Assembly (NCBI GenBank): GCA_035527535.1
Contig: DATLAK010000084.1
Location: 9,413 to 73,412, forward strand
Origin: Armatimonadota bacterium
Lineage (GTDB): Bacteria > Armatimonadota > Hebobacteria > GCA-020354555 > CP070648
Length of the DNA stretch: 64,000 nt
Direction of reading: 5' to 3'
In this document: positions 1 to 64,000 of the stretch, one piece after another
Layout: the number at the start of each line of letters is the position of its first letter
Numbering within the stretch: the first letter of the stretch is position 1
Translations under genes and position numbers: made by a program
The notes under the pieces: generated by a model
What the model was told of the DNA's origin: nothing
Seen by the model: the letters and a program-made list of their open reading frames with translations, nothing else
The model's database searches: none

Positions 1-6
1 GCCGCC

Positions 7-566
7 TCAATCCCGCCGGAGGCCGACCTGGGCGGGGGTGCGGGCGAGGTGATCAACGGCGTCTATCTCGGCGGGGAAGAAGGGAAGCTCCAGCAGGTCC
101 TGGGCGAAGGCGTGGGCGGCGACCTCGCGCGCCACCCGCGGCCAATCACGGCTCACCCCCTGCAAGATCTCCGGGCGCGCGCGCTGGAGGTAGCGGAAGA
201 TCTCGGTGGCGACGGCGATCACGTCGAGCGCAACCGTCGCCAGGCGCGGCGCCCGCAGCACCAACAGCCGCGACAGGTCGCCCAGCGCCTCGGTGTAGAG
301 GACGATGACGGGCGCGTCGGTCAGCGCCTCGCTGCGCAGCCGCGGGTTGTCGCGACAGCGCGCGCGCAGCTCGATACGGATGCCGAGCGCTTCCGCCAGC
401 CGCCAGGGGTCGCCAGTCCCCCACTGGCGCACCAGGGCGTCGGCGCTGGCATGACCTGCGCGCACGGCGCGCTCCAGCATCACCAGGCGCCCGCTGGTCG
501 CCGTATCCGGGGCGGGAGTGCGCGGCGCCGTCGCCGCGCGCAACGCTCGCGCATGGATCATCCTTG
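7..566 (-). CDS. hypothetical protein. The ORF runs off the window start, so the C-terminus is probably incomplete. Its start overlaps the lspA stop by 8 nt.
   Basis: GC3-rich ORF. Start at MIHARAL, immediately downstream of lspA in the same orientation. No motif recognised. Confidence 0.4.
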
Positions 567-1187
567 CACCCCCCCGCCGGCGCCGGCCAGCTCTCTCTCG
601 ATGAGACCAGGCAGGGCGATCATGGCCCGCACGAACAATATGAGCGCGCCCCCGAACGCCACCAGGTCGGCGAAATTGAAAACGTAGTTGCTGCGGGCCC
701 CGAATTGGAGGAAGTCCACGACGAAGCCGGCACATGCTCGCTCGGCGGCCAGTGCGGCCACGCCTCCCAGCACCAGCGCCAGGCCGCCCTCGGTGGCAAA
801 CGACATCCGGTAGCCCCGCTCCGCCAGCATCTGGTACAGCCGCACGCTCGCGACGGCGCTTACCAGGGTCGCGCACAACAGCCACGCTGACGTGCCGCCG
901 AAGCCCTGTAGGTAGTTCGCGTAGTAGCCGACCTCCATCGCGCCGCCGAGGTACGAATGGTGAGGGCCGTTGTGGGCGAGCTGACCGACGGCTAGGCCGT
1001 TGGCCGCCGTGGCGGTCGCTAGCGCCCTAGCCACAATCCACTTGCTGGCCTGATCGAGGAAGACCACTGCGGCGACGATCTGCGGCCAGTGCGGGCGGCG
1101 GGGGCCGAAGCGAAGGAGAAAGGCAAGCATGGCCGCGCTCGCCAGGAAGCCGGAGATGATGGTTTGGGTCAGCACATCAATGTGCAA
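558..1187 (-). CDS. lspA: lipoprotein signal peptidase (signal peptidase II)
   Basis: Multi-TM protein with the LspA-like C-terminal motif FNFADLVAFGGALIL. The start may be an internal Met (N-terminal extension). Confidence 0.75.
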   Translation of the reverse strand: MHIDVLTQTIISGFLASAAMLAFLLRFGPRRPHWPQIVAAVVFLDQASKWIVARALATATAANGLAVGQLAHNGPHHSYLGGAMEVGYYANYLQGFGGTSAWLLCATLVSAVASVRLYQMLAERGYRMSFATEGGLALVLGGVAALAAERACAGFVVDFLQFGARSNYVFNFADLVAFGGALILFVRAMIALPGLIERELAGAGGGVQG

Positions 1188-1189
1188 GG

Positions 1190-2044
1190 CACTCGCTCCT
1201 CAGGCATGGGCGCGAGGAGCGGCAGTTCCCCGGGAGGCCCGTTCGTAACGGGCATAGCGCAAGAATCGTGCCACGCCTATCGGGGTGCGATGCGGGGCGA
1301 GGGGACAGTTCCCCGCCGCCCAGCACACCGCCCAGGCCCGGAGCGGGAAGGAACTGTCCCCTCCCGGGTAAGGTGAACAGGGGAGCAGTTGAGCAGGGGA
1401 CTCGGAGACGAAGAGCAATAGAGTGGCACGCCGGCGGATGCTTGGGCGCGCCCCGATTCTTCGGGGCGCGAACCGCGCCCTCGGGCGAAGTCGCGCCCGG
1501 TCCTCACCCGCCAGGTGAAGGCCACACGCTGGCGGCGCATGATCTCGATTAGACCCGGATTATGCGTGAGGCTTCGGGGATGTCGTTCCGAGACGGCGTG
1601 AACGCAATCCGGTACGCGCGGCAGGTCAGTTTCGCGGCCCCGCTCGCCTTGATTTCCCAGCTGGCCACTGTCACCTCAGCCACACCCCAGAGCGACCCCA
1701 GGGCCATCTCCCTCCCATGCGCCCGCGTTACCCGCCCCACCTTTTCCCGACTCCCACCTAGCCACCCTTATCACTTGACGCAATCCTGCCCCCGCCGCCA
1801 GGACCCACCCTTGGCAGGAATCCCCGTCCCCTTGTTGAACATAGTATTGGTCCCAGCCCGCTTCAGATTGAACCAAGGCACGCTCATAGGGCTGACAACC
1901 TGCACATCCTGCGCGAGTACATCGCGCACGAGTGGTTGCCGCAGAAAGAGGTTTCCTGAGCCGATCCGAAAGGCAGCCGCATGAGGAGATTATCCCATCG
2001 CTAAGCAGCCCCTCGCCGAGGTCTTCGGTTTCCCGGTTGACAAC
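1190..2044. other. ~850 bp ORF-free, hairpin-rich region upstream of the R-M module
   Basis: No GC3-consistent ORF. Perfect 14-bp inverted repeat GAGGGGACAGTTCC...GGAACTGTCCCCTC (~1305-1370). Tandem GC hairpins GCGCCCCGATTCTTCGGGGCGC and GGGCGCGAACCGCGCCC (~1440-1500). Confidence 0.5.
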
Positions 2045-2854
2045 ATGAGTCCCGAAGCGATACAGCACCGCCGCGAGCGCGTCTGCCCTTTCAAGGCAGC
2101 GAAATGCACGAAGGACAAGAAAGATGACCCGCTCGGCGTGTGTAGCGTCTTTGCTGACGACAAGGTGGTCATCACCTGCCCTATGCGGTTTCGCCAAGAC
2201 TGGCTTGTTGCCAAAGACGCGGCGTCCTTTTTCTTCCCGGCCAGCGCGCACTTGGCGACGTTAACCGAAGTGCGCGTGAAAGACAAGTACGGCAAACTCG
2301 CGGGCGATATCGACCTCGTCCTCGTGTCTGTTGATGACGCGGGGCGCGTGCTAGATTTCGGCGCGCTGGAGGTGCAGGCGGTGTATATCACCGGCAACGT
2401 GCGTAACCCATTCGCGTACTACATGCAGAACCCGAAGGCGCGCCAAGAAATGAACTGGGCGAGGCAACCGAACTACCCTGGGCCTGATTATCTGTCGTCC
2501 TCTCGAAAGCGCCTAGCGCCACAGTTGCTGTTCAAAGGCGGCATTCTTCATTCTTGGGGAAAGAAGACCGCGGTGGCTCTGAACACGGGCTTCTTTGAGA
2601 CGCTGCCCGCCCTTGACGCCGTGGCATGTGAAAGAGCGGACATCGCGTGGTTTGTCTACGACCTGGAGCACCACGCGGCGCGGAACGTTTACACGCTGAA
2701 GCGTCGCCGAGTCGTGTACACCAAGTTTGAGGAGAGCCTCGCCAAGATTACGCGATCTGCCCCTGGCCCCATGGCCGATTTCGTCCGCGTCCTGCAGAAG
2801 AAGCTGGCCACTCAGTTAGAGGGCAACTCACAATCGGGCGTCAGCGATGACTAG
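2045..2854 (+). CDS. Type II restriction endonuclease, NotI-family-like (N-terminal Cys4 metal site)
   Basis: CPFKAAKC...GVCSV...ITCPMRFRQDWLV resembles the NotI Fe-Cys4 motif (CPF...C...GVCVV...DWLVCPNRA). Overlaps the downstream MTase by 8 nt. Local GC ~57%. Confidence 0.55.
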   Translation: MSPEAIQHRRERVCPFKAAKCTKDKKDDPLGVCSVFADDKVVITCPMRFRQDWLVAKDAASFFFPASAHLATLTEVRVKDKYGKLAGDIDLVLVSVDDAGRVLDFGALEVQAVYITGNVRNPFAYYMQNPKARQEMNWARQPNYPGPDYLSSSRKRLAPQLLFKGGILHSWGKKTAVALNTGFFETLPALDAVACERADIAWFVYDLEHHAARNVYTLKRRRVVYTKFEESLAKITRSAPGPMADFVRVLQKKLATQLEGNSQSGVSDD

Positions 2855-3737
2855 CATAGGATATCAACTGGATCTGGACGGGGCGCCGACGGCCGACCAG
2901 GTGGTAAACGTCGCGTCGGTTCCGCAGCGCAGTCCCTTCCGCTATCCGGGCGGAAAGACCTGGCTGATTCCGCGCGTCCGTCAATGGCTGCGTTCTCTCC
3001 CGAAGCGGCCCTCCGTGTTGGTGGAGCCATTCGCGGGCGGCGCGATTGTTGGCCTTACGGTAGCCTTTGAGCGCTTGGCCGAAAAGGTCGTTCTGGTCGA
3101 GCTTGATGAGCAGGTCGCCGCCGTCTGGAAGACTATCCTCAGCGACGACTGCGAGTGGTTAGTCGGCCGCGTGTTGTCCTTCACCCCGACCTTGGAGAAT
3201 GTGCGCGCGGAGCTTGCGAACACAGACCCGACCACGCCGGCGCTGGCCTTCCGAACCCTAGTCAAGAACCGCACCTATCACGGCGGCATTATCGCGCCCG
3301 GTAGCAGGCCTATGAAGAACGGCGAAAACGGGCGGGGATTGAAGTCCCGATGGTATCCCAGAACGCTAGCTGGACGGATACGGGCGATAGCGAGCATCCG
3401 CGACCGCATCACTTTCACCGAGGGCGATGGCATTGCGGTCATCCGCACCTACGCGCGCCGAAAGACCGCGGTGTTCTTCGTAGACCCCCCGTACACGGCG
3501 GCCGGCAAGAGGGCCGGCATGCGGCTCTACACGCATCACGTCCTCGACCATGAGAGGTTATTTGCGACCACGGCGCGCGTCGCGGGCGACTTCCTGATGA
3601 CCTATGACAACGCGGAAGACGTCGCGGCGCTCGCGGTAGCGCACGGCATGCAGACCCGGACGATTGCGATGAAGAACACCCACCATGCGCAGATGACCGA
3701 ATTGCTTGTCGGGCGCGACTTGAGCTGGTTGCGCTAG
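2847..3737 (+). CDS. DNA N6-adenine methyltransferase (D12/Dam-like, alpha class)
   Basis: Motif I EPFAGGAIVG precedes motif IV FFVDPPY. N-terminal FRYPGGK. Translationally coupled to the upstream REase. Confidence 0.8.
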   Translation: MTSIGYQLDLDGAPTADQVVNVASVPQRSPFRYPGGKTWLIPRVRQWLRSLPKRPSVLVEPFAGGAIVGLTVAFERLAEKVVLVELDEQVAAVWKTILSDDCEWLVGRVLSFTPTLENVRAELANTDPTTPALAFRTLVKNRTYHGGIIAPGSRPMKNGENGRGLKSRWYPRTLAGRIRAIASIRDRITFTEGDGIAVIRTYARRKTAVFFVDPPYTAAGKRAGMRLYTHHVLDHERLFATTARVAGDFLMTYDNAEDVAALAVAHGMQTRTIAMKNTHHAQMTELLVGRDLSWLR

Positions 3738-3833
3738 AACACTCCGCTTGATCGCCGTCCCACCAAGAACACCACCACCCTTCCAGGCTCACTCGTTGGC
3801 TGTGCGCTTCGCGTTGACAATGCATGATCCGGG

Positions 3834-4625
3834 CTAAAGCTTGCGCGGGCGCAGGTCGGCGCGCACGCGAAGGTCTCGCGGCGTGACCAGCAGTTGCCTG
3901 ATCGAGAACGCGAACGGCCCTTGTCGCCCCTCGTTGAGGTCAACGACGGGGTTGATGTCCCTCATCAGGCGGTCAACAATGAACGCGGGCACGGGCACGA
4001 TCGAGACGTGAGCCTTGGGGTCCACCAGGAAGACCTTGCCCCCCGCCGGCTCCAGGCTGCAGGTCAGGCGCACGGGAATCCGCACGCCGCGCCGCACATA
4101 GCCGCTGACCGTGATTTCGCCGTAGCCGAAGGCCAGGCGCAGGTCCTCGACCTGCGTCACCCGCGGCGCCACCATCTTGGTCAGGCCGGCGGCCGTGAGC
4201 CTGGCTTCGGCGGAGCTCTTGCCGACGCGAATGATCTCCAGCTTGCGCCGCCAGATCGCCTTCCATAGGTCGTAGCGAATGTCTTTGATCGTGAGGTCGA
4301 GCCGTTCCACCGGCAGTTCCTTGATGCGGAAGTCGCGCGCATGGATGGCGACGCTGCCGACCCTGCCGACGAGGTCGCCCCCGCCTCCGATGCGCAGGCC
4401 GCCGTCCTCCGGCAGCGAATGGAGGTCGAACCCGACCAGCGTGATCTCGACCTGGTCCACCTGGCGGGAGAACGGCGACCGATGGCCGCGGCGCACCTCA
4501 ACCTTGACTTGCTGGACCGGGCCCAGGGTCTCGCGCATTTGCGCTTCGATCCCCCGCTCGACTTTTCCCGAGACCCCGAGTGTGCCCAGGATGGCGGACA
4601 GCAGCAGCGCAATCAGGGCTTCCAT
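3834..4625 (-). CDS. membrane-anchored hypothetical protein (possibly DUF2993/LmeA-like)
   Basis: N-terminal TM helix MEALIALLLSAILGTLG followed by a beta-rich domain. Start chosen at the internal Met after the Arg-rich junk prefix. Confidence 0.4.
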   Translation of the reverse strand: MEALIALLLSAILGTLGVSGKVERGIEAQMRETLGPVQQVKVEVRRGHRSPFSRQVDQVEITLVGFDLHSLPEDGGLRIGGGGDLVGRVGSVAIHARDFRIKELPVERLDLTIKDIRYDLWKAIWRRKLEIIRVGKSSAEARLTAAGLTKMVAPRVTQVEDLRLAFGYGEITVSGYVRRGVRIPVRLTCSLEPAGGKVFLVDPKAHVSIVPVPAFIVDRLMRDINPVVDLNEGRQGPFAFSIRQLLVTPRDLRVRADLRPRKL

Positions 4626-4686
4626 GTCACGCCCCTCCCTGGTCTCGCCCGCCGGAGGCGGGTGAGCCTTCTTTCGCCGGCAAGCA

Positions 4687-5742
4687 TTACGTCCACCCCT
4701 GTTCATACCCCGTTTCGTACATGGCGACGATGTTTTCGGGCCGGCTGACGGCCTGAATATTGTGACACGGCGCCAGGATGTAGCCGCCGCCGGCGCCGAG
4801 AATGCGCAGGTTATCCTCCACCTCCTGCCGCACCTGCGCGACAGTGCCGAAGGCCAGCGTGTATTGGTTGTCCACCCCGCCGTGGAACACCAGCCGCTCG
4901 CCGAAATCGCGCTTCAACCCCTCGCGCTCCATGCCCTTGCAGCGCCATTGGATGGGGTTGAGCACGTCTATGCCGGCCGCGACCAGGTCGGGCAGGATCT
5001 CGCGGATCGCGCCGTCGCTGTGGTGGAAGACGTAGGCGCCGGCGTCGTGTGCCAGCTCCATCATGCGCTTCATGCGCGGCAGCAGGAACTCGTGGATGTG
5101 CGCGCGCGACAGCATCAGACCTTCCTGGGAACCGAGGTCCTCGGCGACATAGGTAATCATCACCTGGCCGGGGATCTGCTCGTAGATGCGCCGCGTGTTC
5201 TCGTGGGCCAGGTCGAATAGACGGTCGAGGCAGAAGTGGACGAGGTCCGGGTGCAGCACCAGGTCCATGAACGCCTGCTCCTGGCCGCGCAGGTTCTTGT
5301 AGAGCAGGAACGGCTCCGACCCGCCGCCGCGGAGGGGGCGATGCTCGTTGCCCTCGACCTGACCCGCGATGCCGGAGTAGTCCCACCAGTCAGGGCTGGG
5401 CCAGGAATAGTCGCGCTGCAACTGCTCCAGGGTTTCATACTTCGCCAGGGGGTTGTGAATGCACTCGGAATAGGCGCCCGTGCCGTAATCCACGGTCTGG
5501 TGCCGGCAGCCGAAGAGGTCCTCACCCGGCGGCGGCTCAGGGCCGACGTAGCGGCCGCTCACCGTCACCGGAGCGTCAATGTGCAGGCGGTGAAACACCT
5601 CGCCCAGATCGGCGCAGCCGAGATGGCGCAGGAGCTTCTCCGTCGCCTCGCCGGTCGCCCAATAGTCCATGGGCACGCGATCCGGCCGCTCCCGCCGTAG
5701 CACCGCCAGCCAGCGCTCCCGCGGGGTCATGGTCTCTTTCAT
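4687..5742 (-). CDS. uroporphyrinogen decarboxylase (URO-D)/MtaA-CmuA family protein
   Basis: URO-D fold signatures: RVPMDYW..., HHSDGAIREILPDLVAAGIDVLNPIQ, FHGGVDNQ. Confidence 0.7.
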   Translation of the reverse strand: MKETMTPRERWLAVLRRERPDRVPMDYWATGEATEKLLRHLGCADLGEVFHRLHIDAPVTVSGRYVGPEPPPGEDLFGCRHQTVDYGTGAYSECIHNPLAKYETLEQLQRDYSWPSPDWWDYSGIAGQVEGNEHRPLRGGGSEPFLLYKNLRGQEQAFMDLVLHPDLVHFCLDRLFDLAHENTRRIYEQIPGQVMITYVAEDLGSQEGLMLSRAHIHEFLLPRMKRMMELAHDAGAYVFHHSDGAIREILPDLVAAGIDVLNPIQWRCKGMEREGLKRDFGERLVFHGGVDNQYTLAFGTVAQVRQEVEDNLRILGAGGGYILAPCHNIQAVSRPENIVAMYETGYEQGWT

Positions 5743-5787
5743 TGGTTGCTCCTGCGTGTCTGGAACGATAAAGACACGAACGGTAGG

Positions 5788-5844
5788 GCAGCCGTCTCGG
5801 CTGCCAACCCGTCGAGGATGCCAGGCGGGACGCCTGGCCTACCG
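5788..5844. repeat. REP-C double hairpin GGCAGCCGTCTCGGCTGCC ... CCAGGCGGGACGCCTGGCCTACCG
   Basis: Intergenic, between the two URO-D genes. Shares CCTGGCCTACCG with the copy at 15347-15370. Confidence 0.6.
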
Positions 5845-5912
5845 TGTCTTTGTGCGGCTAGGCCAGGGGCCGCCGTGGCGGTCAGCATTGCTGACCTAGC
5901 CACCTTGGTGGT

Positions 5913-7067
5913 TCAACTGCCGCCGTACTTCGGTGCCAGCCGGTGGAACTCATCCAGCAGCGCCATGAAGTTATCGTACTTCGTGCCGTAGGCGATGGAC
6001 TGGCTGGGGCCGAGGATGAACCCCGGCGTGCGGGCGCCGCGCTCCAGTGCCTGCCGCACGTCGCGGCGGATGTCATCGGGCGTGCCCGCGATCAAGTCCT
6101 CCACCGGCACCCCGCCCCACAGGCACAGGCGGTCGCCGAAGTCGCGCTTCAGCCCGCCGATCTCCATATCCGGGATGTCCTGCAGCGACTGGTAGCACTG
6201 CACGCCCGCCTCGATGAACATCGGGATCAGCGGGCGGTTATCGCCGCAGCTATGCAGCACCACCTGGTAGCCCAGCGCGCGCGCGCGTCGCACCCGCTCG
6301 CGCATCGCCTCGAAGCAGAACTCGCGGAACATCCGCGGCGAGATGAACGGCCCCTTGGTCGTTCCGAAGTCTTGCTGGAAGAACACCCCGTCCTGGCCGG
6401 GGCGAAGCATGTACTCGTCGGCCGCGTTCTGGCGCGCGACCGCCTGCCCGGTCGCCGCGCGCACCACCTCGGGATGGAGCGCGTATTCCAGCAGCCCGCG
6501 CTCCCATCCGCCCAAGAGCACCATCGCGGCAAACCCGCCCGAGTCGCCGAGGATGTAGCGGTCGCCCCCCAGGTGCTCGATCACATGGTCCACCGCCTCG
6601 AAGATGGTGGGGTCGGGCGGCTGCACCTCGACCGGCCCCGTGAACTGCTCGACGGTGTAGGCAGTCGCTTCGACCGTCGGATCCTCGACGCAGGCGATGT
6701 TGTTCGTCTCCAGCGACGCCTTCCACACGCGCCCCTTGCGGTCGCGCCACGTGTTGTCGGCGATCTGCTTCGGCGGGTCCTCGGGCGCCCACCCGCGCGG
6801 CGGCACGATCGGCGCCTCCTTGAAGGCGATGACGTCGGCCACCTCGAGCTTGCGGTAGAACTCGACGGTATCACGCTGGTAGCTATCCACCACCTCGTCG
6901 CGCCGGCCCTGCCACAGCGCGAGCTGGGCCTTGATCTTGTTGCGCACATAGGTCTCGCGCCCGATCACGCGCTCGATGGTGTCGCAGTCCACGACGTAGA
7001 AGCCCAATGGCACGCGATCCACCGGCTCCCGGTTGATCGCGGCGCGCACTCGTTCCTTGCCGTTCAT
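5913..7067 (-). CDS. URO-D/MtaA family protein (paralog)
   Basis: Same fold: REPVDRVPLGFY, LHSCGDNRPLIPMFIEAGVQCYQSLQ, LWGGVP. Start at MNGKERV. Confidence 0.7.
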   Translation of the reverse strand: MNGKERVRAAINREPVDRVPLGFYVVDCDTIERVIGRETYVRNKIKAQLALWQGRRDEVVDSYQRDTVEFYRKLEVADVIAFKEAPIVPPRGWAPEDPPKQIADNTWRDRKGRVWKASLETNNIACVEDPTVEATAYTVEQFTGPVEVQPPDPTIFEAVDHVIEHLGGDRYILGDSGGFAAMVLLGGWERGLLEYALHPEVVRAATGQAVARQNAADEYMLRPGQDGVFFQQDFGTTKGPFISPRMFREFCFEAMRERVRRARALGYQVVLHSCGDNRPLIPMFIEAGVQCYQSLQDIPDMEIGGLKRDFGDRLCLWGGVPVEDLIAGTPDDIRRDVRQALERGARTPGFILGPSQSIAYGTKYDNFMALLDEFHRLAPKYGGS

Positions 7068-7102
7068 GGGGCCATCTCCATTCGCGCCCGCGCGTCCGGT
7101 TC

Positions 7103-9853
7103 TCACTCGCGCAGCGGCTCGCCCTGGCTGATGATGGTGACGTAAGCGCGTGCGCTCGCGGTCTGGTCGGCCCGTGCGTCGCAGGTGAAAGCGACCTGGT
7201 TGTCGCCGGCGGCAAGCTCCGGCGCTTCTCCCTCGGGCTGCACCTCGGCAATCAGCTTGCCCTGGGGATCATAGAGCCTGCAATCCGACATGGAGCGAAA
7301 CTCGAGGTAGCAGCCGGTTTCGATCTCGCACGGGAAGACGACGGTCTTGCCGCCGATGGTCACCGCCGGGTTGCGCAACTTGATCTCGACCAGCGGCAGC
7401 GCCCGGATGGGGCTCAGGCGGCAGTCCACCTGTCCCCCCGGCGGGAGGTTGTTGTACCATAGGCCGAGCGATGCCACCTGGCGGTAGTCCACGAACTCGC
7501 GGTAAATCGAGTGCAGATCGCCGTAGGGCCAGTGATAGTCCTCGAAGCGCGCGCCCTCCGGCTCGATCATCTCGAAGTAGCGCCAGCCGGTGAAGTCCAC
7601 AATGACGTAATGGTCGCCGATGCCGGCGACAACGTGCTCCGGGCTGCGGAGCTGAAAGTTGAGCACTTCCCCCTGCCCGTCGCCGTGAACCCAAACGCCG
7701 AGCGCCTGGCGCTCACCGAGGTCGAGCGGGGTCGGGAACACCTTGGTCATCCCCGCCCACGTTGCGGTGGGCTGCTGCAGTTCGCTGGTGGCGGTGTAGC
7801 GGCCGCTGACGGGGCCCGCCTTCACCTCGGCCGCGTCGGGGCGCAGATCCGCACGCACACCGGCCTGGGCGACGCGATCGGCGAAGTCGCGGTCGTCCGC
7901 GAAATCCGCCAGCGTCAAGTTGTCGGCCGCGTCGTACGGGCCCGCCGACAGCAGCGCCTCGATCCGCAACTGCGCGGGCTGGCCACCAAACTTGCTGCAC
8001 GTGGTCCAGACGTTGCTCCAGCCGTCGCTGCCCTGCACTTTGTGCTTCGCATATTGCACCGGCCGGAAGAACCACTTGCCGTCTGCGGCTTGCTCCAGCG
8101 TGAACTCGCCGCCAGGCGCCCTCAGCTTCGCCTTGACCGACTCCGGGAAGTAGTTGGCGTGCCGTAGATCCTCGTACCGCTTGAAGACGGCCGCCAGCCG
8201 CGCGAAGGCCGGCACTTGCGCTATGCTGTCGGGGTCCACCCCCATCAGCGAGAGGCCGGTATCGGTGGCCAGGGCCTTGCCGCACAGGTACTCGATGTCG
8301 TCCGTGAAGGTGGGCTCCCCCTCGGCGCCCGACCAGGTATTCACCGCCCACCATCCCAGGTGGCCAGGCATCAACATCCGCAGATTGCCCTGGTTGACAG
8401 CAACGTGGAGGTCTATGAATCGCTTGTGACTGCGCCGGGGGTGATCCCAGGCACCCAAGCGCGAGCGCACATACCACAGGTGATGGTGGAATGTGCTCAT
8501 CTCCATGAGCGCGGGGCGCTGCAGGTGCTTCCATATCTCGAACACGAACCTAGAGCTGTAGTGCCAGTAGTTCTCGGCCCCGCCGAGGATGTCTCCGCCG
8601 TCCAGCGCATCGAGGTAGATCATGTCGAAGCCGCACTCGTTGAAGGCCTGCGCGGTCCTTTCCGCCACCTCGCCCAACAGCGTGGAATCGGCATCGGGCA
8701 CGAACAGGCCGAAGCACTCCTTCAGGTGATGCACCTTCGCCCCCGGGGCATGGGGAGCGGGCCGCGTGCCGCAGGCGCCGCGCTCGCAGCCGGTGAAGCC
8801 GTAGGGCGGATCCTGGGCTACACCGGCATAGGTGATCAGCTCGTCGTCTATCTGCAGGGTGGCGCTGTTGCGCACGTAGAAGCCGGTGACCGCGGACATG
8901 CCTTCGGTCTCCTCCATCACCGCCACCGCGGTGTCGTCGGCGCCCAGCGCCGCGGCCAAGGTCAGGCACGCATCCTTGGCGAGCCGCGGATCCGGCGACG
9001 GCGCCACCCACGGGCAGCGCTTGTCAATGAAGAAAGCGTAGGTATGCAGGCCGGCCTTGATGCCGGCGGCGTGCAGCCGGTCAATCACCGCCTTGAGGCT
9101 GGCGAAGCCGCGCGGGTAGGTTTCCGGATTGGGCAGGCAGTCCCCAAACCGGAAGGAAGCGCCGCCGTGGAAGTCTATCTGGTTGAAGCCAAGCGCCTGC
9201 ACTAGCCTGATCCAGTCATCCGCGGTCTGCTCCGACAGGTTGGCGAGGTTGAACAGGTATGACCCGCGGTTGATCTCGGCGTCGAGCGCCCACGGCCCGC
9301 CGATGGAGGAATGCGGCAGCTCCGGCGCCGCGCTCACGACTTCTTGCATCACCTGCCGCAGCTCGCCCTGGGGGCAAGCGATGAGCGCGACCTTGGCGCC
9401 GGCGAAGCCGAAGCGGGGATAGCACGCCGCCCACAGGTGCTTGCTCGGTCCCGGCAGCCCGGACACATTGGTCTGCAGGTTGAGGGCGAGCGCGCAGCAG
9501 GCGAACTCCTCCTCCAGCGTCCCCTCAAGCGTGAGACCGATGTTGGCGAACACGAGCTCCTCCACCCCTTCGCCCGCGACCGACAGGACTTCCAGGGTAA
9601 AGTAGCGCCCCTGCTCGACTGCCGCGAGCACGACCTCGACTCCCGCATCGCCGAACTGCGCCGTGATGCGCCCGTCCCGAAACGAGACCGCTGACGCGCC
9701 GTGATACCGGCCCGCCTGCTTGACTTGAGCGAACGGGAGCCGTGGCTCCCGGACGCAGTAGTCCATGCCCGTGCGCCGGTCAATCAGGTGTGAGTTCTCG
9801 CCGTTGGGGCCGATCTCGTAGCTGGCGCATTGGTTCTCGATTCCCATGGTCAT
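7103..9853 (-). CDS. large (916 aa) hypothetical protein, TIM-barrel glycoside-hydrolase-like
   Basis: Long GC3-rich ORF. Segment GFNQIDFHGG...AGIKAGLHTY is typical of (beta/alpha)8 glycosidases. No exact family assigned. Confidence 0.55.
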   Translation of the reverse strand: MTMGIENQCASYEIGPNGENSHLIDRRTGMDYCVREPRLPFAQVKQAGRYHGASAVSFRDGRITAQFGDAGVEVVLAAVEQGRYFTLEVLSVAGEGVEELVFANIGLTLEGTLEEEFACCALALNLQTNVSGLPGPSKHLWAACYPRFGFAGAKVALIACPQGELRQVMQEVVSAAPELPHSSIGGPWALDAEINRGSYLFNLANLSEQTADDWIRLVQALGFNQIDFHGGASFRFGDCLPNPETYPRGFASLKAVIDRLHAAGIKAGLHTYAFFIDKRCPWVAPSPDPRLAKDACLTLAAALGADDTAVAVMEETEGMSAVTGFYVRNSATLQIDDELITYAGVAQDPPYGFTGCERGACGTRPAPHAPGAKVHHLKECFGLFVPDADSTLLGEVAERTAQAFNECGFDMIYLDALDGGDILGGAENYWHYSSRFVFEIWKHLQRPALMEMSTFHHHLWYVRSRLGAWDHPRRSHKRFIDLHVAVNQGNLRMLMPGHLGWWAVNTWSGAEGEPTFTDDIEYLCGKALATDTGLSLMGVDPDSIAQVPAFARLAAVFKRYEDLRHANYFPESVKAKLRAPGGEFTLEQAADGKWFFRPVQYAKHKVQGSDGWSNVWTTCSKFGGQPAQLRIEALLSAGPYDAADNLTLADFADDRDFADRVAQAGVRADLRPDAAEVKAGPVSGRYTATSELQQPTATWAGMTKVFPTPLDLGERQALGVWVHGDGQGEVLNFQLRSPEHVVAGIGDHYVIVDFTGWRYFEMIEPEGARFEDYHWPYGDLHSIYREFVDYRQVASLGLWYNNLPPGGQVDCRLSPIRALPLVEIKLRNPAVTIGGKTVVFPCEIETGCYLEFRSMSDCRLYDPQGKLIAEVQPEGEAPELAAGDNQVAFTCDARADQTASARAYVTIISQGEPLRE

Positions 9854-10328
9854 GGGGTCTCCTTCGGCCAGGATGAGCGTGGCCGTTGCTTGTAGATTGG
9901 AAAGTCCTATTTCTGGTGTGGGAGGTTGCCCACCTGCCGAGCAGGCGGTGTGGCGAAACCGAAGCGGGCCGGCAGCGTCAATGCCGGCCCGCCGGACGCC
10001 GGTTCGGCCGCAGGTAGGTCAGCGCGCCAGGGTGGTGAGCCGCTGCTTCCCGAGGGAAGGGAGGCCACAGCCCCGCTCGCGTGGCCGAACCGCGTGGATC
10101 GAGGGCAGCCGGAAACGGCTGCCCGCCGCTTGGGGCAGCACGAACCGTGCCACTACAGCCCTCCGATCCGCACCGCACGCACCAGACGGCGCACAGGCCG
10201 CCGCAGCCAAGGCGCCGGAGCGGGCCTCAAGGCCCCTGCGCGGTTAACGGCGAAAAACGGATGCGATTCCGGCGTCGGGCGGGGCCGCGGCTTACTCGGC
10301 CACCGTGCCCGCGCGAAAGGAGCAGACG

Positions 10329-10742
10329 ATGAAATTCGCGACCGACTACCTGTGGATGAACACCAGGCGCTCGCGCGAGTACGTGAACATCACCGCCGAG
10401 GTCGAGCGCGTGGTCGCCGAGAGCGGCATCCGCGAGGGGATGGTGCTGGTGTCGGCGATGCACATCACCGCCGGCGTCTATGTCAACGACGCGGAGGAGG
10501 GCATCATCGCGGATATTGACGAGTGGGCCGACCGCCTCGCCCCCCAGGGGCCTGATTATCGCCACCACCGCACCGGCGAAACCAATGGCGACGCCCACCT
10601 CAAGAGCATCCTCGTCCACCACCAGGTGGTGGTGCCGGTGACGGGGGGCAAGCTCGACCTCGGCCCGTGGCAGCAGATCTACTACGCCGAGTTCGACGGC
10701 CGGCGCCGCAAGCGCGTCATCATCAAGGCGATGGGGGAGTGA
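10329..10742 (+). CDS. YjbQ/UPF0047 family protein (secondary thiamine-phosphate synthase-like)
   Basis: [12 protein letters not shown]...[18 protein letters not shown]...[35 protein letters not shown] matches the YjbQ family. Confidence 0.8.
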
Positions 10743-10803
10743 GCGCCCTCGCGCTGCTGTTGCTACTATCATGCACAGGCGCGCGTCAATGTGCCGTGCG
10801 TTC

Positions 10804-10833
10804 TTGACGATCCCGCCAAACGTGTGTTAGCAT
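10804..10833 (+). promoter_or_regulatory. candidate sigma70 promoter: TTGACG-N17/18-TGtTAGCAT
   Basis: -35 TTGACG 10804-10809. Extended -10 TGtTAGCAT ~10825-10833. Lies ~35 bp upstream of the island's first gene. Confidence 0.35.
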
Positions 10834-10868
10834 CAGCGCCAACAGCGGCAGCACCGGAGGGATGACCG

Positions 10869-11126
10869 TTGAAAGAGTACGAGGAATGGTACAGGGCGAA
10901 TCCTCTGCGTCAGTGGAGGGAAGGGCAGGAGCCTCGCGTATCGCGACCCGCGCTCGCCCACGAGATGATCGTTCGCGGGTATTCCATCACCCCCGCGACC
11001 ATCCAGCGTTGGGAGTGCGGCGAGTACGCAGTGCCCGATGCGGCGATGAAGTTGCTGGCGGAGATCACGGGCATGCGCGACCTGCGCGCGAGGTGGGAGA
11101 AGTGGCAGGGAGGGCGTGCGAGATGA
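10869..11126 (+). CDS. XRE/Cro-type helix-turn-helix protein (85 aa), TTG start
   Basis: HTH pattern SRPALAHEMIVRGYSITPATIQRWECGEYAVPDAAMKLLA. RBS GGAGGG sits 7 nt upstream of TTG. In-frame stop immediately upstream. Confidence 0.5.
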   Translation: MKEYEEWYRANPLRQWREGQEPRVSRPALAHEMIVRGYSITPATIQRWECGEYAVPDAAMKLLAEITGMRDLRARWEKWQGGRAR

Positions 11127-11245
11127 GAGAACTCCTTGGCCCCGGGGATGGATCGAGCCCGATTCTGGGTGCCAGGTGAATGGCTGGCGGGAGTGGAACT
11201 CTAACGCGTCGGCTTCGAATAGACCACACCGACCGGAGGTGAACC

Positions 11246-11881
11246 ATGCCGCTTACAGGCCCAAGAGCCCTGTTGCTGGCATTGCTATACGCTCCTGGCG
11301 CAAGGCGGATGCCCGGAGAACCCATCGCCGGTATCACGCGCCTGCAGAAACTACTGTTCCTCCTGCAGGAGGAGTACGGATTGCGGAAAGGCGGCCGGGG
11401 GGTTCTGGTCTTCGAGCCGTACCGGTTCGGTCCGTACTCGGCGGCCCTGTATGACGAGATCAGCTTCCTCGAGAACCTGAATCTCATCACGGACAGGAGA
11501 GATACGGGGGCGGCGAGCGCCGAGGAGACTGAGCAGGAGGACAAGCTGGTCGAGGGACTCATGGCGGAGGCAGAAACGGAAGGCAGCATCGGGGCGGAAA
11601 TTAGTGAGGAGGACGTGAAGGGCCTGGAGTACCTTCTAGATGATGTGCCTGGCGAGGACGCCCTCGAGGCGAATCCTGACGAGAGGCAATTCTGCCTCAC
11701 GCCCAGGGGCATGGCCTCTGCGAAGGCCGTCTTTGACTCGCTCAGCTCCGACGAGCGGCATGCCCTTGAGAGCGCCAAATCGAGGTTCGGAGGCATGTCG
11801 TTGAGGAACCTCATCCGGTATGTCTACACGCAGTATCCGGAATCGGCAAGCGAATCGGAGATCAGGGATCGTATACTGTGA
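11246..11881 (+). CDS. Panacea-domain (SocA-like antitoxin) protein with acidic C-terminal extension
   Basis: ITRLQKLLFLLQEEYG...FEPYRFGPYSAALYDEI matches the Panacea/SocA hallmark (hxLQKLLY...GPxxxxLY). RBS GGAGGT upstream. Confidence 0.5.
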   Translation: MPLTGPRALLLALLYAPGARRMPGEPIAGITRLQKLLFLLQEEYGLRKGGRGVLVFEPYRFGPYSAALYDEISFLENLNLITDRRDTGAASAEETEQEDKLVEGLMAEAETEGSIGAEISEEDVKGLEYLLDDVPGEDALEANPDERQFCLTPRGMASAKAVFDSLSSDERHALESAKSRFGGMSLRNLIRYVYTQYPESASESEIRDRIL

Positions 11882-12402
11882 TGGTTCCTACGACCGCGCA
11901 GATGGGGGCGGCAGGTGCGGTTCTGGCATTCGCAGCTGGCGCGCTCGCATTGCTTCACAACTCAAAGCGGATGGAGCGTGCCAGAGATCTTGCCGCCGCC
12001 CAGTCGCGACTTTGGGAGCGAGCAGTACTTGAGTTGCGCGAGCACATCCAGCGTCTCCATGACCTGGCTGATAGATGCATGGCGGAGTCGGGTCCGGAAG
12101 CTGGGACAGCCGGCCAGATGCGGCGTCTCTTGCGTCGGTCCAGGGGGTGTGTTCGCCGCCTGGACGCGCCGATTCGGCTAGGCAAGTGGGTCTCTGGTAC
12201 CGAGAGGAGCATGTTTGCTTCCGCCCTCGGGCTGGTTGCTTCGTGTCTGGCCGTGCTGCTCGGCGGCGCATTTTCGTTCAGCCCGTTCCCGTATGCGACT
12301 TGGATGGGTGTGGGGAGCGGCGCGGCCTTGGTACTCAGCTATGGTGGCAATTATGCCGCTATCTGCTGCTGCGAAAGGCTGATGAGGGCGCAAGGGCTGT
12401 AG
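11878..12402 (+). CDS. membrane protein with central coiled-coil (candidate toxin partner)
   Basis: ATGA start/stop overlap with the upstream gene. One N-terminal TM helix, a coiled-coil in the middle, two C-terminal TM helices. Confidence 0.45.
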   Translation: MMVPTTAQMGAAGAVLAFAAGALALLHNSKRMERARDLAAAQSRLWERAVLELREHIQRLHDLADRCMAESGPEAGTAGQMRRLLRRSRGCVRRLDAPIRLGKWVSGTERSMFASALGLVASCLAVLLGGAFSFSPFPYATWMGVGSGAALVLSYGGNYAAICCCERLMRAQGL

Positions 12403-12414
12403 GGAGTGCCGAGC

Positions 12415-12828
12415 ATGACCGAGATCGAGATCGAGGAAGCGGTGGCCGAGTTCCTCTCCCGACCTGGTTGTCTTGTGGAGCGGCAGGTAGCCTTTCTCCG
12501 AAAGGTCGCGGATGTCTGCTCCTACGATCCTGTCTGCGACACGCTGCTGGCTGTGGAGGCGAAGCGAGAGGACTGGCGCCGCGGGATGCAGCAGGCGCGG
12601 TATTACCAGCTCTTCGCCGACGCCGTCTACATCGCTCTGCCAGAATGCCGGGCGCTGCGTGTCCGAACGCCGCAACTCGAAGAGACAGGCATAGGTCTCC
12701 TTGTGGTGAACAGCACAGTCTCTGTCAGCGTGGAACATGGCCACAACCCTTTCCGCCGAGATCTGTGTCGTGAGATGGTGATTGAGCGTCTTCGCTCTGG
12801 CCCGCGAAGTGGAGGGGGGAACCGCTGA
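12415..12828 (+). CDS. PD-(D/E)xK nuclease, RecB/Cas4-like family
   Basis: CDTLLAVEAK (D...ExK) followed by QQARYYQ (QxxxY). RBS AGGGAG. An alternative GTG start lies at 12406. Confidence 0.5.
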   Translation: MTEIEIEEAVAEFLSRPGCLVERQVAFLRKVADVCSYDPVCDTLLAVEAKREDWRRGMQQARYYQLFADAVYIALPECRALRVRTPQLEETGIGLLVVNSTVSVSVEHGHNPFRRDLCREMVIERLRSGPRSGGGNR

Positions 12829-14150
12829 TGTCATTTGCCGCTGCACAGGCCCCCCAGAATCTGTATCGGCTTGGAACGCACGCCGAAGCGGAGTATTACC
12901 GCCATCTGAAGTCCGCTTACGACGGCATGATCGTCAATGCCAACCTGGTAGAGGCGACCCCGAAGGCCACAGCCTCGTTCCTGGCTACACAAGGCAAGCC
13001 CTTTCTGCTCGACCCGATGACATACGCGTTCGGGCTGAGTCCTGCGGTGCTGCATAGCAACTCCAAGCGCGGGGGGATGAAACGCTCATTTGCCGCTCTA
13101 GCCGAACGATATGGCGGGGTCATACTGAAGCTGGCCGGCAAGGAGGCGATAGGGCCGGATGCCTTCCAGCGAGATTCGGACGTGTCTGACCTTGCCAAGG
13201 CCGTCATCAGTTACCAACTACACCGCTTCGATGATATAGCGAATGAGATGAAAGATGCTGCCCCTGAGGCGTTCGGCGGACTCACCGGACTCTCGCCTGC
13301 TGGGGCGATTGCACCCTACTTCCACATTGATGAGGTCATCGAGCCGGCGCTCTCACTGAACACGCGGCTTCTCCGCGCCGCTGTCTCCCTCCAGCCCGAG
13401 CAGCCAATCTACGCCATGCTGTGCCTTTCCAGCGGGATTCTCTTTGCTGCAAATCTGCTAGACACGATCGCGGGTGCCTACGTGACGGCTGGCGCGACGG
13501 GTTTCATGTTCTGGTTCGATGACGCCACGGAGCGGACCATCGGGACTCTGGGCGTGCAGAATCTCGTCAGATTTGTGAGAGCGTTGAGCCAGAATGGGCA
13601 CTCGGTCTACAACGCTTACGGCGGCTGCCTCTCCGCCCTTCTTTCTCGCTTTGGCCTTTGCGGCTTCTCGCATGGCCTCGGTTACGGAGAGCGCAGGTCG
13701 ATTGTGCCTGTGACGGGCGGAAGTGTTCCGCCACCGAAGTACTATGTTCCGCCGCTCTGCGAGCGGTACAATGTGACGACCGTCTTGCTGATTGCCCCTT
13801 CCGTGCAGTCTGGGATCGACTTTCACGCAGAGATATGCGGCTGCGCAGTCTGTCGCCGGGTGCTGGCAGGTAACCCGGATCGGCTTGTTGAGTTCGGTCG
13901 AACCAGAGATATGTCCGACAAGAATGGGCGGCCTATCAGCGTTCCCACCGCTGAAAGCATCAAGCTTTGCCGGCTTCATTACATGCTCGCGAAAAGGGAC
14001 GAGGTAAACCGGATTCGGGCCAACTGGAGCAGCGCAGTCGAAAGCCTGGCCGTGGCCTACGAGAAGTACGTCGATGTCCTCGGCAAGCCCGAGGTGGCTC
14101 ATCTCGATGTGTGGCACCGCGAACTGACTGCCGCCAACCGAAAACCGTGA
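12828..14150 (+). CDS. hypothetical protein with CxCxxC...H zinc site, possibly tRNA/DNA-guanine transglycosylase (TGT/DpdA)-like
   Basis: TGATG overlap with the nuclease gene. CGCAVC...H motif. DTIAGAYVTAGATGFMFWFDDA resembles the TGT DDIVGAVERGIDMFDCV region. Fold assignment is inference. Confidence 0.55.
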   Translation: MSFAAAQAPQNLYRLGTHAEAEYYRHLKSAYDGMIVNANLVEATPKATASFLATQGKPFLLDPMTYAFGLSPAVLHSNSKRGGMKRSFAALAERYGGVILKLAGKEAIGPDAFQRDSDVSDLAKAVISYQLHRFDDIANEMKDAAPEAFGGLTGLSPAGAIAPYFHIDEVIEPALSLNTRLLRAAVSLQPEQPIYAMLCLSSGILFAANLLDTIAGAYVTAGATGFMFWFDDATERTIGTLGVQNLVRFVRALSQNGHSVYNAYGGCLSALLSRFGLCGFSHGLGYGERRSIVPVTGGSVPPPKYYVPPLCERYNVTTVLLIAPSVQSGIDFHAEICGCAVCRRVLAGNPDRLVEFGRTRDMSDKNGRPISVPTAESIKLCRLHYMLAKRDEVNRIRANWSSAVESLAVAYEKYVDVLGKPEVAHLDVWHRELTAANRKP

Positions 14151-14459
14151 CTGAGCACCTCAACCACGCTGCCGTCGCCCGCAGGGCTGTCGGAAAGACT
14201 GTGCCGCGCGGGGAGAGGCGGCAAACCGCTGACGTGCGCGGGATGAGTGATTGTGGTGGGGTGACCCTGGCGAGCGCCCTCGCTGTGACTGTGGCGCTCC
14301 TTGCAGCAGTACAGGGCGCCGTGGAACGCTCAAGCGCCGCCGCGGACATGGTAGTGCGGGAGGCGGCACAGCTGTGAACGACGTACTGATCGGTGTGGCA
14401 ATGGGCTAGTTACCGGGACGGTCACCTGCTTTCTTGCCTGGTGGGTCCTGTTCCACGTT

Positions 14460-15011
14460 GTGGTTCCCAACGTGCGCTTCTCTCAATCAATAAGCAGGCT
14501 TCCCGCAGAGGACAGGAAACCGCCCTGGGAGTACCGCGTCAAGTTTGAGAACGCTGGCAGGAGAGCCATCATGGATGTCGAGGTGACAGCCAGACTTCGA
14601 GTGAAGCGCTTGGTCGCGACCCGTCCTGGCAATTGGTGGGTGTCCAGCATTCCTGTCGAGTACGGTGACCCCATATGCAGGGTCCCTAAGATGGGACCCG
14701 TGCGCACAGGGGCACGTCGCCAAATTGTGCCGCTTCTGGTGAACGACGCGGAGCAGTTCAGACAGGCTCCCTATCCGGCAGAGGTCAGGGAGAAGGCACA
14801 GAACCGATCTCTGCTGCCGGAGGATCTACTGCGGTTGGGCGATAGGACGGAACTGCGGCTCATCGTCTCCGGATATGATGCCTTCAGCGGCGCCCGACGG
14901 CTCTTCGTATCAAAGGAATACACCGTGGGCGACATCATCGACGGACGGTTCAACAAGGATGGACTAGAAGTAATACCGCAGGCTAGTGAGCCGTCTGAGC
15001 CTTCCGCGTGA
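14460..15011 (+). CDS. hypothetical protein
   Basis: GC3-consistent ORF. No recognised motif. Start uncertain (GTG 14460 or ATG 14569). Confidence 0.35.
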   Translation: MVPNVRFSQSISRLPAEDRKPPWEYRVKFENAGRRAIMDVEVTARLRVKRLVATRPGNWWVSSIPVEYGDPICRVPKMGPVRTGARRQIVPLLVNDAEQFRQAPYPAEVREKAQNRSLLPEDLLRLGDRTELRLIVSGYDAFSGARRLFVSKEYTVGDIIDGRFNKDGLEVIPQASEPSEPSA

Positions 15012-15043
15012 CGTCGAGGCGCTCGGTGAGTAGCGAGAGGATG

Positions 15044-15256
15044 TCATGCGGCTCTGAAGTGGCAGGGCGCATCCAGAGCCAGCAGTGCCGGGCGCGTCGC
15101 CGGGACGATGCAGCGCGCTGCTTCTTGGCCTATCTCCATCGTTGACACCCACCAGGTTGCAGGCAGCCCCTCGACCCGGAAGGTCACCAGCGGTGACGCC
15201 CCGTTGCTCCACGCGACCAACGCCGCGTCCTCGGCTATGGGGTCGGGGCGGGACAT
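15044..15256 (-). CDS. small hypothetical ORF (70 aa), possibly a gene remnant
   Basis: GC3-rich. Lies between the island and the first REP-C element. Confidence 0.2.
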   Translation of the reverse strand: MSRPDPIAEDAALVAWSNGASPLVTFRVEGLPATWWVSTMEIGQEAARCIVPATRPALLALDAPCHFRAA

Positions 15257-15316
15257 GTTCCCGACTATTATAGACGCAAAGCCGGGCGGAAACTTACGGG
15301 GCTTCTCCCATGGTGG

Positions 15317-15370
15317 GACAAGCGTCTCGCTTGTCCGCTGGCCTGGCCAGGCGAGACGCCTGGCCTACCG
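15317..15370. repeat. REP-C double hairpin GACAAGCGTCTCGCTTGTC ... CCAGGCGAGACGCCTGGCCTACCG
   Basis: Same architecture and CGTCTCG/CGAGACG core. Confidence 0.6.
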
Positions 15371-15563
15371 ATTACGGCGCGGTGGTGCCCGGCTCACTCC
15401 GCCCCGGCCGAATCCCGCCTTTGTGCCGCGCCTGCGCGACCAAAGCTGTTCCCAATCTGTTACACTCCGTGGGGAATCCATCGCGCATGGGGAGGCGTGG
15501 AGACAAGGGCGTGATGAATCACGCCCCTACACCGGAATTCACGGAGCTTATGGAGGCGAAATC

Positions 15564-16769
15564 ATGGCGGAGCATGACTACCAGTACGTCATCATCGGCG
15601 GCGGGCCGGCCGGCGCGGCGGCGATCGAAGGGATCAGGGAACGTGACCACGATGGTCGCATCCTGCTGGTCGGCGCGGAAAAGCATTTGCCCTATGACCG
15701 CCCCCCGCTGTCGAAGAAGTTGTGGTTCGGCAAGAAGCAGGTCGCGGACATCTTCCTCCACGACCAGGCGTTCTATGCCGCCAACTCGACCGACCTCGCC
15801 CTCGGCGTCCGCGTGGTCGGCCTCGATCCGCAGCGCAAGACGATCACCGACGACCAGGGCGACCTCCACCATTACCACAAGCTGCTGCTGGCCACGGGCG
15901 GCATCCCGCGCACCCTTGGCATCCCGGGGGGCGACCTGGAGGGCGTCTGCTACTACCGCTACCTGGACGATTACCTGACAACCCGCGCGCGGGCGACGGC
16001 GGCCAAGTCGGCGGTGGTCATCGGCGGCGGCTTCATCGGCTCGGAGATGGCGGCGGCGCTCAGCCTCAACCAGGTGGAGGTGACGATGGTCTTCCCGGAG
16101 CAATGCCTGGTGGCGCGCGTGTTCCCGGAAACCCTGGGGCGGTCGCTCCAGCAAACCTACATCGAGCGCGGGATCACCGTCCTGTCGGGAGACGTGCCTA
16201 CCGCTATCGAGCGGCATGATGACGCCCTCATCGTCGCCACCCGCGGCGGCCGGCGCCTGCGGGCCGACATCGTCATCGCCGGCATCGGCATCGCGCCCGC
16301 GAGCGAGCTGGCGGCGGGGGCGGGGCTGACCCTCGACGACGGGATTGTGGTTGACGAATACCTGCGCACCTCGGCCCCCGATATCCATGCCGCCGGCGAC
16401 AACGCGTTCTTCCCCTACCAGGTGTTGGGGCAGCGCACGCGCGTCGAACACTGGGATAACGCGGTCAACCAGGGCAAGCAGGCGGGGCGCAACCTGGCGG
16501 GGGCGCAGGAGGCGTTCACCTACATGCCGTACTTCTTCTCCGACCTCTTCGATTTCGGCTACGAGGCCGTCGGCGAGGTGGACGCCCGACTGGAGACCTT
16601 CGCCGATTGGCGGCAGGAGAACGACACGGGCGTCATCTATTACCTGCGGGAGGGGCAGGTGCGAGGGGCGATGATGTGCAACGTGTGGGACCAGGTGGAG
16701 GCGGCGCGGGAGCTGATTCGCGGCGGCCGGCGGATGACCGCGGAGGACCTGCGCGGCGCCATCAAGTAA
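15564..16769 (+). CDS. FAD-dependent pyridine nucleotide-disulfide oxidoreductase (AIF/ferredoxin-reductase-like)
   Basis: YVIIGGGPAGAAA (FAD), VVIGGGFIGSEMAA (NAD), AAGDNA motif. RBS GGAGG. Confidence 0.8.
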   Translation: MAEHDYQYVIIGGGPAGAAAIEGIRERDHDGRILLVGAEKHLPYDRPPLSKKLWFGKKQVADIFLHDQAFYAANSTDLALGVRVVGLDPQRKTITDDQGDLHHYHKLLLATGGIPRTLGIPGGDLEGVCYYRYLDDYLTTRARATAAKSAVVIGGGFIGSEMAAALSLNQVEVTMVFPEQCLVARVFPETLGRSLQQTYIERGITVLSGDVPTAIERHDDALIVATRGGRRLRADIVIAGIGIAPASELAAGAGLTLDDGIVVDEYLRTSAPDIHAAGDNAFFPYQVLGQRTRVEHWDNAVNQGKQAGRNLAGAQEAFTYMPYFFSDLFDFGYEAVGEVDARLETFADWRQENDTGVIYYLREGQVRGAMMCNVWDQVEAARELIRGGRRMTAEDLRGAIK

Positions 16770-16799
16770 GGGCGCGCGGGACGGCGCCGACGGGAGGAC

Positions 16800-17123
16800 G
16801 TGATGGACTTGGCGGAGCAGGAATGTCATCCGGTGGCGGCGACGACCCCGCCCCTGTCGCGGCCGGAGGCGGAGAAGCTGGCCCAGGAGATCCCGCAGTG
16901 GACGCTGAAGGAGGGGGTGATCGAGCGCGAGTTCACCCTCGACGATTTCGAGGAGGCGATGGAATTCGTTAACGGCGTCGCCGAGATCGTGCAGGAGCAG
17001 GACCACCACCCCGACATCTACATCGCCTACAACCAGGTGCGGCTGGAGTTCTCGACGCACAAGATCGGCGGGCTGTCCCGCAACGATTTCATCATGGCGG
17101 CCAGGGTGGACGAGCTGGCGTAG
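16800..17123 (+). CDS. pterin-4a-carbinolamine dehydratase
   Basis: ~105 aa. EQDHHPDIYIAYNQVRLEFSTH is the PCD signature. Confidence 0.75.
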   Translation: MMDLAEQECHPVAATTPPLSRPEAEKLAQEIPQWTLKEGVIEREFTLDDFEEAMEFVNGVAEIVQEQDHHPDIYIAYNQVRLEFSTHKIGGLSRNDFIMAARVDELA

Positions 17124-17280
17124 GGCCCCGAGCGGTTCTAAGGGGGCGTTCGAGTCTGGTTAGCGTGCGGACAGAAACCCCTCTCCCTTCGAGGGAGAGG
17201 TCGGCGAGCCCGCGGCGAGCCGAGTGAGGGTTGCCCGCCGTAGGCGGGGTCGTCCGCCATGGGCGGGATAGGTTTGGTGC

Positions 17281-17325
17281 GGCAGGCGTCTCGCCTGCCG
17301 ATCGTTTCGCAGCCGAGACGGCTGC
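17281..17325. repeat. REP-C double hairpin GGCAGGCGTCTCGCCTGCC ... GCAGCCGAGACGGCTGC
   Basis: Same family. Located in the ~1 kb noncoding stretch upstream of the folate genes. Confidence 0.6.
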
Positions 17326-18147
17326 ACTACCACTCCACCCCGACCTCAGTCATCCCCCTTGAACTTGTCCGCCTGCGGCGGGGGGGGAGGGGTGAGCTTG
17401 GATAGTTCCCGCTTTTCGCTCACACCCGTCTGAGCCGGCGTGGACGCAAGCGGGTACTTGCGCAAGGGCGGTTGCGTGGCCCTTCTTGTGTTTCCGGAGG
17501 GCATCTCCTCGGCAGGGATCCCCACGGCGTCGTCGAACTAGATCCTGCCCGCAAGATTGCCTAGCGCGGAACAATGGTAAGCCCAGATGCGCGAGAGCCT
17601 TCTGCACTACGGCGACGACCTCGACACTTCGCACTCTTGCGTCGGCGGTTGCTCACTTCCACTATCTCAGCATCGTTCATCCTCGCGAGTCACGGCACAG
17701 ATGGCAGTCAGCAGGAAGACCATGGTCTGAGGCAGAGAAGCGCGTGGCAGATGTGGGGCTGAGGGTTCCATGCACTCCGACGATCAGGTATTCGGCTGGT
17801 TAGTGTTCATCGCCTGGGCCGCCTCCCTGGTTGTGCCTGGGATTCTCCTTGTCTTCCTCTGGCGCGGCGCGAGCGCCCTGAGTCGGTTGGCGGCGCTCCA
17901 AGTCCGGCGACGGAGAAGGGGGCGCGAATCTCGGTCACCTAGTGCGTAGAAGGATCCCCGCTGCGCGGACACATGCATGTAGTGGCGGCGCACGTCGCAT
18001 GATGCGGCTGTGACGTAACGCTGGCGCGGCGAGTGAAAAATCCCCCATCCGGAGTGCCCCCATGATGGGTGTCTTGGCCTGCGGCTCGGAGTGATCTCAC
18101 GCGCCCCGCGCCTGTCGCCAGTGGACTTGCCCTGGCAAGCTGATGAT

Positions 18148-18906
18148 ATGAATGCGCAATCCCTGCGCGGCATGACCGCGCTCATCACCGGGGCGGCCCG
18201 GCGCCTCGGCCGCGCGACCGCGCTCGCGCTGGCCGACGAGGGCGTCAACATCGTCATTCACCATCGCGCCTCCGCCGCCGAGGCACGCGACCTGCAGCGA
18301 GAGCTGGAGGCCCGCGGCGTGCGCGCGTGGCCGCTGGAGGCCGACCTCGGCCATCCCCGCCAGTGCGACGCCCTGGTCCCGCGCGCGCTCGAGGCCGCCG
18401 GCGCGCTCGAAATCCTGGTCAACAACGCCGCGGCCTTCCCCGCCGACACCGTGGACGACCTCACCCGCGAGCGCCTGCTGGAGATGGTGGAGGTCAACGC
18501 CTGGGCGCCGTTCGCGCTGGGGCGGTCGTTCGCGCGAGCGGTGAAACGCGGGGTCGTCATCAACTTCCTCGACACCCGGCTCAGAGGTTATGACCCGGCG
18601 CACGTCGCATACATCATGAGCAAGCACCTGCTGGAGCGGTTCACGCGCACGATGGCGCTGGAGTTCGCCCCCGGGGTGCGGGTCAACGCGGTGGCGCCGG
18701 GGCTGATCCTGCCGCCCGCGGGCAAGGACGAAACCTACCTCGACCGGCTGGCGGCCCGGGTGCCGCTTCAGCGCCACGGCGAGCCGGAGCAGGTCGCCGC
18801 CGCCGTCGTCTTCCTCGCCCAGAGCGAGTTCATCACCGGCCAGGTCCTCTACGTTGACGGCGGCCGGCACCTGGCGGAGTACCGCTATGGACCGCATCCT
18901 GATTGA
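18148..18906 (+). CDS. SDR family oxidoreductase (pteridine-reductase-like, by context)
   Basis: TALITGAARRLGRA glycine-rich NAD(P)-binding loop. Catalytic YxxxK not examined. Located immediately upstream of folB-folK-folE. Confidence 0.7.
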   Translation: MNAQSLRGMTALITGAARRLGRATALALADEGVNIVIHHRASAAEARDLQRELEARGVRAWPLEADLGHPRQCDALVPRALEAAGALEILVNNAAAFPADTVDDLTRERLLEMVEVNAWAPFALGRSFARAVKRGVVINFLDTRLRGYDPAHVAYIMSKHLLERFTRTMALEFAPGVRVNAVAPGLILPPAGKDETYLDRLAARVPLQRHGEPEQVAAAVVFLAQSEFITGQVLYVDGGRHLAEYRYGPHPD

Positions 18907-19240
18907 GGACCTGGTCGCGCGCTGCGTGCTCGGCGTCAGCGCCCAGGAGCGCCGCGAGAAGCAGGAGGTCGTCATCAACCTCGCGCTCGCGACGGATACC
19001 CGCACCGCGGGCAAGAGCGACCGCTTCGCGGACGCGGTGGACTACCGCGCGATCAAGAAGCGCGTCTTGGCCGCAGTCGAGGAATCGCAGTTCCACCTGG
19101 TCGAGGCGCTGGCGCAGCGGGTCGCGGAGATCTGTCTCGACCACCCCGGCGTGCGCGAGGCGCAGGTGACGGTGAGCAAGCCGTCGGCGCTGCGTTTCGC
19201 GCGCAGCGTCGGCGTCCGCATCACGCGCTGCCGGGGGTAG
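18887..19240 (+). CDS. folB: dihydroneopterin aldolase
   Basis: MDRILIEDL...VVINLALATD...DYRAI resembles FolB. Overlaps the SDR gene end. Confidence 0.75.
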   Translation: MDRILIEDLVARCVLGVSAQERREKQEVVINLALATDTRTAGKSDRFADAVDYRAIKKRVLAAVEESQFHLVEALAQRVAEICLDHPGVREAQVTVSKPSALRFARSVGVRITRCRG

Positions 19241-19245
19241 CGGCG

Positions 19246-19764
19246 ATGGCGCGCGCGTTCATCGGCATCGGCTCCAATATCGCCCCCGAGCGGAACCTGC
19301 GCGCCGCGCTGCGCCGGCTCGCCCGCGACGCGCGCGTGATGGGTGTTTCGACGGTCTATCGCACGGCGCCGGTGGGCCGCCCCGAGCAGCCGCCGTTCTA
19401 TAACTGCGTGGTCGAGATCGAGACCGGGTTGGCGCCGGCGCAGGTGCGGAGCGCCTTGCGCGGCATCGAGCAGGAACTGGGCCGCCGCCGCGGCGCCGAC
19501 CGGTACGCGCCGCGCGCCATAGACCTGGACCTGCTGCTGTACGATGACCTGGTGATGGCGAACGCCGAGCTGGTGCTGCCGGATCCGCAAATCGCGCAGC
19601 GCCCGTTCCTGGCGCTGCCGCTGTACGAGCTGGCGCCGGAGCTGGTGCTGCCCGATAGCGGGGATCCCATTCGGGAGGTCGCCGCCGCCATGGCAGCCCA
19701 CGACATGCAGCCGCTGCCGGAGTACACGCGGCTTCTGCGAGAGGGTATCGCCCATGAATCGTGA
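19246..19764 (+). CDS. folK: 2-amino-4-hydroxy-6-hydroxymethyldihydropteridine pyrophosphokinase
   Basis: AFIGIGSNI...YRTAPVG...[10 protein letters not shown] matches the HPPK signature. Confidence 0.85.
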
Positions 19765-20320
19765 CAAGGTCGAGCGACTGGTGAGAGAGCTGCTGGCCGA
19801 AATCGGCGAGGACCCCGAGCGCGAGGGCCTGGTCAAGACCCCGCGGCGCGTCGCCGCCGCGCTCGAGTTCTTGACCGCGGGCTATGGCGCCGACCTCAAG
19901 ACCATCATCGCCGGCGCGGTCTTCACCCAGCAGACCAACAACATGGTCATCCTGCGCGACATCGAGCTCTACAGCCTGTGCGAGCACCACCTGCTGCCGT
20001 TCTTCGGGCGCTGCCACATCGGCTACATCGCCCGCGGCAAGGTCTTCGGCATCAGCAAGCTGGCGCGGCTGGTGGACGCCTACGCGCGGCGGCTGCAGAT
20101 CCAGGAGCGCCTGACCGAGCAGGTCGCACGGGCGGTGATGGAGGGCATCGGCGCCGAGGGCGTGGGCGTCATCATCGAGGCGCGGCACCTGTGCATGATG
20201 ATGCGCGGGGTGGAGAAGCAGAACTCGCTGATGATCACCTCCTCGGTGCTGGGGAGCTTCCACGACTCCGCCGCCACCCGCAGTGAGTTCATGTCGCTCA
20301 TCGGCAGAGCCCATATCTGA
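19754..20320 (+). CDS. folE: GTP cyclohydrolase I
   Basis: [26 protein letters not shown]. Confidence 0.9.
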
Positions 20321-20383
20321 CCGCAGCGGGGCGCCGCCCCGCCGCCTATATCTATTCATCACCATCCGGGGAAGCGAGGACCC

Positions 20384-22408
20384 ATGAGACCCGATCAAGC
20401 GCAACTCGATGAACGCTGCATCAATACCATTCGCTTTCTCGCCGTGGACGCCGTGGAGAAGGCTAACTCCGGTCACCCGGGGGCGCCCATGGGAGTAGCG
20501 CCGGTGGCCTATACCCTGTGGGACCGCTTCCTGAAGTACAACCCCCGCAACCCCGATTGGCCGGACCGCGACCGCTTCGTCCTGTCCATGGGCCATGCCT
20601 CGATGCTGATCTACTCGCTGCTGCACCTGACCGGCTACGACCTGTCCCTGGACGACCTCAAGCAGTTCCGCCAGTGGAAGAGCAGGACCCCCGGGCATTC
20701 CGAGTACGGCCCCACCCCCGGCGTCGAGGTCACCACCGGCCCCCTGGGCCAGGGCTTCGGGCACGCCGTCGGCATGGCCATCGCCGAGCGCTGGCTCGCC
20801 TGCCGCTACAATCGGCCCGGTCACGAGATCATCAACCATCACACTTATGTCCTCGCCTCCGACGGCGACATGGAGGAGGGCGTCTCCAGCGAGGCCGCGA
20901 GTCTGGCCGGCACCCTGCGCCTGGGCAAGCTCATCGTCCTCTACGACGACAACGACATTTCCATCGAGGGCGACACCGGCATCGCCTTCCGCGAGGACGT
21001 GGGCGCGCGCTTCGCGGCCTACGGCTGGCAGGTGTTGGGGCCGCTCGACGGCAATGACCTGGCGGCGGTGGAAGCGGCGATCCGTGAGGCGCAGGCGCAA
21101 GCCGAGCGGCCGTCGCTGGTCGTGTGCCGCACCGTCATCGGCTACGGCAGCCCCCAGCAGGGCACGGCCAAGGTCCACGGCGAGCCCCTGGGCGCCGACG
21201 GCGTGAAGGCGGCGAAGGACACCCTCGGCTGGCCGCAGGAGCCGGCCTTCCTGGTGCCGGAGGAGGTGGCGGCCCACATGGGCCGGGCGGTGGTGCGCGG
21301 CGAAGCGGCCGAGCAGGAATGGCGGCGGCGCCTGACCGCATACCGCGACGCCTACCCGGAGCCGGCCGCGCAGATCGAGCGGCAGTTGCAGGGTGAGCTG
21401 CCTGATGGGTGGGACTCGGACCTGGAGGGTCTTTTCCCGCCGGGTACCAAGCCCATCGCCACCCGCAGCGCCTCGGGCAAGGTCATCAACGCGCTGGCGC
21501 CGCGGGTCCCGGCGTTGATCGGCGGCTCCGCCGACTTGGCCCCCAGCACCAAGACGCTGATGGACGGCGAAGGGGACTTCAGCCCCGAGGATCACTGCGG
21601 GCGCAACCTGCACTTCGGGGTGCGCGAGCACGCCATGGGCTCCATCGCCGGGGGCATGGCGCGCCACGGGGGAACCATCCCCTATACCGCCACCTTCCTC
21701 ATCTTCTCCGACTACATGCGCCCGCCCATGCGCCTGGCGGCGCTGATGGGGGTGCGCGTCGTGTACGTCTTCACCCACGACAGCATCGGCCTCGGCGAGG
21801 ACGGACCCACCCACCAGCCGGTCGAGCAGTTGATGGGCCTGCGCACCGTGCCCAACCTGACGGTGATCCGCCCCGCCGACGCCACCGAGACCGCCGAGGC
21901 CTGGCGCGCCGCGTTGCACAACACCTCGGGGCCGACCGCGCTCGCGCTGACGCGGCAGAACGTGGCGGTGCTCGATCGCACTCGCTTCGCCCCGGCGGCG
22001 GGCTTGCAGCGCGGGGGATACACGCTGTGGCAGTCCGCCGATGGCCAACCGGAGGTCATCCTTATCGGCACCGGCTCCGAGGTGCACATCGCCCTGCAGG
22101 CGGGGGAAGACCTGGCAGCCGAAGGTATCCGCGCGCGCGTGGTATCCCTGCCCAGTTGGGAGCTGTTCGACCGCCAGCCGGAGAGCTACCGCGAGCGCGT
22201 GCTGCCGGCGGCGGTGCGGGCGCGGGTGGCGGTGGAGGCGGGCGTCACCCTGGGATGGGAGCGCTACGTCGGCCTGGAGGGCGCGGTCATCGGGGTGGAC
22301 CGCTTCGGCGCCAGCGCGCCCTACGAGGCCATCTATCAGCATTTCGGCATTACGGCGCAGGCGGTGGCGGCGGCGGCCAAGTCGCTGCTGGGTGGCACCG
22401 GCTCTTAG
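20384..22408 (+). CDS. tkt: transketolase
   Basis: N-terminal GHPGAPMG ThDP motif. ~674 aa. Confidence 0.9.
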
Positions 22409-22453
22409 CCTGTGACCTCAGGGCCGAGCCTGTCAACCGGGGGGAACGGGAGA

Positions 22454-23152
22454 ATGAACCTCGACCGTGACGAGTTGAAGCGGCAGGCGGCGGAGCGCGC
22501 CGTCGAGTATGTGGAGCCGGGGATGGTGGTGGGGCTGGGCCACGGCAGCACCGCCGCGTGGGCGGCGCGGCGGCTGGCGGAGCTGCTGCGTGCGGGCAAG
22601 CTGCGCGATATCCTGGGGGTGCCGTGCTCGTCCCAGGTCGAGCAGGAGGCGCGCGCGCTTGGCCTCCCCTTGACCTCGCTCGACGACCACCCCGAGGTGG
22701 ACTTGACGATTGACGGCGCCGACGAGGTGGACCCGCACCTGAACCTCATCAAGGGCGGCGGCGGGGCGCTGCTGCGCGAGAAGATCGTCGCCCAGGCCAG
22801 CGCGAGAGAGATCATCGTCGTGGACGAGTCCAAGCTTTCGCCGGCGCTGGGGACGCGCTCACCGCTGCCGGTGGAGGTCGTTCCCTTCGGCTGGCACGCC
22901 CAGCGCGCATACTTGGAATCGCTGGGCGCGCGGGTGACGGTGCGGCGCGGCGACTACGGGCGCGCCTTCAGCAGCGACCACGGCAATCTGATCCTGGACT
23001 GCGATTTCGGCCCCATCGCCGAGCCCGCCGAACTGGCGAAGCGCCTCCAGGCGCGCGCCGGCATCGTGGAGCATGGGCTGTTCCTGGGGTTGGCGACGGA
23101 GGTCATCGTCGCCACCGCGGGGGGTCTACGCCACCTGCGCCAGGAGGATTAG
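22454..23152 (+). CDS. rpiA: ribose-5-phosphate isomerase A
   Basis: VGLGHGSTA, DGADEVD, IKGGGGALLREKIV. Confidence 0.85.
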   Translation: MNLDRDELKRQAAERAVEYVEPGMVVGLGHGSTAAWAARRLAELLRAGKLRDILGVPCSSQVEQEARALGLPLTSLDDHPEVDLTIDGADEVDPHLNLIKGGGGALLREKIVAQASAREIIVVDESKLSPALGTRSPLPVEVVPFGWHAQRAYLESLGARVTVRRGDYGRAFSSDHGNLILDCDFGPIAEPAELAKRLQARAGIVEHGLFLGLATEVIVATAGGLRHLRQED

Positions 23153-23251
23153 CGGCGCGGCCGGCGATGATGGGCCGGGGCCGGATGGGCGCCAACATGC
23201 TCCGCCGCGAATCATCCTCCCCGGCTCGCCGGGGAGGCGCTCGCTATGACA

Positions 23252-23279
23252 GTAGGGGCGCATGGCCATGCGCCCCTAC
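23252..23279. repeat. REP-A palindrome GTAGGGGCGCATGGCCATGCGCCCCTAC (plus CCCCGACCAGTCGGGG at 23322-23337)
   Basis: Perfect palindrome. Same ends as the other REP-A copies. Confidence 0.6.
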
Positions 23280-23502
23280 TCGTGCGCATCGGGGAAAAGT
23301 GGCAGCCCCTAGGCGTCGCAGCCCCGACCAGTCGGGGTCGCGGAGCGACTTAGCCACTTGGCGACCTCGCCCGCATAGGGCCGCGCGTCGGCGGAAACGC
23401 GGTTTCGTCGCGCGCACCCGGCGCACCTCTTTCCGGGGGGAGGGCGCAGGAGTTGAGGCGGGGGCGGAGAATGCCGACGACAGATCGGGCGAGGGCTGCG
23501 AC

Positions 23503-24342
23503 ATGATTGACATTCATCTTCATGTGGGACGGCTGTATCTGGAGCCGCCGCTGCGCCCGTCCTACCTGCTGAACTTCATGGACCGCCACGGGATCGAGAA
23601 AGCAGCGCTGCTGCCGATGGAGAACCCGGAGCAGACCTATTTCTACGTCACGACCGCGGAGGTGCTGCGGGTTTGCCGCCGCCACCCCGATCGGTTCATC
23701 CCGTTCTGCAATGTTGATCCGCGGCGGTGGGCCGGCGACCGGTCCACGGACTTTGCGAGCGTGCTCAACGAATACCGGGAACGCGGATGTCGAGGATTCG
23801 GCGAGGGCATCTGCGGTCTCCCCATAGACGACCCCCGGCTGTGCGCCATCTACGAGATCTGCGGCCGCCTGGGGATGCCCGTAATCCTCGATCTCACCGC
23901 CCAAACCAACATTGACGAGCAGGGCCTGCCGCGTTTCGAGAAGATGCTGCGCGACCTGCCGGCGACGGTGTTCCTCGGTCACGGGGCGCATTTCTGGGCT
24001 GAGATCTCCGGCGATGTCACGCCGCGGGACTTCAGCGCCTATCCCGGCGGGAAAGTCGCGGCGGGCGGCGCGGCGCCGAGGCTGCTGGAACGCCATCCCA
24101 ATCTCTACGGCGATCTCTCGGCGAACAGCGGCTACAACGCCCTGACCCGCGACCCCGAGTTCGGCTACCGATTCCTGGAGGCGTTCCAGGGCAAGCTGAT
24201 CTTGGGCACCGACCTGTGCCACGCGGGCCAGCAGGCGCCGATCATTCCGTACCTCAAGGACGCCCTGGCGCAGGGGAGAATCTCTCGCGCCGCGTTCGAC
24301 CAAATCACCCGCACCAACGCGGAGCGCATACTCGGACTGTGA
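23503..24342 (+). CDS. amidohydrolase-family (TIM-barrel metal-dependent hydrolase) protein
   Basis: MIDIHLHVG...GHGAHFW...DLCHAG is the metal-ligand pattern. Confidence 0.6.
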   Translation: MIDIHLHVGRLYLEPPLRPSYLLNFMDRHGIEKAALLPMENPEQTYFYVTTAEVLRVCRRHPDRFIPFCNVDPRRWAGDRSTDFASVLNEYRERGCRGFGEGICGLPIDDPRLCAIYEICGRLGMPVILDLTAQTNIDEQGLPRFEKMLRDLPATVFLGHGAHFWAEISGDVTPRDFSAYPGGKVAAGGAAPRLLERHPNLYGDLSANSGYNALTRDPEFGYRFLEAFQGKLILGTDLCHAGQQAPIIPYLKDALAQGRISRAAFDQITRTNAERILGL

Positions 24343-24504
24343 GCGCGTAGCGCTGCGGGGGCACAACCGAGTTGCTCTGGTTTCCGGGCCGCAGACGCCC
24401 GCCGAAGGCGGGCCCGGTGAGGGTGCAGTCTACCGCCCAGCCCGAAGTTCGGCGGAAACGCCCCATGCCGGCCGTGCTTGCCGCAAGCGAGAGGAGACAG
24501 ACCC

Positions 24505-25695
24505 GTGAGACTGAAGAGCAAGCAGGTTTTCATACCCTCGCCCGGGCCGGGCGCGCTGGTGTATGGAAACTCGTTCTATACGCGCCGCGACGGGGTCGAG
24601 AAAATGGCGGTGCGCATGGTGGAGACTCGCAGCGATCTCATGGACGCCGTGGAAATCGCGTTCTCCCGCGACAACGGCAGAACCTGGTCCGCATGGGAAG
24701 CCCGCGACTGTGTCGCGCAAACGCCCCAAGGCCTTCACCGCCGCGTGCCGGCCCCGGGGTTCGTGGACCCCGAAACCGATCGCCTGATCACGATTGTGCT
24801 GGAGGGGACGCTGCCGACCGACGACCCCCTCGAGGGAATGACCACCTACTACCTGAGCTACCAGGTTTCGACCGACGGCGGGCGCACCAACCAGGTTGAC
24901 GAGCAGATCATCCAGCAGGGCGACTACGCGCCGGAACATCCCCTCGACGGCGTGTGGGTCGGGAAGAATGCCATCATAACCGGGTCCCGCCCGTATTTCC
25001 GCAGCCGCGACGGCAGGCTGCTTTTCCCCATGCAGGTGACGCCCCTCGGCCCTGACGGCGAATACTGGAATCCCGGCGGCGGGGCGACTTATACCGAGGC
25101 GGTGGTATTGATCGGCGCCTGGCGCGAAGGGTTGAGGATGAGGTGGGAGGTCTCGCAGCGCGTGGCCCTCGAGCCGGCGAAATCCACCCGCGGCGCCATC
25201 GAGCCGACCGTGGCCGAGATGCCCGACGGCCGCCTGCTCATGGTCATGCGCGGCAGCAATGACGCCAATCTCGCGCTGCCCGGGTGCAAGTGGTATGCCG
25301 TTTCCACTGACGGCGGTTGCGCCTGGAGCGCGCCGCAGCCGTGGACTTATGACGACGGCGGCGGCTTCTATTCGCCCAGCAGCATCTCGCTGCTCCTGCG
25401 CCACTCCAACGGCCGCTGCTACTGGCTCGGCAACATCACGCCCGACAACCCGCGCGGCAACCAGCCCCGGTATCCCCTCATCATCGGCGAGGTTGACCGC
25501 GCCAATCTGCTGCTCATCAGGGACCGCGTGGTGGTGGTTGATGATCGCCGGCCGCATGACGATCCGTCGCTGCAACTGTCGAACTTCGACGCGCACGAGG
25601 ATCGCGAGAACGGCGACATCATCCTGCATGTGAGCCGGTTCGATGCGAACGCGTGGCACGGCGATGCGTACCTCTATCGGTTAGCGCCGGAGTAG
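24505..25695 (+). CDS. BNR/Asp-box repeat glycosidase (sialidase-like)
   Basis: Asp-boxes SRDNGRTWS, STDGGRT, STDGGCAWS. GTG start with a GAGGAG RBS. Confidence 0.7.
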   Translation: MRLKSKQVFIPSPGPGALVYGNSFYTRRDGVEKMAVRMVETRSDLMDAVEIAFSRDNGRTWSAWEARDCVAQTPQGLHRRVPAPGFVDPETDRLITIVLEGTLPTDDPLEGMTTYYLSYQVSTDGGRTNQVDEQIIQQGDYAPEHPLDGVWVGKNAIITGSRPYFRSRDGRLLFPMQVTPLGPDGEYWNPGGGATYTEAVVLIGAWREGLRMRWEVSQRVALEPAKSTRGAIEPTVAEMPDGRLLMVMRGSNDANLALPGCKWYAVSTDGGCAWSAPQPWTYDDGGGFYSPSSISLLLRHSNGRCYWLGNITPDNPRGNQPRYPLIIGEVDRANLLLIRDRVVVVDDRRPHDDPSLQLSNFDAHEDRENGDIILHVSRFDANAWHGDAYLYRLAPE

Positions 25696-25841
25696 CGACG
25701 ATCCGCGAAGGCCCGCCCCGGTCAGAGTCATCGTTCTCACAATAACGGAGCTCCAGGGCAGCGCCTCCCTTCCGTTGCCCCTGCGCAGCTTGTGTGCTAT
25801 GATAGCGGCGCCTGGCTTATCGGATCCCGGGGAGGTCGCGC

Positions 25842-27554
25842 TTGCGCGCATCTGAGCTGCTATTTCCAACGCTGCGGGAGGTGCCGACCGACGCCGAGCT
25901 GCCGAGCCACCGGCTGCTCCTGCGCGGCGGGTTCATCCGCAAACTGGTGGCAGGGGTGTACTCCTACCTGCCGCTGGGCTGGCGAGTCCTGCGCAAGGTC
26001 GAGGCCATCGTGCGCGAGGAGATGGACCGCGCCGGGGCGCAGGAGCTGCTGCTGCCGGCGCTGCATCCGCAGGAGCTGTGGCAGCAAAGCGGGCGGGCCG
26101 GGCGTGAGGACTTGCTGCGCCTCACCGACCGCGGCGAGCGCGATTTCATCCTCGGCGCCACCCACGAGGAGGCCATTACCGACCTCGTGCGCCAGGACGT
26201 CGGCTCCTATCGCGATCTGCCCTTCATTCTCTACCAGATCCAGACCAAGTTCCGCGACGAGCCGCGTCCCCGCGGGGGGCTCATCCGCGCGCGCGAGTTC
26301 ATCATGAAGGATGCCTACAGCTTCGACCGCGACCACGCCGGCATGAACGCGGCGTACGACCGCATGGAGGCCGCCTACGAGCGCGTGTTCGCGCGCTGCG
26401 GGCTCCAATATGTCAAGGTTGACGCCGAGGCGGTGTCCATGGGCGGGGTCGAGGCCAAGGAGTTCATGCTGCCGTCCCCCAGCGGCGAGGACCTGGTCTT
26501 CATCTGCCCGTCGTGCGGCTACGCCGCCAGCGGGGACATGGCGGAGTACGCGGCGCCCCAGGACGGGGGGGTGCCACATGCCGCGCCCGCGTTGGAGAAG
26601 GTCTCCACCCCCGGCATGAAGACGGTGGACGAGGTCACCGCCTTCCTCGGGGTGGAGAGTGCGCGGCTCATCAAGACGCTGATCTACCGCGTCGGCGGCA
26701 AGCCGGTGGCGGTGCTGGTGCGGGGAGACCGCGACCTCAACCAGGCCAAGCTGTCGCACGCGGTCAACGCGACCGACATTGCGCTGGCGGAGGCGGCGCT
26801 GGTGCGCGAGGCAACCGGCGCGGCCGTCGGTTTCGCCGGGCCGGTGGGGCTGAAGCAGATGACCATCATCGCCGACCACGAGCTGCGGGGCGGCGCCAAC
26901 TACGTCACCGGCGCCAACGAGGACGACGCCCACCTGGTCAACGTCAACCCCGGTCGTGACTTCTCCGTTGACCAGTGGGCGAGCCTGCGCCTGGTCACCG
27001 GCGGCGACCCCTGCCCGCGCTGCCGCGCGCCGCTGGAGGAGCGCCGCGCCATCGAGCTCGGCCACATCTTCAAGCTGGGAACCTACTACAGCGACCGCCT
27101 CAACGCTCTCTATCGCGCCGAAGACGGCTCGTCGCGTCCCGTGGTCATGGGCTGCTACGGCATCGGCGTCAGCCGCATCGTCGCCGCCGCCATCGAGCAG
27201 GGGCATGATGACAACGGCATCATCTGGCCCCTGGGCATCGCCCCCTTCCACTGCGCGGTGGTGATCGTCAACCTCAAGGATCAGGCGCAGCGCGACCTGG
27301 GTGAGGAAATCCATCGGAGACTGGACGAAGCCGGCGTCGAAGTGCTGCTGGACGACCGCGACCAGAGCCCGGGGGTCAAGTTCAAGGACCTCGATCTCAT
27401 CGGCATCCCCCTGCAGGTGGTGGCGGGCAAGCGCGCGGGCGAGGGTCTGGCCGAGGTGCGCCGGCGAGGGCACCGGGGCGCCGAGTTCAAGCAGGCGCAG
27501 GCGGCTGCCGCCTGGGTGCAGGAGCAGCTTGCGGAGGCCGGGATGCGATCGTGA
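25842..27554 (+). CDS. proS: prolyl-tRNA synthetase (bacterial type)
   Basis: MRASELLFPTLREVP. Class II motifs. TTG start with a GGGAGG RBS. Confidence 0.9.
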   Translation: MRASELLFPTLREVPTDAELPSHRLLLRGGFIRKLVAGVYSYLPLGWRVLRKVEAIVREEMDRAGAQELLLPALHPQELWQQSGRAGREDLLRLTDRGERDFILGATHEEAITDLVRQDVGSYRDLPFILYQIQTKFRDEPRPRGGLIRAREFIMKDAYSFDRDHAGMNAAYDRMEAAYERVFARCGLQYVKVDAEAVSMGGVEAKEFMLPSPSGEDLVFICPSCGYAASGDMAEYAAPQDGGVPHAAPALEKVSTPGMKTVDEVTAFLGVESARLIKTLIYRVGGKPVAVLVRGDRDLNQAKLSHAVNATDIALAEAALVREATGAAVGFAGPVGLKQMTIIADHELRGGANYVTGANEDDAHLVNVNPGRDFSVDQWASLRLVTGGDPCPRCRAPLEERRAIELGHIFKLGTYYSDRLNALYRAEDGSSRPVVMGCYGIGVSRIVAAAIEQGHDDNGIIWPLGIAPFHCAVVIVNLKDQAQRDLGEEIHRRLDEAGVEVLLDDRDQSPGVKFKDLDLIGIPLQVVAGKRAGEGLAEVRRRGHRGAEFKQAQAAAAWVQEQLAEAGMRS

Positions 27555-27606
27555 GGTCGCGTCCCGGAGGGCCGCTGATTGCTCCCGCACCGCGAGGTAA
27601 GCGAGC

Positions 27607-28281
27607 ATGTTCCTATCGGGGCTGTCAACGCCGGAAGTGCTGGCCAAGCTCCTGATCGCGGTGGTGCTGGGGGGCGCCGTGGGCTGGGAGCGGGAAACCC
27701 TCGACCGGCCGGCCGGGTTTCGCACCCACGTGCTGGTATGCGTAGGCTCCGCGGTTTACATGATGGTGTCGGAGTCAATGGTAGCCACCTACGCCCATGC
27801 CGACCCCGGGCGCATCGCGGCCCAGGTGGCCAGCGGCATGGGCTTCCTGGGGGCGGGAACCATCCTGCGCCATGGCAACATCGTCCGCGGGCTGACCACC
27901 GCCGCCAGCCTGTGGACCGTCGCCGCGATCGGGCTGTGCATCGCCCACGGCGGCCAGACGCTGGTGGTGGCGGTGCTCGCTTCGGTGATGGTGCTGCTGA
28001 CGCTGACGCTGCTGGGGCGGGTCGAGAAGGGCATCGTCAGCAAGCGTCAGTATCGCCTGGCGCTCATCCGCGCCCCGCAGGTGCGCCGCTTTCTGCCCCA
28101 GGTAAAGGCGGTCCTAGATAGCCTCGGCGCGCGCATCCAATCGGTGGAGGTGGTGCCGAACCTCGAGCAGGGCCAGGAGGATATGAGCCTGGTCGTGCGC
28201 CTGCCCCCGGGGGTGACCACGGAGATGATTACCCTCGACCTCATGTCGGTCGAGGGGCTCTCTGCCATCCAGTGGGAATAG
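27607..28281 (+). CDS. MgtC/SapB family membrane protein
   Basis: GAVGWERE..., multi-TM, ACT-like C-terminus. Confidence 0.75.
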   Translation: MFLSGLSTPEVLAKLLIAVVLGGAVGWERETLDRPAGFRTHVLVCVGSAVYMMVSESMVATYAHADPGRIAAQVASGMGFLGAGTILRHGNIVRGLTTAASLWTVAAIGLCIAHGGQTLVVAVLASVMVLLTLTLLGRVEKGIVSKRQYRLALIRAPQVRRFLPQVKAVLDSLGARIQSVEVVPNLEQGQEDMSLVVRLPPGVTTEMITLDLMSVEGLSAIQWE

Positions 28282-28318
28282 CCGCGTTCACCCCCGTTGG
28301 CGGCGCGCCCGCCCGTCC

Positions 28319-28347
28319 TTTACAATGGCGAGTGATCGGGCTATAAT
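28319..28347 (+). promoter_or_regulatory. tRNA-Val promoter TTTACA-N17-TATAAT
   Basis: Consensus -10 TATAAT at 28342-28347, 11 nt before the tRNA 5' end. Confidence 0.55.
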
Positions 28348-28358
28348 CACGCCGAAGT

Positions 28359-28433
28359 GGGCGGTTAGTTCAGTAGGAGAACATCTGCTTGACACGCAGA
28401 AGGTCGTAGGTGCGATTCCTACACCGCCCACCA
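28359..28433 (+). tRNA. tRNA-Val (anticodon GAC)
   Basis: Cloverleaf folded by hand: acceptor GGGCGGT/ACCGCCC, anticodon loop TTGACAC, T-arm GTAGG-TGCGATT-CCTAC, 3' CCA encoded. Confidence 0.85.
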
Positions 28434-28595
28434 CCAAACATGTTGTCCATCACCACGATTACGACAACCTACGCGTAGCGCGTCGGCTCGTCCAGCAGCG
28501 CGCTGCGTGATTTCGCCTCCCGGCAACGGGGGGCATTTTAGTTGCGGGGGAGCCGGACACGGGCGGGGCGCCCATGCTCCATTCCGGAGGGACTC

Positions 28596-30542
28596 ATGAG
28601 CATTATCATCGAAGTGGATCAGACCCAGGCGGGGAAGCAAACCATCGCCGAGTGGCTGCAAACTCGCGACCAGGGGAATGTGGCACCCCGACCGATCGGG
28701 GTGTCCCCTCTGGCACAGCAGGCGGTCGCAGCGCGCGCGGACGGCGCGTTGCTCGACCTGACCGCCCCGCTGCCGGCAAGCGACCGCCTGGAGATCCTGA
28801 CCTTCGAGGATGAAGCGGGGCGCGAGGTCTATCACCACTCGACCAGCCACATCATGGCGCAGGCGGTCACCCAGCTCTTCCCCGACGCGCACCTGGCTAT
28901 CGGCCCCGCCATCGCCGAGGGCTTCTACTACGACTTCGACCTGTCACACAAGTTCGTGCCCGAGGATCTGGAGCGCATTGAGGACGAAATGCGGCGCATC
29001 ATCGCCGCCGACCTGCCCTTCGCGCGCGAGGAGATGGCCCGCGATGCCGCCGTCGGCTTCTTCAAGGAGCGCGGCGAGGACTACAAGGTCGAGCTGCTGC
29101 AGGAGATCGCCGATGACCGCGTCAGCATCTACCGCGACGGCGATTTCGTGGACCTGTGCCGCGGGCCGCATCTGCCCTCCACCGGGCGCGTCGGCGCGGT
29201 CAAGCTGCTCAGCATCGCCGGGGCCTACTGGCGCGGCGACGAGCGCCGCCCTCAGCTCCAGCGCATCTACGGCGTCAGCTTCCCCACCCAGGAGCAGCTC
29301 GACGAGTTCCTGCGCCTGCGCGAGCAGGCGGCCCTGCGCGACCACCGCCGCCTGGGCAAAGAGCTCGACTTGTTCTCGATCCCCGAGGAGCTGGGCGGTG
29401 GGCTGGTGCTGTGGCATCCCAAGGGCGCGTTGGTGCGCTACCTGATCGAAGAGTTCTGGCGCCGCGAGCACTACCAGCGCGGCTACCAATTGGTGTTCTC
29501 GCCGCATATCGCGCGCGCCCACCTGTGGGAAACCAGCGGCCACCTCAGCTTCTACAAGGAGGGCATGTACGGCCCGCTGATGATTGACGAGGACGAGTAC
29601 CGCCTCAAGCCCATGAACTGCCCCTTCCACTTGCTCATCTATAAGAGCCGGATGCGCAGCTATCGCGATCTGCCGATCCGCTATGCCGAGCTGGGCACCG
29701 TCTATCGCTACGAGCGCTCCGGGGTGCTGCATGGCCTGCTGCGCGTGCGCGGGTTCACCCAGGACGACGCGCACATCATCTGCACCCCGGAGCAGATCGG
29801 CGACGAAGTGAAGGGCGTGCTCGACCTGACGCTGTTCATGATGAACGCCTTCGGCTACCAGGACTTCGAGGTGGACCTGAGCGTGCGGGATGAGGCCGAC
29901 CACGCCAAGTACATGGGGTCGGACGAGGACTGGGCGATCGCGGAGAAGTCGCTGACCGCGGCGCTGGACGACAAAGGGGTTACCTATAAGCGCGCGCCGG
30001 GCGAGGCGGTGTTCTACGGGCCGAAGATTGACATCAAGCTGCGCGACTCCATGGGGCGGGTGTGGCAGGGGCCGACTATCCAATTCGACTTCAACCTGAC
30101 CAGTCGCTTCAACATGGAGTACATCGGCGCCGACGGGCAGGCGCACACCCCGCTGATGGTGCACCGCGCGCTGCTGGGCTCCATCGAGCGCTTCTTCGGC
30201 GGGCTGGTGGAACACACGGGGGGCGCTTTCCCCGCCTGGCTGGCGCCGGTGCAGGCGGTGGTGCTGCCGATTGCCGAGCGGCATCAGGAATGTGCGCGCG
30301 GGGTGCACGAGCGACTGACGGCCGCCGGCTTCCGCGCCGACCTCGATGACCGCAACGAGAGCATGCGCTACAAGATCCGCGAGGCGCAGGTGCAGAAGGT
30401 GCCCTACATGCTCGTCGTCGGCGACCGCGAGGCGGAATCGGGGCAGGTCTCCGTCCGCTCCCGCAGCGCGGGCGACCTCGGCGCGCAGGGGCTAGACGAG
30501 TTCGTCGCCCACCTGACCGCCGAGGTGGAAAGCAAGGGTTGA
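28596..30542 (+). CDS. thrS: threonyl-tRNA synthetase
   Basis: N-terminal TGS domain, class II core, HRAL..., C-terminal anticodon-binding domain. RBS GGAGGG. Confidence 0.9.
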   Translation: MSIIIEVDQTQAGKQTIAEWLQTRDQGNVAPRPIGVSPLAQQAVAARADGALLDLTAPLPASDRLEILTFEDEAGREVYHHSTSHIMAQAVTQLFPDAHLAIGPAIAEGFYYDFDLSHKFVPEDLERIEDEMRRIIAADLPFAREEMARDAAVGFFKERGEDYKVELLQEIADDRVSIYRDGDFVDLCRGPHLPSTGRVGAVKLLSIAGAYWRGDERRPQLQRIYGVSFPTQEQLDEFLRLREQAALRDHRRLGKELDLFSIPEELGGGLVLWHPKGALVRYLIEEFWRREHYQRGYQLVFSPHIARAHLWETSGHLSFYKEGMYGPLMIDEDEYRLKPMNCPFHLLIYKSRMRSYRDLPIRYAELGTVYRYERSGVLHGLLRVRGFTQDDAHIICTPEQIGDEVKGVLDLTLFMMNAFGYQDFEVDLSVRDEADHAKYMGSDEDWAIAEKSLTAALDDKGVTYKRAPGEAVFYGPKIDIKLRDSMGRVWQGPTIQFDFNLTSRFNMEYIGADGQAHTPLMVHRALLGSIERFFGGLVEHTGGAFPAWLAPVQAVVLPIAERHQECARGVHERLTAAGFRADLDDRNESMRYKIREAQVQKVPYMLVVGDREAESGQVSVRSRSAGDLGAQGLDEFVAHLTAEVESKG

Positions 30543-30610
30543 ACCGCAGAGAACGCGGAGGCCGCGGAGAGGGATATTGAACCGCCGACAAACGCAGACG
30601 GACGCCGATG

Positions 30611-30668
30611 GTAGGGGCGCGATTCATCGCGCCCTCCGGAGCCGGGCACAGCGTACTGTGCCCCTACG
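30611..30668. repeat. REP-A element GTAGGGGCGCGATTCATCGCGCCC...GTGCCCCTAC
   Basis: Palindromic GGGCGCGATTCATCGCGCCC core flanked by GTAGG...CCTAC ends. Confidence 0.6.
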
Positions 30669-30676
30669 TTTCCGCT

Positions 30677-30703
30677 CCGCGCTCTCTGCGTCTCTGCGGT
30701 GAG
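30677..30703 (+). promoter_or_regulatory. 27-nt motif CCGCGCTCTCTGCGTCTCTGCGGTGAG just upstream of the HAD gene start
   Basis: 26/27 identical to 31447-31473 upstream of the next gene. Confidence 0.4.
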
Positions 30704-30705
30704 GC

Positions 30706-31419
30706 ATGAACACCATGACTTGGCCGCGCGCCATACTATTGGATTTCTACGGCACCGTCGTCGAAGAGGACGACGTGGCGATCGCCGCCATTTGCGAGCA
30801 GGTGACGAGCGCGTGCGGCAATGACGCGGCCTCGCGCCGGATCGGTTCGTACTGGGGCCGCGCCTTCGCAGACATGTGCCTGCACAGCCACGGGGAGAGC
30901 TTCGGAAGTCAGCGGGAATTGGCGGTTGCGTCTTTGCGGGAGACCCTGCTGCATTTCGGGCCGCGTCTCGATGCGGTCACACTGAGTCAATCACAGTGGC
31001 GCTACTGGACGCAGCCGGAGCTGTTCCCCGAGAGCAGAGAAGTGCTCGCTAGTTGCGGCGTGCCGATCTGCCTGGTGAGCAACATTGACAACGATGATCT
31101 GGCGGCTGCCCTCGCGCACAATGGGTTGTCATTCGACCTGATCGTGACCAGCGAGGACTGCAGAGCCTACAAGCCGCGGCCCGAACCGTTCAGACGTGCT
31201 CTTTCCCTGCTGGGGTTGCCGCCGGAGGCGGTATTGCATGTGGGTGATTCTATTGGGGCTGATGTCCGGGGAGCGAAGGCCGAGGGGATTCCTGTGCTCT
31301 GGATAAACCGACAAGGGAAGTCTGTGCCGACCGGAGATGATGCCCCCGACTATGCGGCGAGCGACCTGAGCGGGCTTCTCCGCGTGCTGCCCGCAGCTCG
31401 TTCCCACCGTCAGGGCTGA
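30706..31419 (+). CDS. HAD-IA family hydrolase
   Basis: LLDFYGTVV (DxYGT), VSNID, HVGDSIGADVRGAKAEG. Confidence 0.75.
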   Translation: MNTMTWPRAILLDFYGTVVEEDDVAIAAICEQVTSACGNDAASRRIGSYWGRAFADMCLHSHGESFGSQRELAVASLRETLLHFGPRLDAVTLSQSQWRYWTQPELFPESREVLASCGVPICLVSNIDNDDLAAALAHNGLSFDLIVTSEDCRAYKPRPEPFRRALSLLGLPPEAVLHVGDSIGADVRGAKAEGIPVLWINRQGKSVPTGDDAPDYAASDLSGLLRVLPAARSHRQG

Positions 31420-31446
31420 TCCGCGTCAATCCGCAGCCGCGAATCT

Positions 31447-31473
31447 CCGCGCCCTCTGCGTCTCTGCGGTGAG
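31447..31473 (+). promoter_or_regulatory. second copy of the 27-nt motif CCGCGCCCTCTGCGTCTCTGCGGTGAG
   Basis: 9 bp upstream of the DUF1638 gene start. Confidence 0.4.
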
Positions 31474-31481
31474 CATTGCAC

Positions 31482-32297
31482 ATGCGAATCAAGGTCATCG
31501 CCTGCGAAGTGCTGTTCCGCGAGGTCTGCCTGTGCGCGGCGCGGTCGCCGCACGTCATTGACCTCGAGTTCCTGCGTCGCGGGCTGCACGACAACCCGGA
31601 GACGCTGCGCGCGGAGGTGCAGCAAGCGATAGACGCGACGGACGCCCGTGGGGGCGCGATTCATCGCGCCCATTCACCCCGATGGATCGGGGTGCCACAT
31701 GTCAAGTACGACGCCATCGCCCTCGGCTACGGCCTATGCAGCAACGGCACGCTGGGCCTGGTCGCGCGTGACACGCCGCTGGTGATCCCGCGCGCCCACG
31801 ACTGCATCACCTTCTTCCTCGGCTCCAAGGACGCCTATCATCGCCACTTCCACGACGAGCCGGGGACCTATTACTACACCTCCGGCTGGGTGGAGCGCGC
31901 CGGCGGCGGCGTCCCGCGCACCCGCGAGGAGGGCGAAGGGCTGCAGATACCCTACGAGGAGTTGGTCGCCAAATACGGCGAGGACAACGCGCAATACCTG
32001 TACGAGATCAGCCAGTCGTGGATCAAGAACTACGCGCGGGCGGCGTTCATCGGCCTGGGGCTGGGGCCGCAGGAAGCGCTGCGAGCCGAGGCGCTGCGGG
32101 TGGCGCAGGAGCGGTCGTGGGATTTCACCGACCTGCCCGGCGATCTGCGCCTGCTGTGCAAGCTGCTCGACGGCGAATGGGACGAGGCGGAGTTCCTGGT
32201 CGTGCCCCCAGGCCATCGGGTGACCCGCGGCGACGAGGCAAGCATTTTGGCCACGGAAGACGCGGATGAGAGCAAACCGCCGATGTACGCCGATTGA
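31482..32297 (+). CDS. DUF1638-family protein (corrinoid-methyltransferase-associated family) carrying an in-frame palindromic insertion
   Basis: MRIKVIACEVLFRE N-terminus. 31648-31694 encodes RGGAIHRAHSPRWIGVP from two REP palindromes. Confidence 0.5.
   Translation: MRIKVIACEVLFREVCLCAARSPHVIDLEFLRRGLHDNPETLRAEVQQAIDATDARGGAIHRAHSPRWIGVPHVKYDAIALGYGLCSNGTLGLVARDTPLVIPRAHDCITFFLGSKDAYHRHFHDEPGTYYYTSGWVERAGGGVPRTREEGEGLQIPYEELVAKYGEDNAQYLYEISQSWIKNYARAAFIGLGLGPQEALRAEALRVAQERSWDFTDLPGDLRLLCKLLDGEWDEAEFLVVPPGHRVTRGDEASILATEDADESKPPMYAD
31648..31694. repeat. REP-A core GTGGGGGCGCGATTCATCGCGCCC plus CACCCCGATGGATCGGGGTG, inside the coding sequence
   Basis: Same GGGCGCGATTCATCGCGCCC as at 30613-30634. 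Confidence 0.6.
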
Positions 32298-32311
32298 CGC
32301 CGAACGGGAAG

Positions 32312-32333
32312 GTAGGGGCGCACGGCGTGCGCC
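32312..32333. repeat. REP-A GTAGGGGCGCACGGCGTGCGCCC
   Basis: Exact reverse complement of the copy at 35788-35810. Confidence 0.6.
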
Positions 32334-32402
32334 CAACGTGGGAGACACCCCCTGGCCTGAATCTGTGCCGACTCTTTCGAACCTCGACGGACCTCGTAGC
32401 CT

Positions 32403-34448
32403 CTACTTCGCTTGCACGAATTCGGCCTGGCCGTCGGCGTAGCCGTAGAGGCGGCCGCCGGGGCGCAGGCCGGGCACGCTCGGGCTGGGCGGCTCGCCAG
32501 CGGCGTTGCGCGTGTCCGAGCTGAACTCGTAAAGAACGACCATGTTTGCCGGGTCGGCGATGTCGGAGAGGTTCAGGCCACTCACTGCGACATTCATTGC
32601 GTAGCTGTACTTATGCTTCTCCCCTGCGCAGCGCAGCACATCTTCGCTCCGGAGGTACGGCTTGATATCGTCCATCCAGGTAGCTGCATTAGGTAAGCGC
32701 CCGTCGTGATCTTTGGCGAACATGCGCAAAGCGAGCATGAGTTGCTGAGCGTTCCTAACCCATGCCTTCAGGGCACCCTGCGCGATTGGATGTGCCCTGC
32801 CGCTCCCGACGGTATAGTGCGTCTTGTGTATCTCATCGTTCACTTCGGTCCCCGGCTTGAAGTGAAGCTCGAGGTCCTTGGGCGAAAGCTTCGTGTTCGC
32901 ATCGAAAGACAGAACGCGCATTTCCCCTATGGTTGTGCTCCCGTCGTCGTTCTTCGTGTGCATCGTCATCCGCGTCGGCAGCCAGGCATGGCCTGCCTTC
33001 TTCACCTCCTTCACTCTCTGCTCACCGTGCACCGCGCCACCTACGCGAAAGCTGACAATCCTCGGGATGAAGCCGTGGACATCATCAATCCAGTAGTACA
33101 CCTGGTGTCCCTTCGCCCAATCCAAGAGGAATCCGAATCCCTTGACCCCGAATTGCGTCTCGGGGCGCGCCCACCGTGCGTGTCCCGACTCAGCCTGCGA
33201 CTGCAACTCCCGCCAGTGCACAAGGTTAGGACCAGTCCCGCGGATCACCGAAAGAGGGTTGCCCAATTGGAACCCTCTCCAGTCCATGGCGGTTCCAGTC
33301 GCATGGAGTACCTTGCCGGTGAGCAAGTCTTCGCCTGACGGCTGCTTCATCTCTTCGGCCTGATGTATCTCCCGACCGTCGGTCCATACGCTCATGCGCG
33401 GCATGACGGATTCGGGCGACATCGTGGATTCGAGGTCCTCGAAGTAGACAGTGCTTGGCGCCACATACTTCATAAGGAACTTCTTGCGCATGGTCTGTTG
33501 GGGCGCCTCCTGCGTGTATTCCACCTCAGCAGCAAGATGGCGTATGGCTTCGTAGTTTCGCTGCATGCCTGCCGCCCTTATCGCTGCTTCATGCTTGACA
33601 TTTATGCGGCCACCCGAGCGCGGGTGCGCTGGCGGCGATGCACCATGGTCTCCGACCAACCGCGGCACGCCAACCACCGCTCCGCCCACTACTGCCAAAC
33701 CAAGCGCGACGTAAATCCCCTTGACCATCAGTCCAGCCTCCTTCCATAGGGTCCAGACACCGTGCAACAAGCCGACAGTCGCTGGAGCCGCGTGGCCGAT
33801 GCTGTGAGCGATAGCCGGCGCCAGGCTCGGCGGCGCAGCCCCTTGCCCTTGCAGCGCGGTGACGAGGCCCGTAGCGGGCGGCGCCTGTCCCCCGGCGATG
33901 ATCGCCAGCCCGGCGGCCTCGCTCGGCAGCGCTCGGCGCAGGGATTCCAGCGCGCGCCGCAGTCGAGTCGAGACCGTGCCCACTGGCGCGCGGGTAATGC
34001 TCGCGATCTCGCGGTAGCTCAGCCCCTGATCGTAGTAGAGCGATACCGCCTCGCGCTGCTCCGGGCGCAGCCGCGCCACCGCCGCGAGCACCTGCTCATG
34101 CTCCAGCCGCGCCATGGCCTGCTCGGCGACCGGCGTACCCCCGGCCGGTTGCTGTTCGTCGAGCGGCTGCTCGGCAAGGTGGGCCTTGCGCGCCCTTTCC
34201 CGCCAGAGGTTGGTGGCGATGGCGAAGAGGAAGGGGCCGACCGGCCGGGCGCGGTTGAAGCGTGGCAACGCGCGGTAGAACCGGATAAAGGCCTCCTGGC
34301 AGAGGTCTTCGGCTTCCTCGTGGCGGCCGGCAAGGCGCAGGAGATGGCGATACAGCCCATCCTGGTAGCGGCGCACTATGTCGTCGAAGGCACTGCGGTC
34401 GCCGTCAAAGGTGCGCCTTATCAGTTCGCGATCATCGGTCATGTCCAT
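32403..34448 (-). CDS. ECF (sigma-70 family) sigma factor fused in-frame to a TM helix and a large C-terminal domain with an H-X9-DG-like (DUF1559-like) tail
   Basis: Region 2 EDLCQEAFIRFYRALPRF. Region 4 LSYREIASITRAPVGTVSTRLRRALESL. TM GIYVALGLAVVGGAVVGV. C-terminus GGRLYGYADGQAEFV. Single 681-aa ORF. Confidence 0.6.
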   Translation of the reverse strand: MDMTDDRELIRRTFDGDRSAFDDIVRRYQDGLYRHLLRLAGRHEEAEDLCQEAFIRFYRALPRFNRARPVGPFLFAIATNLWRERARKAHLAEQPLDEQQPAGGTPVAEQAMARLEHEQVLAAVARLRPEQREAVSLYYDQGLSYREIASITRAPVGTVSTRLRRALESLRRALPSEAAGLAIIAGGQAPPATGLVTALQGQGAAPPSLAPAIAHSIGHAAPATVGLLHGVWTLWKEAGLMVKGIYVALGLAVVGGAVVGVPRLVGDHGASPPAHPRSGGRINVKHEAAIRAAGMQRNYEAIRHLAAEVEYTQEAPQQTMRKKFLMKYVAPSTVYFEDLESTMSPESVMPRMSVWTDGREIHQAEEMKQPSGEDLLTGKVLHATGTAMDWRGFQLGNPLSVIRGTGPNLVHWRELQSQAESGHARWARPETQFGVKGFGFLLDWAKGHQVYYWIDDVHGFIPRIVSFRVGGAVHGEQRVKEVKKAGHAWLPTRMTMHTKNDDGSTTIGEMRVLSFDANTKLSPKDLELHFKPGTEVNDEIHKTHYTVGSGRAHPIAQGALKAWVRNAQQLMLALRMFAKDHDGRLPNAATWMDDIKPYLRSEDVLRCAGEKHKYSYAMNVAVSGLNLSDIADPANMVVLYEFSSDTRNAAGEPPSPSVPGLRPGGRLYGYADGQAEFVQAK

Positions 34449-34624
34449 CGGCGTTCGTCGGTGTCAGTCGGCGGTTCCAATGGTAGTATGCATTTCGGCG
34501 ATGGCTTGTTTCACCCGGCGGAGAGAAACTATGGCCGAAGATGGCGCGCAGATGCGGTAGGGGATTCCCCTCGGCGGGCTCGGGGCAGGCTCTCGGTCGT
34601 GCGGTCCCCCTCGGAATGACATTC

Positions 34625-35575
34625 TCAGATCTGCGATCCCAGTGCGCCCGGCCGCGCGCGGGCGGCTTCCTGCAGGGCCGCGGAGATCCACTGCGCCAGG
34701 CCCTGGGAGCGACGCGTGCGGCGCGTATCGTAGAAGGCGCGCGCGAGCAGGCGCAGCGCCGGCGCGCCAATCCTGCGCTCGATGCGGTCGAAGGGCACCG
34801 CTTCGCCCTCGTGCTCGATCACGTCGGCCAGGATGCACAGCGCCTCCTCGGCGGCGTCGCGCGGGCTCAGATAGCCGATGCGCAGGCTCCGGCCCAGCGC
34901 CTGCAGCAGCGGCTTGATCTCCTCGCGTTCCCACAGTTCCGCCGGTCCCACCAGCGCGTGCAAGGTCGCGTGGGCGACGGCGCCGGCCAGGCGCTCCGGC
35001 CGCTCCAGATAGGCGGCGCCGAGCACGACCGAGAGCCCGAACCGGTTGACCGTGAAGACTCGCAACAGGTGATAGTGGAAGGTGGCGCGGCCGGGGCGGT
35101 ACTCGACGCCGAGGGCGTCCTGGTGGCGGACGAGGATGCGCGCGAGATCGAAGGTGCGCAGGGCGTCGGCCAGGCGGCCGTCGAGGTCGAGGCGGATGCC
35201 GGTCCAGCGCTCGAGGAAGTCGTTGAGCTGCATGCGCCCGAAGCGCTGGAGGGTGTTGCGCGCCTGGGGGCGCGCGCGCAGGTCGGGCATGGCGGCGAGC
35301 GCGTCGGCGGCGGAGTCGGGGCAGGTGCGCGCAACCGCCTGCAGCCACGGCCGCCACAGCGGCTCGATGTGCAGGGGTTCGAGCTGACCGGCGTCGGCGA
35401 CCTCGAAGCGCCGCGCGAAGTCGGCGAAGGGGTCGTCGTCCGGCACGGGCCACAGCGCTGGTCGGGTGAGGGCGGGCAGGCGCAGTTGCGCCCGGCCGAG
35501 CAGGTAGAAACAAAAGTTCAGCCCCTGCCCGACGACGTGGCGCAGGCGGAAATCCAATCGCTCGTCGGACATCAT
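34625..35575 (-). CDS. hypothetical protein
   Basis: GC3-rich 316-aa ORF. Preferred over the overlapping Arg-rich 443-aa frame. Confidence 0.45.
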   Translation of the reverse strand: MMSDERLDFRLRHVVGQGLNFCFYLLGRAQLRLPALTRPALWPVPDDDPFADFARRFEVADAGQLEPLHIEPLWRPWLQAVARTCPDSAADALAAMPDLRARPQARNTLQRFGRMQLNDFLERWTGIRLDLDGRLADALRTFDLARILVRHQDALGVEYRPGRATFHYHLLRVFTVNRFGLSVVLGAAYLERPERLAGAVAHATLHALVGPAELWEREEIKPLLQALGRSLRIGYLSPRDAAEEALCILADVIEHEGEAVPFDRIERRIGAPALRLLARAFYDTRRTRRSQGLAQWISAALQEAARARPGALGSQI

Positions 35576-35763
35576 GTGGTCTCGCCCGGTGCAACGGGGG
35601 AGAGTCAGGTAGGTACTTAGACCCCGGCGCGCGATTTCCTCTGGCGCGCTGCCGCCGAAGGCACGGACCCGGAGCCCGTGTCGCAGCGCCGCCGGCCTGC
35701 GCGCGGGGATACGCGGGTGTGACCGTTCTTGGTTGGGGTGGCCGGTTGTGTGCCCGAATGTGG

Positions 35764-35810
35764 CACCCCGGCCGGTCGGGGTGGAGCGGGCGCACGCCGT
35801 GCGCCCCTAC
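35764..35810. repeat. REP composite CACCCCGGCCGGTCGGGGTG + GGGCGCACGCCGTGCGCCCCTAC
   Basis: Palindromes related to REP-A/REP-B. Located upstream of tRNA-Gln. Confidence 0.6.
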
Positions 35811-35865
35811 AGATTCTCGCGACCCATCCCAACTTTCCGCGGTTCCACCCGCAGGCTCGTCCTGG

Positions 35866-35895
35866 TGGACACGCGGCGCGTGGTTGTGCTAGAAT
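35866..35895 (+). promoter_or_regulatory. tRNA-Gln promoter TGGACA-N18-TGcTAGAAT
   Basis: Extended -10 ending 10 nt before the tRNA 5' end. Confidence 0.45.
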
Positions 35896-35905
35896 CCAGC
35901 GGCGG

Positions 35906-35980
35906 TGGCGGGTGGCGCAACGGTAGCGCGAAGGACTTTGGATCCTTAGGTTGCAGGTTCGAATCCTGCCCCGCCAGCCA
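35906..35980 (+). tRNA. tRNA-Gln (anticodon TTG)
   Basis: Hand-folded cloverleaf. U1:A72 acceptor pair typical of bacterial tRNA-Gln. Anticodon loop CTTTGGA, T-loop TTCGAAT, CCA encoded. Confidence 0.8.
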
Positions 35981-36094
35981 CACGGCGACTGCAGCGCCAC
36001 GGTTCCTGCTCGCGGGCAGGCGCGAGCGCTGGCGGCGGTCGTCGGGCCGGCAGGCGGGTCGCAGGCAATTCATCAGCTTGGATCAACGCAGCAA

Positions 36095-36841
36095 ATGTCG
36101 CAAGAGAACCGCACCGCGGCCGCCATCTTGGCTGCCGGCCTGGGGACGCGCATGGGCAGCGATCTCCCGAAGGCGCTGTTAGGCCTCGGGGGGCAGTCCG
36201 TCGTGCAGCGCGTTGTCAGATCGGTGCTGGCGGCCGGGATCAACAACATTGTTGTTATTATCGGCCATCGGGGTGAGCTTGTCCGCCAGGTTCTGGGAAA
36301 CGATGTGCGCTATGCGGTCCAGGACTGTCCGCGTGGCACCGCGCACGCCTTTAGCTGCGCCCGGGATGCTCTGCGCGACTTCGAGGGCTACCTCATCACG
36401 CTGTACTGTGATGTGCCGTTCGTGCCGGCCCACTTGCTGCGGCGGCTGGCGTGCGAGTGCGCCGCGCGTAATGCCGCGGCCTCCATGGTCACGGTCGAGC
36501 TCGACGAGCCCGGCGCCTACGGGCGCATTCTCCGCGCCGCCGACGGACACGTTGTCGGCATCAAGGAGGCGGCGGGCGCGACCGCCGACGAGCTGGCGGT
36601 CAAGGAGATCAACGCCGGCATCTACTGCTTCCAGGCGCCGTTGATCTTCGAGATCGCGGCCGAGATCCGGCCGGACGCGGTCAAGGGGGAGTACTACCTC
36701 ACCGATGCGATCGGTCTGCTCGCGGCGCGGGGGCTGGAGATAGCGGTGGTCAAGGCGGACGATCCCGCGGTGGTCATGGGCATCAACACTCCGGCCGAAC
36801 TTGAGCAGGCGGAGCTGATCCTGCAGCGCAGGTCCCGGTAG
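36095..36841 (+). CDS. sugar-phosphate nucleotidyltransferase, GlmU N-terminal-domain-like (lacks the LbH acetyltransferase domain)
   Basis: AAILAAGLGTRM...LPKAL (LxxGxGTRM) pyrophosphorylase signature. 248 aa only. Sits in the conserved glmU-prs-ctc position. Confidence 0.7.
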   Translation: MSQENRTAAAILAAGLGTRMGSDLPKALLGLGGQSVVQRVVRSVLAAGINNIVVIIGHRGELVRQVLGNDVRYAVQDCPRGTAHAFSCARDALRDFEGYLITLYCDVPFVPAHLLRRLACECAARNAAASMVTVELDEPGAYGRILRAADGHVVGIKEAAGATADELAVKEINAGIYCFQAPLIFEIAAEIRPDAVKGEYYLTDAIGLLAARGLEIAVVKADDPAVVMGINTPAELEQAELILQRRSR

Positions 36842-36853
36842 CGGAGGCAGCGT

Positions 36854-37825
36854 GTGAGCAACCACGACATGCGTATCCTGACCGGCAACGCCAACCCCAA
36901 GCTGGCGGCGGACATCGCGGCCTACCTGGGGCTGCCGCTGAGCGAGACGGAGGTCGGCCGTTTCAGCGACGGCGAGATCCGGGTCAAGATCAACGAGAGC
37001 GTGCGCGGGGCGGATGTCTTCGTCGTCCAGCCCACTTGCCCGCCCACCAGCGACAACATCATGGAGTTGCTGATCATCATTGACGCGCTCAAGCGCGCCT
37101 CCGCGCGCCGCATCGTGGCGGTCGTGCCCTACTACGGCTACGCGCGTCAGGAGAAGAAAGCAAGCGGCCGCGAGCCCATCACCTCGCGCCTGATCGCGGA
37201 CCTGCTGACCGTCGCCGGCGCGCACCGCATCTTGGCGCTGGACATGCACGTTCCCTCCATCCAGGGCTTCTTCAACCTGCCGGTGGATCATCTCAACGCC
37301 GGGCCGCTGCTTGCCGACTACTTCATCACCCGCGGCTTCGCCGACGCCGATACCGTCGTCGTATCCCCCGACGTCGGCGGCGTCGGCACCGCCCGCGCCG
37401 TGGCCGACCGCCTCGACGCCAGCCTCGCCATCATCGCCAAGCGCCGCCCCCAGCCCAACCAGGCGGAGGTGATGGAAGTCATCGGCGATCTCGACGGCAA
37501 GCGGGCGATCTTCATTGACGACATCATAGATACCGCCGGCTCGCTGGCATTGGGGGCGCACGCGGTCGCGGAGCGCGGGGCGGCGGAAATCTACGCCAGC
37601 GCCACCCATGGCATCTTCTCCGGCGATGCGATTGCGCGGCTGGCCGACGCTCCCCTGAAGGAGGTCGTGGTCACCGACACCGTGCCCCTATCTCCGGAGC
37701 GGCGCATCGCCAAGATCAAAGTGCTATCGGTGGCGCCGCTCTTGGCGGAGGCGATCCGCCGCGTGCACGAGGACGCGTCGGTCAGCTCCCTCTTCGACCA
37801 TCTGTGGGTCGAGGACAAGCGCTAG
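36854..37825 (+). CDS. prs: ribose-phosphate pyrophosphokinase
   Basis: PRPP synthase N-terminal and PRPP-binding motifs IFIDDIIDTAGS. Alternative ATG start at 36869. Confidence 0.9.
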   Translation: MSNHDMRILTGNANPKLAADIAAYLGLPLSETEVGRFSDGEIRVKINESVRGADVFVVQPTCPPTSDNIMELLIIIDALKRASARRIVAVVPYYGYARQEKKASGREPITSRLIADLLTVAGAHRILALDMHVPSIQGFFNLPVDHLNAGPLLADYFITRGFADADTVVVSPDVGGVGTARAVADRLDASLAIIAKRRPQPNQAEVMEVIGDLDGKRAIFIDDIIDTAGSLALGAHAVAERGAAEIYASATHGIFSGDAIARLADAPLKEVVVTDTVPLSPERRIAKIKVLSVAPLLAEAIRRVHEDASVSSLFDHLWVEDKR

Positions 37826-38005
37826 CCGGCGGCGCGCGGCCGGCGCGGGAGACCAGGCCCCAAAGGAGAGCGGAAAGGCGGCCGCCTCGACATGTCGGGG
37901 CTCCAGCCCGGGGGATGAACAACCGGGGTCCGGGGTCTTGGTCGTTCATAACTGGGTCTGCCCGAGGTTCGGCCATGGCCCCCTGGGGCGCTTTCGGAGG
38001 AAGCA

Positions 38006-38686
38006 ATGGAACAGCGGGAACTTGCGGTGACGAAACGGGAGCAGGCGGGCACCAGCGCCGCCCGGCGGCTGCGCCGCCAAGGGCTGGCGCCGGCGGTGCT
38101 GTATGGTCGGGGCCGGGCGCCGGTGGCGCTGGCGGTCAACGCCAAGCGCCTGCTCGAGGTCTTGCGCGCGGGCGGCCATAATGCGGTCGTGCGGCTGGAG
38201 GTGGAGAACGGCGGCGAGGAGCCGCCGACGGTGATGCTGCGCGAGATCCAGGTGCACCCGCTGACGGGCCAGGTGCTCAATGTTGACTTCCAGCGCATCT
38301 CCCTGACCGAGAAGATCACGGCGCAGGTGCCGGTGGTGGTGATCGGGGAGGCGCCGGGGCTGAAGCAGGGCGGCGTGCTCGACCATGTCCTGCGCGAGGT
38401 CGAGGTCGTGGCCCTGCCGACTGAGCTGCCCAACCGGATCGAGCTCGATATCTCGAAACTGGAGATCGGCCACGCGCTGCACGTCAGCGATCTCTCCCTG
38501 CCCTCCGAGGTGACGTTGGTCAGCGAGGCGAGCGGCATGGTGGTCTCGATGACCCTGCCGCGGGCGGTGGAGGAGGTCGCGCCCGCCGCGCCGACCGAAG
38601 CGCCTGAGGGCGAGGAAGCGCCCGCCGCGGGAGAAGCGCCGGCCGAGGAAGAGGACGCGGGGGCCGACGAAGGCGCCCCGAGGTGA
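38006..38686 (+). CDS. rplY: 50S ribosomal protein L25/general stress protein Ctc
   Basis: N-terminal L25 domain, a Ctc beta-barrel domain, acidic C-terminal tail. Confidence 0.8.
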   Translation: MEQRELAVTKREQAGTSAARRLRRQGLAPAVLYGRGRAPVALAVNAKRLLEVLRAGGHNAVVRLEVENGGEEPPTVMLREIQVHPLTGQVLNVDFQRISLTEKITAQVPVVVIGEAPGLKQGGVLDHVLREVEVVALPTELPNRIELDISKLEIGHALHVSDLSLPSEVTLVSEASGMVVSMTLPRAVEEVAPAAPTEAPEGEEAPAAGEAPAEEEDAGADEGAPR

Positions 38687-38760
38687 AGGGCGCGTGACCC
38701 GTCTCTCGCGGCCGGCGACCGCTCGAGGCAGGCTTGTACGGTGAGGCGCGACGGCGCCCG

Positions 38761-39324
38761 TCAGTGCGCGAAAGGCGATTCCGCCTTGTCCGCCGGAGCC
38801 GGGCGCTTGGGCGACCGCTTGAGGAAGGGCGCGGCGGTGCGCTGCATGGTCGCGGTCACGCGCATCCGCTTCTCATTCTCCGCCTCTCGCGGCGCGCGCT
38901 CCGGTTCCTTCCATTCCAGGCACAAATCGAGTTGCAGCAAGTGGTCGGGCGACAGCCATGCTGCCACCAGGGTGGCGTGGCGGCGGTGGTCGTCGCGCGC
39001 CACCCGCCATTGGGGCAGGTCCGGGGCGCCCTCGCGCGACCATCCCTGCTGTGTCATGCGGTCGTCGTAGTGCTGAAAGACCTCGATCGAGGGATAGTCG
39101 AGCGCGACGTAGTAGGCGGCCGTCTTCCAGTCCCGGTCCGGGACCGAATTCTCCCGCAGCTCAAGGGCGGACGGGTAGATCGGCAAGACGGCCTCCGGCT
39201 GCCGCCGCGGAAGCGCGTCCCGGCGGGACAGGATCAGGATCAGCCCCAGCCACCCCAGCATCACCAGGACGATGGCGATCGCAAGCCCCCGGCGCAGGCC
39301 CTTGTCGCGCCTTCTGTCATTCAT
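38761..39324 (-). CDS. membrane-anchored hypothetical protein
   Basis: N-terminal TM LAIAIVLVMLGWLGLILIL. Overlaps the upstream LysE-family gene end. Confidence 0.45.
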   Translation of the reverse strand: MNDRRRDKGLRRGLAIAIVLVMLGWLGLILILSRRDALPRRQPEAVLPIYPSALELRENSVPDRDWKTAAYYVALDYPSIEVFQHYDDRMTQQGWSREGAPDLPQWRVARDDHRRHATLVAAWLSPDHLLQLDLCLEWKEPERAPREAENEKRMRVTATMQRTAAPFLKRSPKRPAPADKAESPFAH

Positions 39325-40087
39325 GCTGCTCTTGCCTCGCCCGAGGATTCACGAGCTCGCGCGCGCCGGAGATGATGAAGTAGGCGGCGAGCACGACCAT
39401 GAACGCCCCACATGCGCCCACCAACCACCGATAGAATAGCGGCGACATGAACGAACGACCATACGACACCCCCAGCGCCACCAGGCAGTACCACACCAGG
39501 TCCGAACCCACGTGGCCGACGAACAGGACCCCCAGCCCGACCGCTCCGTCGCGCCTGGCGCGCGCGACCAGCGCCATCCCCAGGGTCGCCCACCACAAGC
39601 TCCAGTAAGGATGCGACAGGCTGATCAGCAGCCCGCGGGCGACCTCGCGCCCGGCGCTGCCCAGGCGCCAGGGTGCGCCGCCGGCCAGACCCCTCCCCGC
39701 GTCGAGGAAGCCAACCCCACCCGCGCCCGGCGACACCAGCATGCCCCAGCCCATCCACACCAGCACGCCGCCGCCGATCAGTCCCAGGGCGGCGAAGACG
39801 TAGCGCTTGCGCAGCGCCGCCCCCAGGCCGACCGCCAGCGCGGCGATGACCATCAGCTCCAGCAGCCCGTGCCCGACCATCAGCAGCGGTCCCGCCCAGA
39901 AGCCGTTCGCCGCGGCATCCGCCACCGTCACCGCCAGCAGCGGCCCCGGCATCAGCGCGCCCGAGAAGGCGGTGCCGAACGCGTACACCAGCAGCGCCGC
40001 CAATCGCCGACGCGCCGAGCCCCGCAGCCCTGCCGGCGGCGCGGGCGACGCGGATGCGGTTCGCGGATAGCGCCCGTCCCCGTTCAA
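39317..40087 (-). CDS. LysE/RhtB-type amino-acid exporter family protein
   Basis: ~6 TM protein with LysE-like topology. Start uncertain. Confidence 0.5.
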   Translation of the reverse strand: MNGDGRYPRTASASPAPPAGLRGSARRRLAALLVYAFGTAFSGALMPGPLLAVTVADAAANGFWAGPLLMVGHGLLELMVIAALAVGLGAALRKRYVFAALGLIGGGVLVWMGWGMLVSPGAGGVGFLDAGRGLAGGAPWRLGSAGREVARGLLISLSHPYWSLWWATLGMALVARARRDGAVGLGVLFVGHVGSDLVWYCLVALGVSYGRSFMSPLFYRWLVGACGAFMVVLAAYFIISGARELVNPRARQEQHE

Positions 40088-40174
40088 CGCTGGTTCACGT
40101 CCCGCAGCGGCTCCCCTGACCGCTGCCTTCCGCCGCTTCTCATCATCACCGGGGTGGCTTCACATGCTCCGAGC

Positions 40175-41329
40175 TCACCCGTGCACCATCTCCACGTTGG
40201 CCCGCGGCACCAGCGCGCGGCGGCCGTCCTCCAGCTCCACCTCCACCACGCGCACCTTCGCCTCGGTCTCCACCGGCTGCGGCTGCGCCGGCAGCGCCGT
40301 CACCTTCCCCAGCCGCCCGAAGTAAGGCTCCCGGATCAGTCGCACCTGCGCCCCCACCGCCAGTTGCGCGGGCGGGGACGGGCCCAAGGCGGACTGTATC
40401 CGCCCGACAGATGACGGTCCCTGTTCAGGAACAATCCCCCCTCGCGCCACGATGATCTCCGGCCGGATGACCCCCGCGCGGATCTGCGTCTCGCCATCAA
40501 TCGAGGCTTGCCTACCCGCCAGCGACGCCAGCAACTCGAAGGTCGCCGCCGCCATCGCGACGCTGCCGAAGCCCTCGGTGATGATGAGCGTGAACGGCAC
40601 CTGCTCCTGGCCGGTAATCGCCACCCCGATGTCGTAGCCGACGAACGCCCGCAGGTCGGTGTCCGCGATGCCGCCCACGACGACCCCGGCGGCGCCGGCC
40701 CGCCCCGCCGCCGCCAGCGACTCGCCGTCGGCGCTCGCACCCCCCACCAGCACCGCGCCCCGCGCCTGCTCGCCGACGAGCGAGAGGTCGAGCGGCGCTT
40801 CGGGCCCCCGCGCGGCCATGCGCACCACGCCGCGACGCTCGCCGCCCACTCCGAAGATCCCCTGCACCAGCGCCGCCTGGGTTTCCACCACTACCCCCTG
40901 CCCTTCGATCACGCGCTCCACGCGCCCGCCGATGTGCGCCAGCACCTCCAGCGGCACCGGCGCCTCGCGGATGGCCACGAACCCCGACAGCGGGCTGACA
41001 TGCTCGATCACCCCCGCCACCGGGGAGGCGCAGGCGTTGTGGAACAGCCCGAAGAAGCTGCGCGTCTCCGCGATCACCTCCCCCGCCGTGACCGCCTCCC
41101 CCGGCGCCTTGCGCATCGTCCCCGGCACATCGCCGGGGTTCACCCCCAGCCGCTCCGACACCTTGATCGACGTCAGATTGCCCGGTCGCATTGCCCGCGC
41201 CACCGGCGTTTCCGCCTCCACCTGCTGCCCTTGCGCCACCAGCACCTCGCCGGCGACGGGCAGTAGCCGCTCCTTGCGCAGGACGATATTCGCGGTCACC
41301 GTCAGACCGCAGGCATAGGCGATGGGCAT
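40175..41329 (-). CDS. hypothetical protein, co-transcribed with the GlmL-like gene
   Basis: GC3-rich 384-aa ORF immediately downstream (2-nt gap) of the ASKHA gene. Confidence 0.45.
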   Translation of the reverse strand: MPIAYACGLTVTANIVLRKERLLPVAGEVLVAQGQQVEAETPVARAMRPGNLTSIKVSERLGVNPGDVPGTMRKAPGEAVTAGEVIAETRSFFGLFHNACASPVAGVIEHVSPLSGFVAIREAPVPLEVLAHIGGRVERVIEGQGVVVETQAALVQGIFGVGGERRGVVRMAARGPEAPLDLSLVGEQARGAVLVGGASADGESLAAAGRAGAAGVVVGGIADTDLRAFVGYDIGVAITGQEQVPFTLIITEGFGSVAMAAATFELLASLAGRQASIDGETQIRAGVIRPEIIVARGGIVPEQGPSSVGRIQSALGPSPPAQLAVGAQVRLIREPYFGRLGKVTALPAQPQPVETEAKVRVVEVELEDGRRALVPRANVEMVHG

Positions 41330-41331
41330 GG

Positions 41332-43152
41332 CTAACCTTCTCCCCCTGCGCCGGCGCCGGGGGCGTCGGCGGCGCGCGGCGCCTGCGGGTCGGCGCCGAC
41401 CTGGCGCAGCCACCGCCGCAGTGTCAGCGCGCGGTCCTGCGACGGCAGCTCCAGCGGGCGCCCGCGCGCGTCAATGATCAGCCCCACCACCCCGCCGCGC
41501 GCGCGGACCGTTAGCGGCCGGCCCGCGCCCGCGCCCACATCCAGGCCGCGCGCCGGGCGCACCGTCACCTCGGCCTCGGCTCCGGTTTCAAGGGGGAACA
41601 CCCGCAGCTCTCCGAAAAGCGCTTCGACGTCGCCGTCGGGGGTGCTCACCACGACCGCGGAGGCGCCGGGCTTGGAGGCGCCCACCACCGCCACCACCGT
41701 GCCCAGCGGGATGAGGCAGTCGCGGCGGAAAACCTCGTGCGCGGCCTCCGGCAGCACCTGCGCCAGCACCCCGAGCTGGGGCATCATGAAGATGCTGTCC
41801 ACCGCCAGTTCGGTCACGCCCTCGGGCTGGAAAGCGTCAATCATCATCAGCGCCGCCTGCTCGCGGCGCGGCGCGTGGGACAGCACGCCCCCGCTGCCGA
41901 TGATCAGCCCCAGCTCCATCAGGTTGACCCGGCTCTCCGCGCCGGCGTCCTGGGAGAAGGTATCGCCCACCGTGCGCCGGCGCTGCACCCCGCGCAGTCC
42001 GACCGCCAACTGGCGATGCTGCGCCAGCGCCAGGCGCAGCGCCTCGCGCGCCACCGCCTGCTCGATCAACAGGTCATCGGGGGTTTGCGGGATGGTGGTC
42101 GGGCGGATCATCTTATTGCGCAGGCGGTTGCGCAGGTCCCCCTCCTCGACCGCGAACGGCACCCAGCGCGCGATGCCCTCGATCCCCGCCTTGGCCAGCA
42201 CGTTGGAGACGCTGTAGCTCATGCCGAGGTTGGCGCTCACGGTGCGCGTGAACTCGCCGCCGAAGACGGAGAACACGTCGGTCGTCGCCCCGCCGATGTC
42301 CACCGCCAACACGCTGCGCGCTTGCGCCTGGGCCGCGATCTGCACCATGTCGCCCACCGCCGCCGGGGTCGCCATCACCGGGGCGGTCGTCCACCCCAGC
42401 AGCTTGTCGTAGCCCGGCGCCTGGGCCATGACGTGCTCGAGGAAGAGCTGGTGGATGGCCGCCCGCGCCGGCCCCAGGTTCTCGCGCTCCAGCGCCGGCC
42501 GCAGGTTATCAACCACGGTCAGCCTGACCGCCGTGCCCAGGAGTTCGGCGACCGGCTCGCGGGCCTCGGCGTTGCCGGCGTAGATCACGGGCAACTGGAA
42601 CCCGCTGCCCAGGCGCGGCTTGGGCGCGGCGGCGCGCAGGATCTCCGCCATGTCGAGCAGGTGGCTGACGGTGCCGCCCTCGGTGCCGCCGGACATGAGG
42701 ATCATGTCCGGGCGCAGGCTGCGGATGCGCTCGATCTGCTCGTGATCCTCGCGCCCGTCATCCACCGCCAGCACGTCAATCACGATCGCGCCCGCGCCCA
42801 GCGCCGCCCGCTGCGCGCTCTCCGCGGTCATGTTCTTGACCACGCCCGTCACCAACATCTGCAAGCCGCCGCCCGCGCTGCTGGTCGAAACGTAAAGGTC
42901 GGCACCCCCCGACCCGTTGCCCCCGACCCGCAGCCGCCCGTTGTGGACGAACGACTCGCCGGTGAGGTCCTCCAGCTCGCCCGCGGCGTTGAGAACGCCC
43001 ACGGTGACGTCGTCGAAGGGGGCTTCCACCGTCGTCGGCGCCTCGCCGCGCGCGACCAAGCGGTAGCCGTCATCCCCCCGGCGAATGAGGATCGCCTTGG
43101 TGGTGGTGCTCCCGCAGTCGGTGGCGAGGATGGTATTGACGGAGTCGCCCAT
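41332..43152 (-). CDS. ASKHA-superfamily protein, glutamate-mutase accessory (GlmL/MutL)-like
   Basis: ILATDCGSTTTKA phosphate-1 motif. ~600 aa. Confidence 0.55.
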   Translation of the reverse strand: MGDSVNTILATDCGSTTTKAILIRRGDDGYRLVARGEAPTTVEAPFDDVTVGVLNAAGELEDLTGESFVHNGRLRVGGNGSGGADLYVSTSSAGGGLQMLVTGVVKNMTAESAQRAALGAGAIVIDVLAVDDGREDHEQIERIRSLRPDMILMSGGTEGGTVSHLLDMAEILRAAAPKPRLGSGFQLPVIYAGNAEAREPVAELLGTAVRLTVVDNLRPALERENLGPARAAIHQLFLEHVMAQAPGYDKLLGWTTAPVMATPAAVGDMVQIAAQAQARSVLAVDIGGATTDVFSVFGGEFTRTVSANLGMSYSVSNVLAKAGIEGIARWVPFAVEEGDLRNRLRNKMIRPTTIPQTPDDLLIEQAVAREALRLALAQHRQLAVGLRGVQRRRTVGDTFSQDAGAESRVNLMELGLIIGSGGVLSHAPRREQAALMMIDAFQPEGVTELAVDSIFMMPQLGVLAQVLPEAAHEVFRRDCLIPLGTVVAVVGASKPGASAVVVSTPDGDVEALFGELRVFPLETGAEAEVTVRPARGLDVGAGAGRPLTVRARGGVVGLIIDARGRPLELPSQDRALTLRRWLRQVGADPQAPRAADAPGAGAGGEG

Positions 43153-43290
43153 AATGGGTGTCGGCAGGCGCGCGGCGTGAGGTCCGACCACGCGGCGCGA
43201 CGCTGCGATTGCATCTTAGCATAGCCCTGTTTCCACGGTCAACGCGGGGCGCAAGGGTTATGACCCGCGCGTGCCGAACACGCAGGAGAC

Positions 43291-44547
43291 TTGACGCAAG
43301 GAGGCCGCAAGGTGAGTCACGCGACGGCGAAGATAGCGATGTTGATCTGCGACGGGCTGGGCGACCGCCCGTGCCCGGAGCTCGACGGCGAGACCCCGCT
43401 CGAGGCGGCCCGCAAGCCCCACCTCGACGCCATCGCCGCCCGCGGCGAGTGCGGCATCATGGACCCCATCGCCCCCGGCATCCGCGCCGGCAGCGATACC
43501 TCCCACCTCGCCCTGCTCGGCTACGACCCCCACACCACCTACACCGGGCGCGGCCCCTTCGAGGCCGCCGGCATCGGCATGGATGTCCGCGGCGGCGACA
43601 TCTGCTTCCGCTGCAACTTCGCCACCGTGGACGACGGTTTCGTCATCCAAGACCGCCGCGCCGGGCGCATCGAGCACGGCACCCGCGAACTCGCCCAGGC
43701 CCTCGACGGCATGACGCTCGATGGCGTCACCGCCGTCTTCAAGGAGTCCATCGAGCACCGCGCCGCCCTCATCCTGCGCGGCGAAGGCCTCGGCCACGAT
43801 GTCACCGACACCGACCCCCACGAGACCGGCCAGAAGGTCTGGCAGGCCCGCGGCGGCGACCCCGCAAGCGAGAAGACCGCCCGCGCCGTCAACCAGTTCG
43901 TGCGCCGCTCGTATGAGTTGCTCAAGGGCCATCCCGTCAACCAACAGCGCCGCCGGGAAGGCAAGCCGCCGGCTAGTATCGTCCTGCCGCGGGGCGCCGG
44001 CATCGCCCCCCACCTGGAGCCGTTCGAGCAGCGCCACAAGCTGAGCGGCGCGTGCGTGGTCGAGGTCGGGCTGATCAAGGGTCTCGGCCGCTACTTGAAG
44101 ATGGCGGTGCCCGAGGTGGCGAGGGCGACCGGCGGCTACGACACCGACGAGCTGGCGCTGGCCCAGGCGGCGGTGGAGGCGCTGGCGGCGAATGATTTCG
44201 TGTTGTGTAATCTCAAGACCAGCGACCTCGCCGGCCATGACGGCGACGCGCAGCGCAAGGTCGCGGCGGTGGAGAAGTTCGACCGCCTGGCCGGGTACAT
44301 CGCCGAGCAGTTGGGCGACGACGCCTACATCGTCATCACCGGCGATCACTCCACCCCGGTAGCGGTGCAGGATCACTCCGGCGACCCGCTGCCGCTGGCG
44401 CTGGCGGGGCCGGGCGTGCGCACCGACGCGGTGCGCGAGTTCGGCGAACGGGCGACCGCCGTCGGCGGACTGGGGCGTATTCGCGGCGCCGACATCATGC
44501 CCATTCTGACCAGTCTCGTGATGACGCAGGACAAGTTCGGGGCGTAG
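43291..44547 (+). CDS. apgM: 2,3-bisphosphoglycerate-independent phosphoglycerate mutase, archaeal type (ApgM)
   Basis: LICDGLGD metal-binding motif. ITGDHSTP. Possible alternative GTG start at 43309. Confidence 0.7.
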   Translation: MTQGGRKVSHATAKIAMLICDGLGDRPCPELDGETPLEAARKPHLDAIAARGECGIMDPIAPGIRAGSDTSHLALLGYDPHTTYTGRGPFEAAGIGMDVRGGDICFRCNFATVDDGFVIQDRRAGRIEHGTRELAQALDGMTLDGVTAVFKESIEHRAALILRGEGLGHDVTDTDPHETGQKVWQARGGDPASEKTARAVNQFVRRSYELLKGHPVNQQRRREGKPPASIVLPRGAGIAPHLEPFEQRHKLSGACVVEVGLIKGLGRYLKMAVPEVARATGGYDTDELALAQAAVEALAANDFVLCNLKTSDLAGHDGDAQRKVAAVEKFDRLAGYIAEQLGDDAYIVITGDHSTPVAVQDHSGDPLPLALAGPGVRTDAVREFGERATAVGGLGRIRGADIMPILTSLVMTQDKFGA

Positions 44548-44785
44548 CCGTTCGCGGGGCTGGGCCGCCAGCCGGAGCGGGGGCGATGCACCGCGGGTTT
44601 GCCTGCCCTATTGAGTGGCTAGGTCGCGCCGCGACCGCCACCCCGGCCCAGCGGGCTTAAGGGCTCGTCGAATGGGTCGAAGGGGGGCCCCGCCTGGCGA
44701 CCGGCGGGCAAGCCCCGGCAGTGCTACATGGCAGGGCTCACACCAACGTACCGAGTTCACACCCCCTCGGCAGGAGCTGCTGGGT

Positions 44786-44850
44786 CAGTCGGCGCAGCCC
44801 CCAGTCAGTCGGCGCAGCCCTTGACAGGCCATGGCGCCCTGTGCTAGATT
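44786..44850 (+). promoter_or_regulatory. tandem 15-mer CAGTCGGCGCAGCCC x2 followed by promoter TTGACA-N18-TGcTAGATT
   Basis: -35 at 44821-44826. Extended -10 at 44842-44850. Begins a ~430 bp leader before the 3D-domain gene. Confidence 0.4.
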
Positions 44851-44896
44851 GACGAGTCGCGACTCAAGGGGGCGACCTGGCCGAAGCGGAGACTAT

Positions 44897-44923
44897 CTCG
44901 CCCCGACCGGTCGGGGCGCCCGT
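44897..44923. repeat. REP-B CTCGCCCCGACCGGTCGGGGCGCCCGT
   Basis: 27/27 identical to 52548-52574. Confidence 0.65.
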
Positions 44924-45279
44924 TGGAGTCCGACACAATTTGGCCGGAATTGCATGGTGGCCCGGAGCTTGCCCTGAGTGAGCCGAAGGGTTCTCAACCG
45001 GCGCCACCGACCAGGGCTGACAGCACCAATCGCCGCCTCGCATCGCAGCACCGCCCCACGCACAGTCCCACCACGACCTATGCTGCTCAAGTCGCGCCTC
45101 GGCTGGTGCCGCGTCAAGATTGACCTGCATGGGATATCCTTTGTCGTGGCGAGAATTGCGCCCCGACATGGAACGTACCCATCAGCTCACGGTTGACGGG
45201 GCGCTGGGTTCCTGGTGCGGCGGGCGGAGCCAGACGGTGGCGTCGCTCCGGAGCGGACAACTCCGAGGGAGGACCCTGT

Positions 45280-46158
45280 ATGGCACCACGCGGCCGCGGC
45301 CCGGGTAGGATGCATCGCTTCGAGCCGGTATTCCCCGGCGCCTGGCGCCTGGGGATGCTCAGCGCGCTGATTGCCGCTCTCTGCCTGATCACGTGGTCCA
45401 TCGGCGGCGCGGGCGTTACCCCCTTGTGCGCCGACGCCGCGCCCGACGACGGGCGGGTGATGGTCACCTTGCTCGCCGACGGCGAGCAATCAACCCTTCG
45501 CAGCGACCCGGTGATGGTCGCCGAGCTGCTGGCGAGCGCGGGTATCGCGCTGGGCGAGCTCGACCGCGTCGAGCCTGCGCTGGAGCGCGTGGTGGCGGAG
45601 GGCGATGTCGTGCGCGTGGTGCGGGTGACGCGCGAAGTGGTCGAGCGGGAGATCGAGATCCCGATCGCCACCCGCGTGCGCCTTGATCGTCGCGTGCACC
45701 GGCCGATTACCCTGCGCCCGGGCCGGCCGGGGCGGGCGCTGGCGACGCTGGAGGTCTGGCGCCGCGACGGCGCGGAGACGCAGCGCAGCGTGATCTCGCA
45801 GCGGACGCTCGAGCCGATGCGGCCGCAGGTGGTGGTGCGGGGGACCGTATCCTTTCCTTCGCGCGGCGGGCAGGTGCTATACCTGGAGGCGACGGGCTAT
45901 GACCCCGGGCCGCGCAGCTGCGGGCGCTATGCCAGCGGCTACACCGCCATCGGGGTGCGCGCGGGCAAGGGGATCGCGGCGGTGGATCCGCGGGTGATCC
46001 CCCTGGGCACGCGGCTCTACGTTGACGGCTACGGCGAGTGTGTCGCCGCCGACGTCGGCAGCGCCATCAAGGGCCGCCGCATAGACCTCGGCTTCGACAC
46101 CTACCGCGAAGCGCTGGCCTGGGGGCGGCGCACGGTGCGGGTGCGCATACTGGAGTGA
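45280..46158 (+). CDS. 3D-domain (RlpA/MltA-like) cell-wall-binding protein with N-terminal TM helix and G5/DUF348-like region
   Basis: C-terminal YLEATGYDPGPRSCG...GIAAVDPRVIPLGTRLYVDGYGECVAADVGSAIKGRRIDL is the 3D domain. RBS GGGAGG. Confidence 0.7.
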   Translation: MAPRGRGPGRMHRFEPVFPGAWRLGMLSALIAALCLITWSIGGAGVTPLCADAAPDDGRVMVTLLADGEQSTLRSDPVMVAELLASAGIALGELDRVEPALERVVAEGDVVRVVRVTREVVEREIEIPIATRVRLDRRVHRPITLRPGRPGRALATLEVWRRDGAETQRSVISQRTLEPMRPQVVVRGTVSFPSRGGQVLYLEATGYDPGPRSCGRYASGYTAIGVRAGKGIAAVDPRVIPLGTRLYVDGYGECVAADVGSAIKGRRIDLGFDTYREALAWGRRTVRVRILE

Positions 46159-46200
46159 CCCCGATTCCCACCGCGCGCGGCGCCCGGCACGCGGACCGCG

Positions 46201-46983
46201 TCACGCGCCCAGCTCCCGCTGCAGCAGCTCCTTCATCTGCGCCGCGTTGGTGGCGGCCTGGCCCCCGTAGCAGTTGTTCATGAACACGTACACGCGCTCG
46301 GTCTCCTCCTCGAGCCCGCGGATCTTGGGCGTCCACTCGCGCAGCTCTTCTTCGCTGTAGAGGTAGTCGTAGCGCGTCTTGGCGTCGCCTTTCCACCATT
46401 TCTCGTAGTTGCGCCCGTGGAAGCGCACATAGCCGATCGCGGAGGTGGCGACGGCGACGGGCGGCATGAGACTGCTAAAGCGCGGCTCGTCCACCGCGCA
46501 GAAGCCGATGCCGGCCTCACGCAGGAGATCGAACACCGCCGGCTGCGCCCATTCGCGGCTGCGAAACTCCGCCACCAGCGGCAGCGCGCCGAAGCGCTGC
46601 TTGAACTCAAGCAGGTAACGGCGATTGTCCTCGGTGTTGTGGAAGCGGTGCGGGAACTGCGCCAGCACGCACCCGAACTTGTCCGCCTCCAGCAGCGGTT
46701 GCAGCGAATCCAGGAACGCCTGGAAGTCCTCGTCGTCGCCCGCGCCCGGCTCGTGAGTGAGACCGCCGTAGGCCTTGACCGTGAATCGGAAGCCGGCGGG
46801 CACCTTCTGCGCCATGTAATGGAACGTGCGCGCGGGCAGCAGCCGGTAGTAGGTCGAGTTGACCTCCAGGCAGTCGAAGCGTTCGCCGTAGTACCTCAAC
46901 CACTCCTTCGCGGGCATATCGCCGGGATAGAAGCTGCCCTTCCAATCGGGGAACTTGAAGCCGGAAGTGCCGACGTGGATCAT
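46201..46983 (-). CDS. DUF72 (YecE) family protein
   Basis: IHVGTSGFKFPDWKGSFYP is the DUF72 hallmark. Confidence 0.75.
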   Translation of the reverse strand: MIHVGTSGFKFPDWKGSFYPGDMPAKEWLRYYGERFDCLEVNSTYYRLLPARTFHYMAQKVPAGFRFTVKAYGGLTHEPGAGDDEDFQAFLDSLQPLLEADKFGCVLAQFPHRFHNTEDNRRYLLEFKQRFGALPLVAEFRSREWAQPAVFDLLREAGIGFCAVDEPRFSSLMPPVAVATSAIGYVRFHGRNYEKWWKGDAKTRYDYLYSEEELREWTPKIRGLEEETERVYVFMNNCYGGQAATNAAQMKELLQRELGA

Positions 46984-47840
46984 CTGCGTCGCCCCTGCCG
47001 GCGGCGGCGCGGCTGACAGGCGGGGCAGAAATGCGCCGAGCGACCGGCGAGCACCATGCGTTTGATTTCCGCCCCGCAGCGCTTGCACGGCAGCCCCGCG
47101 CGCTGATAGACCGCTAGGCAGCCCTGGAAGTCCCCGGGCGCGCCGCGCGCATCAACGTAGCCCCCGTCGGCGGAGGAGGTGCCGCAGCGACGAATGGCGC
47201 GGCGCAGGACCTGCGGCAGCGCGCGGCCCAAGCGCAATGTCTCGTCGTCGGTCAGGGTGTTGGCCGGTTGCGCGGGGTGTACCCCCGCGCGAAACAGCGC
47301 CTCGTCGGCGTAGATGTTGCCCACGCCTGCGAGCAGGCGCTGATCCATGAGCACCGGTTTGATGGCGGCGGAGCGGCGCGGCAGGTGGGCGCGCAGATGC
47401 GCGCACAGGCCCCGCCCGAACGGCTCGGGGCCGAGGCTGGTCAACCCCGGGATCGCCGACAGGTCGGTGCCGCGGGCGACATAGACCTCCCCGAAGCGGC
47501 GGGGGTCAACATAGCGCAGCTCGCGGCCATCTTCGAGGCGCAGCGTGACGTGGGTATGCGTGGCTCGCGGCTCGTCCGTCGCCGTTGCCAGCAGGCGTCC
47601 GCTCATGCCCAGGCGCACGACCAGGGTATCGGCGTCGTCGAGGGTCAGCACCAGGGCCTTGCCGCGGCGGCCGACGGCGGTGATGCGCCGGCCGACCGCG
47701 AGGCGCGCAAACCGGCGAGCCGACTGGCGGTGGCGGCCCAGGAGGTCGCGCTTGCCGACGAGCGCTGCGACGATGCGGCGGCCGCTGATCTCAGGCGCGA
47801 GTTGACGGCGAATGGTTTCCGCTTCCGGCAGTTCCGGCAT
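46980..47840 (-). CDS. mutM: formamidopyrimidine-DNA glycosylase
   Basis: N-terminal MPELPEAET (Pro2, Glu3), H2TH, C-terminal C4 zinc finger CKRCGAEIKRMVLAGRSAHFCPAC. Confidence 0.9.
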   Translation of the reverse strand: MPELPEAETIRRQLAPEISGRRIVAALVGKRDLLGRHRQSARRFARLAVGRRITAVGRRGKALVLTLDDADTLVVRLGMSGRLLATATDEPRATHTHVTLRLEDGRELRYVDPRRFGEVYVARGTDLSAIPGLTSLGPEPFGRGLCAHLRAHLPRRSAAIKPVLMDQRLLAGVGNIYADEALFRAGVHPAQPANTLTDDETLRLGRALPQVLRRAIRRCGTSSADGGYVDARGAPGDFQGCLAVYQRAGLPCKRCGAEIKRMVLAGRSAHFCPACQPRRRRQGRRR

Positions 47841-48048
47841 CCGCGAGCCTCGCGATCGCGGCGGGCCGTCCGCGGTCGGGAATCCATGGTCGGCGGCCCG
47901 CGACTGCCTAGATTATAGCAGAACGCGAGCGTGAATTCGGCTGCGCGGAAAGGCCAGGCAGCGCACGCGGCGAAACATATCACGTCATGGTCGCCGCAGC
48001 CGCCGCCTGGTAAAAAAGCGTTTGCTCCGGTCAAGAGCGTGTGGTATA

Positions 48049-48783
48049 ATGTGCGCGCTTTCGCAATCGCACCTTGATATCGCGGACAACGTGGCGCGCG
48101 TGCGCGAGCGGGTCGCGGCCGCGGCCGCCCGTGTTGGGCGCCGCCCCGAGGATATCACCCTCGTCGCCGCCGCGAAAACCATCGCCCCCGAACTTATCGC
48201 CGACGCGGCCGCAGCGGGGATCACCGATGTCGGCGAGAACTACGTCCAGGAGGCGCGCGCCAAGATCGAGCGCCTCGGCCGCGGCGTGCGCTGGCACCTG
48301 GTCGGACACCTGCAGACCAACAAGGCCACGCAAGCGGTGGAGCTGTTCGACCTCGTGCAGACGGTGGACAGCGAGCGCCTGGCGCGGGAGCTGGATCGCC
48401 GGGCGCGCGCCGCCGGGCGCCGGCTGGCGGTGCTGGTGCAGGTCAACACCAGCGGCGAAGGGACCAAGTTCGGGGTCGCCGGCGATGACGCGCCGGGCCT
48501 GGCCGAAGTCGTGGCCGGTTTGCAGGGCCTCGAGCTAAGAGGGCTGATGACCATCGGGCGGTTCGGCGCGGAGCGGCAGGCGGCGCGCCCCGATTTCCGA
48601 TTGCTGCGCCGCCTGTTCGAGCAGATCGCGGCTTCCCTCCCCGGGGCGCCGATGACATGGCTGTCAATGGGCATGAGCCAGGACTTCGAGGTCGCGATCG
48701 AAGAAGGAGCGAACATGGTGCGGGTGGGCACCGCGATTTTCGGCGCCCGCCCGGCCGCAGCCGGTGAGCAGGGGAACGGATGA
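48049..48783 (+). CDS. yggS: YggS-family PLP homeostasis protein
   Basis: Alanine-racemase N-terminal-like fold, LVAAAKT (PLP Lys), HLVGHLQTNKA. Confidence 0.8.
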   Translation: MCALSQSHLDIADNVARVRERVAAAAARVGRRPEDITLVAAAKTIAPELIADAAAAGITDVGENYVQEARAKIERLGRGVRWHLVGHLQTNKATQAVELFDLVQTVDSERLARELDRRARAAGRRLAVLVQVNTSGEGTKFGVAGDDAPGLAEVVAGLQGLELRGLMTIGRFGAERQAARPDFRLLRRLFEQIAASLPGAPMTWLSMGMSQDFEVAIEEGANMVRVGTAIFGARPAAAGEQGNG

Positions 48784-48954
48784 ATCGGCGAGACGGTCGC
48801 GGCTGGCTTGGCCTGCAGGCGCTTCAGCGTTCAACTGCTCGCCCGCTGCGCACGGGCGAACACAACCGAATAGGGCACCACGAACCCGTTGCCGGCCGTA
48901 GGCTGACGGCATACAGCACACTTGCAGCACACATCACAGAACCGGGAGGGTCGC

Positions 48955-49356
48955 ATGTCAGGCGTAGTGGAACGGGTCAAGGGCTGGTTGTTCGCCGAGG
49001 ACGACGGCGATGAGACGGCGGCGCCGGTGAGCGCGGACCGCGGCGCCAAACCACGATTGCTTCTCCATCCCCGCCAGGACGAGATCTTCGTCCGCTGGCC
49101 CAAGTCGCTGGATGACGCCCAGGTCTGCGCCGATTGCTTGAAGGCGCGCCGGCCGGTGATCGTCAACCTGCGCATGCTCGAGGATCTTCAGGCTCGCCGC
49201 GTGCTCGATTTTCTGGGCGGCGTCGTTTACGCCATTGACGGCCACCTGGAGCAGGCAGGCGACGGCATCTACGTCCTCGCACCCGCGGCCATGCTCATCA
49301 CCGCCGAGGCGGACGAGCAGCCCGTCGCCGCCGACCTCTGGAGCGATCCCTCCTAG
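48955..49356 (+). CDS. sepF: cell division protein SepF
   Basis: ~130 aa. RPVIVNLRMLEDLQARRVLDFLGGVVYAIDGHLEQAGDGIYVLAP. Confidence 0.75.
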   Translation: MSGVVERVKGWLFAEDDGDETAAPVSADRGAKPRLLLHPRQDEIFVRWPKSLDDAQVCADCLKARRPVIVNLRMLEDLQARRVLDFLGGVVYAIDGHLEQAGDGIYVLAPAAMLITAEADEQPVAADLWSDPS

Positions 49357-49482
49357 GATCGCCGCGGCGTCCCCACCGCCGGCGGTGACGGCTGTTCGCA
49401 GCCCCACGGTGGGCGCAGGCCAGGCGCGGGCGCGCCACACCGGGCCGCGCGCGGGGCTGCGGCGTCACGCTGCGGCGTTACT

Positions 49483-50307
49483 ATGTCCGACGCCCGCACC
49501 ATAGCGATCATCGGCACCGGCCGCATGGGCACGGCGCTGGCGAGCGGCCTCATCGCCACCGGCGCCGCCGCCGCCTCGATTCGCGCCTTCGATCACGACC
49601 CGGCGCGCCTGCGCGCCGTCGAGGGCCTGGGCTTGACCCCGTGCGCCGACACGGCGGCAGCGGCCGCCGGGGCGGCCCTGATCGTGATCGCGGTCAAGCC
49701 GGCGGACGTCCCCGCCGCGCTCGCGCAAGTCGCTCCCTCCCTCACTGCTGCAACCCAGACGGTGCTGTCGCTCGCCGCGGGGGTCACGACGCGGGCGCTG
49801 CGCGCGGCGCTGCCGCGGGACTGCCCGGCGGGGGTGGTACGGGCGATGCCCAACACGCCCTGCGTGGTGGGCGAGGGGATGGCGGTGATCGCCGCGGACA
49901 GCCCCGCGTCGGCGAAGGGCATCGCCGCCGCGCGAGAGGTGCTGGCGGCGGTGGGGCGGGTCATCGAGCTGCCGGAGGCGCTGCTCGACGCCGCCACCGG
50001 GCTCTCGGGGAGCGGTCCGGCCTATGCCTTCGTCTTCATGCAGGCTTTGGCTGACGGCGGAGTTGCGGCCGGGCTGCCGCGGGTGGTGGCGATCGAGCTG
50101 GCGGCGCAGACGGTGCTGGGAGCGGCGCGCATGGTGCTGGCGGGAGAGGGGCACCCCGAGCAGCTCAAGGACGCGGTGATGTCGCCCGCGGGCACCACCG
50201 CCGCCGGCGTCGCCGCCCTCGAGGCGCGCGGGCTGCGCGCGGCGGCGATGGAGGCGGTCGTCGCCGCCTGGCGCCGCGCGCGCGAGTTGGGAGCAGAGGA
50301 CCCGTGA
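49483..50307 (+). CDS. proC: pyrroline-5-carboxylate reductase
   Basis: IAIIGTGRMG Rossmann, C-terminal dimerisation domain SPAGTT. Confidence 0.85.
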   Translation: MSDARTIAIIGTGRMGTALASGLIATGAAAASIRAFDHDPARLRAVEGLGLTPCADTAAAAAGAALIVIAVKPADVPAALAQVAPSLTAATQTVLSLAAGVTTRALRAALPRDCPAGVVRAMPNTPCVVGEGMAVIAADSPASAKGIAAAREVLAAVGRVIELPEALLDAATGLSGSGPAYAFVFMQALADGGVAAGLPRVVAIELAAQTVLGAARMVLAGEGHPEQLKDAVMSPAGTTAAGVAALEARGLRAAAMEAVVAAWRRARELGAEDP

Positions 50308-50594
50308 CCCCGGCGCAGATCGGCGTGAACATGCAAGTGATATCGCTCATCCACATGGCCTTCTGGCTGCTGCAGCTGCTGGTGTTGGCGCGAGTGATCA
50401 TTTCCTGGATCCGGGTAGATGCCCGGCATCCGCTGGTGCGCCTTATCCACGACCTGACCGAGCCCATGCTGCGGCCCTTGCGCTCGATGCTGCGCGTGCA
50501 GAGCATGGGGCTCGACTTCTCGCCCATCGTTCTCTTGCTCCTATTGTGGGTCGCGGAGCGGATAATCGTCAATCTGGTGGCAGGAGCGTTCTAG
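50304..50594 (+). CDS. yggT: YggT-family membrane protein
   Basis: ~90 aa, two TM helices, VIISWI motif. Confidence 0.65.
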   Translation: MTPAQIGVNMQVISLIHMAFWLLQLLVLARVIISWIRVDARHPLVRLIHDLTEPMLRPLRSMLRVQSMGLDFSPIVLLLLLWVAERIIVNLVAGAF

Positions 50595-50608
50595 TGGTCA
50601 ACGACATC

Positions 50609-51073
50609 ATGCCCATTGACATCGTCAACCAGAAGTTCCGCCAGGGTCTGCGGGGGTACGTGCAGACCGAGGTGGACGACTTCATGGGGCGAGTGGCGGA
50701 CGCATACGGCAAGGCGTTGGAGGAGAACGACCGCCTGAAGCAGCAACTGGAGAAGGCGGAGCGGGAGCTGCGCCAGTATCGGGATACGGAGGAGATGATC
50801 AAGAGCGCGCTGGTGCTGGCGGAAAAGACGGCGGACGAGGCGCGCAGTCGCGCGCAGGACAAGGCGAGCCTGATGGTGCGCGAGGCCGAGCAGCAGGCGC
50901 GCGAGACGCTGGCGGCGGCCCGGCGCGACGCGGAGGGCATAGCGCGCGAGGTGGAGGAGCTGCGACGCGAGCGAGCCCGCTTCGAGGCCGAGTTCCGGGG
51001 GCTGCTGGAGACCTACCTCCACCTGCTGGCGGGCGGCTCGCGCGCCGAAACGGTACCGGATCAGTCATGCTAG
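50609..51073 (+). CDS. divIVA: DivIVA-domain protein
   Basis: MPIDIVNQKFRQGLRGY N-terminal DivIVA motif plus a coiled-coil. Confidence 0.75.
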   Translation: MPIDIVNQKFRQGLRGYVQTEVDDFMGRVADAYGKALEENDRLKQQLEKAERELRQYRDTEEMIKSALVLAEKTADEARSRAQDKASLMVREAEQQARETLAAARRDAEGIAREVEELRRERARFEAEFRGLLETYLHLLAGGSRAETVPDQSC

Positions 51074-52518
51074 CGAGCGAGGAGCCGAGACCGCAACCGC
51101 AGCCGGCCCCGCAGGGAGACTCGCGGGGCCGTATCGCAGCAGCGGTGGTGCTGCTGGGGTTGGCGGCGCTGGGGCTGACCGCCGAGGTCGTGGTGTCCAC
51201 CGCCACCGACGCCGGCCGCGCCCAGATGCGCACCCACCAGGCGCGCATGGATCTCTTCCAGGGCCGGGTGGTGCTGGGGCTGACCTACTACCTGGAGGGC
51301 CTTGAGTCCGACCGGTCGTTTGCCCTGCGGCAGCGCAAGGCGGCGGGGCGCTTCGCGCGCATGGGCGTCCAGAGTGCGGCGGCGTACTTCCAGCGGGCGG
51401 CGCAGGGGCTCCAGGACCCGCAGGAGCATACCGCCGCCATCGCCTCGGCGGCGGCGCTCTATGCCCACGGCGGCGATACCATGCGCGCGCTGCGGGTGCT
51501 TCAGGGGTCACTGGACATCGGCCGTCGCGACGTCCTGTCGCTGCTGGCTCAACTCTACGCCAACAACCGGCTCACGCAGGAATGGCTGGTCAGCGAAGCG
51601 GCGGCGTGGATACCGCAGCGGGTGCCGGCGCACCTGCTGATCGAATCGCAGATCGCGGTCAGCGGCGGCCGCGTGCAGCGGGACCTCGAGCTGCGCCGGA
51701 GCATGTTCGAGGCGGGGGTGCGGCTGGTCAAGCGGGTGGGGGCGTTGATGGCAGGCTTCATCGCGCTCATGCTGCTGGGGGTCGGGGTGCTGCTGTGGGG
51801 AATCCTGCGGCGGGCCGGCTTCGGCCCCTACCACGGCCTGCCCGAACGCCCCTGGGGGGCGTGGGCGGGCCTGGAGCTGGTGGGGGCGTGGCTGGTGCTG
51901 AGCACGCTCGTGGCAGGGGGCACTCTTGCGTTCGCGCGTCGCCTGGGCACGACGGGCGTCATCGCCGCCATCTTGGCCTCATACATCGCGGCCTCGGTGC
52001 TTGCCCTGTGGTGGTTTGCCGCGGCGGTGGCGCCGCCGGGCACGGGCCTGCGCACCGCCGGCTGGCGCCGCCTGTCGGTGGCCAAGAGCATCGCCCACGG
52101 CATCGGCGCCTACGCTGCGGCCCTGCCGCTGGCCATGGCGGCGGTCGTCGTTGCCAGTCGCCTGCTGCCCGCGCCGCCCGTCAACCTGCTGGTGGCCGAG
52201 ATGACCCGGGCGCATGGGCTGGCGGCGCGCGCGCTGCTGCTGGTGCTGCTGTGCGTGGCCGCGCCGGTGGTGGAGGAGACGGTGTTCCGCGGAGCCCTCT
52301 ACGGCGGCATGCGCAAGCGCTGGACGATGCCGGTGGCGGCGCTGGCGAGCGCGGTGGTGTTCGCGCTCGTGCACCTCAACTGGGTGAGCTTCGTGCCGGT
52401 GCTGGTGCTCGGGGTGGCGCTGTGCGTGGTTTACGAGCGCACGGGGTCGCTGCTGCCGGGGATGGTCGCGCACGGCCTTTTCAACTTCGCTACCGCGGTC
52501 GCGCTATTCCTGCTCTAG
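51067..52518 (+). CDS. CPBP-family intramembrane metalloprotease (CAAX protease) with long N-terminal extension
   Basis: EETVFRGALYG (EExxxR), FALVHL, HGLFNF motifs in C-terminal TM helices. Confidence 0.7.
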   Translation: MLASEEPRPQPQPAPQGDSRGRIAAAVVLLGLAALGLTAEVVVSTATDAGRAQMRTHQARMDLFQGRVVLGLTYYLEGLESDRSFALRQRKAAGRFARMGVQSAAAYFQRAAQGLQDPQEHTAAIASAAALYAHGGDTMRALRVLQGSLDIGRRDVLSLLAQLYANNRLTQEWLVSEAAAWIPQRVPAHLLIESQIAVSGGRVQRDLELRRSMFEAGVRLVKRVGALMAGFIALMLLGVGVLLWGILRRAGFGPYHGLPERPWGAWAGLELVGAWLVLSTLVAGGTLAFARRLGTTGVIAAILASYIAASVLALWWFAAAVAPPGTGLRTAGWRRLSVAKSIAHGIGAYAAALPLAMAAVVVASRLLPAPPVNLLVAEMTRAHGLAARALLLVLLCVAAPVVEETVFRGALYGGMRKRWTMPVAALASAVVFALVHLNWVSFVPVLVLGVALCVVYERTGSLLPGMVAHGLFNFATAVALFLL

Positions 52519-52547
52519 GGGCGCGACTTCGCTGAAGTCGCGGTTGT

Positions 52548-52574
52548 CTCGCCCCGACCGGTCGGGGCGCCCGT
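52548..52574. repeat. REP-B CTCGCCCCGACCGGTCGGGGCGCCCGT (second exact copy), preceded by hairpin CGCGACTTCGCTGAAGTCGCG
   Basis: Exact 27-mer shared with 44897-44923. Confidence 0.65.
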
Positions 52575-52577
52575 GAG

Positions 52578-52889
52578 GTGGGCGACTTGCGCAAGAAAAC
52601 GGAAAGCACGGGAGGCCCGGTGACCCTGCGCGTGCGCGTGCGCCCGCGGGCGGCGGCCGATGCTATCGAGGCCGACGTCGCGGCGCGAGAGGTGATCGTG
52701 TCGGTCACCGCGCCGGCGGTCGAGGGCAAGGCCAACCGCGCGATGCTGGCGCAGATCGCCGAGCACCTGGGGGTCGCGCGGTCGTCACTGCACATCGTGT
52801 CGGGGGAGAAATCGCGGCGCAAGGCCGTGCGCGTCCACGGCCTGGGCGAGGCGGAGGTGTGGCGGCGGCTGGGAGGCGGACGAGAGTAG
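52578..52889 (+). CDS. DUF167 (YggU) family protein
   Basis: VRVRPRA...EGKANRAMLAQIAEHLGVARSSLHIVSGEKSRRKAV. Confidence 0.65.
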   Translation: MGDLRKKTESTGGPVTLRVRVRPRAAADAIEADVAAREVIVSVTAPAVEGKANRAMLAQIAEHLGVARSSLHIVSGEKSRRKAVRVHGLGEAEVWRRLGGGRE

Positions 52890-53005
52890 TCTCCGCGGAC
52901 CTCGCGCGGGTCGCGGAGGCTGGGCGTGCGCGGTTCGAGGCGCCAAGTCGGCCCCTCGGAGAGCACCGGTCGGGAGACGCGCAGCTGCCAGCCTGTTGAC
53001 TGCAA

Positions 53006-53905
53006 GTGCACCATGGGAGACCGCTGGCGATGAACTTGAGAATCGGCGATGGTCGCGACTGGGCCTTTGTCAACGGCGCGTGGAGCGAAGACGCGGCAGG
53101 GCGGATTGACTGCCCGACCACCCCTGACAACCACGCCCTGGCGTTCCATCTGCCGCAGGCGTTCGCGGACGCGACCGTGGGGTTCGAGTTCCTGGCGAGC
53201 TATCGCGAGACCGGCGCCGGCGATGTCGGGGTCATCCTGCGCGCGCGGGGCGCCAATGACTACTATTGGGTCAGCTTCCCGTGGTGCGCGCAGCAGGCGC
53301 GCGCCAAACACTTCTGGGCGGCGATCTCGAGGGTTGACTCCTCGGGCTACGTCCGCAACCTCAAGCTGGCGATCATACCGGGGGTGCCGAGCGAGACCGA
53401 ACGCTGGTACCAGGCGCGGGTGGAGTGCGCGGGCGCGACGATTCGCGTGTGGGTCGAGGGCCGCCCGGGACCGGTGGTGAGCGACATCACGGCGGGCGCG
53501 GGGCGCATCGGCTTCGCCGGGTATGGGGGCTTCGCGCTGCGCAACCTGCGCGTCAGCGGCGATGCGGCGCCGGCACCCGCATGGGACGAGACCGCCCCGA
53601 CCGGTCGGGGCAACTGGTTTCATCCCGCGCCGGGCGCCAACGGGGGGCAGAGCATGCCCTCGCTGTGCCGCACGCCCGGGGGCGATCTCCTGCTGGCGAT
53701 CCCGACGGTGGAGACCGATCAGACTTTCGTGGTGCGGTCGCGCGACCACGGACGCTCTTGGGGGCAACCGCAGGAGCTGCCAGCGGCGTTGAATGGCGGC
53801 ATCGTGCACGCGACCAAGAGCGGTCGGCTGGTGCTGCAGGTGGTCCACGCTGGGCCCCGCCGTATCCTAATGGCGGAATCGCAAGATGACGGGCGCACCT
53901 ACTGA
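53006..53905 (+). pseudogene. BNR/Asp-box repeat protein, apparently 3'-truncated (ends ...SQDDGRTY*)
   Basis: Asp-boxes SRDHGRSW and SQDDGRTY, with the stop directly after the latter. The 3' end overlaps the first copy of the tandem duplication. Confidence 0.4.
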
Positions 53906-55470
53906 AACATCGTCTGCTTCACCTGCGGCGGCAGCTGCGAGGAGAAGTCCAGCAGGTGCCGCCGCAGTATCGGCGCTTCCGCTGGGTCAACCGCATAGAA
54001 GGTGACGGTGTCGCCGGCGCAGATCAGGTTAACCGGTATGCGCCACTTGCCCACCATCACCCACTCGCGGGGCAGGCCGCCGAAGGGCGTGAACCATCCC
54101 CGGTAGGCGATGGCGACCTTGACTCCCTTGGCGCGCGCCAACCGGCGGATGGTTGCGGTGTCATAGGTCCGGCTCAGGCGCGCGGCTGCTACCTCCGGGG
54201 TGCCCAGCCCCCACAAGTCCAGCAGCTTGATGTCCGCCAGGTAATCCACGGCTCCGATATCGTTGGCCGCGACCGCCTCCCCTTGATAGTACTGCCGGTA
54301 GAACCGACCCATCTGGTACTGCTGTTGATAAATGTTCGCGACGGTGATATGCGTGACGGTGATCGTGTACAGCCCGTGTTGTCCGATCGGCATGAGCAGC
54401 AGCGCCCCGGTCGCCGCCAGCGCCGCCCGCAGGCGGGCGCGGTCCGACAGCCTGGTGGAACGCAGCGCCGCGAACACGGAAACGGCGAGTGCATAGATCC
54501 CCAAGGTGGCGAGGTAGGCGTCGTAGCGGAGCAACCCCGCCTTTGCCAGCAGCACCTGCATCCCCAAGACGACCAGGAATACCAGGAGCGCCAACTGCTC
54601 CCTCCGCCATATGCCGCGTCTCCTCAGCAGGCCGTAGCCGAACAGCAGCGCGCAAGGGACTGCCACTTGCCACACGCGGGATTGCGCCGCCAGCTCCAGC
54701 CCCTTCATCTCCCCCGCCAAGCCCAAGCAGGCGCTCTTGAGCAGCACCGAGTTGGGCAGCCAGCGGCCACCATGGGCGATCGCGACCACCCCGTAGGCCG
54801 CCAACGGAACCGCCGCCAGGCCTGCCAGCGCGATCGCCAGCGCCCACCTTCGCCGCAGCAGGAACAGCGGCATCACCGCCGCGATCAGGAATAGTCCCTC
54901 ATAGCGGATGGCGGTGATCAGGGGAGTCAGCGCCAACATGAGCACTGCGTTGGTGCGCGGCTGGTCCTGGCGAGTGAGCGCCTGGATGCAGAGGCAAACG
55001 AAGGCCAGGTCCACCGACGCCTGCAGCACGTGCTCCATGCCCGTGAACACCAGCCACGGCAGCGGCACGAAGATAATCAGCTCTACCAGTACCAGCAGGA
55101 TATAGACGCTTGGCAACTGGGCGCGCTTCAGCAGGAGGAACATCAGGCCGACCAGCAGTGTCGCGAAGACGATGTTGAGCGCAAGCGGCACGATCTCGCT
55201 CGGCCCTACCAGCAGATAGGGAAGGGCTACCAGCAGCGGCCACAACAGCGAGGACTGCGAGGAGCTGAAGCCATATTTCGTGACCCCCAAGACGCCATCC
55301 TGCACCAGGTGCTTGGCCAGCGCCATGTGGATATAGGCGTCATCCAGGCCGTACACCACGCGCCCGCCGGTCACGGACAGGGAGCGCTCAAGGATCACCG
55401 CCAGGTTCCACCATAGGAACGCTATGGCGACCACCAGCGGCCAGTTTTCGCGCACCCACTTCAACCGCAC
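53899..55470 (-). CDS. polytopic membrane protein (~10 TM, putative GT-C-fold glycosyltransferase-like), paralog 1
   Basis: 523 aa. YGLDDAYIHM in the first extracytoplasmic loop. Soluble C-terminal domain. Confidence 0.6.
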   Translation of the reverse strand: MRLKWVRENWPLVVAIAFLWWNLAVILERSLSVTGGRVVYGLDDAYIHMALAKHLVQDGVLGVTKYGFSSSQSSLLWPLLVALPYLLVGPSEIVPLALNIVFATLLVGLMFLLLKRAQLPSVYILLVLVELIIFVPLPWLVFTGMEHVLQASVDLAFVCLCIQALTRQDQPRTNAVLMLALTPLITAIRYEGLFLIAAVMPLFLLRRRWALAIALAGLAAVPLAAYGVVAIAHGGRWLPNSVLLKSACLGLAGEMKGLELAAQSRVWQVAVPCALLFGYGLLRRRGIWRREQLALLVFLVVLGMQVLLAKAGLLRYDAYLATLGIYALAVSVFAALRSTRLSDRARLRAALAATGALLLMPIGQHGLYTITVTHITVANIYQQQYQMGRFYRQYYQGEAVAANDIGAVDYLADIKLLDLWGLGTPEVAAARLSRTYDTATIRRLARAKGVKVAIAYRGWFTPFGGLPREWVMVGKWRIPVNLICAGDTVTFYAVDPAEAPILRRHLLDFSSQLPPQVKQTMFQ

Positions 55471-55660
55471 TTACCCCCGGCCGCGTCTCAGGCGATCCCG
55501 CGAGGGTTGGGTCCCGCCTCCATACCAAGGGTCACCATCGCTCAGCGGTTCCCGGTATGGGACTCCTTGTGCTTGTTCGCCCTCGCAAAGCCCTCCCCTT
55601 CCATCAGGTCCCTGGCTGATGGGGGACGGCGGTCTGCAACCCGGGCCGTAATCACGGGAC

Positions 55661-57232
55661 CTACTGAAAAACCAACTGCTCCACCTGCGGCGGCAGTTCC
55701 GAGGAGAAGTCCAGCAGGTGCCGGCGTAACATCGGCGCTTCCGAGGGGTCAACCGCATAAAAAGTGACGATCTCCTCGGCGCAGATGACGTTGGCCGGTA
55801 TGCGCCACTTGCCCACCATCACCCACTCGCGGGGCAGACCGCCGAAGCGCGTGAACCATGTCCAGTAGACCACGGCGACGTTGACTCCCTTGGCGCGCGC
55901 CAACCGGCGGATGGTCGCGGTGTTGTAGGTCCGATTCAGGCGCGCGGTCGTGACCTCCGTGTTCGCCAGCCCCCACAGGTCCAACAGTTTGGTGTCCGCC
56001 AGGAAGCTCACGGCGCCGATGTCATTGGCCGCGACCGCCTGCCCCTGATAGTACTGCCGGTAGAACCGACCCATCTGGTACTGCTGTTGGTAGATGTCCG
56101 CGACGGTCACGTGCGATAGGATCATGGTGGACAAGCCCCATTGGCCGGGACGCAGGGCCAGCAGCACCCCCATGGCCAGCAATGCCGCCCGGACGCGGGT
56201 TGCCTCCGAAATGCTGATGGAACGCAGCGCCGCGAACACGGAAACGGCGAGTGCATAGAGGCCCAGGGCGACGAGATAGGCGTCGTAGCGGGATAACCCC
56301 ACCTTTGCCAGCAGGGCCTGCATCGCGAAGACGAGCAGGAAAATCAGGACCGCCAACTGCTCCGTTTGCCATATGCCGCGCCTCGCCCGCAGGCCCCAAA
56401 GGTATAGGAGCACGCAGGGCACCACCAGATACCATAGGCGGGAGCGCGCCGCCAGCGTCAGCCCCCCGACCTCCCCCGGCAAGTCCAAGTACGCGCTCTT
56501 GAGCAGCACCGAATTGGGCAACCAGTAACCGCCGTGGCTGATCGCGACCACCCCGTAGGCAGCCAAGGGGGCCGCCGCCAGGCCTGCCAGTGCAATCGCC
56601 AGCGCGAAGCGGCGGCGCAGCAGGAACAGCAGGATCGCCGCCGCGATCAGGAACAGCCCCTCGTAGCGGATCCCGGTTATCAGGGGAGTCAGCGCCAGCA
56701 TGAGCACTGCGTTGGCGCGCGGCTGCTCTTGGCGGGTGAGCGCCTGGATGCAGAGATAAACGAAGGCCAGGTCCATCACCGCCTGCAGCAGGTGCTCCAT
56801 GCCTGTGAACGCCAGCCACGGCACCGGCAGGAACACGATCAGCTCCGCCAGCACCAGCAGGATGAAGGCGTTCGGCAGCCCCGCGCGCTTCAGCAGGAGG
56901 AACATCAGGGCCACCAGCAGCGTCCCGAAGACGATGTTGAACGCGAGGGGCACGATCTCGCTCGGCCCCACCAGCAGATAGGGAAGGGCCAGCAGCAGCG
57001 GCCACAACAGCGAGGACTGGGACGAACTGAAGCCGTACTTGGTGACGCCCCAGATGCCATCTTGCGCCAGGTGCCTGGCCACCGCCATGTGGATGTAGGC
57101 GTCATCCAGGCCGTAGACCAGGCTCCCGCCGGTCACAGACAGCGACTGATGGAGGATCACCCCCAGGCTCAGCCACAGCAGCGCTATGGCGACCACCAGC
57201 GGCCAGTTCTCGCGCACCCACCTCAATCGCAC
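55661..57232 (-). CDS. polytopic membrane protein, paralog 2 (tandem duplicate)
   Basis: Same length. Roughly 85-90% identical at the amino-acid level by eye across the full protein, including ~50 bp of upstream sequence. Confidence 0.6.
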   Translation of the reverse strand: MRLRWVRENWPLVVAIALLWLSLGVILHQSLSVTGGSLVYGLDDAYIHMAVARHLAQDGIWGVTKYGFSSSQSSLLWPLLLALPYLLVGPSEIVPLAFNIVFGTLLVALMFLLLKRAGLPNAFILLVLAELIVFLPVPWLAFTGMEHLLQAVMDLAFVYLCIQALTRQEQPRANAVLMLALTPLITGIRYEGLFLIAAAILLFLLRRRFALAIALAGLAAAPLAAYGVVAISHGGYWLPNSVLLKSAYLDLPGEVGGLTLAARSRLWYLVVPCVLLYLWGLRARRGIWQTEQLAVLIFLLVFAMQALLAKVGLSRYDAYLVALGLYALAVSVFAALRSISISEATRVRAALLAMGVLLALRPGQWGLSTMILSHVTVADIYQQQYQMGRFYRQYYQGQAVAANDIGAVSFLADTKLLDLWGLANTEVTTARLNRTYNTATIRRLARAKGVNVAVVYWTWFTRFGGLPREWVMVGKWRIPANVICAEEIVTFYAVDPSEAPMLRRHLLDFSSELPPQVEQLVFQ

Positions 57233-57342
57233 GCACCCCCGGCCGCGTCTCAGGCGGCCCCGCGAGCGTTTCCGCCTGCCCGCTCACATCCTGATCTTGG
57301 CGGCCGCGGCTCCGCCACCCCCTGGCGCCGCCGGCCGCCCCC

Positions 57343-58743
57343 TTACGCCGCGGTGACGACGGCGATGTCGTTGAAGCGACAGAAGCTCTCGAGGGCGGCG
57401 GCGACCTCGGGGTCGTGGATGAGCACGCCGTGGTGGATGATGCCGTGCTCCACCATCTTGCGCTCCCAGTCCATGACGTCGCCGACCTGCACCCAGCCGT
57501 AGGACCCCCGCGTGAAGGGCTCGATCGCTACCACCTCGCCGCGACCGATGAACATCGTGAACTCGCCGTCGTATTCCACCAGGCGCATGCAGGTCACGGG
57601 CCCCGGCTTCATGCGGAACTCGACGGTGCCGTGGGAGGGCTTGACCGGCAGGATGCTGTGATCGCGCAGCGCCGGAGCGCAGCCGCTCTCGCACAGACTG
57701 GTCGGGCAGTTGCCGCAGTGCCAGGCGAGCCACACGTTGTCGCGCTCGGGGTGGAGCTCGGTCCAGTCAATGAAGTGCGGCGCCACGCGGTCGAGGGCGG
57801 CGGTGTAGGCGGCCCACATGCTGACTGCGCCGTACATGTCCACCTCGCACGCGCACGGAAGGCCCTTGTCGGTGAGGCGGCCCAGCACCCCGCACACCGA
57901 TACCCCCAGCCGCTCCTGCACCCGCGTCCAGCAGTTGACTCCCAGCGCGACCAGCTCCTTCTCCCGCGCCAGTTGCTCCAGGGCCAGCTCGACGCGCGCC
58001 ATGTTGGTGAGCGCCTCCGGCGGCGCGTCGCAAGGGCCGAGGGCGCGCTTGAGCTTGCGCACGAGCGCCACCGTCTGCCTCGCGTTGGCGGGGATCGCCT
58101 CCGCCCGCGACCATGCCTCGTCGAGGTCCACCGGCACGATGGTCTGGTGGAAGCGCTTTTGCAGCGACGCCTCGTCCCACCACACCGACTCGAATTCCTC
58201 CGGCCGCGCGCCGATCTGGCCGAAGCGCGCGCCGTGGAACGCCTGGTGGGCCGCGCACGCGCGCGCGAAGCGAGCGGCGTGCTCGGCGAACACCGGCTCC
58301 TCGGGAAAGCACGTGGGGATATGCTCGTACTTGATGCCGCGGCGCTTCATGGCGGAGGTCAGCATGAACTGCCCGCACCACGAGTCGGAGGCCCGCAGGC
58401 CGTCCGCGCCGATGGGCGCTCCCTTGGCTGCGAAGTGCAGCACCGGTGTGCCCGGCGCCATGCCCGCAATCACGACTCCCACGGCCGAGGTCTCGTGGCC
58501 GAAGGTCATGCCGCCGACGATGACGCCAGCGACCCCCTGCGCGCGGAAGAGAGCGAGCGTCTTGCGCCCTTCCTCGATGTTACTCACCAGGCCGTCGGCG
58601 GTCAGCTCCGGGCTGGGCGCGACCAACTCGAGCCCGGGGGTCTTGCGCAGCGCGGCGGCGCAGCGCCGCCGCATCTGCGCCCCCCACTTGCGGCTGAACG
58701 GGTCGCGGTGGGAGGGAATGAATCCGATCTTGACCTTGCGCAT
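57343..58743 (-). CDS. L-fucose/L-arabinose isomerase family protein
   Basis: KIGFIPSHRDPFS N-terminal isomerase domain pattern. Start at MRKVKIG with a GGGAGA RBS. The Arg-rich 165-aa extension upstream was rejected. Confidence 0.55.
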   Translation of the reverse strand: MRKVKIGFIPSHRDPFSRKWGAQMRRRCAAALRKTPGLELVAPSPELTADGLVSNIEEGRKTLALFRAQGVAGVIVGGMTFGHETSAVGVVIAGMAPGTPVLHFAAKGAPIGADGLRASDSWCGQFMLTSAMKRRGIKYEHIPTCFPEEPVFAEHAARFARACAAHQAFHGARFGQIGARPEEFESVWWDEASLQKRFHQTIVPVDLDEAWSRAEAIPANARQTVALVRKLKRALGPCDAPPEALTNMARVELALEQLAREKELVALGVNCWTRVQERLGVSVCGVLGRLTDKGLPCACEVDMYGAVSMWAAYTAALDRVAPHFIDWTELHPERDNVWLAWHCGNCPTSLCESGCAPALRDHSILPVKPSHGTVEFRMKPGPVTCMRLVEYDGEFTMFIGRGEVVAIEPFTRGSYGWVQVGDVMDWERKMVEHGIIHHGVLIHDPEVAAALESFCRFNDIAVVTAA

Positions 58744-59122
58744 GGTTGTTCTCCCTGTTCGGCGCGTGGATTCGCAAATACATTCGTGAGGCGGGAGCTT
58801 GCCTCCTGCCCAGGCGGCGTGGGGGCCGCCCGGCGCTTGGGCAGGACGTGACCTCGGAAAGCGGGAATGCCCCGGCGGATTGAGCACCCCGATCTGTCGG
58901 GGTGATGTTGCCGCAGGGCAGCACCTTCGCGTTCCATCACCGCCGCCTGAAAGCGATTGTGCGACAGGATGGGGCGCGGGCTCAAGCCGCGATCCAGGAA
59001 CTCGGGGAAGCCGCAACCGGCGATATGCTGGGCAAGCGCGTCCGCGGCCGCGCCAGCGGGCGCACGAATACCGGCGCCTGCCGCAGCAGCTCCTCGGCTT
59101 CCTGGTCCCAGTCCATGTCGTC

Positions 59123-59404
59123 CTAGTCGGTCGGCCCCGCCTGCGCGTTGCCAACCGCTTTGGCCTGTCGGCTCTGGGCGACCAGCCGCTGGTAGCGCTC
59201 CGCGCCCAGGCACTCGCGCGCCATCTCGCAGTGGTCAATACAGCCCTGGATGCGCTCGCGCGTCACCTCGCGCCCACACTCCGGACACTTGGCCTGCAGC
59301 TCGTCGCTCCAGATCTCGACCTCGCCGCCGCACCACGGGCACGGGTAGAACTCCGGCATCGGCTGGGAGAACTGCCTGGAGCCCGGGCACTTGTCCCACG
59401 TCAT
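59123..59404 (-). CDS. small Cys-rich zinc-ribbon protein
   Basis: CPWCGG...CPECG...CIDHC. Confidence 0.4.
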   Translation of the reverse strand: MTWDKCPGSRQFSQPMPEFYPCPWCGGEVEIWSDELQAKCPECGREVTRERIQGCIDHCEMARECLGAERYQRLVAQSRQAKAVGNAQAGPTD

Positions 59405-59427
59405 GGGCGTTACCTCCTACCCCCCAT

Positions 59428-60186
59428 TCATGCGTGCGGGCACGCAGCCCCGCGATCGGGAGCGGACTTGACCGTGCCGTCGCGCCCGATGACGGTCGTC
59501 TCCACCGGAATGGACTTGCCGGACTGCGCCACCGCCGTCTCCGCCACGCGCTGCAGCCCGAAGCAGCACGGCACCTCCATGTGCGCCACCGTCAGGCTGC
59601 GGATGTCGTTGGCGCGCAGGATGCCGGCCAGCTTCTCGACGTAGAAGCCGGCGTCGTCGAGCTTGGGGCAGCCGACGGCGAGCGTGCGCCCCCGCAGCAG
59701 GTCGTGGTGGAACGCCGGATGCGCAAAGGGCACGCAGTCGGCCGCCAGCAGCAGGTCCGCGCCCGCGTAGTAGGGCGCCTCCAGCGGCAGCAGGTGAATC
59801 TGCACCGGCCAGTTGCGCAGTTCCGACGCGACCGCCGCGGTTGGCGCGGCCTCGGCATAGGCCCGCCGCGGGCGCAGCTCCTCGGCCAGCGAGCCCGGAC
59901 AGTCGCAAGGCAGCGGCTCTCGTGATGAAACGGTCGCCTGCGCCAGGTGCCGTTCGACCGCCTCCTCGTCGAACTCGTCGGCCGTCCGCTGCTCGATGAG
60001 GAGGGCGCCCGTCGGACACTCGCCGATGCAGGCTCCCAGGCCGTCGCAGAAAACCTCGTTGATCAGGCGGGCTTTGCCGTCAATGATCGCCAGCGCGCCC
60101 TCGGCGCAGGCAGTCACGCACTGGCCGCAGCCGTTGCAGCGGTCCTCGTCAATGTGGATGATCTGCCTGGCAACTTTGGTGCTCAT
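59428..60186 (-). CDS. 4Fe-4S dicluster ferredoxin-domain protein
   Basis: CNGCGQCVTACAEG and CDGLGACIGECP cluster motifs. An additional Cys-rich C-terminal half. Confidence 0.65.
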   Translation of the reverse strand: MSTKVARQIIHIDEDRCNGCGQCVTACAEGALAIIDGKARLINEVFCDGLGACIGECPTGALLIEQRTADEFDEEAVERHLAQATVSSREPLPCDCPGSLAEELRPRRAYAEAAPTAAVASELRNWPVQIHLLPLEAPYYAGADLLLAADCVPFAHPAFHHDLLRGRTLAVGCPKLDDAGFYVEKLAGILRANDIRSLTVAHMEVPCCFGLQRVAETAVAQSGKSIPVETTVIGRDGTVKSAPDRGAACPHA

Positions 60187-60204
60187 GTCATTCTCCTCGT
60201 TTCG

Positions 60205-60672
60205 TCAGCGGTCCGCGCTTACCGCGGCGCGCCGTCGCTTGCCTCCACCCGGCGCCGGCCCCAGCGACCGCACCAGGTCCTCCACCGTCAGGCCGCGCAA
60301 GAAGGAGGCGATCTTCTGCTGCACCATCTCCCACGCCCAGCGCAGGCCGCAGCTCTCCTGGCGCGGGCAGGCGTCATCGCCGAGCAGACACCGACTCACC
60401 GCCACCGGCCCCTGCATGATCTCGACCGCCTCCAGCACGGTGATCTCGTCGGCCGGGCGCGCCAGCGTAAAGCCGCCCGTCCGCCCGCGCTGTCCGTCGA
60501 GCACCCCGGCGTTGGCAAGGTCGGTCAGCGCCTTGTGCAAGAAGGCTACCGGAACCCCCTCCTGCGCCGCCAGCTCCTCGGTGCGCATCGGACCCTCGGC
60601 CCGGGCGATCGCCACCAGGGCGCGCAACCCGTAATCTGTCTTTCGCCGGATGACGTCCACGCAGATCTCCAC
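60205..60672 (-). CDS. Rrf2-family transcriptional regulator
   Basis: KTDYGLRALVAIA wHTH. Conserved Cys triad C..C.....C (CLLGDDACPRQESC). Confidence 0.75.
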   Translation of the reverse strand: MEICVDVIRRKTDYGLRALVAIARAEGPMRTEELAAQEGVPVAFLHKALTDLANAGVLDGQRGRTGGFTLARPADEITVLEAVEIMQGPVAVSRCLLGDDACPRQESCGLRWAWEMVQQKIASFLRGLTVEDLVRSLGPAPGGGKRRRAAVSADR

Positions 60673-60748
60673 CTCTCTTATGGACTATAATAATCCAGAA
60701 TGAACGCCCTGTCAAGGGGTTCTTGGACCAAAATCGTGAGACGGCTTC

Positions 60749-61513
60749 CTACATCTGCCCCATGAGCTTGTGCGTTTGCGGGATGACGCGGACGTCGGCG
60801 AGAAGCGGTTTTGCGGCGGCCTGCAGGGCGAGCGCGTGGGCGGGCGCGGGCGGCTCGGGGCCGCCGGCAACCGCGGAGACGGGCTGGAGCACGAGTGGTA
60901 TCTCCGCGCTGACCTGCGCCAGCAGCGTACAGGCGCGCTCGATTTCCTGCTCGGTGGTTGCCTGCGCGAACACCGCCTTGGCGAACAGCAGGGCGCCGGG
61001 GCGCTGCATGAAGGGTCTCGCGGCATCGAGAAAGGCGCGGTGCTCGTCCCAGCACTCGAACCCGGCGGCGCTGGGGAGCTTGAGGTCCATGGCGATGACG
61101 TCAACCGCATCCGACACCCGCGCGAGGGCTTCCGCGAGCGTACCATTGGTTTCCAGGTGCGCCCGCAGTCCCGCCGCCCGCAGTCGCTGTGCCAGGTCGC
61201 GCAGGAACTCCGGCTGCAGCAGCGGCTCGCCGCCGGTGAAGCTCACCGCATCGTGCAGTCGTCCCACCTGCAGGCGCAAGACGAGGGCCGTCGCACCTTC
61301 GGCGTCGAGGGGATTCGCATGCGCCGTGAAGTCGCGACCGCCGGGGGTGTGCTCGGCGCGGCAGCAGGGCGTCCGCGCGCGCGCCCAGGCGGTGTCGCAG
61401 TAGCGGCAGCGCAGGTTGCACCCCGCCAGGCGGACAAAGAGTTGGCGCTGCCCGACGAACAGCCCCTCGCCCTGGGTGGCGGAGAAGACCTCGGCGAGGC
61501 TGCCGGTGATCAT
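60749..61513 (-). CDS. queE: radical SAM enzyme, 7-carboxy-7-deazaguanine synthase (QueE)-like
   Basis: EVFSATQGEGLFVGQRQLFVRLAGCNLRCRYCDT has the QGEG and CxxxCxxCDT QueE signatures. Confidence 0.6.
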   Translation of the reverse strand: MITGSLAEVFSATQGEGLFVGQRQLFVRLAGCNLRCRYCDTAWARARTPCCRAEHTPGGRDFTAHANPLDAEGATALVLRLQVGRLHDAVSFTGGEPLLQPEFLRDLAQRLRAAGLRAHLETNGTLAEALARVSDAVDVIAMDLKLPSAAGFECWDEHRAFLDAARPFMQRPGALLFAKAVFAQATTEQEIERACTLLAQVSAEIPLVLQPVSAVAGGPEPPAPAHALALQAAAKPLLADVRVIPQTHKLMGQM

Positions 61514-61550
61514 CGCAGTCGCCTCGCGGACGCGGCGCCCCCCACCGCGC

Positions 61551-62642
61551 CTATTCCGAATCCAACGGCAGAGTCACCGGCGCGCCGAGGCGCGATGACT
61601 TGTAAACGCCCAGGATGATCTCCACCGCGTGGCGGGCGTCGCCGCCGCTGACCATAGGCTCGCGGTCGTGTCGGATCGCCTCCACCAGGTCCATTATCTG
61701 GCGCACGTGTCCCTCCGCGCCGATGGCGGTGGGGTCGGAGGCCGAGCCGTCGCGCTCGACGGTGACACAGGACCGCGCTTGCTCGAGGGTTTCGCCGGGC
61801 ACCTCCCACTTGACGATATCGTCGCCGTCAACGACGATGGTGCCCCGCTCGCCGTGGAACTCCAGCCGGTGGTCCATGCCGACGACCGAGGTCGTGCCCT
61901 CGAGCACGCCGAAGGCGCCGCTGGCGAAGGTGAGCACCGCCGCCGCGGTGTCCTCGACCTCGATCTTGCGTACCAGATGGTCGGCGCGACCGAAGACGGT
62001 CTGCACCGGACCCATGATCCACTGCAGCAAGTCAACGCAGTGCACGCCCTGGTTCATGAGGGCGCCGCCGCCATCCCACTGCCAGGTGCCCCGCCACCCG
62101 GCGGTGTCGTAGTACTCCTGGCTGCGAAAGTACTTGATGTACGCGTCCCCCAGCACCATCTTACCGAGGGCGCCGGATTGCACCGCCTCGCGCACCTTCC
62201 GCCACACCGGCTGCGTGCGCCGCTGGAAAACCACCCCCAGCTTCACCCCTGCGTCGCGGCAGGCCGCGATCATCGCGTCCATTCGCGCGACGTGGATCTC
62301 CATCGGCTTCTCACACAACACGTGCTTGCCGGCGCGGGCGGCCTCGACCACCATCTCGCCGTGCATCCCGCTCGGGGTGCAGATGGACACGGCTTGGATA
62401 TCGTCCCGCCCCAGCACCTCCCGGTAGTCCGTGTGGTACTGCACGCCGTGCTGCTCGGCCAGGGCTTTCGCCTTGGGCTCGACGATATCGCACACCACCG
62501 CCAGTCTGGCGCCAGGCGCCTGCTCCAGTGCGCGCGTATGCCAGGGGCCGATGACCCCGCACCCGATAACTCCGAAGTTGATGGTTTCCTCCACGATAGG
62601 CCTCCCGGGTAAGGTGGAACCGGCATACGCGCCGTATCTCAA
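61551..62642 (-). CDS. Gfo/Idh/MocA family oxidoreductase
   Basis: INFGVIGCGVIG Rossmann, EKP motif. Confidence 0.8.
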   Translation of the reverse strand: MRYGAYAGSTLPGRPIVEETINFGVIGCGVIGPWHTRALEQAPGARLAVVCDIVEPKAKALAEQHGVQYHTDYREVLGRDDIQAVSICTPSGMHGEMVVEAARAGKHVLCEKPMEIHVARMDAMIAACRDAGVKLGVVFQRRTQPVWRKVREAVQSGALGKMVLGDAYIKYFRSQEYYDTAGWRGTWQWDGGGALMNQGVHCVDLLQWIMGPVQTVFGRADHLVRKIEVEDTAAAVLTFASGAFGVLEGTTSVVGMDHRLEFHGERGTIVVDGDDIVKWEVPGETLEQARSCVTVERDGSASDPTAIGAEGHVRQIMDLVEAIRHDREPMVSGGDARHAVEIILGVYKSSRLGAPVTLPLDSE

Positions 62643-62812
62643 TAGACATATTACTACGCGGCGCGCGTCGAATTATCCTGCCGGCCAGCGTCGGTGGGCG
62701 CTGGCGCCGGGGGCGAACGCGCCGGGGTTCGGTTGACGGGGAGGGGGCTTTGTGCTAGCATTCCCCCGGCTCGAAACGCAGCACGGGCGAGCGCCCGGCA
62801 GGAGGTAGCGCG

Positions 62813-64000
62813 ATGCGCAAGGCTGCGGCCATCGGCATGACCCTCGGTTTCGCTCTCATTCTGGCGGCCGGCCTGACGATCTCGGCGGCGGCGGGCGAGA
62901 ACGGCCCCAGCGCCGCCATCGCTTCCCCGGCCTATTCGTCGGTGGTCGTCGGCGAGCAGGTGGCGGTGACCGTGCTGTTCGATGCCGGCGCGGACGCCGA
63001 AGTCACCGCGGCGGAACTGTACGTGGACGGCAAGCTGCACGATACCGTCACCATGTCGCCCGCGGTCGCCGCCGGCAGTTGCAAGCTCACCTGGCGCTGC
63101 GGCCAGTTCGCGCAAGGTTCCCACACGCTGACGGCGCGCGTCTATGACTCGACCGGCCGCAGCCACGCCGTGGACGCGGTGGTCGCGCTGAAAGGCGAAG
63201 CCGGCCAACCCGGCGCCGCGCAACTGCGAGTGGAGATCGCCGCCCCGGCGGAGGGACAGGAGGTCTCGGGTCCCATCCAAGTGCGCGTGAATACCGATGA
63301 GAGCCGCGTGCGCTACGTCATGCTGCTGGTTGATGATGCCTTCGTCGCGCTGACCAACATGCCCCCGTTCACGTATTCGCTGGATACGACGCGCTACGTC
63401 AACGGCCCGCACGCGTTGAAGGCGACCGCCTTCGATCTGGGCGACCGGCGGCACGATTCGGCACTGGTCAGCGTGATCGTCAATAACCCCGGCGGGCGCA
63501 CCGAGATGCGCGGCCAGCCCGCGGCGGCGCTCCCGGGGGTTGAACTCGCCGCCGCCACCGCCGCCGAAGCCGCGGCCCCCGACGCCGCCATCGGGTCCAT
63601 GCTCGAATCCGCCGAGGTCGGCAGTCCGGTCGGGCCGTCAGTCGTCGCTCCCGCCGGCGCGGCGCCGCCGGCGGCGACTCGCGCCGAACCCACGACCGTC
63701 ACGGCGGCTCCCGCCCCCGCGCAGCCCATGGGCGCGGCGGAGCCGACGGCGGCCATCGCGTCGGTCGCCGACCCCGCGGCGGACGAGCCCCTCGCGGTTG
63801 CGTCCGCGCCGGAGGCGGCGCTGGCGCACAATGTTCTGCCGGTGGGGGTGGTACAGGTAGCCGCGCTGCCCCCCGCCGCGCAAGTTCCGCAGTCCGCGGC
63901 CGTCGCGCTCGCGGTTGCGACCCCGGCGGTCGGGGTCCAAGCCGCGGCCCTGGCGCCGCAGGCGCCGGCGCCCGCGGCGGGTTCGCCGGTGCAGATTGCG
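62813..64000 (+). CDS. secreted protein with two Ig-like (Big-like) repeats and an Ala/Pro-rich region. 3'-partial, runs off the window.
   Basis: RBS GGAGGT. Signal peptide MRKAAAIGMTLGFALILAAGLTISAAAG. Two ~100-aa repeats, one of them ...PPFTYSLDTTRYVNGPHALKATAFD. Confidence 0.6.
   Translation, partial: MRKAAAIGMTLGFALILAAGLTISAAAGENGPSAAIASPAYSSVVVGEQVAVTVLFDAGADAEVTAAELYVDGKLHDTVTMSPAVAAGSCKLTWRCGQFAQGSHTLTARVYDSTGRSHAVDAVVALKGEAGQPGAAQLRVEIAAPAEGQEVSGPIQVRVNTDESRVRYVMLLVDDAFVALTNMPPFTYSLDTTRYVNGPHALKATAFDLGDRRHDSALVSVIVNNPGGRTEMRGQPAAALPGVELAAATAAEAAAPDAAIGSMLESAEVGSPVGPSVVAPAGAAPPAATRAEPTTVTAAPAPAQPMGAAEPTAAIASVADPAADEPLAVASAPEAALAHNVLPVGVVQVAALPPAAQVPQSAAVALAVATPAVGVQAAALAPQAPAPAAGSPVQIA

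Follow-up and report, generated by a model that had tools for sequence, protein, structure and literature searches.

The solved restriction endonuclease (REase) closest to the one studied here is NotI (PDB 3BVQ/3C25). On the methyltransferase (MTase) side, alpha-class enzymes are defined by the order AdoMet region (FxGxG), TRD and catalytic DPPY (PMC2890505). M.NruI and M.Sbo13I are 49% identical, yet they modify different bases (N6mA versus N4mC) (PMC2890505). Likewise, M.CbeI and DmtB produce m4C in GGCC, as determined experimentally, despite their annotation as D12 enzymes. PD-lambda-5, a defence system of an E. coli prophage described as a compact RM+Abi system, required a cloning host that lacked the region containing mrr. 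In this study, we analysed a restriction-modification (R-M) locus in a 64-kb stretch of Armatimonadota DNA, which is referred to as the window throughout.

Both ORFs that had been reported for the locus, including their overlap, are present (Table 1). The homology anchors in lspA and lmeA (1232-3910) are 2679 bp apart in the window versus 328 bp in L085/L086. As lspA and lmeA are adjacent in host relatives, about 2.3 kb (roughly 1561-3833) represent an insertion. Thus, the horizontal acquisition of the R-M pair that was proposed in the initial annotation is supported, and it is reinforced by the empty site in the relatives. The left end of the insertion is approximate and not base-exact, since it was set at the step from 69.2% GC (1188-1560) to 62.2% GC (1561-1996). 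The insertion has a GC content of 61% versus 68% for the window. For the gene pair, 61.1% was measured (REase 59.1%, MTase 62.9%), while the window averages 67.9% (sd 3.1), so that the reported dip is real but its figures (57% against about 70%) were off. The GC content of the pair falls within the lowest 3.9% of segments of the same size, yet above the minimum, and GC3 is 74-79% in the pair versus 84-92% in the adjoining genes. In a blastn alignment, positions 1997-3757 matched the homologous locus L082 with 92%. A protein identical to the window REase is already deposited at NCBI under the name "NotI family restriction endonuclease".

Table 1. Positions of the features of the R-M locus in the window.
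Feature	Position	Strand	Remarks
Imported non-coding leader	1561..1996	+	Left edge approximate, at GC step
Relic of a further DNA methyltransferase gene (5' end)	1891..1959	+	Reads …ADNLHILREYIAHEWLPQKEVS*
In-frame TGA	1982..1984	+	Four codons 5' of family start; GGA GAT TAT CCC in between
Shine-Dalgarno-like GAGGAG	1983..1988	+	8 nt 5' of ATC
ATC at family start-codon position	1997..1999	+	L082: ATG GCT AAG CAG; window: ATC GCT AAG CAG
NotI-family (PF12183) REase frame	1997..2854	+	285 codons, homologous to family
REase ORF as annotated	2045..2854	+	269 aa
MTase ORF	2847..3737	+	296 aa
Alpha-class amino-methyltransferase (PF02086)	2847..3737	+	Intact
8-nt overlap, REase stop/MTase start	2847..2854	+	Derived in this lineage
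Right end of insertion	3738..3833		GC 59%; L082 homology to 3757
Host lmeA	from 3834	-	Right flank of insertion

The REase matched the Pfam family PF12183 (NotI) with 187.9 bits (cut-off 22, E=2.5e-55), with the same score with or without the N-terminal extension discussed below, and it is 60-65% identical to homologs of about 291 aa. This confirms a NotI-family endonuclease with the Cys4 motif CPF…C…GVCSV…CPMRF that was recognised earlier. The four cysteines (Cys30, Cys37, Cys49 and Cys61 counted from codon 1997; codons 2084, 2105, 2141 and 2177) occupy columns that are invariant over five divergent branches and NotI, and the sub-lineage of the window carries a 2-residue deletion between the first two of them. 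The N-terminal motif E8-x-F10-G11 is invariant in all family branches and in NotI, and the predicted catalytic residues D104/D106 and E125-x-Q127 (2369-2377) are invariant in the family. With hhalign, the LEVQ of the REase was placed on L181-E182-I183-Q184 of NotI in a weak alignment (E=0.012). In a fold search (Foldseek against PDB), NotI (3C25_A) was the top match and the sole significant one, with E=2.7e-5 and probability 1.00, and the next match had E=0.07. The underlying AlphaFold model has a pLDDT of 64 and a TM of 0.38, with the N-terminus and residues 135-175 below 50; at this low confidence, a role of the N-terminal motif can be deduced from its conservation only. NotI was not found among PDB sequences by phmmer or by a profile of 17 subfamily sequences, and its own sequence did not match PF12183 at E<=0.01. 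The link to NotI is therefore that of the fold search, together with the PDB-verified NotI sequence.

The sub-lineage of the window REase is off-consensus at 11-12 of 99 conserved columns, compared with 1 for the median member, and the window protein carries the substitution W86L at a Trp that is conserved to >=95%. Between the window and L082, dN/dS was 0.33 for the REase and 0.32 for the MTase. These equal values suggest that most of the divergence arose under purifying selection. A long-standing pseudogenisation of the REase was considered but found no support, as neither dN/dS nor the counts of lineage-specific substitutions differ from those of the MTase. Of the sister copy, L081, only a truncated remnant of the REase is left, with no MTase.

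The frame homologous to the family opens 48 nt upstream of the annotated REase start (Table 1). At the family start-codon position, L082 and also L081 have ATG where the window has ATC. Because of the in-frame TGA four codons upstream, a canonical start codon of this frame is impossible any further 5'. Among 82 sequences, the window is the only one without a canonical in-frame start 5' of the conserved motif; two further loci have ATC at the start position, and each of them has in-frame ATGs farther upstream. The identical ATC sequence was found in two more, independent assemblies (L083 and L084). E-x-F-G is encoded at 2018-2029, downstream of the TGA but still ahead of the first canonical start. 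The annotated ATG thus leaves out a motif that is invariant across the family and NotI, and only the non-canonical ATC with its Shine-Dalgarno-like sequence could bring it into the REase product. In addition, the Met at 2045 (Met17) is at a variable position among homologs, and it is not preceded by a purine run comparable to GAGGAG. By comparison with the homologs, automatic annotation apparently took an internal Met as the first residue of the REase and masked the loss of the start codon. Inactivating mutations relative to homologs, which the initial annotation had named as one of the findings that would refute it, were partly encountered: the start changed from ATG to ATC, whereas the frame is otherwise open and the key residues are kept. 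An attenuation or inactivation of the REase is probable, while the MTase is intact.

The region upstream of the annotated REase had been described as about 850 bp of structured non-coding DNA. It is indeed non-coding (857 bp), but it folds like shuffled sequence, with z-scores of -1.7 and +0.8, the latter for the leader within the insertion. An Rfam search of the region at E<=1 gave no match, and a promoter and terminator scan of the + strand 5' of the REase yielded nothing useful. The stretch 1894-1996 shares 90% identity with the DNA 5' of the REase in L081. Largely within this part, a short frame resembles the beginning of a further DNA methyltransferase gene. Its counterpart in L081 reads MPDSLLYYGDNLDILREHIAHE…, by comparison with which the window copy shows a 21-nt deletion. 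Against plasmids, tblastn returned only two matches of the relic with weak E-values (4-5); both lie at codons ~10-32 of genes annotated as "DNA methyltransferase", and their positions are concordant. Judged from these alignments, the upstream region holds the relic of a methylase gene. As stated previously, a C-protein gene is absent. No small helix-turn-helix ORF of the controller type was found in 1188-2044, and none is conserved beside any of the 80 homologous loci.

The assignment of the second ORF to the alpha-class DPPY MTases holds, with motif I (EPFAGGA, residues 60-66, 3024-3044) ahead of motif IV (DPPY, residues 213-216, 3483-3494), FRYPGGK at the N-terminus, and a score of 46.5 bits against PF02086 (D12 class, cut-off 22). 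The protein is off-consensus at 1 of 79 family-conserved columns (0-1 in its sub-lineage). By the NCBIfam cut-offs, it is outside the Dam subfamily (GATC N6-adenine), with 42 bits against TIGR00571 (cut-off 114.85) and 15.5 bits against PRK10904 (cut-off 441). When solved structures were searched with the family profile, M.CbeI was nearest (E=1.2e-9), while E. coli Dam reached only E=1.6. The best PADLOC model was PD-Lambda-5_B, with 139.5 bits over almost the full length. The overlap of both genes is a derived feature, since the TCA of the window corresponds to a TGA in L082, whose REase ends 16 nt before the MTase ATG. Among family members, the junction varies between -134 and +51 nt, with -14, -4 and +1 to +5 as the commonest values.

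The REase family was detected in at least 593 species-level genomes of many phyla, including one archaeon. An MTase homolog directly follows the REase on the same strand in 79 of 80 loci, the exception being at a contig edge. Adjacent REase and MTase genes with a pairing conserved across genomes characterise Type II R-M systems, and by this measure the window pair is predicted to be one. Any given flanking ORF is shared by two of the 80 loci at most, which points to a mobile two-gene module without C protein. Similar pairs are located on plasmids of Thermus brockianus, Aeromonas, Variovorax, Achromobacter and Burkholderia, and these copies in cultured bacteria are labelled "NotI family restriction endonuclease" and "DNA adenine methylase". 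Hence, the pairing of a NotI-family REase with a D12 MTase, which the initial annotation regarded as unusual, is the norm and has long been public, and gives in itself no sign of novelty. The locus is an ordinary two-gene R-M cassette of a very widespread family that is already annotated publicly.

It was also argued initially that a D12 family MTase implies an adenine in the recognition site and that the specificity could be new. This argument is not safe, because M.CbeI makes m4C in GGCC as a D12/N6A-annotated enzyme, and PF02086 membership together with DPPY therefore does not fix the target base. Nor does NotI help: with 12-14% identity in the structural alignment its specificity is not transferable, and as it is only a remote relative, the MTase that accompanies it is a poor guide to the present clade. 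The window contains 16 copies of the NotI site GCGGCCGC. In a literature search on NotI-family, NotI-like and PF12183 REases, Thermus brockianus SNM4-1 and pEST4011, no paper was found in which a specificity is assigned. This would leave room for a fully active system in which a NotI-like REase and an N6-adenine MTase share a novel adenine-containing site, and it would agree with the PF02086 score above threshold, the DPPY motif and a REase whose catalytic and Cys4 residues are retained. The same reading draws on the similarity to the PD-lambda-5 MTase, as a cloning host deleted for the mrr region fits m6A without proving it; we did not accept this cloning as evidence for m6A, since the deleted region may include mcrBC too. 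However, the pairing is normal for the clade, the solved structure nearest to the MTase is that of an m4C enzyme, the score against the Dam model is far below its cut-off, and the canonical start of the REase is gone, so that we consider such a system improbable. A better, though still tentative, possibility is that the MTase is of the alpha-class N4-cytosine type like M.CbeI and DmtB, and that the site consists of G and C only, possibly containing GGCC as that of NotI does. Among the solved relatives, M.CbeI is closest by a wide margin and has RYPGGK and DPPY in common with the window MTase, and both characterised enzymes are m4C-forming. In line with this, no palindromic 4-mer is more depleted than GGCC, with a ratio of 0.78 in the window (z=-5.9) and 0.76 in 80 pooled host loci (583 kb, z=-14.8). 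Moreover, a homologous pair is present on a Thermus plasmid, and m4C was reported to be the commoner cytosine methylation in thermophiles growing above 60 °C. On the other hand, the similarity to M.CbeI is distant (41 bits with the family profile), and the Mrr-region deletion used for PD-lambda-5 fits m6A at least equally well. GATC, CTAG, GTAC and many 6-mers are likewise depleted in the window and the pooled loci, for which there was no control set, so the avoidance of GGCC is not specific. For this reason, palindrome avoidance was dismissed as a decisive pointer to the site.

With regard to the state of the system, we think it quite likely that the locus is an acquired Type II R-M cassette in which a start-lost REase is attenuated or dead beside an intact MTase. 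A self-contained two-gene cassette of ~2.3 kb would have been inserted horizontally into the lspA-lmeA interval of an Armatimonadota genome, in the order REase-MTase on one strand and with no controller gene. The REase is predicted to combine an N-terminal Cys4 metal site with a PD-(D/E)XK-type core (D…E-x-Q) that is remote from NotI. It would cut, when unmethylated, the same short site in which the MTase would methylate adenine at N6 or cytosine at N4, both of them exocyclic amino groups. In this copy, ATC has replaced the ancestral start codon ATG of the REase. Given this ATC and the stop four codons upstream, REase could be made only (a) by low-level initiation at the ATC or (b) from Met17. 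By the former route, output from a non-canonical codon behind a good Shine-Dalgarno sequence would be low; by the latter, the protein would lack the invariant E-x-F-G. AUC initiates translation in E. coli at about 0.1-1% of the level of AUG in reporter measurements, and loss of the REase beside an intact MTase is a common path by which R-M systems decay to solitary methylases. An attenuated or dead REase with a fully intact MTase would thus be the most likely present state. Against attenuation, it has to be considered that the frame is open over all 285 codons with every catalytic and metal-binding residue kept, that the REase appears as constrained as the MTase in dN/dS, and that GAGGAG 8 nt ahead of the ATC fits continued, if weak, translation.

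These very features are tempting to read as a selected weak start, where a low level of REase replaces control by a C protein and the system is fully functional. The strong GAGGAG is at ideal spacing, the ATG-bearing L081 has no such sequence, the frame is intact with a dN/dS that indicates constraint, and the REase is the first gene of an operon that lacks a controller gene. Nevertheless, we regard a selected weak start as rather unlikely: the ATC is unique to the window copy among 82 sequences and the nearest relatives have ATG, the REase carries W86L in addition, and, owing to the 8-nt overlap, weak translation of the REase might also reduce the coupled translation of the MTase. That the 269-aa protein starting at 2045 is a real, active enzyme with 16 dispensable N-terminal residues is very unlikely. 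Its ATG is the sole canonical start in the frame and is used by NCBI and other sources, and the Pfam score does not depend on the extension. Yet E8, F10 and G11 are invariant in all branches and in NotI, and the ATG has neither a Shine-Dalgarno sequence nor conservation of its Met in its favour.

As found, the locus is of low importance in itself, since it only adds a further acquired Type II R-M cassette to a family with many members. However, the label "DNA adenine methylase" of a large MTase clade derives from Pfam membership alone, and with an m4C enzyme as the closest characterised relative, base predictions for thousands of genomes could be wrong. The loss of a start codon under an intact-looking ORF also illustrates that R-M activity is not readable from the ORF alone. 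We see a modest chance, which we would not put high, that the clade (thousands of proteins, at least 593 species) has an experimentally never-determined site and forms a second mis-annotated alpha N4-cytosine lineage, and separately, that AUC with a strong Shine-Dalgarno sequence throttles a toxic REase in the absence of a C protein. A motif determined in a single cultured strain, e.g., Thermus brockianus SNM4-1 or a carrier of the small Aeromonas plasmids, would probably give the specificity of the whole clade.

Compared with known systems, the window REase has the N-terminal E-x-F-G and the overall fold in common with NotI. Its Cys4 site (C30/37/49/61) corresponds to C42/55/65/81 of NotI and its catalytic residues D104/D106, E125 and Q127 to D160, E182 and Q184, whereas it is about 100 residues shorter. 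The MTase resembles M.CbeI (PDB 7M6B) and DmtB in the alpha-class order of motifs, RYPGGK, DPPY and the PF02086 annotation. However, the partner REase of M.CbeI is HaeIII-like and that of the window MTase belongs to the NotI family; R.CbeI was considered as a NotI-family member and discarded, since the M.CbeI paper names it HaeIII-like. While the B component of PD-lambda-5 is the best PADLOC model of the MTase, the REase did not match PD-Lambda-5_A, just a generic Type II REase model, and the pair therefore falls outside the PD-lambda-5 definition, which needs both A and B components. In Cronobacter pESA2 and a Sedimenticola plasmid, PF12183 REases that are 28-31% identical to the window REase adjoin a C5-cytosine MTase ("DNA cytosine methyltransferase"), and the order is MTase-REase instead of REase-MTase. 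The window architecture is found in the pairs of the Thermus brockianus SNM4-1 plasmid pTbrSNM4-1c (WP_244363995.1/WP_234508656.1) and of the Aeromonas, Variovorax, pEST4011 and pIJB1 plasmids. Their MTases are about 52% identical to the window MTase, and their REases are 54% (Thermus) or about 30% (others) identical to the window REase. In Aeromonas veronii, the homologs are WP_110198772.1 and WP_110198773.1. Unlike the window copy, these plasmid copies have canonical start codons and reside in cultured hosts.

The REase and MTase genes constitute a Type II R-M cassette that was acquired horizontally and is of a known, very common kind. Public databases already annotate it, and the exact REase protein appears there as a "NotI family restriction endonuclease". 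Their anatomy is as the initial annotation described it: two ORFs that overlap by 8 nt, the first matching Pfam PF12183 "NotI" (187.9 bits, cut-off 22). The overlap is derived, as a TGA in L082, the nearest relative, reads TCA in the window. Horizontal acquisition is supported by an empty site and a dip in GC content. With the neighbouring LmeA-like protein as query, two metagenomic relatives were retrieved (L085 and L086; LmeA 68%, LspA 61% identical to the window) in which lmeA adjoins lspA. Homology of the window DNA to both ends at 1231 on the left and restarts at 3911 on the right, enclosing 2679 bp in the window vs 328 bp in the relatives. The REase-MTase block is inserted in the host genome. 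GC drops from 69% (1188-1560) to 62% (1561-1996), and therefore the inserted block spans roughly 1561-3833, about 2.3 kb; homology with L082, the closest R-M relative, stops at 3757. The GC dip of the pair is real but smaller than claimed: the pair has 61.1% (REase 59.1%, MTase 62.9%), where the window averages 67.9% (sd 3.1). This places it in the bottom 3.9% of stretches of equal size, but some are lower still. Its GC3 is 74-79% vs 84-92% in the neighbours.

Positions of the two genes and of features upstream of them
Feature	Position	Strand	Remark
REase ORF	2045..2854	+	269 aa; as annotated
MTase ORF	2847..3737	+	296 aa
In-frame TGA	1982-1984	+	four codons upstream of ATC
Methyltransferase relic	1891-1959	+	5' end (~22 codons) of a different DNA methyltransferase gene; in imported part

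The pairing had been put forward as unusual, an argument for novelty that is not supported. Scanned with the REase alignment, at least 593 species-level genomes gave a match. The best 80 of these loci came from Planctomycetota, Chloroflexota, Acidobacteriota, Verrucomicrobiota, Pseudomonadota, one cyanobacterium and one Methanothrix, and in 79 an MTase homolog (52-69% identical to that of the window) follows the REase immediately, in the same orientation; the sole exception stops at a contig edge. Protein searches returned 5456 relatives of the REase and at least 8000 of the MTase, with matching contig sizes between the lists. Plasmids of cultured bacteria also carry the annotated pair: Thermus brockianus pTbrSNM4-1c (REase 54%, MTase 52% identical to the window's) and, with about 30% and 52% identity, Aeromonas, Variovorax, Achromobacter pEST4011 and Burkholderia pIJB1. 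In other PF12183 branches the partners are C5-cytosine MTases and the gene order is reversed, so both kinds of partner occur across the family. Within 900 bp, no flanking ORF is common to more than two of the 80 loci, and thus the mobile unit is the two genes alone; a conserved controller (C) gene is likewise absent next to these loci. The MTase clade is far more conserved than its REase partners. On a 4-kb Aeromonas veronii plasmid (NZ_CP121823.1), the MTase is about 52% identical, including the presumed target-recognition region, and the REase only about 30%. This conservation despite diverged REases hints that one specificity may be common to the clade.

The start of the REase gene shows a potentially inactivating change; inactivating mutations in the REase, which the initial annotation had named as a possible refutation, are in part borne out. 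REase homologs are about 291 aa long and begin with M-x-K-Q-P-L-A-E-V-F-G. At this position the window reads ATC-GCT-AAG-CAG (from 1997, the codon from which REase residues are numbered here), where L082 (92% nucleotide identity over 1761 bp) has ATG-GCT-AAG-CAG and L081, a further relative, ATG-CCT-AAG-CAG. In all 80 other loci the frame has a canonical start here or further upstream, uninterrupted by a stop codon. The annotated ATG (2045) is codon 17, a variable position among homologs. Two further assemblies (ENA ERZ27256834 and Logan SRR8554643) contain an identical 2.8-kb sequence with the ATC, which is therefore no one-off assembly error. GAGGAG lies 8 nt upstream of the ATC; the ATG at 2045 has no comparable sequence ahead of it. 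Given the ATC, the TGA upstream and a Shine-Dalgarno-like sequence only before the ATC, the product would thus either arise from a very weak non-canonical start or lack E8, F10 and G11, residues invariant even in NotI. Two of the 80 loci, L011 and L053, also have ATC at the family start, with in-frame ATGs 11-21 codons upstream; L011 has GGAGG 7 nt upstream of its ATC, and the real start in both is ambiguous.

Judged by sequence, further signs point to a REase that may be drifting. Among columns at least 95% conserved in the family (99 in the REase, 79 in the MTase), the sub-lineage of the window and L082 deviates at 11-12 in the REase (median of a typical member, 1) and at 0-1 in the MTase. 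The REase changes comprise, among others, the loss of 2 residues between Cys1 and Cys2 and a shorter C-terminus; W86L occurs in the window only. L081 (187-831; ENA ERZ27248180 contig k141_1588941) carries an 88% identical REase truncated after about residue 205, followed not by an MTase but by a PLD-like gene on the opposite strand, and is what remains, after decay, of the same cassette in a different genome. Near-equal dN/dS between the window and L082 (REase 0.33, MTase 0.32) and an otherwise intact REase frame are evidence against long-term decay.

Between lspA and the annotated start of the REase lie 857 bp that are non-coding, as proposed, but the proposed structure was not recovered: folding is no better than in shuffles (z=-1.7 for 1188-1560, +0.8 for 1561-2050), and Rfam gave no match at E<=1. 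Local hairpins are present. The host-like part holds an inverted repeat whose 21-nt arms are 86% complementary and 23 nt apart (1299-1319 / 1343-1363), and a hairpin of 10 perfectly paired bp closed by a 4-nt loop (1447-1456 / 1461-1470). In the window, the methyltransferase relic has a deletion of 21 nt; it is better kept in L081 (about 57-150): MPDSLLYYGDNLDILREHIAHE. Its only two plasmid matches, both weak, are to the N-terminal coding part of genes labelled "DNA methyltransferase". As the relic lies upstream of the REase, the cassette once stood behind, or displaced, another methylase gene.

Elsewhere in the 64-kb window, GTCGAC (the SalI site) is absent vs 18.7 occurrences expected under a maximum-order Markov model, and CTCGAG (27 vs 61.6 expected) and CAGCTG (7 vs 26.9) are also strongly depleted, which suggests that a further R-M system exerts pressure in this host. 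A second low-GC island (about 11000-15000; 58-63% GC, with the lowest 1.7-kb stretch of the whole window at about 12300), whose ORFs of 183-440 aa have no Pfam match, may be another acquired segment.

Adenine in the recognition site had been deduced from the MTase family but is not implied by it. Despite its DPPY motif and its annotation as an N6-adenine MTase of the D12 class, M.CbeI makes m4C in GGCC according to its primary paper. The MTase has the alpha-class order, with motif I EPFAGGA (residues 60-66) preceding DPPY (213-216; class as defined in PMC2890505), and scores 42 against the Dam subfamily model TIGR00571 (cut-off 114.85). Its closest solved relative is 7M6B, at E=4e-5 when the MTase alone is the query and at 1.2e-9 for a profile built from 20 family sequences; with the profile, E. 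coli Dam structures reach only E=1.6. 7M6B is M.CbeI, called an alpha-class N4-cytosine methyltransferase by its depositors; its relative DmtB likewise makes m4C in GGCC. M.NruI and M.Sbo13I are 49% identical and their reported bases differ (N6mA vs N4mC). Among PADLOC models, that for the MTase of PD-lambda-5 scores best (139.5 bits). PD-lambda-5 is described as compact RM+Abi and was cloned in a host without the region containing mrr; this likeness and the deletion do not discriminate between m6A and m4C. Among palindromes, GGCC is the most depleted 4-mer (0.78 in the window, 0.76 in pooled host loci); GATC (0.79), CTAG, GTAC and many 6-mers are depleted too, so the avoidance is not specific to one site. 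We lean slightly towards m6A as the product, with m4C a less probable but serious candidate.

With respect to NotI, the name of PF12183 overstates the closeness. Within the PDB sequence set, neither phmmer nor a subfamily profile found NotI with the REase, and the NotI sequence (3BVQ_A residues 14-366, an exact match in PDB) has no PF12183 match at E<=0.01; distant plasmid homologs score 38-270 bits, unlike NotI itself. With a modest AlphaFold model (pLDDT 64), the only significant Foldseek match was NotI-DNA (3C25; E=2.7e-5, probability 1.00, 12-14% identity). Aligned locally, the N-termini match significantly (z=8.0 vs shuffles), pairing LAEVFG with IAEFFG and CPF, GVC and DWLV with their NotI counterparts, and hhalign places LEVQ on NotI L181-E182-I183-Q184. 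E8, F10, G11, the four Cys, K39, G47, P62 and R64 are invariant in a seven-sequence alignment of all branches and NotI. The REase is a genuine though remote NotI relative, and the specificity of NotI is therefore not transferable to it.

Follow-up and report, generated by a model that had tools for sequence, protein, structure and literature searches.

An island of low GC content lies between a YjbQ/UPF0047 gene and an FAD oxidoreductase (Pyr_redox_2) gene of an Armatimonadota bacterium, at positions 10800 to 15050 of the stretch shown, and contains six open reading frames, all on the + strand. An earlier note on this DNA had proposed that the six genes form one undescribed defence, toxin-antitoxin or DNA-modification module. 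The locus thus raises the question of which of its genes belong together, whether they match a described system, and what the encoded proteins might do.

A low-GC island between housekeeping genes

Within the window, by which we mean the whole 64,000-nucleotide stretch analysed, the GC content of the island is 61.2% compared to 68.0% overall, the lowest value of all 4.25-kb windows in the 64 kb; the next-lowest non-overlapping 4.25-kb window has 63.5% (mean 68.6%, sd 2.1). The GC scan hence agrees with the depression claimed beforehand, and likewise no integrase and no att or flanking repeats were found at the island borders, nor was a tRNA gene. The candidate promoter was found again by a consensus scan as a sigma-70-like pattern, TTGACG-18-TAGCAT, upstream of the first gene (10804 to 10833, + strand; 9 of 12 positions match, and a TG lies upstream), a pattern match only, as two such sites occur in the region against 0.8 expected. 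The genes flanking the cassette in this window are housekeeping genes rather than a defence island.

The first gene, P1 (10869 to 11126), encodes a possible HTH regulator of 85 residues from a TTG start (HUT74306.1, annotated as hypothetical). It is followed by P2 (11246 to 11881; 211 residues), P3 (11878 to 12402; 173 or 174 residues), P4 (12406 to 12828; 140 residues from GTG 12406 or 137 from ATG 12415) and P5 (12828 to 14150; 440 residues), and finally by P6 (14571 to 15011), an orphan open reading frame of 146 residues from ATG 14571 or 183 from GTG 14460 (HUT74310.1, hypothetical). The earlier note had described all six genes as tightly packed. The TGATG overlap of P4 and P5 is indeed present (12826 to 12830), while the ATGA reported at 11878 is not: the P2/P3 junction reads GTGATG, and either a GTG at 11878 or an ATG at 11881 overlaps the TGA stop of P2. 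Nor are the remaining gaps of 4 nt, as P3 and P4 are separated by 3 nt (GTG start) or 12 nt (ATG start), P1 and P2 by 119 nt, and P5 and P6 by 309 or 420 nt depending on the P6 start. Tight packing is therefore limited to P2 to P5, where overlapping stops and starts are seen in the window copy as well as in its relatives.

Four of the six genes recur as a cassette

A tblastn search combined with clustering across 49 non-redundant loci returned four recurrent families in a fixed order and nothing else. Upstream sequence was sufficient in 43 related loci, and 39 of these carry the four-part order P2-P3-P4-P5. With the families of P2 to P5 designated A to D, and lower-case b standing for a multi-TM protein that takes the place of P3 without being homologous to it, the census comprises 34 ABCD, 5 AbCD, 2 Ab-D, 1 -BCD and 1 ---D loci. 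The pair that varies least is P2 with P5; P3 is absent in Haloarcula and P4 in two loci, so that neither of these two is strictly essential.

The cassette recurs in about 45 genomes and plasmids, which represent many bacterial phyla and one archaeon, and the loci of the census belong to more than 12 phyla. A total of 47 out of 185,579 species-representative genomes contain it, and these are spread among unrelated phyla and an archaeon. The groups represented include Armatimonadota, Chloroflexota, Planctomycetota, Acidobacteriota, Gemmatimonadota and Proteobacteria as well as Latescibacterota, Sumerlaeota, Ignavibacteriales and Eremiobacterota. Copies also reside on the plasmids pSI-1 of Arthrobacter and pNG400 of Haloarcula, where relaxase and ParA genes adjoin them.

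No homologs of P1 or of P6 occur in the approximately 50 related loci, P6 matches nothing in any family library, and no other conserved small gene precedes P2 or follows P5 across these loci. The assignment of P1 as a Cro/XRE-type HTH protein retains some weak HTH matches, all of them below threshold (HTH_31, E 0.021, 15.5 bits where 27 are required; Aca2_YdiL, 0.037), as is the match to VC1465_fam (1.8e-4, 21.5 bits where 70 are required). P1 and P6 thus look like local additions in this Armatimonadota genome, and the conserved unit, as judged by sequence comparison, consists of four genes rather than six. The central proposal nevertheless stands in this reduced form: the genes for the Panacea protein, the membrane protein, the nuclease and the TGT-like protein are co-located, profile searches assign none of the cassette proteins to a housekeeping family, and neither PADLOC v2 nor a literature search yielded a named system or publication with this gene set and order. 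The operon P2-P5 is an undescribed, so far unnamed cassette, apparently built around a new TGT-fold enzyme.

Architecture of the cassette proteins

P2, the putative antitoxin or sensor, is a Panacea/SocA-type protein, as the earlier note had suggested. The Pfam SocA_Panacea profile matches it with an E-value of 2.8e-5 (25.4 bits, just under the cut-off of 25.7), the domain being split by a long acidic insert, and the PADLOC profile PDC-M19A matches its N-terminal part only (5.7e-13); SocA and DarG matches are weak. A profile of the cassette's own P2 family, which was found in 41 loci, scores the window protein at 6e-51, and a Panacea match was obtained for 12 of 38 family members. The Haloarcula homolog carries the RefSeq name of a SocA-domain protein. 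P2 thereby shares the Panacea/SocA (DUF4065) domain with PanA of the PanA/PanT pairs (Kurata et al., 2022, PMC8832971; NetFlax, PMC10440598), a domain that may also serve as a sensor (PMC10440598).

P3 is a multi-pass membrane protein, the hydrophobic helices seen before being borne out by prediction (TM segments at residues 9-27 and 116-134 and a weaker third). An N-terminal TM helix is followed by a helical soluble segment of about 90 residues and C-terminal TM helices, and a protein of this layout fills the P3 slot in 41 of the 43 loci. For the window protein, no similarity in sequence to the main P3 family could be detected (E 0.14). The membrane toxins partnered by PanA antitoxins carry a coiled coil at the N-terminus and TM helices at the C-terminus (PMC8832971); like PanT, P3 is translationally coupled and combines a helical soluble part with C-terminal TM helices, the layout of validated toxins that depolarise the membrane, among them the Helicobacter sp. 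PanT, and may be a membrane effector or toxin. The NCBI annotation lacks P3, and other gene callers give a product of 63 residues.

P4 is a small stand-alone PD-(D/E)xK nuclease, its D...ExK and QxxxY motifs being intact. The structural model adopts a restriction-endonuclease fold, closest to SPO1766 (PDB 3dnx), the C-terminal domain of NucS and the catalytic domains of type II restriction enzymes, so that the earlier label of a RecB-like nuclease is too specific. P4 differs from these proteins in that no PDB chain matches it at the level of sequence, and its Pfam matches (MTES_1575, YhcG_C, NERD) are weak and scattered. At about 140 residues it has no separate DNA-recognition domain. In one of the loci lacking P4 (L001), a different PD-(D/E)xK protein (NucS_C) follows P5, which suggests that the nuclease role is kept there. 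SPO1766 is itself a protein of unknown function.

P5, which belongs to an unannotated family, is a zinc-binding enzyme with the (beta/alpha)8 barrel of the TGT fold, according to structure comparison. The zinc motif CxCxxC...H is present and the pocket strongly conserved, and the catalytic-type residues of both P4 and P5 are fully conserved; the Arthrobacter homolog of P5 has lost the zinc motif. The previous designation as TGT/DpdA-like is accurate for the fold and the zinc site, but the likeness to DpdA goes no further. P5 has no sequence-level similarity to DpdA, and its family conserves one Asp in place of the three that are invariant in TGT and DpdA (D95, D130 and D256 in the latter; PMC10164549). 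A conserved His (H282) occupies the expected nucleophile position, with E288 close by. Compared to bacterial TGT (PDB 3unt; E. coli Tgt), with which it shares 13% identity, P5 has conserved neither the base-recognition nor the nucleophile Asp, carries an additional helical insert of about 90 residues after strand 3 and a three-helix C-terminal extension, and has a longer zinc subdomain (41 instead of 25 residues from the last Cys to the His); it does not match the Pfam TGT family. Its pocket residues thus differ from those of canonical guanine/7-deazaguanine transglycosylases. Cap10 of type IV CBASS (PDB 9ntn; bioRxiv 10.1101/2025.04.06.647259) has no zinc site, whereas P5 keeps it, and the Cap10 partners, QueC-like Cap9 and a CD-NTase, are not present at the P5 locus.

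A putative mobile conflict cassette and its alternatives

The cassette has the appearance of a new module, either toxin-antitoxin or anti-phage. Our preferred reading, held with about even confidence, is that P2-P5 were acquired horizontally as a mobile conflict cassette of the toxin-antitoxin/abortive-infection type. P5 would use its zinc subdomain, which resembles that of TGT, to bind nucleic acid, flip a base into its pocket and serve as the recognition or base-processing part; it would remove or swap a base in the DNA or RNA of an invader, and P4 would then cleave the nucleic acid so marked. P3 could act as a PanT-like membrane-depolarising effector, kept inactive by P2 until a trigger is encountered, and once the system is triggered the infected cell would stop growing or die. 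This reading is supported by the fixed gene order and coupling, the low GC content, the patchy spread with plasmid copies, the defence genes among the neighbours and the features of the four proteins. Against it speak the housekeeping genes that flank this copy and many others, the single conserved Asp of P5, the zinc motif lost in Arthrobacter, the few loci lacking P3 or P4 and the divergence of the window P3 from the main family; P2 might also neutralise P5 instead of P3.

Two other readings extend the operon or normalise it. That P1-P6 form one module, in which the HTH protein would be the dedicated regulator and P6 a sixth component, is suggested by their common strand and low-GC segment with one promoter-like site in front; given that the related loci contain nothing corresponding to P1 or P6, and that both are set off by gaps from the overlapping core, we consider this proposal very improbable and largely refuted by the comparative data, which leave the four-gene core as the co-located part. 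It is just as hard to credit a vertically inherited operon with housekeeping roles in modifying the bases of RNA or DNA and in membrane function: TGT-superfamily enzymes are mostly housekeeping tRNA modifiers and the window flanks are of housekeeping type, but the rare, scattered occurrence in unrelated phyla and an archaeon, the plasmid copies, the deviant GC content, the Panacea and restriction-endonuclease-fold partners and the missing Pfam TGT match all argue against it.

A minimal Dpd-like modification-restriction system, in which P5 inserts 7-deazaguanine or an analogue into host DNA, P4 restricts unmodified incoming DNA and P2-P3 are an addiction module that keeps the cassette stable, seems quite unlikely to us. 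No QueC/D/E, DpdB-like ATPase, DpdC or helicase gene is recurrent within about 8 kb of the 49 loci, and compared to the Dpd system (PMC10164549) the surroundings of the cassette lack homologs of DpdB, DpdC and DpdD-K as well as genes for preQ0 synthesis; the single conserved Asp of P5, the lack of a DNA-recognition domain in P4 and the loss of P4 from two loci likewise speak against it. Also unlikely, in our estimate, is a plain PanA/PanT addiction or plasmid-stabilisation module in which P2 neutralises P3 or an enzymatic toxin P5, with P4 and P5 as accessory cargo. A Panacea domain followed by a translationally coupled membrane protein is the arrangement of validated PanAT pairs (PMC8832971), the plasmid copies adjoin relaxase and ParA genes, and P2 with P5 form a more constant pair than P3 or P4 do. 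Kurata et al. (PMC8832971) moreover describe a third, accessory gene beside some PanAT pairs, with nucleases and enzymes that modify nucleic acids among the products. Such accessories, however, occur in a small fraction of genomes, whereas here all four genes stand together in nearly all loci across phyla, which argues for one functional unit, and the conserved catalytic-type residues of P4 and P5 and the frequency of defence genes as neighbours point the same way. Since many toxin-antitoxin modules are defence systems themselves, this alternative overlaps with the conflict cassette that we favour. The latter differs from PanAT in the acidic insert that splits the Panacea domain of P2 and in that P4 and P5 are constant partners instead of sporadic accessories, toxicity and neutralisation being putative here; its conserved unit has four genes, while the PanAT and NetFlax screens covered operons of two or three.

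An uncontrolled tally of flanking genes, covering the closest two large ones on either side in about 45 loci, includes MADS, PARIS AriA, AbiLi, DISARM and Hma, as well as type I, IIG and III R-M, PD-T4-6, PbeA and PDC-M71B, alongside many housekeeping flanks. In one locus (L006), the neighbours include a type ISP R-M gene and genes for an Mrr_N and a PIN protein.

A conserved four-gene operon within a low-GC island

The segment at 10800-15050 has a GC content of 61.2% against 68.0% for the whole window and is the minimum among all 4.25-kb windows, the lowest non-overlapping window having 63.5% GC (mean 68.6%, sd 2.1); the lower-GC island described in an earlier note on this DNA is thus borne out. 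Between its left neighbour, a UPF0047/YjbQ gene (10305-10742), and its right neighbour, a Pyr_redox_2 oxidoreductase gene, lie six open reading frames on the plus strand: P1 (10869-11126, a possible HTH protein), P2 (11246-11881, Panacea/SocA-like), P3 (11878-12402, a membrane protein), P4 (12406-12828, a PD-(D/E)xK nuclease), P5 (12828-14150, a zinc protein predicted to have a TGT fold) and P6 (14571-15011, an orphan reading frame). The five proteins deposited for the island (HUT74306-HUT74310) are all annotated as 'hypothetical protein', and scans of P1 to P6 against Pfam, NCBIfam, PHROGs and PADLOC returned nothing beyond the Panacea match and sub-threshold noise. The candidate promoter proposed at 10804-10833 is present as the pattern TTGACG-18-TAGCAT, a pattern match alone.

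The junction of P2 and P3 reads GTGATG, and not ATGA at 11878 as had been noted, with the P3 start (GTG at 11878 or ATG at 11881) overlapping the P2 stop. P3 and P4 are separated by 3 nt or 12 nt, depending on whether P4 starts at GTG or at ATG, with GGGAG preceding P4, and at the P4/P5 junction the reported TGATG is indeed found, the P5 ATG overlapping the P4 TGA with GGAGG in front. P1 lies 119 nt from P2 and P6 309 or 420 nt from P5, so that the tight packing claimed for all six genes holds for P2 to P5 and does not extend to P1 and P6. At the island borders neither att-like direct repeats, tRNA genes nor an integrase were found, only short repeats at chance level, in agreement with the earlier reading. 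An Rfam scan of 10000-16000, for instance for a preQ1 riboswitch, gave nothing credible.

Relatives of P5 are distant (29-37% identity) and all unnamed, and their contigs carry the same upstream genes. Using one genome per species, we located 47 P5 loci in 185,579 species representatives, all of them in MAGs, from Anaerolineales, Dehalococcoidia, Limnocylindrales, Armatimonadota, many Planctomycetota, Acidobacteriota, Gemmatimonadales, Gamma- and Alphaproteobacteria, Latescibacterota, Sumerlaeota, Ignavibacteriales and Eremiobacterota. When the six window proteins were searched against all loci by tblastn, P2, P4 and P5 were recovered at fixed offsets in nearly every locus, whereas P1 and P6 were never recovered in any related locus. 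All-against-all clustering of every reading frame within about 8 kb in 49 non-redundant loci yielded exactly four families that occur in more than three loci, namely P5 (48 loci), P2 (41), P4 (38) and a membrane protein of roughly 200 aa in the P3 slot (36). Of the 43 loci whose sequence reaches at least 2.3 kb upstream of P5, 34 contain all four families, and five, the window among them, contain P2, P4 and P5 and have the P3 slot filled by a non-homologous multi-TM protein; P4 is missing from two, P2 from one, and one is degenerate. Stop/start overlaps are also seen in the relatives' operons.

No conserved small gene is found upstream of P2 or downstream of P5 in the related loci, and together with the recurrence of the four families this identifies the four-gene operon as the functional unit, with P1 and P6 as local additions outside it. 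The conserved, undescribed module postulated earlier therefore stands in its core, with four genes instead of six, and the Panacea and TGT-like homologs, whose co-occurrence had been singled out for a search, are indeed co-located. P6 is flanked on both sides by unusually long non-coding stretches (14150-15564), the one after it measuring about 550 nt and containing a 25-nt imperfect inverted repeat at 15312-15369.

P5 is a predicted TGT-fold protein with a non-canonical pocket

The AF2 model of the 440-aa P5 protein (pLDDT 91.5, pTM 0.90) displays the (beta/alpha)8 barrel of the TGT type. The C-terminal zinc motif CxCxxC...H is formed by C337, C339, C342 and H384, each conserved in at least 98% of 202 sequences. 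In a profile comparison with E. coli TGT using hhalign, which is significant around the zinc motif only and of low confidence where a long alignment is forced, these four residues fall on the zinc ligands C302, C304, C307 and H333, and we predict that they likewise bind zinc. Across the 202 diverse family members, at least 94% conservation is observed for D62-P63, Y164-F165, W229, E235, G265, H282 and Y286-G287-E288 as well as for C337/C339/C342, H384, E392 and W429, while position 290 is always arginine or lysine. Such conservation suggests a pocket that is active and under constraint.

TGT and DpdA employ three invariant aspartates, acting as general acid/base, in base recognition and as nucleophile (PMC10164549). 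In the P5 family a single aspartate, D62 following strand 3, reaches 94% conservation in the 202 members; hence no more than one of the three has a possible counterpart, and P5 lacks the three-aspartate set of the superfamily. Judging from strand order and spacing, D62 would occupy the position of the general acid, Y164/F165 that of the recognition aspartate and H282, with E288 nearby, that of the nucleophile. No Pfam family matches P5 at E up to 1, searching 29 of its relatives at E up to 0.1 gave five unrelated weak matches and none to the TGT family, and PDB sequence searches with the single sequence or the profile retrieved no TGT and nothing relevant. NCBIfam and PADLOC matches were likewise not found for P5 alone or as a family. 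The earlier description of P5 as a TGT/DpdA-like zinc protein accordingly holds for the barrel and the CxCxxC...H motif, and fails for the aspartate set and for membership by sequence profile.

An HMMER scan of 1.84 billion representatives collected 1,080 family members with an E-value of 1e-3 or lower and 550 with one of 1e-30 or lower, nearly all of them single-domain proteins of 430-480 aa, which amounts to a clade of about 1,080 clusters at 50% identity without a Pfam family. Among the viral folds of BFVD no convincing relative turned up (top TM-score 0.28), tblastn against 50,697 phage genomes returned 0 matches to P5, and viral contigs scanned for TGT relatives contained only near-identical genes of the E. 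coli type. A tgt gene is not present in the fetched loci. Two proteins that might be taken for informative fusions, P0194, which joins most of a P3-family protein to P5 minus its first ~56 residues, and P0223, which joins the P2 N-terminus to a truncated P5, were set aside, as they look like internal operon deletions instead.

The Panacea, membrane and nuclease components

P2 (211 aa) matches Pfam SocA_Panacea with an E-value of 2.8e-5 and 25.4 bits, 0.3 bits short of the cut-off of 25.7, and SocA_Panacea is the sole Pfam family matched by its relatives (12 of 38). Weak matches to NCBIfam SocA and DarG are also obtained, and a Haloarcula homolog is named SocA-domain antitoxin by RefSeq. Although the score is borderline, these sources consistently identify P2 as a probable Panacea-domain protein, as the earlier note had proposed. 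In the family alignment the Panacea core is split by a long, strongly acidic, E/D-rich and poorly conserved insert (residues ~85-150 in the window P2), which may act as a disordered tether or mimic nucleic acid.

P3 (173/174 aa) consists of an N-terminal TM helix, a helical soluble segment of roughly 90 residues and C-terminal TM helices, a layout common to the proteins that fill the same slot in other loci. Homology between the window P3 and the main P3 family was not detected (phmmer; profile E 0.14), the two being tied by position and topology only, and no fitting Pfam family was found. In the NCBI annotation P3 is absent, VM221_05685 (P2) being followed by 05690 (P4), and other gene callers return a P3 of 63 aa or 173 aa. 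The full-length reading frame agrees with slot, coupling and topology in about 40 related operons.

P4 (137/140 aa) combines the restriction-endonuclease-like alpha-beta-beta-beta-alpha-beta core with the D...(D/E)xK motif, and D36, E51-x-K53, Q63 and Y67 are invariant, E6 being nearly so in a wider alignment of 45 sequences; its assignment as a PD-(D/E)xK nuclease with QxxxY is thereby upheld. RecB-family nucleases are marked by QxxxY after the ExK together with a closest similarity to RecB/Cas4-type domains; P4 has the motif and is a candidate at most for the RecB-like label that the note gave it. Since a search with the single sequence recovered P4 alone, a profile search was used, which found 286 clusters at 90% identity, all of them devoid of Pfam domains. 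The profile retrieved nothing relevant among PDB sequences. In one locus missing P4 (L001), a 357-aa protein encoded after P5 on the same strand (7540-8613 of that locus) has a PD-(D/E)xK domain of the NucS_C type with the motif D...FELK...QxxxY, which suggests non-orthologous replacement of the nuclease.

Plasmid-borne copies and genomic neighbours

Distant copies of the cassette reside on plasmids, pSI-1 of Arthrobacter sp. AK-1 (4339-7167 of fetched locus L060) and pNG400 of Haloarcula marismortui (4949-7185 of L059), and these plasmid-borne versions come from cultured organisms. The pSI-1 cassette is complete, with genes for proteins of 184, 200 (3 TM), 148 and 409 aa located directly downstream of a relaxase gene; its P5 homolog is without the CxCxxC motif. 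On pNG400, SocA-domain, P4-like and P5-like proteins are encoded without a membrane gene, next to HNH endonuclease and ParA genes.

For about 45 loci we took the two closest genes on either side that encode 120 aa or more, 162 proteins altogether, and searched them with PADLOC at E up to 1e-5. Matches comprised MADS (mad2, mad3, mad6, mad8), PARIS AriA, AbiLi, type I, IIG and III restriction-modification (R-M), DISARM (DrmA, DrmD, DrmMI), HmaA, BrxH, PD-T4-6, PbeA and PDC-M71B, and one locus (L006) is adjoined by a type ISP R-M system, an Mrr_N protein and a PIN protein. Many other flanks consist of ordinary metabolism genes, and the window cassette itself has housekeeping neighbours. As an uncontrolled count, the defence-gene neighbours are supportive and do not amount to proven enrichment.

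Relation to described systems and proposed function

With the TGT superfamily (TGT, ArcTGT, DpdA) P5 shares the fold and the zinc site, but it differs in the aspartate set and the sequence profile. The Dpd system additionally includes DpdB (a ParB-like ATPase), DpdC and DpdD-K, whereas only the four cassette families recur across the 49 loci, and PADLOC gave a Dpd match for no window protein. Cap10 of type IV CBASS is TGT-like, has lost the zinc site and is encoded with the QueC-like Cap9 and a CD-NTase (bioRxiv 10.1101/2025.04.06.647259); these partners occur neither in the window nor in the related loci, and retention of the zinc site in P5, unlike in Cap10, favours a nucleic-acid substrate. 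To our knowledge, the barrel pocket of all TGT-fold proteins characterised so far accommodates a guanine or a 7-deazaguanine.

PanAT modules resemble the first two cassette genes, P2 having the Panacea domain of the antitoxin and P3 overlapping its stop. The published screen was built on a conserved adjacent partner gene within 100 nt and on operons no longer than three genes; the toxins that Panacea antitoxins neutralise are very diverse and include membrane-depolarising ones whose N-terminus is a coiled coil and whose TM helices lie at the C-terminus (PMC8832971). A conserved operon of four genes nevertheless lies outside that definition. The Panacea domain may also serve as a sensor (PMC10440598). 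As for the two-component PADLOC candidate system PDC-M19, residues 31-94 of P2 align to positions 22-80 of 294 in PDC-M19A, corresponding to the shared Panacea N-terminus, and no other window protein matches any PADLOC model, PADLOC v2 having none for P3, P4 or P5. The recently proposed TGT-containing system BRC was discarded as a candidate, having a different gene set (PMC12839542). Searches of the openly accessible full-text literature (Panacea/transglycosylase, TGT-like anti-phage, DUF4065/TIM barrel, PDC-M19, DpdA-like) found no description of the cassette, and within this coverage and that of PADLOC v2 the earlier statement that it corresponds to no described system stands.

The data establish a mobile, tightly coupled operon of a Panacea protein, a membrane protein, a motif-intact PD-(D/E)xK nuclease and a predicted zinc-binding TGT-fold enzyme with a non-canonical pocket. 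We see about an even chance that it constitutes a conflict system of the toxin-antitoxin or abortive-infection type, in which P5 would recognise or process a base in invading nucleic acid, P4 would cut the nucleic acid so marked or processed, and P3 would act as a membrane effector kept in check by P2. The near-obligate co-occurrence of the four genes argues for this, as does the presence of another PD-(D/E)xK protein in place of P4 in L001. Since no two genes stay together as constantly as P2 and P5, the toxin under P2 control could be P5 instead of P3. A more specific and distinctly speculative version holds that P5 represents a new TGT branch that would flip out and excise or exchange a base in invading nucleic acid, for example 7-deazaguanine or other modified purines with which phages escape restriction, that P4 would cut the damage, and that the Panacea-gated membrane toxin would provide abortive back-up; if true, this would be base-excision restriction by a transglycosylase fold.

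A simple PanAT addiction module that carries accessory genes and plays no part in immunity would agree with the likeness of the first two genes to PanAT, and we regard it as unlikely in view of the four-gene co-occurrence that speaks for a conflict system. Self-modification plus restriction in the manner of Dpd is an improbable explanation: deazaguanine synthesis genes, an ATPase and a helicase do not recur, and the aspartate triad is missing from P5. Very little speaks for a single module spanning P1 to P6, largely refuted by the comparative data, or for a housekeeping modification operon, which fits neither the patchy occurrence nor the plasmid-borne copies nor the GC content of the island.

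The cassette combines known kinds of components and is best filed as a Panacea-type toxin-antitoxin/defence cassette with a new TGT-superfamily clade, one that retains the zinc subdomain but differs in its conserved pocket (D, YF, W, E, H, YGE). As a conflict system it would be the third recruitment of the transglycosylase fold into genetic conflict, after DpdA and Cap10, and would extend the Panacea antitoxin network past the two- and three-gene operons of published screens. With four genes it is compact and clonable, and it is found in hundreds of environmental genomes and on bacterial and archaeal plasmids, its components annotated as 'hypothetical' throughout and P3 left out of public annotation. 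The chemistry of P5 may be new; if the cassette is protective, this would mean new enzyme chemistry on nucleic-acid bases with possible value as a tool.

Other features around the island

The minus-strand gene directly upstream of the YjbQ gene (7103-9853) encodes a protein of 916 aa for which no Pfam match is on record. Just downstream of the oxidoreductase gene lies a pterin/folate cluster (16803-20320) encoding Pterin_4a, a short-chain dehydrogenase, FolB, HPPK and GTP cyclohydrolase I. The latter enzyme also catalyses the initial reaction of the 7-deazaguanine pathway; the company of FolB and HPPK indicates folate synthesis, and clustering of reading frames in the 49 loci showed no recurrence of these genes near the cassette. 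About 7 kb upstream of the island, at ~2000-3737, a position deduced from the genes called on the identical contig L056 (window = L056 + 2827), a NotI-like restriction endonuclease gene is followed by an overlapping gene for a D12-class N6-adenine methyltransferase, and this pair is a separate R-M system.

Follow-up and report, generated by a model that had tools for sequence, protein, structure and literature searches.

The PanA/PanT toxin–antitoxin systems (PF13274/DUF4065), in which a Panacea-type antitoxin is paired with toxins that include membrane-targeting proteins, were delineated by Kurata et al. (2022) from genes spaced by at most 100 nt, leaving out neighbourhoods conserved beyond three genes; among the validated toxins, Helicobacter PanT has a coiled-coil N-terminus and C-terminal transmembrane (TM) segments (PMC8832971). 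In DarTG, DarG's C-terminal domain sequesters the DNA-modifying toxin DarT (PMC7003065).

Two defence systems, the Dpd restriction–modification system (DpdA with the ATPase DpdB, DpdC and the restriction genes dpdD–K) and type IV CBASS (a CD-NTase, the QueC-like Cap9, the TGT-like Cap10 and an effector), draw on the tRNA/DNA-guanine transglycosylase (TGT) fold. The TGT superfamily includes bacterial TGT, archaeal ArcTGT, the eukaryotic proteins QTRT1 and QTRT2, the DNA preQ0 insertase DpdA and the CBASS protein Cap10. Three active-site aspartates, acting as general acid/base, in base recognition and as the nucleophile (Asp256), are invariant in TGT and DpdA (PMC10164549).

Here we describe a locus with features of both groups, found in a 64,000-nucleotide stretch of DNA from an Armatimonadota bacterium (contig DATLAK010000084.1; hereafter the window). 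An earlier note had flagged two overlapping open reading frames (ORFs) of 211 and 174 aa as a PanA/PanT-like toxin–antitoxin pair. Both ORFs are present and overlap, and they make up the front two genes of a four-gene cassette, A-B-C-D, that is conserved, translationally coupled and horizontally mobile (Table 1). We found this cassette described nowhere in the literature, where searches on PDC-M19, on YwgA and on a defence cassette with a TGT-like protein and such a composition returned nothing; the likeliest reading is a new module of toxin–antitoxin-like or anti-phage type.

Table 1. Features of the A-B-C-D cassette, in window coordinates.
Feature	Position	Strand	Description
Gene A	11246..11881	+	211 aa; winged helix and three C-terminal helices; predicted Panacea/SocA-like, DarG-C-terminal-domain-like protein-binding module
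Acidic disordered insertion in A wing hairpin	11501..11683	+	A residues 86–146; 61 aa, net charge −20
Gene B	11878 (GTG) or 11881 (ATG)..12402	+	174 or 173 aa; overlaps A stop; N-terminal TM, charged helical middle, C-terminal hydrophobic region
Gene C	12406..12828	+	140 aa from GTG 12406; small PD-(D/E)xK-type predicted nuclease
C catalytic-motif region	12511..12594	+	D36 (12511–12513); E51-x-K53 (12556–12564); Q63 (12592–12594); invariant alignment columns
Gene D	12828..14150	+	440 aa; predicted divergent member of the TGT fold; no Pfam family
D62-P63 of D	13011..13016	+	C-terminal end of barrel strand 59–62
D zinc-site motif	C337-x-C339-x-x-C342 13836–13853; H384 13977–13979	+	Putative; C-terminal CxCxxC…H

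A translationally coupled, mobile four-gene cassette

In the window, gene A is preceded by a GGAGG Shine–Dalgarno sequence 5 nt upstream of its start, and its stop codon overlaps the start of B as GTGA or TGATG, depending on the B start chosen, rather than as the ATGA read in the earlier note. A gap of 3 nt separates B from C, and C runs into D through a second TGATG junction. The true start of C is likely the ATG at 12415, 8 nt after a GGGAG motif, which yields the 137-aa protein that gene callers report.

Clustering of all ORFs surrounding A relatives in 80 genome loci returned exactly three conserved families, A (80/80), C (68/80) and D (65/80), that keep constant strand and order and whose median offsets leave a slot of about 190 aa for B; no conserved flanking gene beyond A–D was found among the 80 loci. 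Where C or D is missing, in most cases a contig end truncates the locus or the A relative is a stand-alone wHTH fusion from Hadarchaeota. Of the metagenome loci found in the reciprocal search, seeded with D, 29 were long enough to judge; all of these have A upstream and 27 have C, and the linkage of A to D thus holds from either seed.

These counts bear directly on the pair that had first been proposed. In its plain form, as a type II PanA/PanT system, B would be a membrane-depolarising toxin neutralised by A, with C and D forming a separate adjacent module. Such a pair would account for the Panacea-like character of A, for the overlap of B with the A stop codon and its TM layout, which recalls validated membrane PanTs such as that of Helicobacter (PMC8832971), and for the rapid divergence of B, which is in keeping with co-evolution of toxin and antitoxin; the overlap also satisfies the spacing used by Kurata et al. 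It is at odds with the joint occurrence of A, C and D in 65 of the 80 genome loci and with A upstream in every D-seeded locus, with start/stop coupling that spans all four genes, and with the two- or three-gene limit of Kurata et al., which rules out an operon conserved over four. Plasmids of Haloarcula carry A-C-D with B entirely missing, and no locus with A and B only was found among the complete bacterial loci. B is therefore neither the only nor the obligate partner of A, and we consider a self-contained two-gene pair very unlikely.

The cassette ranges over more than 12 bacterial phyla and some archaea, with plasmid copies in the cultured strains Arthrobacter sp. AK-1 (pSI-1, beside a relaxase gene) and Haloarcula marismortui (pNG400). 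In the window it lies in a trough of GC content (0.59–0.63 versus 0.67–0.70 in the flanks), and the GC3 of the island genes is 0.66–0.79 against 0.87–0.93 in neighbouring genes; the island boundaries showed no flanking tRNA and no convincing direct or inverted repeats. A phage origin was considered and rejected, as the phage collections IMG/VR and INPHARED gave no match to the cassette, which is neutral with respect to defence and gives no clue to a trigger.

Flanks in other genomes are heterogeneous and mostly housekeeping, with occasional integrases, transposases and defence genes. Enrichment in defence islands is weak because the immediate flanks are mostly housekeeping genes. The prevalence of ordinary metabolic or regulatory genes among the immediate neighbours, together with the classical role of TGT-family enzymes in tRNA modification, would suit a housekeeping or accessory module for nucleic-acid modification or repair, such as membrane-associated tRNA or DNA base exchange with its own regulator. 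We regard this as highly improbable, given the sporadic occurrence across phyla with no conserved neighbours, the plasmid carriage, the atypical composition in the window, the extremely fast evolution of the membrane component and the antitoxin-type domain of A, all of which are typical of selfish or defence cassettes.

The Panacea-like protein A and the membrane protein B

Protein A, which contains both ITRLQKLLFLL and FGPYSAALYDEI, matches the PF13274 SocA_Panacea profile over residues 33–195 (profile positions 1–108 of 113, E 2.8e-5) with 25.4 bits, 0.3 below the Pfam gathering cut-off of 25.7. The same profile matches 8 of 25 A relatives at E ≤ 0.01, NCBIfam SocA_antitoxin reaches only E 0.013 with A, and RefSeq labels the haloarchaeal homologues as SocA-domain or DUF4065 proteins. 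The top structural match of A is the toxin-sequestering C-terminal domain of DarG (PDB 7yk3). These profile and structure matches place A, as a divergent protein, in the superfamily of toxin-binding domains that comprises Panacea, SocA and the DarG C-terminal domain, so that the earlier assignment to Panacea stands for the superfamily and falls just short of the family threshold.

With PanA/PanT the cassette shares a small membrane protein gene coupled to the A stop, as for membrane-targeting PanTs; it differs in that four genes, rather than two or three, form the conserved unit, that A has fixed partners, C and D, within its clade instead of promiscuous ones, that the wing of A carries an acidic disordered insertion and that some variants consist of A-C-D without B. 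In comparison with DarTG, A lacks the macrodomain and there is no DarT ADP-ribosyltransferase, which places the cassette outside DarTG; the candidate nucleic-acid-acting partners here are instead a TGT-fold protein and a PD-(D/E)xK nuclease. Residues 31–94 of A also match PADLOC PDC-M19A (positions 22–80 of 294, E 5.7e-13). We rejected an identity with PDC-M19 since no more than the N-terminal quarter of PDC-M19A is covered and no PADLOC model matches B, C or D.

The acidic stretch that the earlier note had described as a C-terminal tail is internal (residues ~92–125 of 211) and lies within the disordered wing insertion (pLDDT about 47–56), between strands 81–85 and 147–151 of the winged helix; the conserved C-terminal helical bundle, with its LIRYVYTQYPE motif, follows it. 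All relatives in the alignment have a variable acidic linker at this position, with a median of 33 aa and a net charge of −7.5 in the family. The insertion in the window is the longest among B-containing cassettes, a locus with no B detected (L107) having 63 aa; insertion length is not correlatable with the presence of B, as truly B-less loci are too few and most apparent absences are artefacts of ORF filtering. A role as nucleic-acid mimic or sensor, which the earlier note had offered for the tail, is possible for this internal insertion, acidic as it is throughout the family. The ‘recognition helix’ of the winged helix is itself acidic (PYSAALYDEISFLENLNL, net −3), which makes DNA binding by A unlikely, and we rejected A as a DNA-binding regulator on this ground.

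Protein B has hydrophobic segments at residues 9–27 and, strongly, at 116–134. Of the one N-terminal and two C-terminal TM helices originally described, the N-terminal one and one at the C-terminus are thus borne out, and the second C-terminal segment stays below the Kyte–Doolittle threshold used for the window protein, although most positional equivalents have two. In most bacterial cassettes the same slot is filled by an ORF of ~180–205 aa that has one TM at the N-terminus and one or two at the C-terminus. A word-indexed search found no sequence homologues of B, neither phmmer nor jackhmmer recruited the window protein in runs against 60 positional equivalents, and an alignment of 53 sequences had zero conserved columns. 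B is a small membrane protein that evolves fast, is translationally coupled to A and has an architecture like that of membrane PanTs, and to this extent, through its overlap with A and its TM topology, the original description of B was correct.

Gene callers are split on B, with a 63-aa call in three contigs and the 173-aa form in a single one; we prefer the full-length protein because synteny and topology are conserved, and reject B as merely the 63-aa C-terminal ORF. Weak matches to SLATT (E 0.05–0.19) cover the TM segment only and were dismissed. Charge complementarity between the insertion of A and the soluble middle of B was likewise rejected, the middle of B being not consistently basic (median net charge 0).

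The predicted nuclease C and the TGT-fold protein D

Across 41 sequences of the C family, residues D36, E51, K53 and Q63 do not vary. Weak Pfam matches in the family point to MmcB-like, NucS_C, UPF0102, MTES_1575, HSDR_N_2, NERD and Mrr_cat, the strongest being MmcB-like at 4e-6 in one member, and the top PDB sequence match of C, 3dnx (uncharacterised protein SPO1766, E 0.18), aligns via the D…ExK region. Judged from its sequence, in which the D…ExK…Q motif is intact, C is a small predicted PD-(D/E)xK nuclease, similar in the usual spacing of that motif to stand-alone nucleases (MmcB-like, YraN/UPF0102, the NucS C-terminal domain and Mrr/MTES_1575 REase-like proteins) and, at ~140 aa, of a size typical of minimal members. 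None of the C-family proteins scores above a Pfam family threshold, and the family would therefore form an unclassified branch of the PD-(D/E)xK nucleases. Charge complementarity between A and C was considered and set aside: C is basic on average in the family (net +6), yet −1 in the window.

Protein D is modelled as a TGT-type (β/α)8 barrel, although Foldseek separated TGT from generic TIM barrels only modestly. D has no sequence match to any TGT profile: no TGT or other significant Pfam match was found for the window protein or in 29 scanned members (E ≤ 1), NCBIfam, PHROGs and PADLOC searches returned nothing, and a PDB profile search gave only insignificant TIM-barrel matches, with no TGT among them. 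The family comprises about 1,080 clusters at 50% identity and departs from the rest of the superfamily by a long helical insertion after strand 3.

In D, each of the cysteines C337, C339 and C342 is kept by 88 of 91 homologues and H384 by all of them, making them putative zinc ligands. In an hhalign comparison with Escherichia coli TGT, the D segment ICGCAVCRR fell on ECDCYTCRN (C302/C304/C307), with low probability and only the zinc motif aligned. The Arthrobacter D is without the zinc cysteines; D otherwise keeps the zinc-site motif, in contrast to Cap10, which lost the site.

Aspartate 62 is present in 84 of the 91 homologues, next to P63 in 90, and is the only aspartate conserved at ≥85%. 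Further conserved residues of D at the C-terminal strand ends, besides D62-P63, are G16, P163-Y164-F165, W229, G265-G266, G283 and Y286. The C-terminal ends of barrel strands are the active-site face of TIM barrels. The model places D in the TGT fold as a new branch that is divergent in sequence and keeps the putative zinc site and, on the barrel's catalytic face, a conserved pocket. By strand order only, D62 may be equivalent to Asp102 of TGT and Asp95 of DpdA. With a single conserved aspartate, in comparison with three invariant ones in TGT and DpdA, D would retain at most one of the catalytic three; and, lacking a conserved counterpart of the nucleophile or of the base-recognition aspartate, it may be non-catalytic, in the manner of QTRT2.

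The gene context of D also differs from known TGT-superfamily settings, being without QueC, DpdB or CD-NTase. No ATPase domain was found in A–D and no extra genes are conserved across the 80 loci, setting the cassette apart from Dpd; nor is there a CD-NTase or QueC match in A–D, as type IV CBASS would have. A minimal Dpd-like restriction–modification system could still be imagined, in which D would put host-made preQ0 or preQ1 into its own DNA, C would restrict unmodified DNA, and A and B would be regulatory or localising. We think this decidedly unlikely: the D family conserves one aspartate where TGT and DpdA keep three (PMC10164549), DpdA needs the DpdB ATPase and no gene for an ATPase or for 7-deazaguanine synthesis is conserved within the cassette or next to it, and restriction–modification systems do not feature a membrane protein or a binding domain of antitoxin type.

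A proposed restrained nucleic-acid-acting module

We give about an even chance to the cassette being a toxin–antitoxin-like or anti-phage conflict module, with A acting as a restraint on at least one partner. The mechanism we infer is that A would work like PanA or DarG's C-terminal domain, binding its partner or partners and holding them inactive; the most likely targets would be the nucleic-acid-acting pair C and D, possibly with B as well, and the acidic insertion may occlude a nucleic-acid-binding surface. Once A is displaced or lost, D would recognise or alter a guanine-type base in DNA or RNA, after which C would cleave. B could then be the membrane tether of the complex or a second, membrane-damaging effector.

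A bolder reading, to which we give a low probability, is a new immune or addiction system built around the unrecognised TGT branch: D would read, excise or exchange a guanine or 7-deazaguanine-type base of invading DNA or of tRNA and present the lesion to C, the acidic wing of A would mimic nucleic acid as a lock, and B would sit at the site of DNA entry or serve as a suicide effector. D might instead be a modified-base sensor, either non-catalytic and QTRT2-like or a hydrolytic reader, that detects 7-deazaguanine-type bases of phage DNA, or tRNA, and recruits or activates C, with A as a DNA-mimicking lock. This version is purely inferential, leaves the role of B unexplained and overlaps the conflict module as a specific sub-case of it; as a separate account we hold it to be unlikely.

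The families of C and D have no Pfam model, and the cassette is therefore invisible to current annotation and to PADLOC. The plasmid-borne examples in cultured strains, pSI-1 and pNG400, make the cassette hypothesis directly testable. If it is true, Panacea-type antitoxin domains are not confined to two-gene toxin–antitoxin pairs and also gate a conserved multi-enzyme cassette. D would then be the third TGT-derived lineage recruited to prokaryotic conflict systems, after DpdA and Cap10, and one in which, of the three canonical catalytic aspartates, two were lost while the zinc site was kept.

Gene A and its recurrent companions

The product of gene A carries the motifs quoted in the earlier note, and the Panacea domain named there is matched just short of the family cut-off: SocA_Panacea (Pfam) aligns to residues 33–195 with E = 2.8e-5 and 25.4 bits, against a gathering score of 25.7 bits. 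Further matches come from PADLOC PDC-M19A (5.7e-13, N-terminal part only), PHROG 14939 (2e-12), the C-terminal part of the PADLOC DarG model (weak) and, also weakly, DarG and SocA in NCBIfam; about 100 full-length relatives share 30–40% identity. Residues 4–108 align to models of DarG, the antitoxin of DarTG (positions 162–255 of PADLOC PDLC02990 and 170–255 of NCBIfam NF048014), and to PDB 7yk3. Because the toxin-binding domain at the C-terminus of DarG shares a KLqKL…F…yGPyS motif and the fold with the Panacea domain, the two look homologous.

The AF2 model of A (pLDDT 79.8) consists of three helices, a two-stranded wing (81–85 and 147–151) and three C-terminal helices, with a 61-aa acidic loop, modelled at low confidence, inserted between the wing strands. 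The acidic stretch (residues ~92–125), formerly taken for a C-terminal tail, is internal. This wing insertion is acidic in every cassette member (median 33 aa, net charge −7.5), and that of the window (net charge −20) is the longest among cassettes holding B, the membrane-protein gene that follows A. The ‘recognition’ helix is itself acidic (net charge −3), which argues against A as a DNA binder.

When all ORFs of 50 aa or more lying up to 4 kb from A relatives were clustered across 80 genome loci, exactly three families recurred, on one common strand: A (80/80), the predicted small nuclease C (68/80) and the TGT-fold protein D (65/80). No conserved gene was found 5′ of A or 3′ of D in these loci. 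Those without C or D are cut off by a contig end or come from Hadarchaeota MAGs and encode stand-alone proteins that join an HxlR/PadR-type winged helix to an A-like domain. These ~238-aa fusions (loci L059, L062, L071, L072, L077 and L079; proteins P0097, P0100 and P0101), with B, C and D absent nearby, put the domain to another use, perhaps that of a regulator. In a D-seeded metagenome search, A lay upstream in 29/29 of the loci that extend 1.7 kb or more in that direction, and C was present in 27/29; the A–D association holds from both search directions. The reading of A–B as a plain PanA/PanT-like toxin–antitoxin pair is quite improbable, as the locus lies outside the operon size that defines PanAT.

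Coordinates of the cassette genes, adjoining ORFs and plasmid-borne copies
Feature	Sequence	Position	Strand	Description
A	window	11246–11881	+	211-aa ORF; TGA stop 11879–11881
B	window	GTG 11878 or ATG 11881 to 12402	+	174/173 aa; start overlaps stop of A
C	window	12406–12828	+	~146-aa family; ~590 nt downstream of A in related loci
D	window	12828–14150	+	~430-aa family; ~1,030 nt downstream of A in related loci
HTH ORF	window	10869–11126	+	85 aa; 119 nt upstream of A, inside GC trough
Orphan ORF	window	14460–15011 (gene callers 14571–15011, 146 aa)	+	146–183 aa; just 3′ of D, in GC trough
Arthrobacter sp. AK-1 cassette	plasmid pSI-1, NC_010494.1 (L134)	4339–7167		Complete A–B–C–D, directly after relaxase gene
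Haloarcula marismortui cassette	pNG400, NC_006392.1 (L133)	4949–7185		A–C–D, no B; parA and HNH endonuclease gene adjoining

Genes B, C and D

The start of B does overlap the stop of A, as the earlier note had it, with GTGA or TGATG as the overlapping sequence in place of ATGA. The hydrophobic segments described there are clear at residues 9–27 and 116–134, the second C-terminal one, near the C-terminus, being weaker than both. No sequence relative of the window B was found in the homologue search. In nearly every bacterial locus the A–C gap holds a ~180–205-aa ORF with one N-terminal and one or two C-terminal TM segments, mostly overlapping the stop and start codons of the adjacent genes. Many of these proteins are interconnected by iterative searches, which never reached the window B, and no residue is conserved among them. 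B is therefore real and full-length, conserved in position and topology while its sequence diverges very fast. On the public contigs with identical DNA (L001–L004), it is called as 63 aa three times (window 12211–12402) and as 173 aa once; since gene callers split on identical DNA, automated annotation will often miss or shorten it. In L057 (6531–7143), L064 (6528–7136) and L073 (6507–7056), B is split into an N-terminal-TM and a C-terminal-TM ORF, reflecting either assembly frameshifts or decaying genes.

C probably starts at ATG 12415, 8 nt 3′ of a GGGAG motif, giving 137 aa in agreement with gene callers. D36, E51, K53 and Q63, invariant in 41 family sequences, form the PD-(D/E)xK signature; family members weakly match many PD-(D/E)xK Pfam families, and PDB entry 3dnx aligns to C with E = 0.18.

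D, whose family spans ~1,080 50%-identity clusters at E ≤ 1e-3, is recognised by no profile library searched (including Pfam, NCBIfam, PHROGs and PADLOC). Its AF2 model is confident (pLDDT 91.5, pTM 0.90); no unrelated TIM barrel scores above 13.8 against it, and Foldseek likewise ranked TGT first (E = 1.5e-5), with a smaller separation from generic barrels. Conserved across 91 homologues, 17–36% identical to the window D, are G16, D62-P63, P157, P163-Y164-F165, W229, G265-G266, G276, G283, Y286, Y306, C337, C339, C342, H384, E392 and W429. They include a CxCxxC…H motif as in TGT, predicted to bind zinc and aligned by hhalign, at low probability, onto C302/C304/C307 of E. coli TGT; the others surround a pocket at the C-terminal ends of the barrel strands. 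Because only one conserved residue is an Asp, whereas TGT and the DNA TGT relative DpdA have three invariant active-site Asp, covalent nucleophile included (PMC10164549), D is predicted to be a TGT-fold protein that is no canonical transglycosylase; a different chemistry, or a role as a non-catalytic QTRT2-like reader, is conceivable. Cap10, the CBASS homologue of TGT, has lost its zinc site, whereas the putative site retained in D points to nucleic-acid binding. A Dpd-like restriction–modification system is unlikely, given that DpdB–K are absent from the locus.

Distribution and genomic setting

Cassettes occur in Planctomycetota, Acidobacteriota, Actinomycetota, Chloroflexota, Bacteroidota, Bacillota, Verrucomicrobiota, Omnitrophota, Bdellovibrionota, Sumerlaeota, Eremiobacterota, Pseudomonadota and Armatimonadota, and among archaea in Thermoplasmata, Heimdallarchaeota and haloarchaea; none was found in phage collections. 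Two are plasmid-borne in cultured organisms. The pSI-1 D lacks all three zinc-site cysteines, and the putative site is thus dispensable in at least one lineage. The pNG400 arrangement recurs in hits H7 and H8; its A, labelled a SocA-domain antitoxin by PGAP, has a wing insertion of only ~15 aa.

The window cassette, which comes from an Armatimonadota MAG, lies within a 4.5-kb GC trough, and the GC3 bias of its genes is weak relative to their neighbours. In other genomes the nearest neighbours are heterogeneous and for the most part housekeeping, the few others being integrases, transposases, a phage portal, AriA/Old/Gabija-like genes, MADS, MzaA and Cas4. The 85-aa ORF, which goes with a promoter-like site at 10804–10833, has weak HTH matches (HTH_31, E = 0.02; Aca2/YdiL, 0.04; NCBIfam VC1465 family, 1.8e-4); since cassettes at other loci have no conserved counterpart in this position, the ORF may have arrived with the island as a local regulator. 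No profile library yielded a match to the orphan ORF, and none of the 80 related loci has a counterpart of it.

Two further genes, for a NotI-family restriction endonuclease and a D12-class adenine methyltransferase, overlap each other some 7.5 kb upstream of the cassette (window ~2045–3737, + strand; converted from L001 800–2492, offset 1245); from precomputed Pfam labels only, the pair looks like a type II restriction–modification system. About 5–6 kb downstream, FolE (GTP cyclohydrolase I), FolB and HPPK (window ~19754–20320, + strand, and neighbours; from L001 16903–19075) probably serve ordinary folate metabolism. The 7-deazaguanine pathway, however, likewise begins with FolE, whose presence is worth bearing in mind because D is TGT-like.

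A proposed conflict module

The four-gene cassette is self-contained, mobile and tightly coupled. Its products are predicted to be a protein with a domain of the toxin-binding type, a membrane protein, a nuclease whose catalytic residues are intact and a protein of TGT fold that has a conserved pocket and zinc site; we are confident in the cassette and these domain assignments. The precedents of PanA and the DarG C-terminal domain suggest that A would bind one or more partners and silence them, and a conflict module with A as its restraining component is probable. The more likely target would be the C/D pair, presumed to act on nucleic acids, because A–C–D persists without B and because A and D are mutually obligate. 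The acidic wing insertion would be a candidate nucleic-acid mimic, and B a membrane tether or second effector. In full, this explanation is evenly poised between right and wrong; its sub-case of a modified-base sensor is doubtful, and a modification pathway unrelated to conflict is very unlikely.

The locus differs from DarTG in missing both the DarG macrodomain and DarT, and from CBASS with Cap10 in missing CD-NTase and Cap9; among the cassette proteins only A is touched by PADLOC models. Full-text literature searches found no published description of the A–B–C–D combination. We regard the cassette as a putative Panacea-gated conflict module extended by a predicted nuclease and a new TGT-fold family.
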